Shown here one piece after another: positions 1 through 32,000 of a stretch of DNA of 32,000 nucleotides. How positions within the stretch are numbered: position 1 is the stretch's first letter; every line of letters begins with the position of its first letter. The stretch spans positions 750,001-782,000 of the forward strand of contig NC_003272.1 in the NCBI RefSeq assembly GCF_000009705.1. The letters run 5' to 3'. This stretch comes from Nostoc sp. PCC 7120 = FACHB-418 (GTDB taxonomy: Bacteria > Cyanobacteriota > Cyanobacteriia > Cyanobacteriales > Nostocaceae). The translations under genes and the position numbers were made by a program. The notes under the pieces were generated by a model. The model was given only the letters and a program-made list of their open reading frames with translations, ran no database searches and was not told the origin of the DNA.

Positions 1-217
1 TATCCCGTTCTGGTTGATAGCCTTCCATGAAGCGGTCAAAGGTAGTGACAACACCCAAAGCATAAATGGGATTGTAGCTAAAATCGACATTTACGGACAG
101 CAGGTGCATTTCCACCATCAACTCTTCTACTACCCGACGATAAATTGTGTTAATCGGTCGGGTGTGGAGGGCGTAGAAAGTTCGCTTTGTATCAGAGACA
201 GTACGCAATAATTCCAT
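1..217 (-). CDS. thf1: Thylakoid formation protein Thf1/Psb29, N-terminal part; the gene runs off the left edge of the window
   Basis: The minus-strand ATG at 217 opens a frame reading [72 protein letters not shown]. This matches my memory of the conserved Thf1/Psb29 N-terminus. The ORF is absent from the supplied track because it has no stop inside the window. Confidence 0.85.
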
Positions 218-413
218 ATTTACAAGGATTGTAGACTTTGACTCTAGTATTTCTAGTAACTATATAGTAAAACTTGGTTTTTACTGCTTAAAAACGCCTG
301 CTTACGTACAAATGTACTACACTTCTAGTCTAGTGATTCTCTATTTTATCATTTCCCCATATTACATATAACCGCTTAAGCTGTACTACGATTAATTTGT
401 GAGTTATTTGATT

Positions 414-662
414 CTAAATATCAATTAATTTAGAGTCCCTATTCTTGTCTAGATAATGCTGAATAATGATATCTACACTATTGCCACAACTATCAGCTAA
501 TAATGTCAGGTCAGCGCCATTATTAGCTTGAATACTAATGAATCTATGGCGATTTGAGTAAGGTTTTAAATATTGAATTTTCCCTTTGCCGATAACTCTG
601 TCACCACCATTAGCTGTATCTTCTGTTGACTCTTTATCCAGCCAAGGTGCAATGATTATTTT
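414..662 (-). pseudogene. C-terminal remnant of a tyrosine recombinase (phage-type integrase); no start codon
   Basis: The minus-strand frame is open for 82 codons between stops and contains no Met. It reads KIIIAPWLDKESTEDTANGGDRVIGKGKIQYLKPYSNRHRFISIQANNGADLTLLADSCGNSVDIIIQHYLDKNRDSKLIDI*. The spacing H-x-x-R ... G(N/H)S ... Y resembles the catalytic C-terminus of tyrosine recombinases. Confidence 0.45.
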
Positions 663-754
663 CTACCCCTAAAGACTACTTTGCTAAGTTGGGGTTTCGG
701 CCTAGTAATCTTTATTATATTCTGTGAGCATATTTGCTATTGTGCCTCACACTT

Positions 755-1351
755 ATGAGCTTTTCGCCCCAATTAGTTAACTTAGGTAATTACCTAGCTG
801 GAGAATTTGACAACAGAGAACAAGCCTTAGGCGAGCCGATTTGGTTTGTTCACTTACGTCTATGGCAAAGACCTGTTGATTTGTTTTCCGACGATAGCAT
901 TACTCTGTTTGCCGAACAAGCCAACATTGTCAATCTAGACCGTCCTTATCGTCAACGTATTCTGCGGTTGATGCCTGCTCCTGACTCGGAAACTGGGCTA
1001 TATGTACAGTACTATATGCCTAAAAATCCCAGTGCTTTAATTGGTGCAGGTCGTCACCCAGACTTACTCAAGACTTTAACCCCCCAGCAACTAGAACTAC
1101 TTCCTGGCTGTGTTCTCTCAGTTAGCCAGCAAACAGTTGCACCTAACAGCTATCAGTTTACTGCGTCCCCACTGCCAAATACTTGCTGTACTTTCAGTTA
1201 TTTGGAGAACACTGTACAAGTTTCTTTAGGTTTTGCAGTCACAGAGACAGAACTGCACACCTATGATAAAGGAATTGACCAAGAGACAGGCAAGGCAACT
1301 TGGGGAGCAATTGTCGGCCCCTATCGCTACACTAAGCGAGAACAGTATTGA
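755..1351 (+). CDS. cpcT: Phycobiliprotein chromophore lyase, CpcT/CpeT family
   Basis: This is the track ORF 734..1351. The motif NYLAGEFDNREQALGEPIWFVHLRLWQRP is the family-typical N-terminal signature. ATG at 755 (MSFSPQLV...) is preferred over the upstream TTG at 734. Confidence 0.8.
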   Translation: MSFSPQLVNLGNYLAGEFDNREQALGEPIWFVHLRLWQRPVDLFSDDSITLFAEQANIVNLDRPYRQRILRLMPAPDSETGLYVQYYMPKNPSALIGAGRHPDLLKTLTPQQLELLPGCVLSVSQQTVAPNSYQFTASPLPNTCCTFSYLENTVQVSLGFAVTETELHTYDKGIDQETGKATWGAIVGPYRYTKREQY

Positions 1352-1535
1352 GTACAGAGTGCTGAGTTAAGAGAAATGACTTGTGTTAAATAGTTTTCAG
1401 CTTGAACAGTGGCCTCAATTGTTTCTATACCAATTGATAAAAAGAACGAGACGGATACAAGCTGGGAAACTTAGCTAAAATATGACTTTCTTAATTACGA
1501 ATTACAAATTCGTATCATTCAGCACTCATAACTTT

Positions 1536-1904
1536 CTAGCTAGCCATGCTACGAGGTACACCTTCTAACGCTTCCTCCTCAGTCTCAAAGATTTCAAAGA
1601 CTGTATCCATCATTGTCACTTCAAACACGAGTTTAGCTTCTGGGTGAACATTACAGATACGAAAACTGCCATTGACCTTATCAGCATCACGCATTCCAGC
1701 GACTAAAGACGTAAGTCCAGAACTATCTATAAAATTTACCTGACCAAGATTCACCACTACGTGATGACTGAGTTTAGATATACACTCTTGTAATTTCAAG
1801 CGAAATTGCCAAGCTGTGGTGATGTCTAGGCGACCTGCTGGTTTTAAGACAATAACCGTATTACCGTCTTGGGTTGTATATGAATTTTGTTCTATTTGAA
1901 TCAC
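1536..1904 (-). CDS. STAS-domain anti-sigma-factor antagonist (SpoIIAA/RsbV-like)
   Basis: The track ORF 1536..1931 reads ...LKPAGRLDITTAWQFRLKLQE...VNLGQVNFIDSSGLTSLVAG..., which is the STAS fold signature including the DSSGL phospho-serine motif. GTG at 1904 has a GGAGG Shine-Dalgarno 5 nt upstream, so I prefer it to the TTG at 1931. Confidence 0.8.
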   Translation of the reverse strand: MIQIEQNSYTTQDGNTVIVLKPAGRLDITTAWQFRLKLQECISKLSHHVVVNLGQVNFIDSSGLTSLVAGMRDADKVNGSFRICNVHPEAKLVFEVTMMDTVFEIFETEEEALEGVPRSMAS

Positions 1905-2318
1905 TAGGCCTCCCCTTGGCACTGATCTCAAGATTGACTGTAGCTGGGTTAGTCCTGAAATTGATGAGCCAAAGCCTAAATCTTTGGCAACAATGTTTAC
2001 TGATTCTCCACCAAAAAGATTTTAGAAAAGCAGTAATTTATTTAACCCACCAATCACAGGACTGTATTTAAGTGCTGAAACTCAATATTAACAAGCTCCA
2101 GCTAAATTCATCACTTTTTTTACTAAGTGCTTACATTTAGTAGTTTAACTCACCAAAACTGAGGTGAGTACCCAGTCACAAGTGCTGAAATAGAGAAAAC
2201 AAAATTTTCTTACCCTGTATTGATGAGTTCGTTATCCTTGAGCAAAGCCATTTTTTCTCACGGAAGAGGGGATAATACTTACCCTGGCAGAGACATCAAT
2301 AACCCCACATTTACAGAA

Positions 2319-3362
2319 TTACTGGTTTGCTGTCCAGTTGCTCCAATCTTGGGGCTTGAGGAATGTATCATATAACTCCGCTTCTGGAGAATTGGGTTCG
2401 GGTTGATAACCGTATTCCCAACGAACCAAAGGTGGTAAAGACATCAAAATAGATTCAGTACGGCCATTGGTTTGCAAACCAAAAATTGTGCCTCGGTCAT
2501 AAACCAAGTTAAATTCGACATACCGACCGCGACGATAAAGTTGGAAATTCCGTTGGCGATCGCCATACTCCATCCCATGACGGCGCTCTACAATAGGGAC
2601 GTAGGCGGGTAAGAAAGCTTTACCAGAACCTTGGATAAAACTAAACAAATCTTCCCAATCCCGTGATGCGGGTTCTCCTACTTGATTACTATAATTGGCT
2701 GCTTCGCCTTTGGGGTTGGGGCCGCGATATAAAACACCTTGTCCATCTTGATAATCGAAAAATAGACCACCTACACCCCTGGTTTCATCCCGGTGTTTGA
2801 GATAGAAATATTCATCACACCAACGTTTAAATACGGGGTAATACTCTGGGTGATGTTCATCGCAAGCGAGTTTCAGGGTCTGATGGAAATGAGCCGCATC
2901 TTCTGCAAAGGGGTAATAAGGTGTGAGGTCAGCACCGCCACCAAACCACCAAACTGGGCCGGCTTCAAAATAACGGTAATTTAGGTGAACTGTGGGGACA
3001 TAGGGATTGCGTGGATGTAACACCAAGGATGTACCTGTGGCATAAAAGCCATGTCCTTCCGCTTCTGGACGCTGGGCTAAAATGGAAGGAGGGAGATGAG
3101 AACCCCAAACTTCAGAAAAATTTACCCCAGCTTGTTCAAATATTGCACCATCACGTAGCACACGCGATCGCCCGCCACCCCCTTCAGGACGTTCCCAACT
3201 ATCTTCGTGAAACTCACTCCCACCATCAAGTTTTGTTAAGGCTTGTGTAATTTCATCTTGCAACTGTTTCATAAAATTACTGACTCTAGCTTTAGCGTCA
3301 GTTGCTGGTAGAGACGGGGATAGTTTTGCCTTTACCGTTGGGGTTTGCGAGTTGGTCACCAT
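2319..3362 (-). CDS. hemF: Oxygen-dependent coproporphyrinogen III oxidase
   Basis: 347-aa ORF with [61 protein letters not shown] and [27 protein letters not shown]. This is the characteristic HemF signature. Confidence 0.92.
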
Positions 3363-3869
3363 AGATTCCCGAACCTAAATTACAATTTTCTAAAAAAGCC
3401 ACAAATCTCTAGTTTAAAAACTTGTGGGTCAAACGAGCCAAAAATTAGGCTCAATTTTGCCCAAGCAACTTTTTTGCTTGTTAAACGTTTACACGATTAA
3501 TGGACATGACTAGAGTTATTTTCCCTCAAATGCGTATAGGCTTGTATATTGACTAAGTTTTTGTTGTACTTCTTGATGGAAACATTCTGGTGTTAACACC
3601 AGACTCTGGTGAACTAGTCTACAAATACCTTGGCCGTGAGGTCACGTTTTCAAGTTCTCAACGAACTGTGTACAAATTCTCTAGTGTACGGATGATGGTG
3701 ATACCCCACGAGTTTGAGTTTCAACCCAAGAGCAATCTTCTTGTTCTTTATGCCTAATCGAGGTTTATCATGCTGAGGGCAATTGTGAGCAAATATGTTT
3801 TAGGGTTGAATCACAGTAGCCAACTATTCCAGAGTTACCAGCAAGTGTCTAGGTAGGAGGATTAGGCAA

Positions 3870-4394
3870 ATGGGAACGTGGTTATCCAAATTCGTCCACC
3901 GCAAACGCCGTCGGTTTCGCGTTTCTCTGGCACAAACATATCGAGAAATTAGTTCTGCTTCCGTAGACGAACTGTGGCAGAAAGTAGTTGATTTAACAGA
4001 TGTTTCTTGGCATCCATTACTTAAAAGCACCAATGTGCCATACGGATTAGTACCCAAACCGGGCTTGATTTACCAAGCTGTGACACGCTTTTCTCCAATT
4101 CCCATCCAGATTTTTGTAGAGCGTGTTAATCCCAGGGAACTACTATGTATCCGGATCATGGCCATCCCTGGTGTCGAGGAAAGAGTTACTTACCAAGTAG
4201 AGTCCACAGTTTGTGGCACTTGTTTATCTTATTCAGTAACACTACGCGGATGGCTATCACCGCTAATTTGGTCATTTTCTCGCCCTTATGTAGATCGTGT
4301 GGCACGTTCCTTAGTTGAATCTGTAGAAAAAGCCACATTACAGGCAGTATCAGGGAAGGCAAAAAGTCTGAACAATAATTGTTTTGATTTTTAG
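3870..4394 (+). CDS. SRPBCC (polyketide cyclase/dehydrase-like) family protein
   Basis: 174-aa ORF preceded by AGGAGGA at about 3855. The pattern ISSASVDELWQKVVDLTDVSWHP...V.Y.VES... resembles the START/Bet v1-like SRPBCC fold. The function call is weak. Confidence 0.55.
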   Translation: MGTWLSKFVHRKRRRFRVSLAQTYREISSASVDELWQKVVDLTDVSWHPLLKSTNVPYGLVPKPGLIYQAVTRFSPIPIQIFVERVNPRELLCIRIMAIPGVEERVTYQVESTVCGTCLSYSVTLRGWLSPLIWSFSRPYVDRVARSLVESVEKATLQAVSGKAKSLNNNCFDF

Positions 4395-4690
4395 GTCGGG
4401 GATGGGGGAATAGGGACTGCTGTTGACTGTTGACATCCCTGACGATGGATAGCGCAACTTAAAAGCAAAATAGCTCACAGCGTCCCCGGTTCTCAGTCCC
4501 TAATTTTTAACACCTAAAGAAAGTTAAGATTTTATTAGGCGATAATAAAAAAATTTTAAATTTTATTACGCCGATCCATGAGGAAATACTCAGCAGTTTC
4601 TGCTGATTGATTTTGCAGCTGGTCAAAAACCAGGTCGCATCTATCTCTAGCTTGCATTTTGAATTTTTAATTTTGAGTTTTGAATTGTAT

Positions 4691-5761
4691 ATGTACGATG
4701 TCCTCGATTCACAATCTGTCTTAGAAGTGTTGCGACCAGTGCAAGACCCAGAACTGCGTAAGAGTCTGGTAGAACTGAATATGATTCGCAACGTCAAAAT
4801 TGATGGGGGTCAAGTAAGCTTCACCTTAGTTTTGACTACGCCTGCTTGTCCATTGCGGGAATTTATTGTTGAAGATTGCCAAAGGGCTGTGAAAAAGCTA
4901 CCTGGGGTAACAGATGTCAGTGTAGAAGTTACAGCAGAAACACCCCAACAAAAAAGCTTGCCAGACCGCAATGGTGTTCCCGGTGTGAAAAATATTATCG
5001 CCATCTCTAGTGGTAAAGGTGGTGTCGGTAAAAGTACTGTGGCGGTAAATGTCGCCGTAGCTTTAGCGCAGACGGGGGCAAAAGTTGGCTTACTAGATGC
5101 GGATATCTACGGTCCCAATGATCCTACGATGTTAGGGCTGGGTGATGCCCAAATTGTCGTGCGTTCCACAGAAAAAGGCGAAGTATTGGAACCCGCTTTT
5201 AATCATGGTGTCAAATTGGTCTCGATGGGTTTTCTGATTGACCGGGATCAGCCTGTAATTTGGCGGGGGCCGATGCTGAATGGGGTAATTCGCCAGTTTC
5301 TCTATCAAGTAGAGTGGGGCGAGTTGGACTATTTAATTGTGGATATGCCCCCAGGAACAGGAGATGCCCAGTTAACTTTAACTCAGGCTGTACCAATGTC
5401 TGGAGCAGTAATTGTGACTACACCCCAAAACGTAGCCTTGTTAGATTCTCGTAAAGGTTTACGTATGTTCCAGCAAATGAACGTGGCTGTTTTGGGAATA
5501 GTAGAAAACATGAGCTACTTCATTCCCCCTGATATGCCAGATAAGCATTACGATATTTTTGGTTCCGGTGGCGGTTCCAAAACAGCAGCAGAATTAGGTG
5601 TACCCTTACTAGGCTGCATACCCTTGGAAATTTCCACTAGAATTGGCGGTGATAATGGTGTACCCATTGTTGTTGCTGACCCAGATTCAGCCTCTGCCAA
5701 GGCATTAAAAGCGATCGCTTTAACAATTGCTGGTAAAGTATCAGTCGCAGCCCTCACATAA
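4691..5761 (+). CDS. Mrp/NBP35/ApbC-family Fe-S cluster carrier ATPase with an N-terminal DUF59/MIP18 domain
   Basis: Deviant Walker A SGKGGVGKST, DYLIVDMPPGTGD and the CPLREF DUF59 motif are present. ATG at 4691 (MYDVLDSQSVLEVLRPVQDPEL) gives the usual length of about 356 aa. The track's upstream extension from 4607 is low-complexity. Confidence 0.9.
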   Translation: MYDVLDSQSVLEVLRPVQDPELRKSLVELNMIRNVKIDGGQVSFTLVLTTPACPLREFIVEDCQRAVKKLPGVTDVSVEVTAETPQQKSLPDRNGVPGVKNIIAISSGKGGVGKSTVAVNVAVALAQTGAKVGLLDADIYGPNDPTMLGLGDAQIVVRSTEKGEVLEPAFNHGVKLVSMGFLIDRDQPVIWRGPMLNGVIRQFLYQVEWGELDYLIVDMPPGTGDAQLTLTQAVPMSGAVIVTTPQNVALLDSRKGLRMFQQMNVAVLGIVENMSYFIPPDMPDKHYDIFGSGGGSKTAAELGVPLLGCIPLEISTRIGGDNGVPIVVADPDSASAKALKAIALTIAGKVSVAALT

Positions 5762-5808
5762 TTAAAAGTTATGAAGGCTGTGTAGCACGTTAGTAAGTCT
5801 TAGGTGGT

Positions 5809-5856
5809 GAGTGTTGAGTCAATAGTTTTACTCAACACTCCAGGCTATTATTTTTA
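5809..5856 (+). terminator. Rho-independent terminator after the mrp-like gene
   Basis: Stem GAGTGTTGAGT (5809-5819) pairs with CTCAACACTC (5831-5840), followed by a T-rich tail (ctattattttt). Confidence 0.6.
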
Positions 5857-5865
5857 GGACTTACG

Positions 5866-5990
5866 GATGAAAACGAAAGATCAAGGGTTTGGAGAAGGGT
5901 ATAGGGGTATAGGGGTATAAATGTTTGAAAACCTTACACCCCTGAACCCTTACACCCGGTCTAAACAGAAAATCTGGGTGAGTAAGTCCT
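5866..5990. repeat. 125-bp palindromic MITE-like element
   Basis: Perfect 9-bp termini AGGACTTAC / GTAAGTCCT. The inner arms are GGGTATAGGGGTATAGGGGTATAA versus CCTTACACCCCTGAACCCTTACACCC. A related half-arm recurs at 10727-10759. Confidence 0.6.
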
Positions 5991-6085
5991 AATTTTAAAT
6001 TTTTGTCTAATTTCTAGACCAAAACCCAGTCAGACAAAGTTATTAATAGTCAATAAATCTCATAGCTAAACCCTCAACTCATACG

Positions 6086-7402
6086 ATGTTATTAAAACGA
6101 TCGCTTCCCAAAATGCGTTGGAAATCTTGGGTTAAGCCGTGGCAACAATTAGACTGGCCATTATTTTGCTTGCCTGTAGGGGTCAGCATCTTTGGCGGTC
6201 TGATGATCCTCAGCACAGAACTCAAGCAGCCAGTAACAGATTGGTGGTGGCACTGGCTAATTGCTGGTATTGGTGTTTTTATTGCCTTATTTCTGGCTCG
6301 TTGCCGTTACGACAACCTGTTGCAATGGCATTGGATCACCTACGTATTGACTAATATCAGTCTGATTACTGTGATGGCTGCGGGTACAAGTGCCAAAGGC
6401 GCACAACGTTGGCTGACGATTGGTGGTTTTAACGTACAACCTTCAGAGTTCGCCAAAATTGGTGTAATCATCACCCTAGCAGCTTTGCTGCATAAACACA
6501 CAGCCACCAGAATTGAAGATGTTTTTCGCGCTCTGGCGATTACGGCTATACCTTGGCTATTAGTATTTGTCCAGCCAGATTTAGCCACATCTTTAGTGTT
6601 TGGGGCGATCGTTTTAGGAATGCTTTACTGGGCAAACGCTAACCCTGGTTGGTTGTTATTAATGATTTCACCAATCATCGCTGCCATACTGTTTACGATG
6701 TCTTGGCCTTTATCGACACCAATAATTTTATTTAAAGAAATTTTTATTACTCCTTTTGGTGTTGCTTGGGCAATAGGCATGGCTATTTTAGGTTGGCTGA
6801 CTCTTCCCTGGCGACGCTTCAATATGGGTACTATCGGCGCATTTAGCCTGAATTTGCTCGGTGGTGAATTAGGTATTTTTGCTTGGAATCATGTACTAAA
6901 AGAGTATCAAAAGAATAGATTGACCGCATTTATCAATCCCGAACAAGACCCCCTTGGTTCTGGATATCACCTCATTCAATCACGCATTGCCATTGGTGCT
7001 GGGGAAATGTGGGGTTGGGGTCTGTTTAAGGGGCCAATGACTCAACTAAATTTTGTGCCTGAACAACACACTGATTTTATTTTCTCCGCCATCGGTGAAG
7101 AGTTTGGTCTTTTCGGCTGTTTAATTGTTTTGTTTGTTTTCTGCTTGATTTGCTGGCGACTGCTGCACGTAGCGCAAACAGCCAAAGATAATTTTGGTTC
7201 TTTGTTAGCGATCGGCGTTTTATCGATGATTATATTTCAGTTAGTGGTGAATGTGGGCATGAACGTAGGTTTAGCACCTGTAGCGGGTATTCCCTTACCG
7301 TGGATGAGTTATGGACGTTCTGCCATGCTGACCAATTTTATTGCTTTAGGAATAGTAGAATCGGTGGCAAACTTTCGACAACGACAGAAATATTATTTTT
7401 GA
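6086..7402 (+). CDS. rodA: FtsW/RodA/SpoVE (SEDS) family peptidoglycan glycosyltransferase, probably RodA
   Basis: 438-aa polytopic membrane ORF with the SEDS signatures GAQRWLTIGGFNVQPSEFAKI, DPLGSGYHLIQSRIAIGAGEMWGWG, EQHTDFIFSAIGEEFG and GLAPVAGIPLPWMSYGRSAM. Confidence 0.85.
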   Translation: MLLKRSLPKMRWKSWVKPWQQLDWPLFCLPVGVSIFGGLMILSTELKQPVTDWWWHWLIAGIGVFIALFLARCRYDNLLQWHWITYVLTNISLITVMAAGTSAKGAQRWLTIGGFNVQPSEFAKIGVIITLAALLHKHTATRIEDVFRALAITAIPWLLVFVQPDLATSLVFGAIVLGMLYWANANPGWLLLMISPIIAAILFTMSWPLSTPIILFKEIFITPFGVAWAIGMAILGWLTLPWRRFNMGTIGAFSLNLLGGELGIFAWNHVLKEYQKNRLTAFINPEQDPLGSGYHLIQSRIAIGAGEMWGWGLFKGPMTQLNFVPEQHTDFIFSAIGEEFGLFGCLIVLFVFCLICWRLLHVAQTAKDNFGSLLAIGVLSMIIFQLVVNVGMNVGLAPVAGIPLPWMSYGRSAMLTNFIALGIVESVANFRQRQKYYF

Positions 7403-7408
7403 GTTAAG

Positions 7409-7455
7409 GGTTAGTAGTTAGTGGAAAACAACTGACCACCAACCACTAACAACTG
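7409..7455 (+). terminator. Imperfect hairpin downstream of the rodA-like gene
   Basis: GGTTAGTAGTTAGTGG ... CCACCAACCACTAAC lies immediately after the stop at 7402. There is no clean T-tail. Confidence 0.35.
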
Positions 7456-7506
7456 TCATCTCACAAGTATTAAGCTAAGAACAGGAAGTAAGCGAGAAAA
7501 GAAACC

Positions 7507-7704
7507 ATGATCCTACCTGGAGCAACTGTTAGAGTCAAAAATCCCAACGATACTTATTATCGCTACGAAGGTCTGGTACAACGAGTCACTGATGGCAAAG
7601 TAGCCGTTATATTTGAAGGTGGTAACTGGGACAAGATAATTACCTTTCGTCTATCGGAACTGGAATTAGTAGAAATCACCGCCGGTAAGAAAAAAGGAAA
7701 ATAA
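7507..7704 (+). CDS. ndhS: NDH-1 complex subunit NdhS (ferredoxin-docking, SH3-like)
   Basis: The 65-aa ORF reads [56 protein letters not shown]. It matches my memory of cyanobacterial NdhS (the Synechocystis ssl0352 type). Confidence 0.7.
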
Positions 7705-7715
7705 TTTAGGACAAA

Positions 7716-7775
7716 GTCAATAGTCAATAGTCAAAAACTCTGGACTGTTGACTGTTGGCTGTTGACTGTTGACTC
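7716..7775. repeat. STRR-like heptamer repeat tract forming a hairpin
   Basis: GTCAATAGTCAATAGTCAA faces GACTGTTGACTGTTGGCTGTTGACTGTTGAC. Similar TGTTGACTGTTGAC copies occur at about 4420-4434. This is typical of heterocystous cyanobacterial STRR repeats. Confidence 0.7.
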
Positions 7776-7784
7776 TTAAATATT

Positions 7785-8441
7785 ATGCGCCTCCCTCTAC
7801 CACAGTTTGATAAAAGCGATCGCCAACCTAGCCACATTGCTGAGGTAGTGGAAACTGCTACCACTGAATTTTTGGCACAGTGTCTGGAACCAGAAGACTT
7901 GACCTTTCCATCAATGCCACCGTTTGGTAGTTGGGTGTGTGCCGTGGATGAAGAATCAGGTAATCAGGTCTATGCAGTGGTATATCATGCTACAACTATG
8001 CCTGTAGATTCCGTCCACAGAGCCGTGGCCATGGGGATGTCACTGCAAGACTTACGCGAGGAACAACCCCAGATATTTGCTATGCTGAAGACTGAATTTA
8101 AAGCGGCGATCGTGGGATTCGCTCAGTCATCGCCTGTACCCAACACTAATGGTAGAGTGTATCAGTATCTACCACCACGTCCACCGCAAATTCATCAGGC
8201 TGTACATCGGTGCGAGTCAGAAGTTATAGTTAGATTTACCGAAGAATTAGAATTTCTGCGGACTTTGCTATCTATCAATGGCGCACCAGTGGAATCATTA
8301 ACCGCCGCAGTTATTCGGGATATCTACCAATTACGAAAAGCTGATCGAGACTGGCTCATCAAAGCCGGGCGGAATTTAAGTATATTGCTAAAAGACGACT
8401 ACGATCGCCTACGGTTCATTCTCAGCCAAATACACCCATAG
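7785..8441 (+). CDS. Conserved hypothetical protein, function unknown
   Basis: 218-aa ORF with normal composition that fills the gap between flanking genes. I recognise no diagnostic motif. Confidence 0.7.
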   Translation: MRLPLPQFDKSDRQPSHIAEVVETATTEFLAQCLEPEDLTFPSMPPFGSWVCAVDEESGNQVYAVVYHATTMPVDSVHRAVAMGMSLQDLREEQPQIFAMLKTEFKAAIVGFAQSSPVPNTNGRVYQYLPPRPPQIHQAVHRCESEVIVRFTEELEFLRTLLSINGAPVESLTAAVIRDIYQLRKADRDWLIKAGRNLSILLKDDYDRLRFILSQIHP

Positions 8442-8586
8442 GTAGTTAGTTTAAACATCTTACCTAAGTAATTTAGATTAAGGCTTTTTTATTTTTTACA
8501 GGGTAGCTTTCATAGTTATGTATGATTGATCGGACGATTACCTCAGGGTAATCCCCGCCTTCCCGTCGCCCTTTCACATTCCACTT

Positions 8587-10725
8587 ATGGAACCCTCATC
8601 ACTAGTTCTTGCTCTAGAACAAACTTCTGAAGTTCTTGGCAAAGAACCAATTGTTCCTTTCGCAATTTTACTGGTAGTCCTCTTAGTTGTACCCATCCTC
8701 TTTGAAAGGCTAAGATTACCAGGAATAGTGGGTTTAGTCCTCTCTGGATTAGTCTTAGGTCCATCGGGGTGGAACCTATTCCATACAAAATCACCGATGA
8801 TTAGCCTGCTATCAGATATTGGCTTAGTTTATTTGATGTTTGTCGCAGGTCTAGAGGTAGATTTAGAATTGTGGCGGCGGCGGCAAAGACGTGCTTTAGG
8901 GTTTGGCTGCGTTAGTTTTACTATACCGTTGTTGATTGGCACTTTAGTAGGAAGATTTTTTCACTTTGGTTGGAATACTTCCGTATTAATCGGCTCACTT
9001 TTAACTTCTTATAGTCTGTTAGCTTATCCTATTATCAACCGATTAGGTGTCATCAGTAACCAAGCAGTCACAATTACAATTGGGGCTACAGTTTTTACAG
9101 ATATTAGCGCACTTATAGTATTAGCTATTTGCATTCCAGCTTTTCAAATGGGAATGTCAAATATTTACCAGATACTCTCCCTCTTAGGTTGGTTAATTAT
9201 TTACTCGATCGTGATTTTAGTGGGATTTGATTGGGCTGGGAGAGAATTTTTTCGGCGTTCGGGAGACGATGAAGGTAACAAATTTTTATTTGTCTTACTC
9301 ACCGTATTTCTAGCAGTTGTAGTAGCTCAACTGATTGGGATAGAAAAAATTCTGGGAGCTTTTTTAGCAGGTTTAGCAGTAAATGAGGCTGTTGGTGAGG
9401 GGCCTGTTAAAGAAAAAATAGTTTTTGTTGGTAGTGTCTTATTTATTCCGATTTTTTTTATTAACCTCGGCTTGCTGATTGACTTGCCTGGTTTAGTTAA
9501 TAGTCTGTTTACTCTCCAGTTAACCAGTTTGATTGTTATCAGCTTGGTTGCTAGCAAATTTATCGCCGCTTGGTTAGCTAAGGTGTTTTATGGCTACAGT
9601 TGGCAGGAAATGTTGACTATGTGGTCGCTATCTATTCCCCAGGTTGGTACAACATTAGCTGCTACCTTCGTAGGGTATCACACAGGTTTACTTTCATCGG
9701 CAGTTTTAACTAGTGTTGTGATCTTAATGTTAATCACTGCAACCTTAGGCCCATTGATTACTAGTCGCACCGCCAGAGCTTTAACTACCGTATCAATTAC
9801 AGAATCGGTGGATGCAAATCTGCCTGAGCCACAGGTAATAGAAACCCAAAATGGTAACTTTACTATCGTTGTACCGATTTATAATCCCCATACTCAACAA
9901 TATTTGGTGGAAATGGCAGCATTGCTAGCACATCAAGCTCAAGGGCGAATCATACCATTAACGATCGCCACAGCTGCGGCTCATATGGATGCACCCCAAC
10001 TAGAATCAACATTGCAAAGAAGTGAGCGATTATTAGCCAAAGCCACCAGCCAAAGTCAAGCCTTGGGTGTAGCAGCCTCGCCATTACTCCGCATTGACGA
10101 TGCTTCTGCGCCGGGAATTAGTAGAGCAGCGCGTGAGCAAAAAGCCAATTTAATTGTTATGGGTTGGGGTAAACGGACTGGTTTAAGAGCGCGGTTATTT
10201 GGCAATGTCATTGATAATGTTTTGTGGTCGTCCCATTGTCCAGTGGCGGTAACACGTCTTGTAGAATCACCCAAGAAAATTCAACGTATCCTAGTACCGG
10301 TGGAAAACTTAATCACACCAACATTACAGCCTGTACAATTTGCCCAGATGTTAGCAGAAGCCAATCAAGCCCAAGTGACAGTGTTGAATGTGTGCGATCG
10401 CCGCACAAGTTCCAGTAAAATTGCTTCTAGGCGATCGCAACTTGCTTTATTAGTATCTAAATTAGCTTTGCCCAACTCACCCGAAGTGCAAATTATTGCT
10501 CATGAAAATGCTGCTCAAGCCATTTTGCAAGCAGCGCGATTATATGACCTAGTAGTTTTACCCTTTATCCGTAACCGAACAAGTCCTGGAGGATTAGCTC
10601 TCAGCGATGTCACCACTCAGTTAGCCAGTCAACTCACCTGCTCCATCGTCATGTTAGGAGAACCGCAACGCCTGCAAACAGGTAATATCACCTCTGTAGC
10701 TCCTAACACTACGACAGCAGTATAA
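8587..10725 (+). CDS. Cation:proton antiporter (CPA2/Kef-NhaS type) fused to a C-terminal tandem universal-stress-protein (USP)-like region
   Basis: The N-terminal roughly 400 aa are multi-TM with LPGIVGLVLSGLVLGP and GAFLAGLAV motifs. The C-terminal roughly 300 aa are soluble and contain USP-like segments (ANLIVMGWGKRTG..., CPVAV, ILVPV). Confidence 0.85.
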   Translation: MEPSSLVLALEQTSEVLGKEPIVPFAILLVVLLVVPILFERLRLPGIVGLVLSGLVLGPSGWNLFHTKSPMISLLSDIGLVYLMFVAGLEVDLELWRRRQRRALGFGCVSFTIPLLIGTLVGRFFHFGWNTSVLIGSLLTSYSLLAYPIINRLGVISNQAVTITIGATVFTDISALIVLAICIPAFQMGMSNIYQILSLLGWLIIYSIVILVGFDWAGREFFRRSGDDEGNKFLFVLLTVFLAVVVAQLIGIEKILGAFLAGLAVNEAVGEGPVKEKIVFVGSVLFIPIFFINLGLLIDLPGLVNSLFTLQLTSLIVISLVASKFIAAWLAKVFYGYSWQEMLTMWSLSIPQVGTTLAATFVGYHTGLLSSAVLTSVVILMLITATLGPLITSRTARALTTVSITESVDANLPEPQVIETQNGNFTIVVPIYNPHTQQYLVEMAALLAHQAQGRIIPLTIATAAAHMDAPQLESTLQRSERLLAKATSQSQALGVAASPLLRIDDASAPGISRAAREQKANLIVMGWGKRTGLRARLFGNVIDNVLWSSHCPVAVTRLVESPKKIQRILVPVENLITPTLQPVQFAQMLAEANQAQVTVLNVCDRRTSSSKIASRRSQLALLVSKLALPNSPEVQIIAHENAAQAILQAARLYDLVVLPFIRNRTSPGGLALSDVTTQLASQLTCSIVMLGEPQRLQTGNITSVAPNTTTAV

Positions 10726-11009
10726 ACACCCCTACACCCTTACACCCCCATACCCTTAATTCCTGACAACGTACTCTAACAAGACTTTATTTTGTTGAAG
10801 ATTTGATGAATTATTGATCAAAAGACACAAATACTTCATGATGTTTGTTATTTTGCTAAGTGAATTAACAAAAATCTAAAGAAAATGTAAACACCCCAAG
10901 CAAAAATCTGGAATGAGTATTGTTCCTGCTGTATTGTCATATTTGGGCTAGATGGTTTAGAACCAATATCAAAAGCTACTAACAATATCTATTAAGTAAC
11001 TGGGAAAAT

Positions 11010-11945
11010 ATGAGAATTTTGGTGACTGGCGGTGCAGGATTTATTGGTTCTCATCTTATTGATCGGCTGATACCTCAAGGCCATGAAGTTATTTGTTTAG
11101 ATAACTTCTACACCGGCGACAAACGCAATATCCATAAATGGGCGAACCATCCCAATTTTGAACTTATCCGCCATGATATAACCGAACCAATTAGGTTAGA
11201 AGTCGATCAGATTTATCATTTAGCTTGTCCAGCTTCCCCAGTACACTATCAGTACAACCCAGTCAAAACCGTTAAAACTAACGTGATGGGTACACTAAAT
11301 ATGTTAGGGTTAGCCAAACGTGTCAAGGCGAGATTTTTCCTAGCGTCCACTAGTGAAGTATACGGTGACCCTGAGATCCATCCCCAAACAGAGGAGTACC
11401 GAGGTAATGTTAACCCTATCGGTATCCGTTCTTGCTACGACGAAGGCAAAAGAATTGCGGAAACCCTGGCATTTGATTATTACAGACAAAATAAAGTTGA
11501 TATTCGAGTTGTCCGTATATTCAACACCTACGGCCCCAGGATGTTAGAAAACGACGGGCGGGTGGTGAGTAATTTTATAGTTCAAGCTTTACGAGGCACA
11601 CCTTTAACGGTGTACGGTGATGGCTCACAAACTCGGAGTTTTTGCTATGTCTCAGACCTGGTGGAAGGCTTTATCCGCTTGATGAATAGCGATTACGTCG
11701 GGCCAGTCAATTTAGGAAATCCTGGTGAATACACCATTCTAGAATTAGCGCAAGCTGTGCAAAATTTGATCAATCCAGATGCACAGATCAAGTTTGAACC
11801 ATTGCCTGCTGATGATCCACGTCGTCGCCAACCAGATATTACAAAAGCCAGAACCTTGCTCAATTGGGAACCAACCATTCCTCTAGAAGAAGGGTTAAAG
11901 CTGACGATAGAAGATTTCCGCGATCGCATCAAGAGTGCCGTCTAG
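11010..11945 (+). CDS. uxs: UDP-glucuronate decarboxylase (UDP-xylose synthase), SDR family
   Basis: [20 protein letters not shown]...[15 protein letters not shown]...STSEVYGDP...CYDEGKR...[10 protein letters not shown]. This is the classic UXS signature, with the Rossmann GxxGxxG motif and the YxxxK catalytic motif. Confidence 0.9.
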
Positions 11946-12101
11946 GATACAGGCTACTTAGGAGCCTGGGGTACTGTTCTCAAATGCTAGCTAACTTTAT
12001 TTGAGCAGGTATTTCGGCAACAGTACAGCATGAAAAAGTGTAAATGTCATCTTGACAAATCTTTGTTTTAAAAGTAACCCCCTAGTGAGGAGTTCAACAA
12101 A

Positions 12102-13487
12102 ATGCGTGTTTGTGTAATTGGTACTGGTTATGTTGGCTTGGTAACAGGAGCTTGCTTGGCTCACATCGGACATGATGTGATTTGCATAGATAACAACGAA
12201 GAAAAAGTCAAGATCATGAAGGCCGGGCAATCACCAATTTTTGAGCCTGGACTTTCAGAAATTATGCAGTCGGCGATCCAATCCGGCAAGATTCAATTTT
12301 CTACCGATTTGGCAGCAGGTGTAGCCCACGGAGAAATCTTATTTATTGCTGTTGGTACTCCACCATTACCCACCGGTGAAAGCGACACCCGCTATGTAGA
12401 AGCTGTAGCCCGTGGTATCGGTGCTAACCTCAACGGTGGTTATAAAGTAATTGTTAATAAATCTACAGTACCCATCGGTTCCGGCGACTGGGTAAGAATG
12501 ATCGTTCTGGATGGGATTGCAGAACGTCAAAAAACCCTCGTAACCGCAGGTGGTAGTGTTGAGGATAAATTACCCGAATTACCTCAGTTTGATGTAGTTA
12601 GTAACCCAGAATTCTTGCGAGAAGGTTCAGCAGTATACGACACATTTAACCCAGACCGCATTGTTTTGGGAGGTAATAGCTCCAGAGCGATCGCGGCAAT
12701 GCAAGAATTATACGCCCCAATTGTCGAGCGCAAATTTGCAGAAAACCAATCTTTACCACCAGTACCCATTCTGGCTACAGACCTCAGTTCCGCAGAAATG
12801 ATTAAATATGCGGCGAACGCTTTCTTAGCCACTAAGATTAGTTTTATTAACGAAGTAGCTAATATTTGCGATCGTGTCGGTGCAGATGTTACCCAAGTTG
12901 CCAAAGGTATCGGTTTAGACTCCCGTATTGGTAACAAATTCTTACAAGCTGGTATTGGTTGGGGTGGTTCCTGTTTCCCCAAAGACGTAGCTGCACTGAT
13001 TCACACCGCCGACGACTACGGTTATGAAGCCCAGCTATTAAAATCTGCTGTTAGCGTCAACGAGCGTCAACGCTTGATTGCTTTAGAAAAACTGCAACAA
13101 GTCCTGAAAATCCTCAAAGGCAAAACTGTTGGGTTACTCGGTTTAACCTTTAAGCCCGACACCGACGACTTACGTGATGCACCAGCATTGAACTTAATTG
13201 AGCAACTGAACCGCTTAGGCGCTAAAGTTAAAGCCTACGACCCCATAGTGTCCCAAACAGGTATGCGTCATGGTCTTTCTGGCGTATTAGTAGAAACCGA
13301 TGCTGAACGTTTGGCTGATGGCTGTGATGCGTTGGTACTTGTGACAGAATGGCAGCAATTTAGCGGTCTTGACTACGCCAAAATGGCCAAACTAATGAAT
13401 AACCCCGTCGTTATTGACGGTCGTAACTTCCTTGACCCTGAGACTCTGGTACGGGCTGGATTCCAGTACGTAGGCGTTGGCAGATAG
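12102..13487 (+). CDS. ugd: UDP-glucose 6-dehydrogenase
   Basis: MRVCVIGTGYVGLVTGACLA..., NPEFLREG and the GWGGSCFPKDV catalytic Cys motif are present in a 461-aa ORF. Confidence 0.92.
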   Translation: MRVCVIGTGYVGLVTGACLAHIGHDVICIDNNEEKVKIMKAGQSPIFEPGLSEIMQSAIQSGKIQFSTDLAAGVAHGEILFIAVGTPPLPTGESDTRYVEAVARGIGANLNGGYKVIVNKSTVPIGSGDWVRMIVLDGIAERQKTLVTAGGSVEDKLPELPQFDVVSNPEFLREGSAVYDTFNPDRIVLGGNSSRAIAAMQELYAPIVERKFAENQSLPPVPILATDLSSAEMIKYAANAFLATKISFINEVANICDRVGADVTQVAKGIGLDSRIGNKFLQAGIGWGGSCFPKDVAALIHTADDYGYEAQLLKSAVSVNERQRLIALEKLQQVLKILKGKTVGLLGLTFKPDTDDLRDAPALNLIEQLNRLGAKVKAYDPIVSQTGMRHGLSGVLVETDAERLADGCDALVLVTEWQQFSGLDYAKMAKLMNNPVVIDGRNFLDPETLVRAGFQYVGVGR

Positions 13488-13534
13488 GTAAGTATCTTAT
13501 TTGCACAAGAAGTTTGAGTGATTAAATAACTCTC

Positions 13535-13572
13535 AATACCGCTTAGTATTTCTAGGCGGTATTTAATTTTGC
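13535..13572. terminator. Hairpin between convergent ugd and ybaK
   Basis: AATACCGC (13535-13542) pairs with GCGGTATT (13556-13563), followed by TTAATTTT. Confidence 0.5.
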
Positions 13573-13574
13573 GA

Positions 13575-14045
13575 CTAATCTTGTGCAATAGCCCCCACAA
13601 CGCCATTGAGCGCAGATAAATAATCAGATGGGTTAAGCAGAATTAACATTCCTCGCATCCCACCAGAAACCGTTATTTTCTCAAACAGGGTTGCTGTCTC
13701 GTCAACATAAGTGGGATAGCTTTTTTTGCTAGCTAAAGCTGTGACACCACCACGAATATAACCTGTTAGCGGCTGCACTTCCTTCAGTGGAACCGTTTCA
13801 ATTTTGCGATTTCCAGAAATCCGAGCTAAGGCTTTTAAATCTAAATGAGCATTTCCAGGTAAGACAGCAAAACAGATACCTGTTTGGTCACCCCTGACTA
13901 CTAGGGTTTTAAAAACTTGTTCTGGAGGAAGTCCAACTTTTTGGGCTGTACTTTCAGCCGCCAAATCATCAGGATCTACCTCATAGTTGAGAATTTCATA
14001 GGTAATGCCTAGTTTATCCAGTAGTCGAGCCGCATTAGTTTTCAT
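13575..14045 (-). CDS. ybaK: Cys-tRNA(Pro)/Cys-tRNA(Cys) deacylase YbaK
   Basis: MKTNAARLLDKLGITYEILNYEVD...FKTLVV...GYIRGGVT... is the YbaK/EbsC signature. ATG at 14045 is preferred to the track start at 14072. Confidence 0.85.
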   Translation of the reverse strand: MKTNAARLLDKLGITYEILNYEVDPDDLAAESTAQKVGLPPEQVFKTLVVRGDQTGICFAVLPGNAHLDLKALARISGNRKIETVPLKEVQPLTGYIRGGVTALASKKSYPTYVDETATLFEKITVSGGMRGMLILLNPSDYLSALNGVVGAIAQD

Positions 14046-14049
14046 TCTA

Positions 14050-14196
14050 TCAATAGTCGCTATCAGCCACACAAATACCTTTACATTTAATACCGTTCGT
14101 AGCAGTGCGCTGACAATGAGGACAGAGAACTTTTTCGTCCTCTGTTTCTTGATTGGTATTTATATTACCGCTTGCCTGTAATTTATCTTTTTCCAT
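14050..14196 (-). CDS. Small Cys4 (zinc-ribbon-like) protein; start uncertain
   Basis: The track ORF 14050..14283 ends ...VLCPHCQRTATNGIKCKGICVADSDY, with spacing CxxC-x9-CxxxC. The longest form overlaps the cyclase stop, so the internal ATG at 14196 (MEKDKLQ...) is chosen. Coding status is unproven. Confidence 0.3.
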   Translation of the reverse strand: MEKDKLQASGNINTNQETEDEKVLCPHCQRTATNGIKCKGICVADSDY

Positions 14197-14230
14197 GTGA
14201 AATTTTACATCATTCCGGGCTGCGAATAAA

Positions 14231-15649
14231 TTAACCAACGATTGCATTAATTTTACCTTTGAGCCAGTAGGTTTGCATATCACCCTTACCTTTGATTGCA
14301 GTTACCCCCCTGTCCTCGAACAAAAAGCTGTCTTTGAGAAGTTCGTGGGATGCAGCACTAACATGGATGCGATTGGGGGTTCCGTGGGATTCCATTCGAC
14401 TGGCAATATTGACGGTATCTCCCCACAGGTCGTAAATGAATTTCTTGATGCCAATGACTCCCGCAACCACCGGTCCACTATTAATACCGATGCGAATTTT
14501 AAATTGTTCGCCGGTATCAAGATTAAATTGAGCGATCGCATCTAGTATATCCAAACCCATATGCGCGATCGCAATTGCATGGTCAGGACGGGGATTGGGT
14601 AATCCTCCAACCACCATATAGGCATCACCAATGGTTTTGATTTTTTCTAAGTTGTAAGATTCTGCCAGTAAATCAAACCGGGAAAAGATTTGATTGAGTA
14701 AATCAACTAACCGTTGGGGAGGTATGCGACCCGATAAATCGGTAAACCCGACAATATCTGCAAACATTACAGTTGCATCGCTAAAACCATCCGCAATCAT
14801 CATTTGGGAAGTCTGGGGACTCGGTTGAGATTGTTTGAGTCTTTCGGCAATAGCTTGGGGTAAAATATTCAACAAAAGTTTCTCTGATTGGGCTTGTTCG
14901 ACGGCTAATCTTTTGGCTGTCATTTGGGTTTCTTGTAACGCAGTTGTCAACTTTGTGACACTGTCCTGTATTTTTTGCACCGCCGGTCGAAATATTAATA
15001 TTCCTTCCAAAAATAAAACGAATAGCGTAATTGCCAGTAAAGTATATTCCACTTGCTTGAGGCGATTTACACCAGCAATTGTTTCTTTGGTAAACCAATC
15101 ACCAATTTCTTCCAATCCTTGCATTAAGACTCTTTCTTCGGCTAATAACTGAGCAAGAGTCGGTTTTTCAGAGACATTAACCCGTCTTATTAGTAGGGGA
15201 TTCGTATTATTTGGCACTCCACCTTCTAGGAGAAATCTGCCTGCTGCTTCACGAAAACCCTTGCCCGAAGGTTGAATTTTTCCTAACTTCTTGCCTAAGA
15301 TAGTCTTTTGAGATTGGGAAAAACTGGGAATATCTTGAGTTGCGATCGCAAGTTTTTCTCCTGATTCTTGCCAATCTTCGATTAGTTGTCGCAGCTGCTG
15401 TAAATTTGGTTGAGAATTGTTTCTATTTGGCTCTAATCCCAGAAATGCCACAAATTTGACGACTTCTTGGCAAATGGTTCGCCTTTTTTCAATTAAACTG
15501 ACAACTTCTAAATTTTTCTCTTGCTGCGATAGCATCCCTTGAATAATTACTTGTCCTGTAATCGATAAACACGCCAACAAACTTAGCGATACAGTATAAA
15601 AAACCGTCAAATGGCGAGTGGAGTTTGAAGACGAGGGCTGTTTCTCCAT
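14231..15649 (-). CDS. Membrane-anchored class III adenylate/guanylate cyclase with an N-terminal sensor region between two TM segments
   Basis: The C-terminal CHD domain has VMFADIVGFTDLS, KTIGDAYMVVGG, RIGINSGPVVAGVIG and DLWGDTVNIASRMES. TM helices sit near aa 15-35 and 200-220. Confidence 0.9.
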   Translation of the reverse strand: MEKQPSSSNSTRHLTVFYTVSLSLLACLSITGQVIIQGMLSQQEKNLEVVSLIEKRRTICQEVVKFVAFLGLEPNRNNSQPNLQQLRQLIEDWQESGEKLAIATQDIPSFSQSQKTILGKKLGKIQPSGKGFREAAGRFLLEGGVPNNTNPLLIRRVNVSEKPTLAQLLAEERVLMQGLEEIGDWFTKETIAGVNRLKQVEYTLLAITLFVLFLEGILIFRPAVQKIQDSVTKLTTALQETQMTAKRLAVEQAQSEKLLLNILPQAIAERLKQSQPSPQTSQMMIADGFSDATVMFADIVGFTDLSGRIPPQRLVDLLNQIFSRFDLLAESYNLEKIKTIGDAYMVVGGLPNPRPDHAIAIAHMGLDILDAIAQFNLDTGEQFKIRIGINSGPVVAGVIGIKKFIYDLWGDTVNIASRMESHGTPNRIHVSAASHELLKDSFLFEDRGVTAIKGKGDMQTYWLKGKINAIVG

Positions 15650-15889
15650 AGTTAAAAATTACTAGAAAAATTAAGCATTTGTGCTTTTATGATTCCCCGT
15701 TAGTCCGAACAACCACCAAAAGACCCAAGCATAAAGTCCTATTTTGATAAGAGACCATTTATAAAGTAAATATTTAGAGGGCTAGACGACCTGACTTTTC
15801 CCGTTAAGTCTGTTTTGCAAGCTGCCAACCCTCACAAAAGTGTGCAATTTTAACCAACCTTGCCACAGTACCTGGATACCAATTGGTGT

Positions 15890-16165
15890 TCGGCTTCGAT
15901 GTTTTAGGTAGCCGCCAAGACGAGCTATCGCTTCGACAGCCTTTATCTATATCTGATGAAATATCACCCAAGAAGTAACTCGCCGAAAGTATTGCTATAC
16001 GAAGATTACAGCCTTAGTGTACAATTTTCTCGTTTCGGCACGGTGATGCCAGTGAAAGCGATAGCCGACAAGCATTTTCAAAGAAGAAACGTAAGCGAAC
16101 GCTCTTTCTCACAGTTCGCACGATTACTGAGATACAAAGACTGTAAAAAAATGGTCAATTTCTAG
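15890..16165 (+). pseudogene. Possible degenerate IS200/IS605-family TnpB fragment
   Basis: The track ORF 15956..16165 reads ...KVLLYEDYSLS...QRRNVSERSFSQFARLLRYKD. It loosely mirrors the TnpB RuvC-II region (IAIEDLNVKGM...LAKSISDASWGEFVRQLEYKA). The upstream frames are broken by stops. This is a weak similarity recalled from memory. Confidence 0.25.
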
Positions 16166-16323
16166 CTATAATTTTTAACTTATTATAATAAATAAAATCT
16201 TTAATTTAGGGATTTTGTGCATTTTTAAATTTTTATTTTAGGGATAAAACTTGGTATTTCCAAATTTTGAAATTTTTCATAAATTAATAAATTACATTCT
16301 TACAAGAACATTATCATTAAGAA

Positions 16324-16358
16324 ATGGCATAGAGCCGAGATAACTGGCTCTATGCCAT
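16324..16358 (-). terminator. Perfect 13-bp stem hairpin
   Basis: ATGGCATAGAGCC (16324-16336), a 9-nt loop, then GGCTCTATGCCAT (16346-16358). On the minus strand the stem is followed by TTTCTT. Confidence 0.45.
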
Positions 16359-16472
16359 AGTCATATTCAGTGCAAATGAGTTAAATTGAACAAATTAACT
16401 GAACTACCTAGTTAAACTGATTTACTAGTTTCATCTCAACAATAAACAATTTTTAACTCTACATATTTATTG

Positions 16473-16652
16473 TTAGAGTCCAATTTCACCTACTACCGTT
16501 TCTTTATCAGGATTTCCTTGAATATACTTCAACACAATCTTTACACCCAATCCATTTTGGCGAAAGGCAATCTGATAATGGTCTGGGTTGAGGTCTTTAT
16601 TGTTGTCTTTGATAAAACTAAAAAAGTTTACCAAACTGAAGTTTGTATTCAT
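16473..16652 (-). CDS. Hypothetical 59-aa protein
   Basis: The minus-strand frame from ATG at 16652 to TAA at 16473-16475 reads MNTNFSLVNFFSFIKDNNKDLNPDHYQIAFRQNGLGVKIVLKYIQGNPDKETVVGEIGL. It looks more protein-like than the overlapping plus-strand track ORF 16470..16682. I recognise no homolog. Confidence 0.35.
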   Translation of the reverse strand: MNTNFSLVNFFSFIKDNNKDLNPDHYQIAFRQNGLGVKIVLKYIQGNPDKETVVGEIGL

Positions 16653-16824
16653 CTGTTTTCTCTCATGACATGGATAAAGTAAGTAGAAGATTATAGATAA
16701 TCTAGCTATAAATTTATAGATATAAAAAATATAACTAGGAACTAAACTCTCAACTTAACTAAATTGAGTAATGAGTTGATTTCGTTTATCTTTCTTCTGA
16801 TTATTTATAAGTGTCGCCGAAATT

Positions 16825-17045
16825 AGCTTATGCAGTTGGAATAATTGATCTGTCCTGAAAATAAATAATGTAAAAATATATACATACTTTTACGACGGTA
16901 AATAAGAGCCAATGATTTTGTTCTCCGCCCATTATGAATGCACTTAATTTATTACCGCAGAGTAAAAAGATACACACGACTATAGGCGCTCACGATTAAA
17001 ACTTGTGAGTTTACTAAGTGTATCTTTTTAGCAACTGCATAAGCT
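16825..17045. repeat. 221-bp module bounded by 14-nt perfect inverted termini, with nested inverted repeats
   Basis: AGCTTATGCAGTTG (16825-16838) faces CAACTGCATAAGCT (17032-17045). Nested inside are TAAAAAGATACAC (16963-16975) / GTGTATCTTTTTA (17019-17031) and CTCAC...GTGAG. The same 12-nt termini bound a second module at 27362-27570. Confidence 0.7.
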
Positions 17046-17104
17046 CACAATACAGGTCTCTATTTAGTTACAGAAATAATATCTTACATATCTAAGGAGA
17101 GAGA

Positions 17105-19003
17105 ATGCTTAACTCAATTTACTCCAGAGAAGTTTATGATATCTTCAATCAGGCTAAATGTAATGCTCTGAACAAAGCCACGAAAAGTGTCCAAGTTGGC
17201 GATGAGGTGAAAGAAATTCCTTCGCCTTTTCCATCACCAGCCGATTGGCGCGATCTATGGATTTACTTTATTATGACAGACCGCTTTAATAATCCATCTG
17301 CGCCACCTACAATGTCTTGGAATGCTTTTGATGGTAATGATTTTTTAGGTAAAAAAGCTTTGGGTTTTCAAGGTGGTACTTTTGAAGGTATCCGTCAACA
17401 ATTAGGATACTTAGAAAAATTAGGAGTAGGAGCGATTTGGATCACTCCTCCTTTCAAAAATTGCCAGTATGAACCTACATACCACGGCTATGGAATTCAA
17501 GATTTTTTACAAATTGATCCACGATTTGCTAGTAACAAAGATAATCCAGAAGCAGAATTACAAGCACTAATTGATGAGGCTCATGCACGCGGTATTTATG
17601 TGATTTTTGATATTGTACTTAACCATACAGGTAACGTTTTCAGTTATTTTATTGAGGGCAAAAATGTCAAATCAACTGAGACCGACAGAGATCTGCCACT
17701 ACTCCCATATGATATTAAATGGCATAATAAAACAGGCGAGCCACAGTGGATAAATGCACCAGATGATCAAGATCCTGACCTTCATCCTAATGCAGCAGTA
17801 TGGCCTAGAGAACTTTGTAAAAATGAGTATTTTCGCAGGAGAGGCACTCGAAAAGGTGATACTGGGGAAGGCGGAGATTTTACTGATTTGCGAGAGCTAT
17901 TGACTGAGAAAGAAGAAGTACGTAATATCTTAATTCGGATTCATCAATATTTAATTGCCAAGTTTGATATTGACGGATTTCGGATTGATACTTTGCGATT
18001 TATTGAGCCAGAGTTCGCCAGAATTTTTGGTAATTCCATGCATGAATTTGCTTTAAGCATTGGTAAGAAAAATTTCTTTAGCTTTGGTGAGGTATGGGCT
18101 GACGAAGACAAGACAGAGAAGAAAATTAGCCAATTTATTGGTCGTAAAGCGACGGAACCAGGTGATTTATTAGGTATTGATGCAGCACTTGATTTCCCCT
18201 TATTCTTCAAACTCCGTTATGTGTTGAAAGGATTACAACCAATAAAAGAACTAGCTGAGGTCTATGAAAAGCGTAAGGAAAGTCTGCGCGGTATTATCAG
18301 TTCTCATGGTGAAGTTAGCAAATTTCTGGTGACATTCCTTGATAATCATGATTGGAAGAGACGCTTTTACTACAGTAACCCAGCAAATCCTCAAAAGTTT
18401 GATGACCAACTAACTTTAGGGATTACCTGTTTGTTTGCCTTACAAGGGATACCCTGCATATACTACGGCACAGAACAGGGACTCAATGGTTATCTTACCG
18501 AAAATCGCGATTTTGGGGATCTTGTAGTTCGTGAAGCTTTATGGGGTAAACCAGGCGGCGGCTTTAAGCAAGACCACCCGTTCTATAAAACAATTGCAAA
18601 GTTATCAGAATACCGCAATAGCCATCCGGCACTGCGTTATGGAAGGCAGTATTTTCGTCCTATATCTGGCGATCGCATTAATTATGCCATTTCTCCCTAC
18701 CCGTCTGGTGTCCTGGCGTTCTCTCGCATCTTGAATGAGACAGAAGTGGTTGTGGTAGCAAATACGAACACAGAATTTACTCAGTCTGTTTATGTAATAG
18801 TTGATGACAATCTCCATTCTGAAAACCCTACTTTCAAGATTTTATTTAGCAATAAATCTAGGGATAACAGTATTCAACCGGAAAAAGTTGAAGAACATCA
18901 CGGTGTCAATATCACCGAAGTTAATGGTCACAAGAATTATGGGCCAGTACGAGTGATGAAAGTAACTCTCCAACCGATGGAAGTACAAATTTTAGTGAAA
19001 TAG
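17105..19003 (+). CDS. Alpha-amylase family (GH13) glycoside hydrolase
   Basis: GGAGAGAGA Shine-Dalgarno precedes the ATG. GH13 conserved regions are present: YVIFDIVLNHTG, DGFRIDTLRFI, FGEVW and FLDNHD. Confidence 0.88.
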   Translation: MLNSIYSREVYDIFNQAKCNALNKATKSVQVGDEVKEIPSPFPSPADWRDLWIYFIMTDRFNNPSAPPTMSWNAFDGNDFLGKKALGFQGGTFEGIRQQLGYLEKLGVGAIWITPPFKNCQYEPTYHGYGIQDFLQIDPRFASNKDNPEAELQALIDEAHARGIYVIFDIVLNHTGNVFSYFIEGKNVKSTETDRDLPLLPYDIKWHNKTGEPQWINAPDDQDPDLHPNAAVWPRELCKNEYFRRRGTRKGDTGEGGDFTDLRELLTEKEEVRNILIRIHQYLIAKFDIDGFRIDTLRFIEPEFARIFGNSMHEFALSIGKKNFFSFGEVWADEDKTEKKISQFIGRKATEPGDLLGIDAALDFPLFFKLRYVLKGLQPIKELAEVYEKRKESLRGIISSHGEVSKFLVTFLDNHDWKRRFYYSNPANPQKFDDQLTLGITCLFALQGIPCIYYGTEQGLNGYLTENRDFGDLVVREALWGKPGGGFKQDHPFYKTIAKLSEYRNSHPALRYGRQYFRPISGDRINYAISPYPSGVLAFSRILNETEVVVVANTNTEFTQSVYVIVDDNLHSENPTFKILFSNKSRDNSIQPEKVEEHHGVNITEVNGHKNYGPVRVMKVTLQPMEVQILVK

Positions 19004-19006
19004 GAA

Positions 19007-19051
19007 TAACATATTTGAGACTCTCAATTCGTGAAAGTCTCAAATATGTTA
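19007..19051. terminator. Bidirectional terminator hairpin between convergent genes
   Basis: Perfect 16-bp stem TAACATATTTGAGACT (19007-19022) / AGTCTCAAATATGTTA (19036-19051) lies between the amylase stop (19003) and the WD40 ORF stop (19057). Confidence 0.7.
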
Positions 19052-19056
19052 CTTCA

Positions 19057-21861
19057 TCATTGTTGGGCGATGGGGCGTATCCCGTCGCATAAACTTTTTT
19101 CATCAGGGTTCACATTGGGATTATTTTGCAAATAATCTCGCGCCCAATCACAACCACGCACTAGTAATTGATCTAAATCATCTAGATATAAATGCCAAAC
19201 CACGATATCATACCTGCTACCAGTGGCTAGAGTCTTACCATCAAGACTAAACCGCAAACTCCAAACTGCATCTTTATAGCCTCGCAGGGTACGCAGTTCT
19301 TGACCGTTAATGTTCCAGATTTTTACAGTATTATCACCACTGGCAGTGGCAATGAGTTTACCATCTGGGCTGAAGGTAACATTATGAACTACATTTTTAT
19401 GTCCTCGCAGAGTTCGCAATTCTTTGCCATCAAGATTCCAGATTTTTACAGTATTATCCCAACTAGCACTAGCAATCAGCTTACCATCTGGGCTGAAGGT
19501 GACGCTGTTAATACCACTTGTATGTCCCGTTAAAGTCTTCTGTAATCGACCATCAATACTCCAGATTTTCACTGTTTTGTCCCAACCAGCCGTAGCAATT
19601 AATTTACCATCTGGGCTGAACACTGCGCTATTAACTACACTACTCTGACGTGGGAGAGTTTTAAGCAATTCACCGTCTCGATTCCAGAGTTTGACAGTTT
19701 TGTCTTCACTAGCCGTAGCAATTAACTGACCATCCGGGCTGAAATTGACACTCCAAACTGTATCTTTGTGTCCTGTAAGAGTTTTCTGTAATGTACCATC
19801 TAGATTCCAGAGTTTGGCGGTTTTATCCCAACTCGTCGTAGCAATGTACTTACCATCTGGGCTAAAACTCAGCTTATTTACCCTGCCTTGATGCCCGTTG
19901 AAGGTTCGCAGTTCTTGAAGTTTATCCCCTACAATACTCCAGAGTTTGGCGGTTTTATCCCAACTAGCCGTAGCAATGTACTTACCATTTGGGCTAAATA
20001 CTAGGTCGAAGACCTCATCTTCATGACCCCGAACAATAATGCTGTTAGGACTGTTGAGTTTCCAGATTTTAGCCGTTTTGTCATTACCAGCTGTAGCGAT
20101 GGATGTGCCATCAGGACTAAACGCGACGCTATTAACTGCATCAGTGTGTCCGTAGAGGGTTTCTAGTTCTTGACCTTTGCTGTTCCAAAGTTTGACAGTT
20201 CTGTCACCACTAGCTGTAGCAATCAGTTTGCCGTCGGGACTGAATGTCACACTGTTCACCCCATTTTGATGACCTCTGAGGGTTTGCAGTTCTTTTCCGT
20301 CTAAACTCCAAAGTTTGACAGTTCTGTCACCACTGGCTGTAGCAATTTGTTTACCATCTGGGCTAAAGCTGACGCTCCAAATCATATCTTGATGTCCTCT
20401 AAAAGTTCGCAATTCCTTGCCATCAAGATTCCAGAGTTTCATGGTGTTGTCCCAACCGACAGTGGCAATTAGCTGACCGTCTGGGCTAAAGGTGATGCTG
20501 TTGACCTTATCTTTATGTCCTTCCAGGGTGTGCAGGAGTTTACCTTCTCGACTCCAGAGTTTAACTGTGTTGTCCCAACTAGCCGTAGCAAGTAGCTGAC
20601 TATCAGGACTAAAGGCGACTTCCAAAACTGCTTCTTTATGTCCGTCAAGAGTGTGGAGGCGTTTACCTTCTCGACTCCAAATTTTTGCCGTGTTGTCCCA
20701 ACTGCCGGTAGCCATCAGTGTACCATCGGGGCTGAAGGCAACGCTATTAAAACCCTCTCCTTTCTCTTCTCGCAGTACGACTAACTGTTTTTTACCGTCA
20801 AGACTCCAAATTTTGACTGTTTTATCTCTGCTGGCGGTGGCAATAAATTTACTATCAGGGCTAAAACTCACACTCTCTAGCATTCCATCATGTTCTGCTA
20901 AACGATTTTTCTCTCTGACGAAGTTGATGGACTGTTGTAGAGTCTCGGTAATTTGAGTGCGAGTGTTAGCATCAATTCCATCAGTGCCTTTGATGCGCCT
21001 ACCAGCTCTAATACTGGCAATTAACCCATCAAACTCTAGATTTGCATTAAGGAAGCTTTCGGCTGATGAGCTGATTGCTTTAGTTTCGCTCATCCGTGCC
21101 TTTTGTCCTTGCAACCAAGCAACCCCAGCCAGACCAAGGGCTAAGATTAAGCCTGTGACTAGGGATGAAATCCCGATTTTACGTATGCGCTGCTGCTGTT
21201 TGACCTCAAGTTCTCTCAGTTCCCCACTCTTATTAATGAACCTGATTTCATTTGTATTGAGTTCTTGTGCGCGTTGTAACTGCCATTCTTGGGCATCTAT
21301 CAAGGCCTTACCTCGTAATAGCACCCCTTGATCATGTCCGCTATTTTCCCATAGGCGAATTGCTAACCGTAATTGTTCGCGCCAGCGTAGAAAATCACCA
21401 TCCACAATTAGCCACTGTTCCAGTCGTCCCCAGCTTCTAATTAAGGCTTCATGGACGATTTCTACTGTTTCTTCTGCCGTGGACTCATTACGGTTGGTCA
21501 CTACTAGACGTGAAGAAGCTAAACGTGTGACTAAATCCCAGTTTTCTAGCCTGACTTCCTCACGAGTTGTCAACCGTCGGGTAGCTTCTGTGTCATCTCC
21601 TAAACGTACCAATTGGATAAATATTTGTTGCGCCCTTTGCCTATCTGCTTCGGTTAGCTGGGCATATACAGCCTCAGCATGGTTAGCCAAGGCTTCTTCT
21701 ACACCACCAATTTCTTGATAAGCTTGATGAGTTAAGAGCCTATTTTGCTGTTTTGACCATAATTGGGTAAGGGCAAACTCAAGTAAAGGTAAATGTCCTG
21801 GCTGTTGGTCTATCTCGTCGATTAATTGATTGGTTAATCCTGCTTCTAGTCCTATCTGCAT
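19057..21861 (-). CDS. C-terminal part of a frameshifted CHAT-STAND NTPase-WD40 protein: NTPase helical/winged-helix region, one TM helix, 14 WD40 repeats
   Basis: 934-aa ORF. It begins mid-domain (QIGLEAGLTNQLIDEIDQQPGHLPLLEFALTQLW). The TM helix is IGISSLVTGLILALGLAGVAWL. There are 14 repeats of the type GH.d.V.SV.FSPDGk.IATAS.DkTvKLW. The conserved tail is LLVRGCDWARDYLQNNPNV. Confidence 0.9.
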   Translation of the reverse strand: MQIGLEAGLTNQLIDEIDQQPGHLPLLEFALTQLWSKQQNRLLTHQAYQEIGGVEEALANHAEAVYAQLTEADRQRAQQIFIQLVRLGDDTEATRRLTTREEVRLENWDLVTRLASSRLVVTNRNESTAEETVEIVHEALIRSWGRLEQWLIVDGDFLRWREQLRLAIRLWENSGHDQGVLLRGKALIDAQEWQLQRAQELNTNEIRFINKSGELRELEVKQQQRIRKIGISSLVTGLILALGLAGVAWLQGQKARMSETKAISSSAESFLNANLEFDGLIASIRAGRRIKGTDGIDANTRTQITETLQQSINFVREKNRLAEHDGMLESVSFSPDSKFIATASRDKTVKIWSLDGKKQLVVLREEKGEGFNSVAFSPDGTLMATGSWDNTAKIWSREGKRLHTLDGHKEAVLEVAFSPDSQLLATASWDNTVKLWSREGKLLHTLEGHKDKVNSITFSPDGQLIATVGWDNTMKLWNLDGKELRTFRGHQDMIWSVSFSPDGKQIATASGDRTVKLWSLDGKELQTLRGHQNGVNSVTFSPDGKLIATASGDRTVKLWNSKGQELETLYGHTDAVNSVAFSPDGTSIATAGNDKTAKIWKLNSPNSIIVRGHEDEVFDLVFSPNGKYIATASWDKTAKLWSIVGDKLQELRTFNGHQGRVNKLSFSPDGKYIATTSWDKTAKLWNLDGTLQKTLTGHKDTVWSVNFSPDGQLIATASEDKTVKLWNRDGELLKTLPRQSSVVNSAVFSPDGKLIATAGWDKTVKIWSIDGRLQKTLTGHTSGINSVTFSPDGKLIASASWDNTVKIWNLDGKELRTLRGHKNVVHNVTFSPDGKLIATASGDNTVKIWNINGQELRTLRGYKDAVWSLRFSLDGKTLATGSRYDIVVWHLYLDDLDQLLVRGCDWARDYLQNNPNVNPDEKSLCDGIRPIAQQ
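19192..20892 (-). repeat. Tandem coding repeat array of 14 WD40 units, about 123 nt each
   Basis: I counted 14 FSPDG/FSPDS/FSPNG/FSLDG cores in the translation. The 41-aa periodicity is visible at nucleotide level (recurring ccatctgggctgaa / tttgacagtt strings). Confidence 0.85.
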
Positions 21862-23689
21862 TTTTTTTAGCAGGTTCTTCTATCACCCGACGCAATTCCT
21901 TCATATTCATGGGGCCAAGGTTCTGCACTGCTCCTTGCAAGGCATCACTAAAGGGACGGTAAGAAAGAGCATAGCTGTAAAAGTCAGCCCGCAGGGTTAA
22001 AACGATGGTGAAGGCGGGAGTGAAACTATAAGCATTGAGTAATAAATCTAAAAAAGGCTGACGTTGTGGTTCTGGACAAAGGGTGTAAAGTTCCTCAAAC
22101 TGATCTGCTATGAGTAGTAAACGAGTGCCAAATTTTTGCTGCACAACCTTTTCTAGGATGGTGTGTAGTAATTGATGGTTTTGTTGTAATGCGATCGCTA
22201 AATCTAATTCTAGTAAGCGAGTAGTGGTACTATCTTCTGGCAACTCTAGGATGTTTTCTAGGGAAAAAGAGGGACAACACTGTCGTAAACTCACTAATGC
22301 AGTCGCCAAAGCTTCAAAGGGATTTTTCCCTGGACGAAAAGAAATGATTTGCCATTGCACATTCGGGTCTTGTCGTAACTGGGGAGTCAACCCAGCAAAC
22401 ACTAAACTAGACTTACCACTGCCACTAGCCCCCACTACAGCCACAAACCGCTTTCTTTTCACCGCCTTGACTAAATCAGCCGTGAATTCTTCTCTGCCAA
22501 AAAATAAGTGTGCATCTTCTTCTCGGAAAGCAAATAAACCACGATATGGACAAGGGGGTATGCCGCCCAATTGCAACCAAGTTGGTGGTTCTACAGATGG
22601 GTTTTGAAAAATTACGGGCAACCAAGAAGCACAGGGAAAGTCATCTTCTAATCCTTGTAACTGTCTGCGTGCCTGTTGTACTGCTAAATATAAAGTTTGA
22701 CGCTTGATAGCGAAAGCTTCCAGAAAATTTTGGAAAAACTGCTGGGCGACACAATTTGGCACTGGTTCTCGCATGATAATCACTTGGGGAATATGCAGTT
22801 TTCCCAAAGCATTCGCCAATCCCAGTCCATCACAGGAGTTGAAAATAGCTAACTTTAAACCTCTATCAATGGCTGCGGTGAGAGCTTCCTCTAATTCTCC
22901 AATTGTCAGGCTATTGTTTGTGGGATTGTCATTGATATAAATTATGCCTGTGTCACCTTTGCTTTGACTATGACCTGCAAAAAATAAGATGTCCCAACCT
23001 AAAGAGTCCCAAAGCTGTTTGTTAAATTCTTGACGCGAGGGCTGATTTAGCTGCACAACTTCGGCAATATTCTCTAATTCTTTCAGAAAAGTGGCTTCTC
23101 TTTGCAAGTCAATACCTTGGCTATTGCCCAAAATAGCTAAAATTCTGACTTTGTTTCTGTTGCATAGGGATTGTGTCGCATCTCTTCGTTGATACTCTGT
23201 CCGGGAAAGTCCTAGTTCTGCTTGAGGATAATCTCGAAAAAAGTCCCAGCAATGCCAGGGTAGCCGCCGTAAACTGTCATCGTTGGTTTCTAGAATGACT
23301 CGAATTTCTTCATTGCGGTTAAGTTGCGATCGCAATTGTCTTTCAATTTCTAGAAACTCTACTGACTTAAGCCAAGTATTAATATTATCTCGTAGCTGTT
23401 TACATAATTCATCAAAATCGAGTAGAGACACGTTTGTTATCGCGCCTAATTCTATTTCCAGTTGGTCATCTTCCTCTAACAATGCAGAACGCATTGGTTG
23501 ACGAGTACATAAAGCTTGATAATTGGTACGCCAATGTCTATAGAGTTCTAGTAAATTTGGTGCAGCTGGTAAGCTACCAAGAAACTGCTCTGGCGCATGA
23601 TGACTTGCTGACCAAAGTTGAGTCGTCACGCTGGGAAATCCAGTATACAAATCACCATTACCCAAATTTATGACAATTGTCTTGCTCAT
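21779..23689 (-). CDS. N-terminal part of the same protein: CHAT (caspase-like) protease domain plus STAND P-loop NTPase core
   Basis: 636-aa ORF. It has a CHAT-like His/Cys dyad (ILFFAGHSQS at about aa 240; AIFNSCDGLG at about aa 286). PYRGLFAFREEDAHLFFGRE is followed by Walker A VVGASGSGKSS and Walker B LLLIADQFEE. The last 27 aa are out-of-frame junk after the A8 tract at 21861-21868. Confidence 0.9.
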   Translation of the reverse strand: MSKTIVINLGNGDLYTGFPSVTTQLWSASHHAPEQFLGSLPAAPNLLELYRHWRTNYQALCTRQPMRSALLEEDDQLEIELGAITNVSLLDFDELCKQLRDNINTWLKSVEFLEIERQLRSQLNRNEEIRVILETNDDSLRRLPWHCWDFFRDYPQAELGLSRTEYQRRDATQSLCNRNKVRILAILGNSQGIDLQREATFLKELENIAEVVQLNQPSRQEFNKQLWDSLGWDILFFAGHSQSKGDTGIIYINDNPTNNSLTIGELEEALTAAIDRGLKLAIFNSCDGLGLANALGKLHIPQVIIMREPVPNCVAQQFFQNFLEAFAIKRQTLYLAVQQARRQLQGLEDDFPCASWLPVIFQNPSVEPPTWLQLGGIPPCPYRGLFAFREEDAHLFFGREEFTADLVKAVKRKRFVAVVGASGSGKSSLVFAGLTPQLRQDPNVQWQIISFRPGKNPFEALATALVSLRQCCPSFSLENILELPEDSTTTRLLELDLAIALQQNHQLLHTILEKVVQQKFGTRLLLIADQFEELYTLCPEPQRQPFLDLLLNAYSFTPAFTIVLTLRADFYSYALSYRPFSDALQGAVQNLGPMNMKELRRVIEEPAKKNADRTRSRINQSINRRDRPTARTFTFT

Positions 23690-23929
23690 GATGATTATAT
23701 AGATTGAGTAAAGCCATTTTTATATACAACCTGAATTTATAGCTTTTTGTATATTTTTGCTAGATATCTTTGCAAAAATGATACTTTTCTCCTATGAATA
23801 TTTATAGGTTTTTTATCTTTAAAGAAATAATATTTTACTTGTTACAAAATATTGTAATTTATTCGTCAGTGCTAAAGTCTTGATTCTATTCAGGTAACTT
23901 CTTGTTGGCGCAGCCTCTGGCAAAAGAAC

Positions 23930-24103
23930 CTACTGGCGTGTCAAAGCTAAAGTAGTGCAAAAATATAGGGGTAGGTTGAGTTGAAGCTTTGCGTAGGCGA
24001 AGCCTTCCCGCAGGGTAACCCAACACCACGATCAAAGTTGGGTTTCCTAATGTCAACCCAACCTACAATTTTTTGCAACATTTTAGCCTTGCCACGCTAC
24101 TAG
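23930..24103. mobile_element. Palindromic MITE-like element of about 175 bp
   Basis: Outer arms are CGTGTCAAAGCTAAAGTAGTGCAAAAA (23937-23963) versus TTTTTGCAACATTTTAGCCTTGCCACG (about 24069-24096). Inner arms are GTAGGTTGAGTTGA (23971-23984) versus TCAACCCAACCTAC (24053-24066). The core is AACCCAAC...GTTGGGTT. It resembles the GGGTTGGGTT-type cyanobacterial MITEs. Confidence 0.6.
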
Positions 24104-24302
24104 AAAAAATGATTGACAGTGATGTAATCATTTATGTGTACACCGTAGACAAAAACAAAAGAAAATTAACATTCTCAATACAAAGAAAATAATTATTTTT
24201 TTGCTGCTTGTGACAGTGCTAATACTTTATAATTCCAAGCGTTAATGAATATTAAATTATTAATTTAATTATTTGAATTCTGCAAGATAATATTAATTTT
24301 TC

Positions 24303-25370
24303 CTATAATTCAAAATTTTCTTTAATAGTAATATTGTCTAAGCTGACCTCAATACTAAACTGTTTTCCTATTTCTCCCTGAAAAGGATTCAGTTGAATAT
24401 AACTATCTTGACTTCTAGATATAACTTCACACAGCGATTTTCCTGCCTTTGATAGTAAAGTTAGCTTGAGATTAGGCTGTAAAAACTTTGTTTCTCCGCT
24501 TGGATGCAACTGGATTAATACACGTAATTTTTCTTCAGCCTCTTCTTTAATATTGACCAACATGACAACAGGATAGTTGCCAAGTTGCATTTCTAAGTTA
24601 ATAATTTTACCCCGCTTGATGCTCTCAGCATTATTTCTGATATTTAAAGCTAAATTAATATCTGGATTAATCAATGCAGCAATTGACTGCCATTCATCGA
24701 GAAAAATCCCCCGTAACCATTGGCTCAATTTAGTTTTATTTTGAGGCAACAATTGTATTAAATTATCTTCGTTGTTGACTGTCGTTAACACAGGTAAAGG
24801 AATGGTATGAGCATCTAAAAAACGGCAGTAAAATAAAATGTGATTTGGTTCTGGATCAAATTCTGCTAGTGGTAGTTGATAACAACCATTCCTTGGTTGT
24901 AAATTCATCTTATCTCTATAACTAACTAGTTGGTCGTAACGTAAAATACCTCGAAGAACTAATTCTGCTTGCTCTTCTAATACTTCAACTACAACATATA
25001 AATGAGCTATCGCTTCTGGCTTAATAATAGTATCTTCAGGTATATTTACTAATTCATCTAGTAGATGTTCCGTAACGATTAAACAAAATTTAAATTCACC
25101 TAATTGGATATGAGTAAAATTATCAATAATTTGATTGTTTTGTTTAATAAGTTGTTCTGGTAGGTTTTCTTTGAGCCATTTAGCAAATCCTAATGATGCC
25201 AGTACATTTAAATATGTTTGCCACTGTTTGAATTCACCAACTACCTGCTGACTAAGTTTTCTTGCTGAGTCAAAACATTCTGGTTCTAACCAAATTGATT
25301 CTGATAACAATAATCTCAATTTATTGTTTTTTTCATGGTTCTTAATCATTATTTTTATCCTTGATTTCAA
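24303..25370 (-). CDS. DUF1822-family protein (cyanobacterial, function unknown)
   Basis: 355-aa ORF. The N-terminal pattern ...ARKLSQQVVGEFKQWQTYLNVLASLGFAKWLKENL... matches my memory of DUF1822. The gene is AT-rich. An alternative ATG start at 25349 has AAGGA upstream. Confidence 0.7.
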   Translation of the reverse strand: MKSRIKIMIKNHEKNNKLRLLLSESIWLEPECFDSARKLSQQVVGEFKQWQTYLNVLASLGFAKWLKENLPEQLIKQNNQIIDNFTHIQLGEFKFCLIVTEHLLDELVNIPEDTIIKPEAIAHLYVVVEVLEEQAELVLRGILRYDQLVSYRDKMNLQPRNGCYQLPLAEFDPEPNHILFYCRFLDAHTIPLPVLTTVNNEDNLIQLLPQNKTKLSQWLRGIFLDEWQSIAALINPDINLALNIRNNAESIKRGKIINLEMQLGNYPVVMLVNIKEEAEEKLRVLIQLHPSGETKFLQPNLKLTLLSKAGKSLCEVISRSQDSYIQLNPFQGEIGKQFSIEVSLDNITIKENFEL

Positions 25371-25546
25371 TTAAATTCAAATATCCATGTAAAATCCAGC
25401 AGTCTTTACGCATGAAATACAAAATTATCAGAGTAAATACATGAGGTCGTGATTGAGCCTTATCGAAGTACAGAATTTGTCAGAAAATGTATTTGTTAAG
25501 TCCTCAATTTTGTGCATCATTTAATCATAAACTGCTGTGATTTTGG

Positions 25547-26992
25547 CTAAATAGCAATTAGTTGGTTTTCCAAGTAATTCTGAAGTTTTTGAGCATATAC
25601 ACTATTAAACGAACGGTTTCTGCCGGCTCTAATTTCTTCTCCTGCTTCTATAAAAACTTCTACATCAACAAAATTTTCTATTTGTTCAGCCAAGGTTTTC
25701 AGATATTCGGGTTCAGGAGGAATTGAGGTTAAACCTTTGGTATGAGCTTTTTGTAACATAGTATCGAGTAGTTTCTGTACCGTTAATATACGTACTTTAC
25801 TCAAAAGTTCACCAGGGTTTAATATTCGTCGTGTTTGATCCCAACTTGTCATATCCAAAAGAAGTTGAACTTCCTTTAAAGACTTACAATCACAGTAATA
25901 TAGTTGTAACCCAGGAAGATATTTTTGCGCTAGCGGAGCGTAACTTTTACTGTTTTGTAACTTGGCAATTGTCTGACTAATTTCTTGGGCGATCGCCTCA
26001 GACAAAATCAATTGTAATTGTTGATGTAGAAATTCAATAATTTCTTGTTGTTCTAAATGTGATTCATCGTAAGAAACCGTGGGTAAGTCTTTTCTGGGTT
26101 TATATATGCCAGTATCATGATCTGGAACTTCTAGAGGTTCTCGATAACTCCAAATATCATATTGTCGCAGTTGACTTGCTACTTGTTTGAGTTCTCGTTT
26201 CAACTCATCTGTAGTTTTGATGATGATGTTATGTTCTTGCAAGCAAGCCAGCATTTCCTGCAACTGTGAAATCGTGGGGTCTGGACATTTTCCCACTTCC
26301 ATCTGTTTTCTTTCACGTCTATCTCGTCGGTAGACTGCATGAAATACCGTTATTAGTTGGCGCGATCGCTTGACTAAAAGTTCTAGTTGTTTGGCTCTAA
26401 CTCGGTTTAATAATGACCAATCACTATGATGTTGAAAACCAAATTCTGCTAAAAACTTTCTTAGTTCTGGATTTTGCTTAGTTTGCAAGTAAGTCCAATT
26501 ATCTAGACTCATACTTGATTGAGACCCATGCTTAAATTTGCGTAAGACTTCCACCGTAAACAATTTATAAGTTGTTGTGTGAGGAACGCCATGCTCATCT
26601 AAGACTAATTGATTTTTGCGATCGCTATCCAAAATCACTAACCTGTTGCCATCATCATCTAGCACACAACTTAATAAATCTTGATAGCTGAAAGATTTTT
26701 CACCACTGAAGAGACTATCAATTTTTTGACAGGCTTTCAGAATCGGGTAGGAAACATAGCACCGTAGACACAAACCAGCAAGGCCACGATTGAGCAAATC
26801 CTTTTCAGCCAGATGATTGGCATAAAAATTACCTAGCAGGGTAGATTGGATGTCATCATTTTGGAAATCATGAACTTGTTGCTGAAAAAAATCCCGTGCT
26901 TGAGACAGATCAGACTGTTTGTATCCTACTTGTTGATTAGCAAGATTAATACGCCAAATTGTCCAGTACCTTGATATTGATGCAGCATTCAT
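25547..26992 (-). CDS. Sigma-70-like / HetZ-like putative DNA-binding regulator
   Basis: 481-aa ORF. The C-terminal LPGLQLYYCDCKSLKEVQLLLDMTSWDQTRRILNPGELLSKVRIL looks like a sigma region-4 helix-turn-helix. The N-terminal GLAGLCLRCYVSYPILKACQKI...FSYQDLLSCVLDD resembles the atypical sigma-like proteins I recall next to DUF1822 genes. The CDS is solid; the function is inferred. Confidence 0.6.
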   Translation of the reverse strand: MNAASISRYWTIWRINLANQQVGYKQSDLSQARDFFQQQVHDFQNDDIQSTLLGNFYANHLAEKDLLNRGLAGLCLRCYVSYPILKACQKIDSLFSGEKSFSYQDLLSCVLDDDGNRLVILDSDRKNQLVLDEHGVPHTTTYKLFTVEVLRKFKHGSQSSMSLDNWTYLQTKQNPELRKFLAEFGFQHHSDWSLLNRVRAKQLELLVKRSRQLITVFHAVYRRDRRERKQMEVGKCPDPTISQLQEMLACLQEHNIIIKTTDELKRELKQVASQLRQYDIWSYREPLEVPDHDTGIYKPRKDLPTVSYDESHLEQQEIIEFLHQQLQLILSEAIAQEISQTIAKLQNSKSYAPLAQKYLPGLQLYYCDCKSLKEVQLLLDMTSWDQTRRILNPGELLSKVRILTVQKLLDTMLQKAHTKGLTSIPPEPEYLKTLAEQIENFVDVEVFIEAGEEIRAGRNRSFNSVYAQKLQNYLENQLIAI

Positions 26993-27361
26993 ATTTATTT
27001 ACTGCTTTGCCTCACATTAGCTGAGATGTTAAGTCACATACTTGCATTAAATAACTAAATGTCAGCATTTTGAACATATGCAGCTAAATCGCAGTTATTT
27101 GGCTAGTTATTTTTGTTACGGAGGGTTTATTCGGCGGATTTATTGCTGCTGGGTTGAGCTAGATCGGGTGCGCCAGCTATATCTATTCCTGCTAATCCCA
27201 TTCCCGCCGACCATTTCACGGGGTCAGCATCTTTAGGTAAAAAGAGAACCGCGATCCCAATCGCTCCACCAATAGCGGCTAAAAGCTTGGATCAAATTAG
27301 CTTGCATAGTTTTTGACAATATGAATTTTTGGCTCAGTCATAAATACAAACAAGATGTTTC

Positions 27362-27570
27362 AGCTTATGCAGTGTCATATAACGTTTCTCATTTTAGTCA
27401 GGTACATCTGGTTGATGTCAGAGGTTAGAGATTAGTAATGAGTCAAGGTAACTTTGCAGCTTTAATAGCATTCATCACTCTAGCTGCCACTTTCTTTTCG
27501 CTTGCAGAGTATATAGCACACAACTGAGAATCGCTATAAAACAACCTCTCAGAAAAATACTGCATAAGCT
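27362..27570. repeat. 209-bp module bounded by the same inverted termini as 16825-17045
   Basis: CAGCTTATGCAGT (27361-27373) faces ACTGCATAAGCTG (27559-27571). The 12-nt core AGCTTATGCAGT is identical to the termini of module A. The module encloses a 29-codon hydrophobic ORF (27438-27527). Confidence 0.65.
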
Positions 27571-27619
27571 GATTTTGATAACACCTATGAAATCAGTGAA
27601 AAGTTAATCAACTGATACC

Positions 27620-28216
27620 ATGCAATCCATTAACATTACAAGACTTTCTGTCCTCAAGCCAGAGTATGACAACCTGTGGAATAGCTGTCAGATTAGACCT
27701 GAGTGGCTAGAACGTACTAAAAAAGTTGTCTTGAACATTCAAGCGAAACGCGATCGCTATGAAAGCGTAGGCACACAAACTAACATTCCTTGGTATTTTA
27801 TCGGCTGTATCCATAACATGGAAGCATCTTTAAACTTTAACAGTCATCTTCATAATGGTGATTCGCTTAAAGCTAGGACTCATCGTGTTCCAAAAGATAG
27901 GCCATTAAATCCCCCTAAAAATGGTTGGGATATTGGCTATTCCTGGGAAGAAAGTGCAGCAGATGCACTGATTATGAAAGATTTCCATAAAGCTCAAGAT
28001 TGGAGTATTCCTGCTCAGTTATGGCGGCTCGAACTTTACAATGGTTTTGGTTATAGGCTGCATCATCCAGATGTGCTAACGCCTTATCTTTGGAGTGGTA
28101 CGCATCACTACACCAAAGGTAAATATGTTGCCGATAATAAGTGGAGTTCTGATGCTATTTCTGAGCAAGTGGGAGCAGCCGCTATCTTAAAACTATTGTT
28201 ACCTGAAATTAAATAA
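27620..28216 (+). CDS. Putative lysozyme-like / peptidoglycan-active protein, no signal peptide
   Basis: 198-aa ORF. IPWYFIGCIHNMEASLNFNSHLHNGDSLKARTHRVPKDRP...GYSWEESAADAL...LELYNGFGYR resembles what I recall of the COG5526 'lysozyme family protein' group, with a candidate catalytic Glu in NMEAS. This is recalled from memory and not verified. Confidence 0.45.
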   Translation: MQSINITRLSVLKPEYDNLWNSCQIRPEWLERTKKVVLNIQAKRDRYESVGTQTNIPWYFIGCIHNMEASLNFNSHLHNGDSLKARTHRVPKDRPLNPPKNGWDIGYSWEESAADALIMKDFHKAQDWSIPAQLWRLELYNGFGYRLHHPDVLTPYLWSGTHHYTKGKYVADNKWSSDAISEQVGAAAILKLLLPEIK

Positions 28217-28248
28217 CTATCCTATAGCTTTAGTTTAAATCTTTAAAG

Positions 28249-28279
28249 ATACCAGGACTTTTTGTCCTGGTATTTTTTG
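28249..28279 (+). terminator. Rho-independent terminator
   Basis: Stem ATACCAGGAC (28249-28258), loop TTTTT, stem GTCCTGGTAT (28264-28273), then a T-run. Confidence 0.8.
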
Positions 28280-28392
28280 ATTAACTAGTTACAAGTGCAT
28301 AAGTCATTTAACAAGACAACTATTAAAAAATAACAGCCATTACAAAATATTGTTTGGCGATATCAAGGAAATTCAACTAGAGGATTACATCC

Positions 28393-29280
28393 ATGCAATT
28401 AGCAGAAATAATAGGTACACAAGAAAGTATTAGTTTAGAGAATTTAGAAAATAACTCTGGACTAGCAAAAGAAGTGCAAAAACAATTAATTGACTTAGGT
28501 TTATTAGATCCACCTGCTGATGGTAAATTTGGACGTTTTTCTACTCAGGCACTTAAGGATTTCCAATCACTCATGAAAATAGAAGAGGCGGTTCTAGGTA
28601 AATCAACTATCCAAGCTTTAATGGAAGTTAAAGAAGTTATTCCTTTTCAGTTGAGTAATAATTTAGCTAGCAGAATTATTAAGTATATGCAAAGTAAAGA
28701 TTACTTTGTTGCCAGAGGTAAACAGAGATACAACATTGTGTATATTGAAGGTGCTAACGCTGATGGTGTACCCAATGCTGATAAATTCAATGAATGGAAC
28801 GATCGCCGGATTGTGATTGAAATCGCTACGGGAACTCCGCAAATTGTAGGTAACTGGCTAGCTACCACAGAACCAGGATATTATTACACAGTCGTCGAGA
28901 TCAAGAATCCCCAAGGTGCAGCGAGAATTGCGTTTGGGCAATATCAATCTTGGCAAGTAGGAACACATGGGAACTCTGATCCGCATGAAGCACTGGTTCA
29001 AACTGGTGTAGTTAAAGTACATCGCGATCGCAATAAAGATGGATTTCGGACTGGAGATCCTGAAGATACTGGTCGTTTCGGAATTAATCAACATTGGGGT
29101 TATGACAATAAATTCGTTGATAAAGCCAGCGCTGGTTGTTTGGTAGGACAATCTCGTCAGGAACATAAAGAATTTATGCAGACCATTAAACAAGACCGTC
29201 GCTACCAGTTGAATAACAAATATACTTTCATGTCAACCATTATTCCTGGTGATGATTTAGCCAAAACTGTCCCTGCTTGA
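28393..29280 (+). CDS. Peptidoglycan-binding (PG_binding_1-like) domain protein with a C-terminal putative His/Cys cell-wall hydrolase or L,D-transpeptidase-like domain, no signal peptide
   Basis: The N-terminus (VQKQLIDLGLLDPPADGKFGRFSTQALKDFQ) is the PGRP/PG_binding_1 motif. The C-terminus (NIVYIEGAN...TTEPG...HRDRNKDG...GINQHWGYDNKFVDKASAGCLVG) carries an H...S-x-G-C motif reminiscent of the YkuD-type catalytic site. Confidence 0.6.
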   Translation: MQLAEIIGTQESISLENLENNSGLAKEVQKQLIDLGLLDPPADGKFGRFSTQALKDFQSLMKIEEAVLGKSTIQALMEVKEVIPFQLSNNLASRIIKYMQSKDYFVARGKQRYNIVYIEGANADGVPNADKFNEWNDRRIVIEIATGTPQIVGNWLATTEPGYYYTVVEIKNPQGAARIAFGQYQSWQVGTHGNSDPHEALVQTGVVKVHRDRNKDGFRTGDPEDTGRFGINQHWGYDNKFVDKASAGCLVGQSRQEHKEFMQTIKQDRRYQLNNKYTFMSTIIPGDDLAKTVPA

Positions 29281-29835
29281 AATTAACTTGCAGAACCAAT
29301 TGGCCGTGGCATGGTAAGGGATAAATGAGCAACTGATGCTGTTGACGAATTCAAAAAACGCTCGTTTTTGGGGAAGTCAATTCAGTGTGTTTTGTCCATT
29401 TATGCTAAAAAAACCAAGTTACTACTTAGTAAAAAGGGGATAAAACAATAGAGTGAAATCCCCTCTGAGTTTCTCTCCGCAGGGGAAAATTATAAACGAA
29501 ATTGCATAAAAGCTAAATTAGTAACTGATAAGTGAATAAGAGGATATTTTAAAAGTAATTGATGATGTATTAAATACTTTTATCTCCCCCTAAGTATGTC
29601 GGCATCTTCGGATACAGCCAACTACTTTTAAAACATCCTCTAAGATTAATATACGTCAGCACCTGAAGTTGTAACCGAGTAAAATTCCCAGATTTAATGG
29701 TAAAAATCAGCTTTTTTACTATAAATGGGTTATTTCATGTCAGCAATACCTATCTAATGAGCATATCACTAGTATTTTGAGTATTTTGCGAAATACACTT
29801 CAAACGTCAATTATCTTGAGATAATCAACAGAGTC

Positions 29836-30402
29836 ATGTTCACAATAGATGATCCATCTTTAGCTAATGTTCTAGGAATGATGGCATTAGTTACCTATTG
29901 CATTACATTATTGCCCACAATTTTGAGAATTGTCTTCCCACAAACAAAAGAGACTGGTATTCCTAAATGGTTGTTAAAACGCCGCCGCATGATTGGGCTT
30001 ATCTCTTTCTTTTTGGCTTTGGCTCACGGATTTATGATGATACAAAAGAGAAATTTTGATTTTTTTGACTTCAAGACATTTGTGATTTACATCCAGGGAA
30101 TTAGCATTTTCACGATTTTTACAATTCTCGCTGTTACTTCTAATGATTGGAGTGTCAAAAAGCTTAAATCTAACTGGAAACAATTACATAAACTCACTTA
30201 TTTAGCCATGTTTATTCTAACCTGGCATATCTGGGATAAGATGTCTGGGCATTGGACATATTTAACTCCTATTAGTATTGTGATCATTGCCGGAATCACT
30301 GTTCTATTTATGCTGAGAATGTGGATGGAACACCAAGTGAAAAGAAAGAAATTTGATGCAAAGATAAATCCAGAAAGGTTGCCAGATAATGTCACTAGAT
30401 AA
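29836..30402 (+). CDS. Ferric-reductase-like transmembrane heme-binding protein (YedZ/MsrQ family-like)
   Basis: 188-aa ORF with about 5-6 TM helices. His residues sit in TM helices (LALAHGFMM; WKQLHKLTYLAMFILTWHIW), as in MsrQ/ferric reductase domains. Confidence 0.55.
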   Translation: MFTIDDPSLANVLGMMALVTYCITLLPTILRIVFPQTKETGIPKWLLKRRRMIGLISFFLALAHGFMMIQKRNFDFFDFKTFVIYIQGISIFTIFTILAVTSNDWSVKKLKSNWKQLHKLTYLAMFILTWHIWDKMSGHWTYLTPISIVIIAGITVLFMLRMWMEHQVKRKKFDAKINPERLPDNVTR

Positions 30403-30446
30403 CGTCAATATTAGTCAAGTATATTGTGAAATGAGAGAGCCTATCG

Positions 30447-31547
30447 ATGCCATTAAAACTAATTTCCAAGAAAAGTACAGCAGCGTTGGCAATTAGCACC
30501 ACAGTAGCCTTGTTTGGAATCAGTTTGTCTAGATTAAAGTTGCCATTTGAGACGTTTACACATAACGTTACATCTGTCCCCATAATTCAACCCGATCGCA
30601 CCATCAAAGACCATTCAGCGTGGATTTATGCGATCGCCATTACTCCCGATGGTAAGACTCTAGTCAATGGCAACTACGATGGCACGATTAAAACTTGGAA
30701 TCTGCATACTGGCAAATTACTCCACACTTTTAAAAGTCATACTGATGCCGTGTCATCCCTAGCTATGAGTGTTGATGGTCGTATCCTGGTTAGTGGTAGT
30801 TGGGATAACCGGATTAAGCTCTGGAATCTGGAAACAAATACTTTAATCAGTACCCTTGATGGACATAAGGACGATGTACAGACAGTTGCTATCAGCCCCA
30901 ACGGCAAGTTAGTCGCCAGTGGTAGTGCCGACAACACGATTAAGCTTTGGAATCTGGATACCCACAAACAACTCTTGACACTCCAGAATGCAGACTGGGC
31001 GAGGTCTATTGCTTTTAGCCCCGATAATCAGACCTTAGTTAGCGGTAGTACCAACGGCTCAATCAAAATTTGGCAGTTAACTACCCCCCGTCCAATACCT
31101 CTCTATACCATCATCGGGCATTCTCAAGCCGTCAGGTCTGTTGTCATTAGTCCAGATGGACAAACCCTAGCTAGTGGTAGTGTCGATCAAACCATTAAAC
31201 TTTGGAGTTGGCGCGATCGCAATCTCTTACGCACACTCACAGGACATTCTGGAGCAGTGTGGTCTGTAGCCTTCAGTCCCAACGGTCAAACCTTAGCCAG
31301 TGGTAGTAACGACAGAACAATCAAACGGTGGGATATAGCTACAGGTCAACTCATAGATAACTTTGTCGGGCATACCAACCCCGTTTGGTCAGTTACCTTC
31401 AGTCCAGATGGGCAGACCCTAGCTAGTGGTAGTGGAGATCAAACCATCAAACTTTGGTCTATTAAGAGTGACACAAGTTCTCAAACTCATACTCAAAGTA
31501 ATACTCTTTCCCAGACCAAATCCAAATATCTGAAGCAAATACGATGA
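30447..31547 (+). CDS. WD40-repeat protein (about 7 blades) with an N-terminal signal-anchor
   Basis: The N-terminal hydrophobic segment is AALAISTTVALFGISL. It is followed by repeats of GH...V.S.A.SPDGQTLASGS.D.TIKLW. Confidence 0.88.
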   Translation: MPLKLISKKSTAALAISTTVALFGISLSRLKLPFETFTHNVTSVPIIQPDRTIKDHSAWIYAIAITPDGKTLVNGNYDGTIKTWNLHTGKLLHTFKSHTDAVSSLAMSVDGRILVSGSWDNRIKLWNLETNTLISTLDGHKDDVQTVAISPNGKLVASGSADNTIKLWNLDTHKQLLTLQNADWARSIAFSPDNQTLVSGSTNGSIKIWQLTTPRPIPLYTIIGHSQAVRSVVISPDGQTLASGSVDQTIKLWSWRDRNLLRTLTGHSGAVWSVAFSPNGQTLASGSNDRTIKRWDIATGQLIDNFVGHTNPVWSVTFSPDGQTLASGSGDQTIKLWSIKSDTSSQTHTQSNTLSQTKSKYLKQIR

Positions 31548-31916
31548 TGAAATATAGCCAAAAATATTTAATCGCAAATCACACATTTAATAGTGGTCGA
31601 TGGACGTTGAAACTAAATGGAAGAAGCCCGCCACTATCAATCCAAAATTGTTGAGAGTGTCCTATTTAATGTTAATTTAAAAAACGCTCTCATTTCTTCT
31701 TCCCTTTCACCTGTTACCTGTCACTTATTACCTATGTTTTTGCAGGAGCAAAAAAAATCATAAAAGTTATGAAAAGGATCAATCTCAAGTTGTAGATCAA
31801 TGTATATCTACAAAAGTGAAATTTAACCACCTAAGTAGATAAAGTTCCCTCTTTCAATTCAGTTGAACTTAATTTTCCCCACAATCAAGCAACAAAAAAA
31901 AGTACAAAGGATTTTT

Positions 31917-32000
31917 ATGCCAGATCAAGTTATCAATTGGAACAATGTATACTTGCAAACAATCCGGTCAAATGGTGGCGCTCCTACATGGATCTCCCGT
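31917..32000 (+). CDS. Start of a PAP2 / vanadium-haloperoxidase-superfamily-like protein; partial, runs off the right edge
   Basis: ATG at 31917 gives MPDQVINWNNVYLQTIRSNGGAPTWISR. The pattern VI.WN...L..IR....PP..SR is the usual N-terminus of this family. Only 28 codons are visible. Confidence 0.4.
   Translation, partial: MPDQVINWNNVYLQTIRSNGGAPTWISR

Follow-up and report, generated by a model that had tools for sequence, protein, structure and literature searches.

Why does one 12-nt sequence occur four times, as two inverted pairs, just upstream of genes in Nostoc sp. PCC 7120? In the window analysed here (the whole stretch of 32,000 nt), the exact sequence AGCTTATGCAGT lies at 16825(+), 17034(-), 27362(+) and 27559(-), with no fifth exact copy. 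The original prediction described this arrangement, two inverted pairs bounding modules A and B, as beyond chance. All of its coordinates were confirmed and, when up to two mismatches were allowed, we counted 9 matches versus 3.4 expected, a number reached in 0 of 100 shuffles. The inverted repeats are perfect over 14 nt in module A (16825-16838 and 17032-17045) and over 13 nt in module B (27361-27373 and 27559-27571). The ATG of an amylase gene (17105) follows module A after 59 nt and that of a lysozyme-family gene (27620) follows module B after 48 nt, close to the predicted values of about 60 and 50 nt. The interiors of the modules differ, as had been noted, and showed no significant similarity in either orientation (global z of 0.5 and 1.1; local z of 1.3 and -0.6). 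The nested inverted repeats described inside module A are present, and inspection beside the 12-mer and 33-nt boundaries showed no direct repeats or target-site duplication, again as described.

The modules of about 210-220 bp proved not to be the units. The best-conserved part of the inverted repeats is the inner 12 nt, and from there similarity runs outward, with about 21 nt of further similarity outside all four 12-mers (T..ATA-N13-T-N-AGCTTATGCAGT). The unit is a box of about 33 nt, ACTGCATAAGYT-N15-TATnnW, which opens with the 12-mer, crosses the module boundary and is directed at a gene. Its consensus is A(C/G)(T/A)GCATAAG(C/T)T - CAAAAnnCTGRCATC - TATnnW. The window holds six such boxes: the four paired ones and two single copies beyond the four 12-mers, at 27052-27084(-) (GCTGCATATGTT) and 28294-28326(+) (AGTGCATAAGTC). 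We scored all of them using a PWM built from 16 boxes from outside the window; loci from other genomes carry L numbers. The features are as follows.

16473-16652, minus strand: 59-aa ORF past box A-left, 81% identical (48/59) to its orthologue in L113
16804-16836, minus strand: box A-left, ACTGCATAAGCT-AATTTCGGCGACACT-TATAAA, facing the 59-aa ORF; third-best PWM match
16837-17033, no strand: spacer between A-left and A-right, with moderate conservation in the half on the A-right side (about 65-70% to L113)
17034-17066, plus strand: box A-right, ACTGCATAAGCT-CACAATACAGGTCTC-TATTTA, with the amylase ATG 38 nt past the TAT; best PWM match
17105-19003, plus strand: alpha-amylase-family gene past box A-right, adjoining the operon also in L112 and L113
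19057-23689, minus strand: CHAT (caspase-like)-nSTAND-WD40 gene, third in the operon, split into two ORFs
24303-25370, minus strand: DUF1822 (TPR-like) gene, second in the operon (Pfam PF08852, E = 5e-85)
25547-26992, minus strand: gene of the 481-aa protein, first in the operon, a putative divergent sigma-like factor
27052-27084, minus strand: 481-proximal box, GCTGCATATGTT-CAAAATGCTGACATT-TAGTTA, 92 nt before the ATG at 26992
27127-27307, minus strand: small membrane-protein gene, a frameshifted pseudogene in the window, intact (72-78 aa) in relatives
27341-27373, minus strand: box B-left, ACTGCATAAGCT-GAAACATCTTGTTTG-TATTTA, with the small membrane-protein ATG (27307) 33 nt past the TAT
27374-27558, no strand: spacer between B-left and B-right, holding a non-conserved 29-codon ORF
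27559-27591, plus strand: box B-right, ACTGCATAAGCT-GATTTTGATAACACC-TATGAA, with the lysozyme-family ATG (27620) 28 nt past the TAT
27620-28216, plus strand: lysozyme-family gene past box B-right
28245-28277, plus strand: intrinsic-terminator-like hairpin at the end of the lysozyme gene (-22 kcal/mol, z = -6.7)
28294-28326, plus strand: sixth box, unpaired, AGTGCATAAGTC-ATTTAACAAGACAAC-TATTAA, 66 nt before the PG_binding_1 ATG (28393)
28393-29280, plus strand: gene of a PG_binding_1 protein past the sixth box

The internal geometry of the box is fixed: the distance from GCATAAG to TAT is 17 nt in every box, including those at loci selected by protein. GCATAAG-N17-TAT occurs exactly five times in the 32 kb, and all five copies are intergenic and face start codons 28-152 nt past the TAT box (28, 33, 38, 59, 66 and 152 nt across the window). 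The 481-proximal copy carries three changes in the 12-mer and reads TAG in place of TAT; its position is typical of the family. Five of the window boxes were the top five PWM matches and the box at 28294 was the sixth. When the 12-mer was left out and the flank scored alone (positions 13-33), the 481-proximal box ranked 1st and A-right 3rd of 63,916 positions, with A-left, B-left and B-right at ranks 96, 290 and 685, a moderate fit to the family consensus.

If TATnnW is taken as a -10 element, GCATAAG spans -36 to -30. The -10-like hexamer often has A, not T, as its last base, and GCATAAG is unlike both TTGACA and the AAC/CGT of classical ECF promoters. The consensus of the 16 boxes lacks the ECF elements (-35 AAC, -10 CGT) at the expected positions, and the box contains no TTGACA-like hexamer. 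We also rejected a reading in which CTGACA is the -35 element and the -10 lies further downstream, as the hexamer was inconsistent across loci. A literature search for the 12-mer returned unrelated primer matches only, and the box motif appears to be new; a related published supplement lists no positions near the window boxes.

The box, with its fixed internal spacing and its set orientation and distance to the gene, is conserved upstream of the same operon across cyanobacterial orders. Of 20 distinct loci, drawn from Nostocales, Pleurocapsa PCC 7319 and Microseira, 19 have it upstream of a 481-aa homologue, usually 63-95 nt before the ATG (L010, L012, L015, L036, L038, L039, L040, L099, L108, L109, L111 and L113) and farther upstream in L014 (-300) and L110 (-703). 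The sole locus without a box is L112, where an IS fragment adjoins the 481-aa gene. A metagenome scan with the box gave 93 loci, mostly random single matches. Among them, at least 13 cyanobacterial contigs carry the box upstream of 481-aa homologues and have the extended block CAAAAnnCTGRCATC in common, while the proteins are only 48-57% identical over the N-terminal 150 aa. These loci required an exact 12-mer, so its perfect conservation there is partly ascertainment. In loci picked through the 481-aa protein and without regard to the motif (L010, L012, L108, L109, L111, L113 and the window), the box lies 76-92 nt before the ATG; the protein-selected loci show 1-3 changes. At loci outside the window the 12-mer is 59-112 nt from the ORF.

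In other genomes each inverted partner is a full box in its own right, directed at a divergent gene: the one in L108 lies 83 nt before a DUF4159 gene, and in L113 such boxes stand in front of a PG_binding/CHAP operon and of the amylase/59-aa pair. The window boxes have counterparts at orthologous positions: A-left in L113 (19852(+), 214 nt before the 59-aa orthologue); A-right in L112, L113 and N. parmelioides, with 17012-17111 identical (100%) in the last; B-left in L009, L010, L012 and L014, with about 50 nt conserved and no partner in L012 and L014; B-right in L009 and L010, where the first gene is a 94/108-aa paralogue of the small membrane protein; and the sixth box in L010 at 2294(-). 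At the positions shared with N. parmelioides, L009, L010, L112 and L113 the boxes are kept and the spacer length alone differs. The 59-aa ORF, judged by the conservation of its sequence, is a genuine conserved gene. We conclude that these are very probably outward-facing promoter or operator boxes and that the modules are mere spacers.

The spacers bear this out. Searching relatives showed inverted partners to be frequent, yet their spacing varies (9, 17, 17, 17, 19, ~55, 72, 185, 197, ~220, ~235 and ~490 nt) and conservation extends to copies without a partner (window 27084(-) and 28294(+); L012, L014, L038 and L039). Of the earlier proposals, paired operators joined by a loop of about 200 bp came closest: sites for one protein agree with what we found, whereas a looping pair does not fit spacers of 9 to ~490 nt or the unpaired copies. 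For the spacer of module B, L010 has 72 nt and L009 about 490 nt. We discarded the idea that the 29-codon ORF of this spacer (27438-27527) encodes a toxin or membrane peptide, as the ATG and frame are lost in L009 and the segment is so short in L010. No convincing inward promoter was found inside the modules, where sigma-70 scans stayed at background level.

Could the 12-mers instead be recombination or excision sites, as was also proposed, with the modules as invertons or cassettes served by one recombinase? The modules would resemble fimS or the Mpi-dependent promoters of Bacteroides in having short inverted repeats around a few hundred bp 5' of genes and one repeat at several loci, the latter as in master-invertase systems, and the interior of module B has been replaced or resized among close relatives. 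However, no site-specific recombinase is found among the window ORFs, and the spacer interior has the same orientation in seven near-identical assemblies (L001-L007), N. parmelioides (L008) and L113, where an assembly reports the majority state. Unpaired boxes are conserved, conservation extends outside the repeats, the distance to start codons is fixed, and spacers of 9-19 nt cannot carry an invertible promoter. We regard recombination sites as highly improbable.

Cyanobacterial genomes carry MITEs, such as Nezha in Anabaena and Nostoc. By its general description, Nezha is comparable in size range and in having terminal inverted repeats, and a mobile element with conserved termini (12-14 nt, or 33 nt counting imperfect matches), drifting interiors and a size of 210-260 bp would not be out of place in a host known to carry MITEs. 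The original prediction thought this unusual for a MITE, and we agree: target-site duplication is absent, the interiors are unrelated and no dispersed copies were found. Neither module had a BLAST match among 72,556 plasmids. Among 185,579 species genomes, paired 12-mers with a gap of 175-205 nt appeared only at the orthologous site of module A in N. parmelioides, a result with little bearing on further copies in PCC 7120. The sites are orthologous and ancient, shared by species whose flanking proteins are 68-76% identical, and no empty site lacking a box was seen at orthologous positions. The MITE interpretation is largely refuted. We also rejected the idea that the 10.3 kb between the modules is a composite transposon bounded by inverted copies, because the same boxes precede the same genes in differently arranged genomes (L010, L012 and L108).

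A further proposal was that the paired 12-mers form long-range stems closing structured 5' leaders; we considered small RNAs as well. RNA folding gave a split answer: module A folds better than its shuffles (z = -3.4), whereas module B is not significant (z = -1.9; 10 of 200 shuffles at least as stable). The closing stem is invariant and thus uninformative on covariation. In an alignment of three sequences the RNAalifold term for module A was penalising (+4.24), with many pairs broken in L113, and the nested stems break in both N. parmelioides and L113. Rfam gave no match at the gathering score or at E<=1. With loops of 9-490 nt and conserved unpaired copies as well, such stems are scarcely credible.

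The box might still act in RNA, if transcripts started inside the spacers and ACUGCAUAAGCU with its flank were a conserved 5'-leader element that, for example, is bound by a protein or small RNA or marks where the transcript is processed. B-left orthologues are conserved from the 12-mer nearly to the start codon, in keeping with this idea. The sixth box argues otherwise. It begins about 16 nt after the strong terminator of the lysozyme gene, too close for an upstream promoter to fit in between and carry the box in its leader. Spacers of 9-19 nt are likewise too short for two promoters between boxes, and Rfam matches and covariation are lacking. We consider an RNA-level role very unlikely.

With outward-facing promoter-like boxes as the preferred reading, we turned to what might read them. 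The operon runs from the 481-aa gene through DUF1822 to the CHAT-STAND-WD40 gene, which an extra T near 21861 splits into two ORFs in the window. Homologues of the 481-aa protein occur across cyanobacteria with DUF1822 always next downstream. At about residues 350-395 the protein has a putative region-4-like helix-turn-helix. Sub-threshold matches to Sigma70_r4/_r4_2 cover residues 357-377 in several family members (best E = 0.0023, 18 bits versus a cutoff of 25.7), and the 481-aa protein has no Pfam or NCBIfam match above threshold. An hhalign comparison with RpoE gave a probability of 1%, and Foldseek with full and C-terminal models returned nothing significant. In all, a PDB-sequence profile search, Pfam, NCBIfam, hhalign, two AlphaFold models and two Foldseek runs yielded weak hints of a sigma factor. 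A published domain analysis describes neighbourhoods of ECF sigma, DUF1822 and EACC2-caspase, and calls the neighbour of DUF1822 an ECF sigma factor (Kaur, Iyer, Burroughs and Aravind 2021, PMC8195603). That the 481-aa protein reads the box is a proposal to which we give slightly less than even odds.

Alternatively, the same box may have another reader: the 12-mer, CTGRCATC or both could be the operator of a dedicated activator or repressor while a housekeeping or group-2 sigma factor uses TATnnW, the 481-aa protein being that regulator or uninvolved. The box is longer and more evenly conserved than a bare -35/-10 pair, with about 27 of 33 positions informative, and L108 carries a perfect TATAAT. 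The sigma signal of the 481-aa protein is sub-threshold, and inverted pairs with a 17-nt spacer (L015, L049 and L109) could fit a dimer. However, a dimer bound to an inverted repeat does not agree with partner spacings of 9 to ~490 nt and conserved single boxes, GCATAAG occupies the precise site of a -35 element with no TTGACA-like hexamer present, and the published analysis assigns the DUF1822 neighbour to the ECF sigma factors (PMC8195603). We think a different reader rather unlikely.

Our preferred explanation, to which we assign a probability of roughly 0.6, is that the boxes are divergent promoters of a local regulon that is read by the operon's own sigma-like protein. The 12-mer would be the upstream half, in the -35 position, of a promoter-like box of about 33 nt that reads away from the module, and A-left/A-right and B-left/B-right would be back-to-back divergent promoters. 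The box is the signature upstream element of the cyanobacterial 481-aa/DUF1822/CHAT-STAND-WD40 operon. Six units would be driven in the window: the 59-aa ORF, the amylase, the small membrane protein, the 481-aa/DUF1822/CHAT operon, the lysozyme-family gene and the PG-binding protein; transcription from B-left may continue from the small membrane-protein gene into the operon. Starts are expected about 7 nt past TATnnW, that is, at about 16796(-) (16795-16798), 17073(+), 27044(-), 27333(-), 27598(+) and 28333(+); window coordinates translate to CP183473.1 by adding about 750,003. The region-4-like helix-turn-helix of the 481-aa protein would contact GCATAAG and lead to positive autoregulation as in ECF sigmas, and its caspase and DUF1822 partners may govern its activity.

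A larger scheme is possible, if on balance doubtful: a caspase-gated sigma-like factor with a dedicated promoter may run an execution programme for regulated lysis or defence in filamentous cyanobacteria. The STAND-WD40 sensor would turn on the CHAT protease, which would free the 481-aa factor, until then held by DUF1822 or by the small membrane protein; this factor would go on to induce its own operon, peptidoglycan hydrolases and the amylase. The hydrolases in question would be the lysozyme-family and PG-binding proteins and, in L113, CHAP proteins.

Three known systems bear comparison with this proposal. Autoregulated ECF-type promoters also have a bipartite motif of fixed spacing upstream of the sigma gene's own operon, repeated before a few neighbouring targets to form a compact regulon. 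Unlike these, the window motif lacks AAC/CGT and has a conserved CTGRCATC in the spacer, the putative sigma factor is 470-500 aa long and missed by Pfam sigma models, and the anti-sigma factors (DUF1822 or the small membrane protein) are mere candidates. Protease-controlled sigma factors of defence include CalpL/CalpT/CalpS, PCc-sigma with SAVED-CHAT/PCaspase, and CASP-sigma (bioRxiv 10.1101/2023.06.23.546230). There too a CHAT or caspase-type protease gene lies beside a sigma-like factor and proteolysis is proposed to free transcriptional activity, whereas here a CRISPR or cyclic-oligoadenylate sensor is absent and the putative sensor is the STAND-WD40 part of the CHAT protein. The closest published neighbourhoods combine an EACC2-caspase with an ECF sigma factor and DUF1822 (PMC8195603); in the available part of that work they share with ours a CHAT/caspase protein with a variable STAND/WD40 C terminus, DUF1822 and an adjacent sigma-like gene, but are described by protein domains only, with no cis element or targets.

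For genome scans, the locus carries a caution: inverted repeats that bound modules 5' of genes may simply be one promoter present in two divergent copies. Multicellular bacteria are rich in caspase/CHAT-STAND conflict systems, and the outputs of these systems have so far been obscure. In the CRISPR-linked protease-sigma cascades, the target genes of the sigma factors are still to be found (bioRxiv 10.1101/2023.06.23.546230), and our analysis adds a candidate promoter and target genes of the kind that those studies left open. It provides a sharply defined DNA box for the system, almost unchanging from one cyanobacterial order to another. In PCC 7120, a genetically tractable model, the box precedes the genes of an amylase, of two small proteins and of two proteins directed at the cell wall, as well as the operon, so the targets of the system become directly testable. 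Boxes that face hydrolase, amylase and small-protein genes would thus predict what a cell-death-type system switches on.

The sequence AGCTTATGCAGT occurs in four exact copies in the window, at 16825(+), 17034(-), 27362(+) and 27559(-), with no fifth. They form two inverted pairs, as described in the original prediction, and bound modules A (16825-17045) and B (27361-27571); four exact copies of a 12-mer per 32 kb far exceed chance, as had been argued. The perfect inverted repeat measures 14 nt in module A and 13 nt in module B, and the modules end 59 nt and 48 nt before the start codons of the amylase and lysozyme-family genes, respectively. Their interiors, spacers A (16837-17033) and B (27374-27558), are indeed unrelated, whichever orientation is compared. 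Read outward from the module, all four ends follow ACTGCATAAGCT-N-A-N13-TAT..A, and the repeat finder paired ends across modules outside the 12-mers (pairs I2 and I5). At three of the four ends, a start codon lies 28–38 nt downstream of the TAT box (amylase, 17105; small gene, 27307; lysozyme, 27620). Because of this outward similarity and the start codons near the TAT box, we conclude that the conserved unit straddles each module boundary and faces away from the module. The modules themselves are not units.

We scored 63,916 window positions with a PWM derived from 16 boxes (12-mer, N15 and TATnnW, ~33 nt) from outside the window's lineage. The top five matches were A-right, the 481-proximal box, A-left, B-left and B-right. 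With positions 13–33 alone, excluding the 12-mer, the 481-proximal box ranked first and A-right third of 63,916.

Boxes and terminator in the window
16804-16836, minus strand: box A-left
17034-17066, plus strand: box A-right
27341-27373, minus strand: box B-left
27559-27591, plus strand: box B-right
27052-27084, minus strand: 481-proximal box, GCTGCATATGTT-CAAAATGCTGACATT-TAGTTA, degenerate and previously overlooked, in the family-typical position 92 nt upstream of the ATG of the gene for the 481-aa protein
28294-28326, plus strand: sixth box, AGTGCATAAGTC-N15-TATTAA, the sixth PWM match, 66 nt upstream of the PG_binding_1 ATG
28245-28277: terminator hairpin (A-tract/hairpin/T-tract) at the lysozyme gene end, -22 kcal/mol, z -6.7

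The sixth box begins ~16 nt past this strong terminator, which a simple terminator scan did not report. GCATAAG-N17-TAT has five exact occurrences in the window, all intergenic and all directed at a gene. Short tandem heptamer-type repeats (ACACCCC / TTACACCC) are also intergenic, at 5936-5957 and 10726-10763; such repeats are typical cyanobacterial STRR-like sequences.

A metagenome scan for the 12-mer with A at +2 and TAT..A at fixed distance matched 93 loci, the majority of them single random matches, as expected from 17 specified bases. A cyanobacterial subset carried a longer block, ACTGCATAAGCT-CAAAAnnCTGRCATC-TATnnW, upstream of ORFs starting MNASSRYW..., whose products are homologous to the 481-aa protein of the window (25547-26992, minus strand), with just 48–57% identity across the first 150 residues. 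This set was chosen by motif; six further homologue loci were fetched by protein alone (NIES-4103, Pleurocapsa PCC 7319, Microseira wollei, Nostoc FACHB-110, N. favosum and another Nostoc). The box lies 76–83 nt upstream of the ATG in four of the six; its 12-mer differs there at 1–3 positions, and its internal spacing is the same. In Microseira an exact copy lies 703 nt upstream of the homologue, and in N. favosum, where a transposase fragment adjoins the gene, the box is absent upstream of it. A complete inverted partner of the 481-aa gene's box, directed at a divergent gene, was present at five compared loci (L108, L111, L113, L036 and L099). At L015, L049, L040 and L109 the partner is only a degenerate inverted 12-mer, 9–17 nt off, and L038, L039, L012 and L014 have none. 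Spacers between partners measure 9, 17, 17, 17, 19, ~55, 72, 185, 197, ~220, ~235 and ~490 nt. Inverted partners are general but optional.

Boxes also precede other genes. On a cyanobacterial contig (L059, 1566-1903), ACTGCATAAGCT-GATGAATGCGAACTC-TATATA lies ahead of two tandem paralogous 83–84-aa genes (MSTQEQHSYHNACEF...), and no 481-aa homologue was detected in 14.7 kb of that contig. In M. wollei (L110, 5757-6399) a further box, ATTGCATAAGTT-...-TATTAA, precedes by 73 nt a gene for an AraC-type regulator directly after DUF1822, which suggests that regulon membership varies by lineage.

Relatives of module B were fetched via flanking proteins. Both outward blocks are 90–97% conserved in L009, a metagenomic relative, and L010, and the interior between them measures ~490 nt in L009, 72 nt in L010 and 185 nt in the window; the relatives compared do not preserve a 29-codon ORF that lies within module B. 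In Nostoc sp. NIES-3756 (L012) and L014, the sole surviving copy is the one on the 481-aa gene's side, unpaired yet retaining ~50 nt of outward conservation. Because relatives have resized interiors or kept single copies, pairing and spacing are dispensable and the outward block is indispensable. The gene order of L010 differs from that of the window (its CHAT-STAND-WD40 gene adjoins the PG_binding gene, and DUF1822 is followed instead by a transketolase gene), so the locus has been rearranged between close relatives while boxes accompany their genes. Between B-left and the 481-aa gene, a small membrane-protein gene (27127-27307, minus strand) is frameshifted in the window; in relatives the protein has 72–78 aa and contains ...GLAGTAIAAAAGLAQP... 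(L009 775-993, L010 3555-3791). The protein might be an anti-sigma-like partner. The window has lost an inverted paralogue of 94/108 aa, which in relatives lies between B-right and the lysozyme gene (L009 1679-1963, L010 2983-3309).

Both module A boxes are present in L113 (amylase 76% and 481-aa protein 68% identical to the window), ~220 nt apart, with A-right directed at the amylase and A-left at a 59-aa ORF, which is 81% identical there and therefore a real gene. N. parmelioides (L008) is 100% identical over 17012-17111, from the A-right box to the ATG, with parts of the amylase gene down to 59%. That gene (17105-19003) is a mosaic relative to L008: the upstream region and first 500 nt are 94–100% identical, 17612-17800 just 59% with gaps and the remainder 80–95%, a sequence pattern that suggests recombination within the gene. 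Spacer A is moderately conserved among relatives; its half adjoining A-right (16955-17033) has conserved islands, CAGAGTAAnAAGnTACACACnACTATAGGCG..., relative to L113 and L112. A small hairpin there keeps its position with lineage-specific sequence (CTCAC/GTGAG in the window, CAGCAA/TTGCTG in L113) and may be an extra regulatory site. Spacer B varies widely among relatives, so for B the likeness in size (197 and 185 nt) is coincidental.

These comparisons bear on readings in which the modules move or fold. Against MITE copies stand the lack of a target-site duplication, the unrelated interiors, the failure to find dispersed copies in 72,556 plasmids or, beyond the N. parmelioides orthologue, in 185,579 species genomes, and an ancient orthologous conservation. 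The suggestion of recombination or excision sites, as in an inverton, was not supported: no recombinase was found in the window, a single orientation occurs in all assemblies and species examined, and unpaired copies are conserved. Nor did long-range stems of a structured RNA find support: there was no Rfam match, the covariation term was positive and the nested stems were broken.

Among the loci compared, DUF1822 always follows the 481-aa gene, usually followed in turn by a CHAT-nSTAND-WD40 protein. Kaur et al. 2021 (PMC8195603) report that caspase (EACC2) proteins vary in their C-termini, STAND among them, and place an ECF sigma factor and DUF1822 in the gene neighbourhood. The commonest recurring Pfam families among 24 members of the 481-aa family were Sigma70_r4_2 and Sigma70_r4, both sub-threshold, and in further members the sub-threshold matches to these families recurred at residues 357-377 (best E = 0.0023). 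No significant match for the 481-aa protein came from NCBIfam, from HMMER searches of PDB, from alignment to RpoE with hhalign or from Foldseek searches with two models. Our own tests are weak and point in the same direction as the literature; from these we infer a sigma-like factor. Near 21861, the CHAT-nSTAND-WD40 gene (19057-23689) contains one T more in the window than in four near-identical assemblies, which cuts this 1543-aa gene into two overlapping ORFs of 934 and 636 aa and is either a genuine strain frameshift or a sequencing error; in another strain, L004, a different indel of 1 nt occurs at 19801.

If TATnnW is a -10 element, GCATAAG would occupy -36 to -30, the exact -35 position, with a 17-nt spacer, and CTGRCATC would span -20 to -13. 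The predicted 5'-UTR of the 59-aa ORF is ~145 nt long, and those of the other five units are ~20–60 nt. Separate promoters would not fit between the terminator and the sixth box, or within the 9–19-nt spacers of other genomes, so transcription must be set up at the box itself; the same arguments make an RNA-level leader element unlikely. The most economical reading has two parts: the box would represent a dedicated class of promoters, marking the operon and a few genes nearby, and the modules would be the DNA between back-to-back divergent promoters. A serious variant of this explanation is that the 12-mer and/or CTGRCATC is a transcription-factor operator rather than a sigma-specific -35 element.

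We found no description of the box motif in the literature, sequence-string searches gave nothing relevant, and the accessible parts of the DUF1822 literature do not treat cis elements. For related protease–sigma defence cascades, the sigma's targets have been called an open question (bioRxiv 10.1101/2023.06.23.546230). The finding fits a familiar type, the factor-specific promoter that serves a compact regulon, rather than a new kind of element.

Follow-up and report, generated by a model that had tools for sequence, protein, structure and literature searches.

A candidate protease-gated sigma factor module of the EACC2-caspase, ECF sigma and DUF1822 type in Nostoc sp. PCC 7120

The genes for a sigma-like protein, a DUF1822 protein and a CHAT-nSTAND1-WD40 protein that lie in series in the window (the whole analyzed stretch of 32,000 nucleotides from Nostoc sp. 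PCC 7120) are real, and they are linked in function. A protease-gated sigma/anti-sigma transcriptional switch is the most economical reading, and we lean toward the view that the region is a signaling module of this kind, belonging to the “EACC2-caspase + ECF sigma + DUF1822” type. The switch is probably disabled or deregulated in the reference lineage of PCC 7120, because a +1 frameshift splits the sensor-protease gene there; sister strains carry it intact. A candidate promoter motif, which is a new element of the present analysis, makes the predicted sigma switch testable.

Gene linkage and the sigma-like and DUF1822 proteins

The protein-coding features and the end of the cluster are as follows.

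25547..26992, minus strand: sigma-like gene, 481 aa; product BAB72625.1, probably All0667
24303..25370, minus strand: DUF1822 gene, 355 aa from TTG, annotated as 348 aa from M8 at 25349; product BAB72624.1, probably All0666
21779..23689, minus strand: sensor-protease gene, first of its two ORFs, 636 aa; product BAB72623.1, probably All0665
19057..21861, minus strand: second ORF of the split sensor-protease gene, 934 aa, probably All0664
19006..19052, minus strand: terminator-like hairpin (20-bp stem), immediately 3' of the WD40 ORF stop codon and between convergent genes

Sigma-like and DUF1822 genes are adjacent and co-oriented, with DUF1822 second, in 40/40 cyanobacterial loci. Their stop and start codons often overlap, and in seven loci the ORFs themselves overlap by 1–7 nt, which suggests translational coupling. 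A CHAT gene is present in 28 of the 40 loci, either an EACC2-CHAT homologue or, in two of them, a TPR-CHAT gene; these 28 come from Nostocales, Chroococcidiopsis, Microcoleus, Pleurocapsales-like organisms, Elainellales, and Phormidesmis. In six loci, the roughly 9 kb of sequence available downstream contain no CHAT gene. Identity across orders is ~50–60% for the sigma-like and DUF1822 genes and ~50–67% for the CHAT module, and plasmid paralogues encode the same triad at ~26% identity. Conservation of gene order beyond close relatives thus favors a functional module. The first-pass annotation regarded the association as not functionally characterized; it is not new, having been described in silico by Kaur et al. 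(2021), who proposed a caspase-triggered step ending in an ECF sigma factor.

The 481-aa sequence, which is found exactly in PCC 7120, gave no Pfam or NCBIfam match, even at E ≤ 10. The ORF proposed earlier stands, while the sigma region-4-like helix-turn-helix (HTH) ascribed to it is recovered at the family and profile level rather than in the protein's own search. The family consists of 454 representative clusters, occurs widely among filamentous and pleurocapsalean cyanobacteria, and has exclusively cyanobacterial best organism-named matches. Among 67 family members, TIGR02937 (sigma70-ECF) matches 24, all under cut-off, Sigma70_r4 matches 10, and r4_2 matches 7; the family profile also matches sigma-r4-like HTHs in the PDB. 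For the AF2 model (pLDDT 90.6), the top eight Foldseek matches in the PDB are sigma factors in RNAP holoenzymes (E = 0.017–0.23, low TM). It is thus at the level of family and fold that a divergent sigma-70/ECF-like factor is supported. The sigma evidence for this protein is in every case subthreshold or low-TM. The predicted sigma-4 HTH occupies approximately aa 352–391, and extra domains sit at the N-terminus, inside the chain, and at the C-terminus; a beta-hairpin precedes the recognition helix of sigma-4 by about 90 aa, and the C-terminal extension is ~90 aa long. This predicted layout resembles the published HetZ arrangement i1-sigma2-i2-sigma3.2-sigma4-i3.

The second protein was correctly recognized as DUF1822, matching PF08852 at 286 bits over its full length. 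Its AF2 model, of moderate confidence (pLDDT 69), comprises an alpha/beta N-domain (15–185), a linker (188–257), and an all-beta C-domain. The linker has low model confidence, yet its sequence is conserved (K207, S209–L212, W220, R238, K248). Comparison of the model with known folds returned generic Ig-like sandwiches only, with no match to an anti-sigma factor, Csx30, or TRADD. We propose for this protein the roles of anti-sigma factor or adaptor and of protease substrate.

GC content is 0.317–0.371 in the sigma-like and DUF1822 genes vs. 0.42–0.44 in the protease ORFs. The AT-richness noted earlier is therefore real, but the horizontal acquisition deduced from it is unsupported as a recent event, since low GC relative to the flanks characterizes the gene family in most relatives, four other Nostocaceae keep the flanking alpha-amylase-family gene in synteny, and All0666 is among the clade-wide cyanobacterial signature proteins listed in 2010.

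A split sensor-protease gene

Landmarks in the third gene and in the spacer upstream of it are listed below.

23690..24302, minus strand: DUF1822-CHAT spacer, 613 nt
23971..24066, minus strand: MITE-like element, 96 nt, with 14-nt terminal inverted repeats (TIRs) GTAGGTTGGGTTGA
22970–22972, minus strand: His240 codon
22832–22834, minus strand: Cys286 codon
22409–22432, minus strand: Walker A
22091–22120, minus strand: Walker B
21861..21868, minus strand: A8 homopolymer (T8 on the plus strand), where the +1 insertion breaks the gene in two

The 636-aa ORF encodes a conserved EACC2-like N-terminal region (aa 1–118), CHAT (aa 119–349; PF12770, 52.9 bits), and the N-half of nSTAND1 (PF20703) with the P-loop; the 934-aa ORF encodes the C-half of nSTAND1 (profile positions 206–378, 176 bits), a single hydrophobic TM-like segment (21109–21177; IGISSLVTGLILALGLAGVAWLQ), and 14 WD40 stretches by Pfam (about 19162–20904). 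The CHAT dyad, His240 (DILFFAGHS) and Cys286 (FNSCD), is invariant in 24 homologs, and nSTAND1 has Walker A GASGSGKS and Walker B LLLIADQFEE. The predicted domains (CHAT, STAND NTPase, TM helix, the last as a TM-like segment, and 14 WD40 repeats) were thus all recovered, and with them the logic of a protease coupled to a STAND switch and a repeat sensor. Across loci the N-terminal module is constant and the C-termini vary (nSTAND1+WD40, CHASE2, AAA_35, or none), which fits a common output with interchangeable sensors.

A single protein of roughly 1540 aa, as first described, is found in sister strains, but here the gene consists of two overlapping ORFs in different frames. The frameshift is one extra A (A8 here vs. 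A7 in Nostoc parmelioides; GCT-A8-TG here vs. GCC-A7-TG in the related locus L001) and falls inside nSTAND1, cutting the profile at position 205/206. Removing the extra A restores 1543 aa, the length of intact orthologs. The split 636-aa product occurs on 24 contigs, independent assemblies included, and 39 contigs encode the unbroken protein of 1543 aa (BAY71641.1; FACHB-709 and others); the intact allele in sister strains indicates that the split is a real polymorphism.

Both flanks of the 613-nt spacer are ~90% identical to those of N. parmelioides, and the center is variable; in distant relatives (L032, L034–L036) the spacer measures roughly 4–55 nt. The MITE reported for this gap is borne out by the 96-nt element with its inverted repeats and fold (−41.9 kcal/mol, z = −4.4). 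It is missing from the orthologous spacer of L001, which has one other TIR copy elsewhere. This one element is all that was found of the “mobile-element debris” in which the region was said to be rich.

A candidate promoter motif

A bipartite promoter-like motif, CTGCAT-N16-CATCTA, with −35/−10 geometry, occurs upstream of the sigma-like gene in at least 35 of the 40 loci (PWM score at least 17). The window contains five sites of at least 19 bits vs. 0.0 expected, all of them intergenic and each directed at a downstream ORF.

27050..27085, minus strand: site A, PWM 37.4 with site A omitted from the model; ends 57 nt before the ATG of the sigma-like gene
27339..27374, minus strand: site B, score 24.1
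27558..27593, plus strand: site C, score 19.5, conserved in L001; ends 26 nt before the ATG of a divergent “lysozyme family protein” gene (27620–28216)
17033..17068, plus strand: site D, score 29.4; ends 36 nt before the ATG of a GH13 alpha-amylase-family gene (17105–19003)
16802..16837, minus strand: site E, score 23.8; faces an AT-rich region whose sole ORF, of 59 aa (16473–16652), is conserved in L001

ECF sigma factors typically regulate their own genes. In relatives, site B is followed by a gene for a small TM protein (70 aa in L001), which is degraded here (27127–27319), having been broken between sites B and A by a 14-nt deletion. Site D is kept before the orthologous GH13 gene in L001, L002, L003, and L039; the gene in the window matches Pfam Alpha-amylase at 164 bits. 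The peptidoglycan-hydrolase-like neighbors mentioned in the first-pass annotation are indeed present, namely the “lysozyme family protein” (a name taken from JGI/UniRef) and a PG_binding_1/endolysin-like protein. Scanning the DUF1822-CHAT spacer gave no motif site, so that regulation of the protease gene may be separate.

The proposed switch and competing explanations

In the proposed switch, the 481-aa protein would act as a divergent sigma factor of ECF-like type that carries extra domains and is bound and kept inactive by the DUF1822 protein, whose adjacent and often overlapping gene would fix the ratio of the two. The large protein would be the sensor-actuator, with an N-terminal constant domain, a CHAT cysteine protease, an nSTAND1 NTPase, one TM segment, and 14 WD40 repeats. 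A ligand at the WD40 propellers, which are probably extracytoplasmic if the TM segment is real, would induce NTP-dependent oligomerization of nSTAND1 and hence activation of CHAT by proximity. CHAT would then cleave DUF1822 within the conserved flexible linker, and the freed sigma factor would transcribe from CTGCAT-N16-CATCTA promoters, its candidate targets being its own gene and the nearby lysozyme-family and GH13 hydrolase genes. There is precedent for protease/inhibitor/sigma logic in the same organism, where the CHAT protease HetF cuts PatU3 after R117; PatU3 inhibits sigma-HetZ, which belongs to the ECF sigma factors and contains three inserted domains (PMC9457339, PMC13342950). Craspase is a further precedent: Csx29 cleaves Csx30 in an inter-domain loop and the Csx30 N-domain binds RpoE (PMC9825189), and the DUF1822 model matches the Csx30 layout of two domains and a flexible linker.

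A role in death or immunity is possible, but that the locus is an abortive-infection or programmed-cell-death effector seems unlikely to us. Such an Avs/NLR-like sensor would kill or arrest the cell through protease cleavage of many host targets, with the sigma-like and DUF1822 proteins tuning expression or being accessory. The confirmed architecture would suit it, as would the adjacent candidate regulon genes, which are lysozyme-like or endolysin-like (a lytic outcome), the frequent loss of costly defense genes in laboratory strains, and SAVED-CHAT/PCaspase, which has an abortive phenotype and is likewise linked to a sigma factor (bioRxiv 10.1101/2023.06.23.546230). However, no PADLOC defense model matched the locus, so that likeness to Avs-type machines is analogy, not membership; the locus lies in conserved chromosomal synteny rather than a defense island, and its identities across orders are unlike those of fast-evolving immune sensors. 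The sigma-DUF1822 pair is also more strictly conserved than any one sensor, which points to transcription as the common output. We think it quite unlikely that the locus is a developmental sister of the HetZ-PatU-HetF circuit, turning an external cue into a cell-fate or envelope program (division, necridia, hormogonia, akinetes) and not an invader response. The logic and component types, matching those of that experimentally proven circuit in the same organism, the HetZ-like layout, the family's distribution in filamentous and pleurocapsalean cyanobacteria, the cell-wall and glucan hydrolases among candidate targets, and an uncharacterized “hetZ relative” mentioned in PMC12669612 all fit. A HetF model is also co-linear with the EACC2-CHAT module (206–342 vs. 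207–354), but that similarity is weak (17–28 bits), and the HetZ promoter, TCCGGA-N16-17-TGNA, is not the motif found here. PCC 7120, as the standard model strain, develops normally, here despite a broken allele.

Chance proximity of three unrelated genes is very improbable: the element inserted in the spacer and the motif-free region upstream of the CHAT gene would allow it, but linkage is kept across orders and in deep plasmid paralogues, in a synteny that already contradicts it, and was reported independently (Kaur et al., 2021). More credible, if still somewhat doubtful, is that the locus is a decaying remnant, non-functional in PCC 7120 whatever its role elsewhere. The frameshift within nSTAND1, its recurrence in independent assemblies, the broken small TM ORF, and the MITE-like insertion speak for it. 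Against this, neither the sigma-like nor the DUF1822 ORF is disrupted, and strains with an unbroken sensor gene carry identical copies of both; the two parts of the split gene are still long ORFs, and slippage at A8 could restore some full-length product. The break is also very recent, as indicated by the intact allele on 39 contigs.

Gene layout and linkage of the module

Four minus-strand ORFs lie in tandem within the window, which belongs to the Nostoc (Anabaena) sp. PCC 7120 chromosome:

ORFs of the module, with coordinates in the window and exact database matches.
25547-26992, minus strand: sigma-like ORF, 481 aa (BAB72625.1)
24303-25370, minus strand: DUF1822 ORF, 355 aa from a TTG start, 348 aa as annotated (BAB72624.1)
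21779-23689, minus strand: first half of the split sensor-protease gene, 636 aa (BAB72623.1)
19057-21861, minus strand: second half of the split sensor-protease gene, 934 aa

Their locus tags are probably all0667, all0666, all0665, and all0664; independent support comes from all0666 only (hypothetical, 348 aa), plus strand naming. The all0666 product is a clade-wide cyanobacterial signature protein. The alternative tags all0923-0926 were rejected, as all0926 is a PilL-type hybrid kinase.

Profile searches confirmed the DUF1822 assignment (PF08852, 286 bits) and recovered the CHAT, nSTAND, and WD40 domains proposed for the large protein, here distributed across two ORFs. The 636-aa ORF contains CHAT (52.9 bits, Pfam, above cut-off) and nSTAND1 profile positions 1–205, and the 934-aa ORF contains positions 206–378 and 14 WD40 stretches; taken across both, nSTAND1 is matched over positions 1–378 with 209 + 176 bits, including Walker A (GASGSGKS) and Walker B (LLLIADQFEE) motifs. 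Across 24 homologs, residues 1–370 of this sensor protease share 49–94% identity and 74 positions are invariant, among them G10, G12, W53, Y57, and the catalytic dyad His240/Cys286. A single TM-like segment is preceded by a basic stretch.

The first-pass annotation had described one protein of roughly 1540 aa. This holds for sister strains, in which the gene is intact and encodes 1543 aa, but in the window a +1 frameshift splits nSTAND1 at profile position 205/206. The cause is one surplus A (GCT-A8-TG, vs. GCC-A7-TG in Nostoc parmelioides) in a run at 21861-21868, and deleting one A restores 1543 aa, the length of intact orthologs. A sequencing error was rejected because both alleles recur across many independent contigs: 24 contigs, independent assemblies among them, encode the split 636-aa product, and 39 contigs of near-identical strains (e.g., FACHB-709, BAY71641.1) encode the intact one. 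Since eight A residues suffice for occasional slippage in transcription or translation, PCC 7120 might still make some full-length protein.

Gene linkage was analyzed in 40 genomic loci encoding relatives of the 481-aa protein (48–95% identity) from many cyanobacterial orders. DUF1822 directly follows the sigma-like gene, co-oriented, in all 40; most loci have a gap of −7 to +35 nt (176 nt in the window), and the two ORFs overlap in seven. A CHAT gene is present in 28 of the 40 loci, and 26 encode a homolog of the first 370 aa of the protease. This EACC2-CHAT homolog is directly downstream and co-oriented in 15 of the 26, with nSTAND1 following in 13 of the 15; in eight it is encoded on the other strand, at a distance of a few kb. 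The DUF1822-CHAT spacer measures just ~4–55 nt in four distant loci, and two additional loci have TPR-CHAT as the next downstream gene. Six of the 12 loci that lack a CHAT gene offer less than 4.1 kb of downstream sequence. Behind the constant N-terminal module, C-termini vary (nSTAND1+TM+WD40, CHASE2, AAA_35, or none). Plasmid paralogs with about 26% identity retain the triad; on Nostoc punctiforme plasmid pNPUN01 the genes run hypothetical protein, DUF1822, TPR-CHAT, CHASE2. By the synteny check that the first-pass annotation set for itself, the counts therefore favor a functional module, also outside close relatives.

The pNPUN01 locus (L041) and a Tolypothrix PCC 7712 plasmid locus (L042) contain deep sigma-like/DUF1822 paralogues on conjugative or mobilizable plasmids, where the pairs adjoin TPR-CHAT or TPR proteins and CHASE2 proteins. 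An IS4 transposase interrupts the cluster on pNPUN01. At another relative locus (L025, 7638-8018), the full DUF1822 gene is separated from an EACC2-CHAT-AAA_35 gene by a partial copy of the DUF1822 C-terminal third.

The module belongs to a kind already described in silico, and the finding is real and coherent. Kaur, Iyer, Burroughs and Aravind (2021, eLife; PMC8195603) reported, from in silico analysis only, EACC2+caspase proteins with variable C-termini, encoded in most neighborhoods together with an ECF sigma factor and DUF1822, and proposed that a caspase-triggered step leads to transcription. Our locus shares the constant N-domain with caspase/CHAT, the variable C-terminus (STAND NTPases and CHASE2 included), and the sigma-like and DUF1822 neighbors. 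Their supplement lists the architecture seen here as “EACC2+CASPASE+nSTAND1+BetaPropeller,” and none of the accessions or tags used to query their tables recovered the PCC 7120 locus; HetZ, PatU, and HetF go unmentioned. We found no experimental paper on EACC2, nSTAND1, or DUF1822.

Low GC content had been taken as a sign of horizontal acquisition. The sigma-like and DUF1822 genes are indeed GC-poor (0.371 and 0.317; GC3 0.28 and 0.24), but they are likewise GC-poor relative to their flanks in most relatives, four other Nostocaceae retain synteny for the convergent alpha-amylase-family gene, and the genes upstream of the module are syntenic in N. parmelioides. We reject the horizontal-transfer reading because relatives share the bias and synteny is conserved.

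A promoter-like motif and its candidate targets

A bipartite motif with the consensus AACTGCATAAGCTCAAAACGCTGGCATCTATTTATT is found upstream of the sigma-like gene in at least 35 of the 40 loci. Its core, CTGCAT-N16-CATCTA, has −35/−10 geometry, and the motif usually ends 50–60 nt before the sigma-like ATG. For scanning, a weight matrix was derived from 22 sites, excluding the one in the window. Scanning the 32-kb window revealed five sites of at least 19 bits vs. 0.0 expected (40 composition-preserving shuffles, maximum 15.5). All five are intergenic, and each is directed at a downstream ORF:

Promoter-like sites in the window.
27050-27085: site A, before the sigma-like gene; 37.4 bits
27339-27374: site B, before a small membrane-protein ORF, intact in relatives and broken here (14-nt deletion)
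27558-27593: site C, 26 nt before a divergent gene with the JGI/UniRef name “lysozyme family protein”
17033-17068: site D, 36 nt before a GH13 alpha-amylase-family gene
16802-16837: site E, directed into an AT-rich region

Site D is kept ahead of the GH13 gene in four other genomes. The lysozyme-family ORF matched nothing in PDB, Pfam, or PHROGs and is not similar to the adjoining endolysin-like protein, whose gene lies behind it and encodes PG_binding_1 and an endolysin-like domain. At one relative locus (L032), a small TM ORF follows the motif, and an EACC2-CHAT-CHASE2 gene comes immediately after that ORF.

ECF sigma factors typically activate their own genes from a dedicated promoter, and we infer that the 481-aa protein itself reads the CTGCAT-N16-CATCTA motif. 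The motif is new in the present analysis; Kaur et al. (2021) give no motif, regulon, or allele polymorphism. A simple sigma-70 promoter scan was uninformative because it returned fewer matches than shuffled sequence.

Small membrane-protein genes of ~60–80 aa with a common “IRALTPI(V/F)” motif occur behind the promoter-like motif in several loci:

Small membrane-protein genes.
Window, 27127-27319, minus strand: broken by the 14-nt deletion relative to N. parmelioides
N. parmelioides locus (L001), 9606-9818
Relative locus L032, 7517-7705 and 8012-8263

The interval 15650-17100, between an adenylate-cyclase gene and the GH13 gene, is AT-rich (GC ~0.30) and without long ORFs. It contains site E along with a 59-aa ORF (16473-16652), the N-terminus of which is also conserved in N. 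parmelioides, and could encode a small protein or an RNA; Rfam returned no families over the entire window.

The matrix scan found no motif site in the window's DUF1822-CHAT spacer. This spacer contains a 96-nt MITE-like element with 14-nt terminal inverted repeats (TIRs), which the orthologous N. parmelioides spacer lacks; a search of 42 loci revealed a single additional TIR copy. The spacer flanks (23690-23900 and 24095-24302) are ~90% identical to N. parmelioides, and the central ~190 nt are unrelated. The flanks carry a repeated “TTAGCACTG(T/A)C” word and may serve to regulate the protease gene separately.

The 481-aa protein and DUF1822

The 481-aa protein had been described as carrying a sigma region-4-like HTH. 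The window protein itself matched no Pfam or NCBIfam model; sigma-model matches came from other family members, below cut-off. The family comprises 454 representative clusters. In an alignment of 67 members (A2), 24 match TIGR02937 (sigma70-ECF) and 10 and 7 match Sigma70_r4 and r4_2, respectively, all below cut-off; SigB/F/G models match 12 of the 67. Some TIGR02937 alignments span profile position 38 or 65 to 155 (position 38 being reached in one member) over 180–250 residues, which implies large insertions. Searching the family profile against PDB gave only short HTH matches of the sigma-r4 type (including SigF) and the DeoR/SorC type, and hhalign against E. coli RpoE placed region 4.2 in register, at a non-significant score. 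No HetZ-named NCBIfam family was matched by the window protein (E ≤ 10) or listed among 25 NCBIfam families for family members (E ≤ 0.1), and the library may hold no HetZ model.

The AlphaFold2 model of the 481-aa protein has a pLDDT of 90.6. The top eight Foldseek matches in PDB were sigma-A, sigma-B, and sigma-S chains in RNAP holoenzymes, over about 400 columns (E 0.017–0.23, probability 0.44–0.89); the low TM of about 0.2 is as expected, since the multi-domain model is compact and the PDB chains are extended in their holoenzyme-bound state. From the sequence matches and this model together, the protein can be read, though not as proven, as a divergent sigma-70/ECF-like factor with additional N-terminal, internal, and C-terminal domains, in agreement with the label “ECF sigma factor” of Kaur et al. 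(2021).

The DUF1822 AF2 model is of moderate confidence (pLDDT 69). It comprises an alpha/beta N-domain, a low-confidence linker of ~70 residues, and an all-beta C-domain (beta-sandwich). The linker is conserved in sequence (K207, S209-L212, W220, R238, K248). Foldseek with this model returned generic Ig-like sandwiches only, with no anti-sigma, TRADD-N, TPR, or Csx30 match. Kaur et al. (2021) call DUF1822 a TPR protein, and their tables label many NCBI “DUF1822 family” proteins as TRADD-N+TPRs (PMC8195603), whereas our model is not a TPR solenoid. DUF1822 is encoded next to the sigma-like gene in 40/40 loci, as anti-sigma genes are. The predicted two-domain structure with a conserved flexible linker is a hint that DUF1822 may act as a sigma-binding inhibitor that is removed by proteolysis.

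A possible protease-gated switch and related systems

Three experimentally proven systems follow a logic like the one proposed here: HetF-PatU3-HetZ, Csx29-Csx30-RpoE, and CalpL-CalpT-CalpS/SAVED-CHAT-PCaspase-PCc-sigma. In PCC 7120, the CHAT protease HetF cleaves PatU3 after R117 (PMC9457339), and PatU3 probably serves as the anti-sigma of sigma-HetZ, which is of the ECF type and contains three inserted domains (PMC13342950). HetF resembles the predicted layout of the sensor protease in its N-terminal CHAT catalytic domain followed by a TM segment and an extracytoplasmic repeat domain, and comes from the same organism; a small inhibitor (cut at a single Arg in PatU3) and an ECF-type sigma factor with inserted domains are likewise proposed for our module, and in both systems the sigma and inhibitor genes are adjacent. 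Alignment of the NCBIfam HetF model with the EACC2-CHAT module is co-linear but weak (17–28 bits). However, hetF is unlinked to hetZ-patU, HetF has TPR instead of WD40 repeats and no STAND NTPase, and the sigma-HetZ promoter consensus is different (TCCGGA-N16-17-TGNA).

In type III-E CRISPR systems, the TPR-CHAT protease Csx29 cuts Csx30, whose N-domain binds RpoE, in the loop between its domains (PMC9825189). This Craspase shares with the switch proposed here the principle of a sensor-activated CHAT protease that cuts the linker of a two-domain sigma-binding protein and modulates an ECF sigma factor, and the TPR-CHAT partner of the plasmid paralogues weakly matches the Csx29 model (31 bits). 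Its sensor is RNA-guided Cas7-11, however, not a STAND NTPase, the window locus has no CRISPR context, and fold search detected no similarity between DUF1822 and Csx30. In CalpL-CalpT-CalpS, SAVED-CHAT-PCaspase-PCc-sigma, and DegS/RseP-RseA-sigma-E, as in the proposed switch, a sigma factor is set free or modified through regulated proteolysis, but they use other protease families or sensors (Lon-like, SAVED, PDZ), and none has a STAND-WD40 sensor.

The best-supported reading, toward which we lean with modest confidence, is a protease-gated sigma/anti-sigma switch running from a WD40-sensed ligand to a freed sigma factor. A ligand met by the WD40 propellers would cause nSTAND1 oligomerisation, which would activate CHAT; activated CHAT would cut DUF1822 within its linker, and the freed sigma factor would transcribe its own operon and the nearby hydrolase genes. 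Such a switch could serve defence, programmed lysis, or development. The first-pass annotation had instead likened the module to apoptosome, NLR, and Avs-type immune or death machines. Avs and bacterial NLR-like STAND proteins do share the arrangement of effector, STAND NTPase, and repeat sensor, presumably activated by oligomerisation, but the nSTAND1 clade, the TM segment, dedicated sigma/DUF1822 partners, and conserved chromosomal synteny are not Avs features. The module matched no known defence-system model in PADLOC v2, which includes Avs; residual matches were P-loop-level for mad3 and mad8 (18–20 bits), and a HEAT-ARM_XIII repeat model over the WD40 part. The comparison with Avs thus holds as an analogy, not as a membership of that group.

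A broader joint reading, which we regard as improbable, would place all0667-all0664 and HetZ-PatU-HetF in one ancient cyanobacterial family of caspase-gated sigma/anti-sigma switches from which the heterocyst switch was recruited. Its output would be a hydrolase regulon at CTGCAT-N16-CATCTA, with the lysozyme-family protein, endolysin-like protein, GH13 enzyme, and small membrane protein as candidate members, by which an extracytoplasmic signal, sensed through the WD40 propellers, would lead to controlled wall remodelling or lysis of single filament cells.

As for the protease-gated sigma/anti-sigma switch, it is probably disabled in the PCC 7120 reference lineage because the sensor-protease gene is split and the small associated ORF degraded. 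This null-like allele and the intact allele of near-identical sister strains constitute a natural experiment. Fusions of caspase-like proteases and STAND NTPases are abundant in multicellular cyanobacteria, and one is present here in the best genetic model, Anabaena PCC 7120. Each component of the module now has a specific predicted role, and the predicted promoter motif and candidate target genes provide a readout, so that with the natural alleles the proposal is directly testable in a model organism. If true, the logic recently proven for HetF-PatU3-sigma-HetZ would apply across a large conserved family, and “bacterial apoptosis-like” machinery would be tied to transcriptional reprogramming, not killing alone.

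Two further features of the window were noted. A stand-alone 366-aa protein with seven WD40 repeats is encoded on the plus strand at 30447-31547; its repeats are 45–48% identical to the WD40 region of CHAT-STAND orthologs elsewhere. Between the convergent WD40 and GH13 genes, a perfect hairpin with a 20-bp stem (19006-19052) is likely a bidirectional terminator.

What the first reader, a model, noticed from the sequence alone, without database searches (positions are those of the whole stretch)
21779..21880. The CHAT-STAND-WD40 gene is split by a +1 frame change exactly at an A8 homopolymer
The coding strand reads ...GAA CCT GCT AAA AAA AAT GCA GAT AGG..., and the A8 tract corresponds to T8 at 21861-21868 on the plus strand. 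In this frame the protein runs ...EEPAKKNADRT... and stops 27 codons later. The 934-aa ORF starts at the ATG formed by the last A of the tract. Removing one A gives ...EEPAKKMQIGLEAGLTNQLIDEIDQQPGHLPLLEFALTQLW..., a seamless continuation of the NTPase. There are three possible explanations. It may be a homopolymer sequencing error. It may be a recent inactivating mutation of a potentially toxic death effector. It may be a slippage-prone on/off switch working by phase variation or transcriptional slippage, producing either an effector-only CHAT-NTPase or the full sensor-coupled protein. A simple -1 ribosomal slip does not restore the frame, because it gives TGC AGA TAG.
Basis: seen in the sequence. 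Interest (0 to 1): 0.7.

Follow-up and report, generated by a model that had tools for sequence, protein, structure and literature searches.

The report
Recent one-base frameshift splitting all0665/all0664
In the reference lineage of the model cyanobacterium Nostoc (Anabaena) sp. PCC 7120, one extra A in a run of seven has recently split a large caspase-like "death-sensor" gene into two reading frames; it is a real but ordinary laboratory-lineage mutation, not a sequencing error and not a demonstrable on/off switch.

Summary
On the minus strand a 636-aa ORF (CHAT plus the first half of nSTAND1) and a 934-aa ORF (second half of nSTAND1, a TM helix, 14 WD40 repeats) overlap at an A8 run (T8, 21861-21868). 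Removing one A gives a 1543-aa protein.

The window is Nostoc sp. PCC 7120, genes all0665 and all0664. The repaired protein is residue-for-residue identical to the intact protein of sister strains (NIES-23, FACHB-709) and of some sequencing runs. The closest orthologues are intact.

A8 recurs in many independent de novo read assemblies, and a published resequencing of 63 PCC 7120 genomes reports no change there. It is therefore real, not an assembly error.

Only two tract states (A7, A8) occur. They fit a lineage tree with no reversal, Lys-Lys at this site is found in 1 of 117 homologues, and no recoding signal is present. A phase-variation or slippage switch is unsupported.

Other lineages carry different frameshifts in the same gene. 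Neighbouring genes (all0661 G6→G7, all0666 T6→T7) also carry lineage-specific +1 run insertions, so recurrence fits ordinary slippage mutations accumulating in culture.

Verdict: a fresh lineage-specific pseudogene of low intrinsic novelty, useful as a natural isogenic null/intact pair.

The parts
21861..21868 (-). A8 run on the coding strand (T8 on +). It is a derived +1 insertion into an ancestral A7 run (GCT AAA AAA ATG), and it is the frame break.
   Evidence: sequence; same-strain assemblies with A7; orthologues in frame.
19057..23689 (-). The whole ancestral gene (4632 nt once one A is removed), encoding a 1543-aa CHAT-nSTAND1-TM-WD40 protein.
   Evidence: repair; identical to P0123 (BAY71641.1 and others). 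L022 encodes it.
21779..23689 (-). Upstream ORF, 636 aa = all0665 (BAB72623.1 / WP_010994841.1). It holds CHAT plus the P-loop half of nSTAND1, followed by 27 out-of-frame codons.
   Evidence: The locus tag was deduced.
19057..21861 (-). Downstream ORF, 934 aa from the ATG at the run (gene callers start it later, giving 877 aa) = all0664. It holds the second half of nSTAND1, a hydrophobic helix and 14 WD40 repeats.
22643..23335 (-). CHAT (caspase-like protease) domain, aa 119-349. Candidate catalytic His lies in FFAGHSQ (22964-22984) and Cys in IFNSCDG (22826-22846).
   Evidence: PF12770, 52.9 bits, cut-off 24. (motif coordinates). The dyad assignment is an inference from the motifs.
21854..22549 (-). 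nSTAND1 N-terminal part (profile positions 1-205). It contains Walker A GASGSGKSS (22406-22432), Walker B LLLIADQFEE (22091-22120) and a GxP-type motif NLGPMN (21905-21922) just before the break.
21328..21852 (-). nSTAND1 C-terminal part (profile positions 206-378), now in the other frame.
21112..21177 (-). Hydrophobic 22-residue segment IGISSLVTGLILALGLAGVAWL between the NTPase and the WD40 repeats; a probable transmembrane helix.
   Evidence: This is a sequence inference only.
19162..20892 (-). WD40 repeat array (14 repeats by Pfam), the presumed sensor region.
   Evidence: PF00400, 14 stretches, 579 bits.
23076..23077 (-). TT in GAATTAGAG. A second lab lineage has TTT here together with A7 at the run, giving 222-aa and 1332-aa products. 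This is an independent frameshift allele.
21347..21349 (-). GGG in TGGGAAAAT. One read assembly implies GG here (795-aa product P0128). This is a singleton allele, real or an error.
19795..19805 (-). AATCTA^GATGG. The genome of Anabaena sp. FACHB-595 implies a +1 insertion here (1326-aa product P0125). It is a single assembly whose sequencing technology is unknown.

Best explanation
The window is the chromosome of Nostoc (Anabaena) sp. PCC 7120. all0665 and all0664 are the two halves of one ancestral 1543-aa gene. That gene encodes an NLR-like STAND protein with four parts: an N-terminal CHAT caspase-like protease as effector, an nSTAND1 P-loop NTPase as switch, one hydrophobic helix, and 14 WD40 repeats as sensor.

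In the lineage that gave the reference genome, replication slippage added one A to an A7 run (AAA AAA A of Lys-Lys-Met). Translation now leaves the frame inside the helical part of the NTPase, just after the GxP-type motif, and stops 27 codons later.

Shown: the mutation is real, derived, very recent and stably inherited.

Inferred: it is in effect a null allele. The 636-aa product keeps the protease and the P-loop core but lacks the rest of the NTPase and the sensor. The downstream ORF has no evident ribosome-binding signal at the run. At most trace amounts of full-length protein could arise from rare -1/+2 transcript errors or +1 ribosomal slips on AAA AAA A.

It is one of several +1 mononucleotide-run insertions that distinguish laboratory lineages of this strain. 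Whether its fixation was neutral or favoured is open.
For: Identity of the locus:
- the 636-aa ORF is BAB72623.1 of PCC 7120 (contig of 6,413,771 bp).
- Tags anchor as follows: alr0653 = RodA, alr0655 = BAB72613.1 and asr0670 = BAB72628.1, all0666 = the 348-aa protein BAB72624.1.

One gene cut in two:
- nSTAND1 profile positions 1-205 and 206-378 fall on the two ORFs.

Derived and recent:
- the repaired protein equals P0123 (NIES-23, FACHB-709 and others; 56 index blocks). L022 differs from the window by this single base over 7.6 kb.
- N. parmelioides FACHB-3921 (94% nt identity) is intact and reads GCC AAA AAA ATG. MAG PMM_0081 (86%) is intact and reads GCA AAA AAA ATG.
- dN/dS is 0.29 overall, 0.24 upstream and 0.32 downstream of the break.

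Real, not an artefact:
- the A8 allele is present, 100% identical to the window, in many independent de novo assemblies.
- 63 Illumina/breseq genomes show no difference from the reference in all0664/all0665.

Ordinary slippage background:
- all0661 has G6→G7 in a sub-branch of the A8 lineage. all0666 has T6→T7 in a lineage with the intact gene. No SNPs occur over 8-18 kb.
- Every combination of states fits a tree with ancestor A7/TT/G6/T6 and no reversal.

No recoding signals:
- no Rfam hit; folding z-score 0.10. Lys-Lys at this site in 1 of 117 homologues.
Against: - No read-level or RNA/protein data were available, so within-culture A7/A8 heterogeneity and low-level rescue are untested.
- The same gene carries up to three further independent frameshift alleles (TT→TTT on about 20 contigs; one in FACHB-595; one single contig). 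This could mean more than neutral drift.
- The truncated CHAT-NTPase product might retain some activity.
- Sample metadata (which SRA runs are DNA or RNA, and from which laboratory) could not be read.
Confidence: 0.85

Rival explanations
1. Adaptive loss. The intact CHAT-nSTAND1-WD40 protein is costly or auto-toxic in axenic culture, so null alleles have been repeatedly selected. The A8 insertion would be one of several independent loss-of-function hits. This refines the best explanation rather than excluding it.
For: Four different frameshift alleles exist in an otherwise identical gene: A7→A8 (51 index blocks), TT→TTT (about 20 contigs), a +1 in FACHB-595, and GGG→GG on a single contig. The gene was under purifying selection before (dN/dS 0.29). 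Many family members in other cyanobacteria are truncated, some with short non-homologous tails.
Against: A local control removes the statistical force. Among 14 genes of this window looked up, two others (all0661, all0666) also carry lineage-level +1 frameshifts. The gene makes up about 23% of the residues surveyed. Conditioning on the A8 allele that drew attention, one more lineage-level hit out of three is expected about half the time; even counting the two singletons, P is about 0.08 (my own rough binomial estimate). The intact allele is common (56 index blocks), so it is clearly tolerated in culture.
Confidence: 0.17
2. Programmed or exploited on/off switch. The A run would act as a contingency tract (phase variation) or a transcriptional/ribosomal slippage site that toggles between an effector-only CHAT-NTPase and the full sensor-coupled protein.
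For: A7/A8 runs are slippage-prone, and both lengths exist among cultures of one strain. tRNA-Lys re-pairing after a +1 shift on AAA AAA A would be perfect, which follows from the sequence itself. Transcript insertions rise exponentially with A/T run length (PMC5574713).
Against: Only two lengths are seen, and no A6 or A9 product is in the 90% cluster. States co-segregate with other markers and need no reversal. Sixty-three resequenced genomes of an A8 line show no change at a consensus cut-off of 0.8. The out-of-frame arrangement is absent from all orthologues, and Lys-Lys is present in 1 of 117 homologues. There is no stimulatory structure (z 0.10) and no Rfam element. Rescue needs -1 or +2 in the RNA, whereas single-base insertions predominate at runs and deletions within runs were rare in that study.
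Confidence: 0.05
3. Homopolymer sequencing or assembly error in the reference genome. The true sequence would be A7 and the gene intact.
For: The reference dates from 2001. Resequencing finds other run-length discrepancies common to all wild-type lines, for example (A)8→7, (T)8→7 and (A)9→8. An A7 allele exists in other data sets.
Against: A8 is reproduced exactly in many independent de novo assemblies of different SRA projects. This site is not among the 123 discrepancies found by Illumina/breseq resequencing against the reference.
Confidence: 0.02
4. Functional split gene. The two ORFs would be translated separately and act as a two-component system (CHAT-NBD plus WHD-TM-WD40).
For: An ATG is created exactly at the junction. 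Some relatives naturally lack the WD40 part, being CHAT+nSTAND1 proteins of 850-950 aa.
Against: The cut lies inside the nSTAND1 domain, not between domains. The natural short relatives all retain the complete NTPase. No Shine-Dalgarno-like motif precedes the ATG (sequence). The arrangement is one mutation old and unique to one lab lineage.
Confidence: 0.03

Closest known systems
Reference-lineage frameshift pseudogenes in laboratory strains of model cyanobacteria (for example, the 1-bp insertion that splits pilC into slr0162/slr0163 in the Kazusa substrain of Synechocystis PCC 6803; recalled from memory, not checked here)
   Same: A single-base insertion is fixed in the lineage used for the reference genome. 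The gene is annotated as two ORFs, and sister substrains are intact. A large substrain-specific mutation load is documented for PCC 7120 (123 differences between one lab's wild type and the reference; PMC10811720).
   Different: The gene affected is an NLR-like CHAT-STAND-WD40 gene with no known phenotype. I found no paper mentioning all0664/all0665 or their accession numbers.
Bacterial NLR-like STAND conflict-system proteins (nSTAND1 family; effector-NTPase-repeat sensor architecture, as in Avs and bNACHT antiviral STAND proteins)
   Same: The tripartite layout is present: CHAT protease effector, nSTAND1 P-loop NTPase with Walker A and B motifs, and a WD40 repeat array. nSTAND1 and CHAT are described as components of putative conflict systems enriched in multicellular bacteria (PMC10907252).
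   Different: No PADLOC defence model matches beyond repeat-level similarity. No solved structure is detectable by sequence. No experimental function is known. The allele in the window is broken inside the NTPase.
Phase-variable contingency loci with homopolymeric tracts (Neisseria, Haemophilus, Campylobacter type; from general knowledge)
   Same: A mononucleotide run inside a coding sequence whose length change switches the reading frame.
   Different: The run is short (A7/A8) and A/T. Only two states are seen and they are stably inherited in lineages. The run is not conserved among homologues.
Frameshifts at poly(A) tracts partly rescued by transcriptional slippage (endosymbionts; programmed cases such as Thermus dnaX and IS elements; review PMC5009743 was listed but not read)
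   Same: An A run at the exact site of a frameshift, so RNA polymerase slippage could in principle yield some in-frame mRNA.
   Different: The run has 8 residues and rescue requires -1 or +2. Genome-wide data show mainly +1 insertions at A/T runs, few deletions within runs, and no case of a restored reading frame in that study (PMC5574713). There is no conservation of the out-of-frame state.

Membership tests
nSTAND1 STAND NTPase (Pfam PF20703) | Match to the family profile above the curated cut-off, over the whole domain | tested here: met
   209.2 bits (profile positions 1-205) in the upstream ORF and 175.7 bits (positions 206-378) in the downstream ORF; the cut-off is 27.1. The two matches are contiguous once one A is removed.
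nSTAND1 STAND NTPase (Pfam PF20703) | P-loop Walker A and Walker B motifs | tested here: met
   GASGSGKSS and LLLIADQFEE are present. This is a motif-level reading.
NLR-like effector-NTPase-sensor conflict protein | N-terminal effector domain (CHAT caspase-like protease) with a His/Cys dyad | tested here: met
   PF12770, 52.9 bits (cut-off 24), aa 119-349. FFAGHSQ and IFNSCDG motifs are present. The catalytic assignment is inferred.
NLR-like effector-NTPase-sensor conflict protein | C-terminal repeat sensor | tested here: met
   14 WD40 repeats, 579 bits.
NLR-like effector-NTPase-sensor conflict protein | Ligand-triggered oligomerisation and a cell-death or antiviral phenotype | not testable with these tools
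   No experimental data were found (searches gave no paper on this gene).
Catalogued anti-phage defence systems (PADLOC-DB v2) | Significant match to a system-specific protein model | tested here: not met
   only a repeat-region match to HEAT-ARM_XIII (aa 981-1135) and a 20-residue P-loop match to mad3 (E = 1.8e-4). The neighbours all0666 and all0667 have no match.
Phase-variable contingency locus | Several tract lengths and repeated, reversible switching among clonal descendants | tested here: not met
   Only A7 and A8 occur. Marker combinations fit a tree without reversal. Sixty-three resequenced genomes are unchanged at consensus level. Minority variants within cultures were not testable.
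Phase-variable contingency locus | Tract maintained by selection in related genomes | tested here: not met
   Lys-Lys occurs at this position in 1 of 117 homologues. UHCC 0870 reads AKQ, and an 81%-identical relative reads AQQ. The two closest orthologues keep a run, but in frame.
Programmed recoding (transcriptional slippage or ribosomal frameshift) site | An out-of-frame arrangement conserved in orthologues | tested here: not met
   All orthologues and sister strains are single in-frame ORFs.
Programmed recoding (transcriptional slippage or ribosomal frameshift) site | Stimulatory elements (RNA structure; a slow codon or suitably spaced SD-like element) | tested here: not met
   MFE -21.1 kcal/mol against a shuffle mean of -21.4, z = 0.10; no Rfam family. 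The A-site codon after the run is AAT (sequence).
Sequencing/assembly artefact | Not reproducible in independent data | tested here: not met
   It is reproduced in many independent assemblies and is not flagged by resequencing.

The most novel reading that the evidence does not exclude
The intact CHAT-nSTAND1-WD40 gene is counter-selected during axenic laboratory culture, for example through an autoimmune-like cost of an NLR-type death effector. On this reading PCC 7120 lineages have inactivated it independently up to four times: A7→A8, TT→TTT, a +1 in FACHB-595, and GGG→GG. The public strain set would then already contain a natural allelic series for testing what a bacterial NLR-like caspase sensor does in a multicellular cyanobacterium.
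Probability: 0.17. Interest if true: 0.55.

Novelty: new member of a known kind. Interest (0 to 1): 0.22.

Why it matters
**Annotation and experimental design.** The two reference genes all0665 and all0664 are halves of one gene that is intact in NIES-23, FACHB-709 and some laboratory lines. PCC 7120 'wild types' used in different laboratories are therefore not isogenic at an NLR-like CHAT-STAND-WD40 locus. At least three states are in circulation, and there are further run-length differences in all0661 and all0666.

This matters to anyone who:
- studies cell death, phage defence or WD40/STAND proteins in Anabaena;
- interprets knock-outs or omics data for these genes;
- uses the reference protein set for comparative genomics.

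**A ready-made resource.** The locus offers near-isogenic null and intact strains for a first functional test of this widespread but uncharacterised cyanobacterial family.

**Mechanism.** Nothing new is indicated mechanistically.

Tried and rejected
1. **Sequencing error.** Rejected after exact look-ups of the A8 product in independent assemblies and after reading the resequencing tables of PMC10811720.

2. **Conserved slippery site.** Rejected. Only three DNA comparators were recovered: L020, L021 and L022. All are in frame. Protein-level survey of 117 homologues shows Lys-Lys only in this gene, and no homologue is truncated at this junction.

3. **Recoding signals.** Rfam over the whole window gave nothing. 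Folding of 131 nt around the run gave z = 0.10.

4. **My own idea of 'recurrent selected loss'.** It looked strong after and after the first neighbour control. It weakened when I inspected the shorter cluster members and found real +1 run frameshifts in all0661 and all0666 in other lineages.

5. **Literature.** No paper mentions all0664/all0665, BAB72622/3, WP_010994841 or BAY71641, the SRA run numbers, or NIES-23 together with PCC 7120 and 'frameshift'. A review of Synechocystis substrains did not contain the pilC example I recalled, so that analogy rests on memory.

6. **Known defence families and solved structures.** No informative match in PADLOC, in PDB sequences or in NCBIfam (repeat-level hits only).

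7. **Downstream ORF look-up.** Exact look-up of the 934-aa and 877-aa forms failed, probably because of start-codon differences. The current database annotation of all0664 was therefore not seen.

8. **Not attempted.** Structure prediction was skipped because the Pfam split (profile positions 205|206) already locates the break.
Full report
**1. The observation**

The coding (minus) strand reads GAA GAA CCT GCT AAA AAA AAT GCA GAT AGG, and the A8 run is T8 at 21861-21868 on the plus strand.

- The ORF at 21779..23689 (-) is 636 aa and ends ...EEPAKK followed by 27 out-of-frame residues.
- The ORF at 19057..21861 (-) is 934 aa and starts at the ATG that uses the last A of the run.
- Deleting one A gives one ORF of 1543 aa; adding two A's also restores the frame.

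The overlap is not a chance juxtaposition of ORFs.

- Pfam nSTAND1 matches profile positions 1-205 in the upstream ORF and 206-378 in the downstream ORF.
- The upstream ORF also carries a CHAT domain; the downstream ORF carries 14 WD40 repeats.
- Walker A (GASGSGKSS), Walker B (LLLIADQFEE) and the CHAT His and Cys motifs (FFAGHSQ, IFNSCDG) are present.
- A 22-residue hydrophobic segment separates the NTPase from the WD40 array.
- The break falls just after a GxP-type motif (NLGPMN), inside the NTPase module.

**2. Whose genome this is**

- An exact look-up identifies the 636-aa product as BAB72623.1 / WP_010994841.1 of Nostoc sp. PCC 7120, on a 6,413,771-bp chromosome.
- The locus tags can be anchored:
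  - RodA in the window is alr0653 (PMC10653889).
  - BAB72613.1 is alr0655 and BAB72628.1 is asr0670.
  - The 348-aa DUF1822 protein directly upstream is all0666 (PMC2823733; BAB72624.1).
- The upstream ORF is therefore all0665 and the WD40 ORF is all0664.
- I found no paper that mentions either tag or their accessions.

**3. Which state is ancestral**

- The repaired protein is residue-for-residue identical to P0123, a 1543-aa protein of NIES-23 (BAY71641.1), FACHB-709 and others. It appears in 56 index blocks of the assembly collection.
- A genome contig encoding it (L022, GCA_014696465.1) differs from the window by only this one base over 7.6 kb.
- The two closest orthologues recovered from species-representative genomes are intact:
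  - Nostoc parmelioides FACHB-3921 (94% nt identity) reads GCC AAA AAA ATG.
  - MAG PMM_0081 (86%) reads GCA AAA AAA ATG. That is eight A's, but in frame, because the Ala codon ends in A.
- dN/dS against the N. parmelioides gene is 0.29, with 0.24 upstream and 0.32 downstream of the run. Both halves were under purifying selection until very recently.

A8 after GCT is therefore a derived +1 insertion into an A7 run.

**4. Real or artefact**

- The exact A8 product is encoded in many independent de novo assemblies of public sequencing runs. These include SRR1463357, a series of SRR34939xxx runs and SRR32570055 (51 index blocks). All are 100% identical to the window over up to 7.9 kb.
- A published study sequenced 63 PCC 7120 genomes with Illumina and called variants with breseq against the reference assembly.
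  - It lists 123 differences common to its wild types, many of them run-length changes.
  - None lies between alr0556 and alr0764, and none lies in all0664/all0665 (PMC10811720).

The reference is right, and the sequencing-error reading is refuted.

**5. Is it a switch**

Public assemblies of the same strain fall into lineages. Apart from the differences below, there is not a single substitution over 8-18 kb.

| Lineage | State at the run | Other marker | Example runs |
|---|---|---|---|
| A (= window) | A8 | – | SRR1463357, SRR34939xxx |
| Sub-branch of A | A8 | G6→G7 in adenylate cyclase all0661 (window 14305-14310) | SRR1463357, SRR1020508, SRR31130763 |
| B | A7 | Extra T at GAATTAGAG (23076-23077), giving 222-aa and 1332-aa products | SRR34066xxx, SRR1020891-4 |
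| C | A7, intact 1543-aa gene | T6→T7 in all0666 (24817-24822) | SRR32409269 and neighbours |

- Every observed combination fits a tree with ancestor A7/TT/G6/T6 in which each change happened once. No combination requires a reversal.
- No A6 or A9 product exists among the cluster members.
- The tract is not a conserved feature. Among 117 homologues aligned at the junction, Lys-Lys occurs only in this gene; the common residues are Ala-Gln and Ala-Leu. No homologue is truncated at this junction.
- There is no Rfam element in the window. There is no unusual RNA structure around the run (z = 0.10).
- Restoring the frame at the RNA level would need a deletion of one A or an insertion of two.
  - Genome-wide measurements in E. 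coli and Buchnera found that single-base insertions predominate at A/T runs.
  - Deletions within runs were rare, and no reading frame was restored in that data set (PMC5574713).
- A +1 ribosomal slip on AAA AAA A is sterically possible, but the next codon (AAT) is not an obvious pause site and no stimulator is evident.

A programmed or exploited switch is therefore unsupported. Low-level stochastic rescue cannot be excluded without cDNA or protein data.

**6. Recurrent hits: selection or background?**

- Besides A8 and TTT, two more frameshift alleles of the same otherwise identical gene appear:
  - a +1 near AATCTA^GATGG in the Anabaena sp. FACHB-595 genome (P0125, 1326 aa);
  - a GGG→GG deletion in one read assembly (P0128, 795 aa).
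- This suggested repeated selection for loss of a costly death effector. A first look at ten neighbouring genes seemed to show single alleles only.
- Closer inspection of the shorter cluster members showed genuine lineage-level +1 frameshifts in all0661 and all0666.
- The gene contributes about 23% of the residues surveyed. One discovery-biased hit must be set aside, and after that the excess is not significant. My rough binomial gives about 0.5 for lineage-level alleles and about 0.08 with the singletons included.
- The intact allele is also common.
- I therefore keep adaptive loss as a minority refinement (about 0.17), not the main reading.

The more general picture is that +1 insertions in mononucleotide runs are the main differences between laboratory lineages of this strain in this region.

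**7. How it most likely works**

Shown:
- One extra A, fixed in the reference lineage, moves translation out of frame within the nSTAND1 domain.

Inferred:
- The 636-aa product retains the CHAT protease and the P-loop core. It lacks the remaining helical and winged-helix part of the NTPase, the hydrophobic helix and the WD40 sensor.
- It is therefore most likely inactive as a regulated STAND switch, and it is evidently not lethal.
- The downstream ORF lacks a recognisable Shine-Dalgarno motif at the run (gene callers start it 57 codons later). It is probably poorly translated, if at all.
- The ancestral protein belongs by domain content to the NLR-like effector-NTPase-repeat proteins. These are proposed to act in biological-conflict or cell-death systems of multicellular bacteria (PMC10907252).
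- It does not match any catalogued defence system in PADLOC, and no solved structure is detectable by sequence. Its function remains untested.

**8. Comparison and novelty**

- The closest analogue is the class of reference-lineage frameshift pseudogenes in laboratory cyanobacteria. I recall the split pilC of the Kazusa Synechocystis substrain, from memory and not verified here (one search did not contain it).
- It resembles contingency loci and poly(A) slippage-rescued genes only in having a run at the break. It fails the tests that define those classes: multiple or reversible lengths, conservation, and stimulators.
- It is a new instance of a known kind of event.

**9. Verdict**

Intrinsic interest is low (0.22). 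The practical value is that PCC 7120 'wild types' differ at this NLR-like locus, and that intact and null near-isogenic strains already exist.

Noticed in passing
window 14305-14310 (C6 on +; G6 on the coding strand of all0661, ORF 14231..15649 -): A sub-branch of the A8 lineage (SRR1463357, SRR1020508, SRR31130763/52; 15 contigs) has G7 here. This truncates the adenylate cyclase from 472 to 454 aa within its C-terminal cyclase domain.
   Followed up: yes
window 24817-24822 (A6 on +; T6 on the coding strand of all0666, DUF1822, ORF 24303..25370 -): A lineage that keeps the intact 1543-aa gene (SRR32409269-74, SRR32993896-8) has T7 here. This splits the DUF1822 protein directly upstream into 195-aa and 162-aa products.
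   Followed up: yes
whole window, compared with L001-L029: All four lineage-level differences between public assemblies of this strain in this region are +1 insertions in mononucleotide runs (A7, T2, G6, T6), and there are no substitutions over 8-18 kb. The published list of wild-type-versus-reference differences, in the part I read, is also rich in run-length changes and mostly transition SNPs. Whether this reflects a slippage-prone or repair-poor mutation spectrum was not examined.
   Followed up: partly
L006-L009 (SRR1020891-4), equivalent to window ~23720 to ~18850: These contigs begin within about 35 nt of the start codon of the gene, and three of them end shortly after its stop. They look like assembled transcripts. 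If so, the locus is transcribed as one unit of about 4.8 kb. The run type (RNA or DNA) could not be checked.
   Followed up: no
window 9452-9459 (T8) inside ORF 8587..10725 + (alr0656, Na+/H+ antiporter); also A8 at 31750-31757 and 31894-31901: Other 8-base A/T runs exist in the window. The one in alr0656 is in frame, and a single allele of that protein was seen on 140 contigs. It would make a good internal control for read-level slippage noise.
   Followed up: partly
window 29836..30402 + and 7785..8441 +: Reference annotations are shorter than the ORFs that other annotations call. asr0670 is 64 aa (BAB72628.1) against a 188-aa ferric-reductase-like protein. alr0655 is 197 aa (BAB72613.1) against 218 aa. 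These are probably old start or ORF-calling differences, not mutations.
   Followed up: no
homologues P0040, P0049, P0068, P0085 and others: Several CHAT-nSTAND1(-WD40) relatives in other cyanobacteria end in short non-homologous tails at various positions, which suggests frameshifted or truncated copies are common in this family. Many others (850-950 aa) naturally lack WD40 repeats but keep the full NTPase.
   Followed up: partly
window 21112-21177 (-): A 22-residue hydrophobic helix lies between the NTPase and the WD40 array. If it spans a membrane, the sensor repeats would sit on the opposite side from the CHAT-NTPase part. This was not examined further.
   Followed up: no
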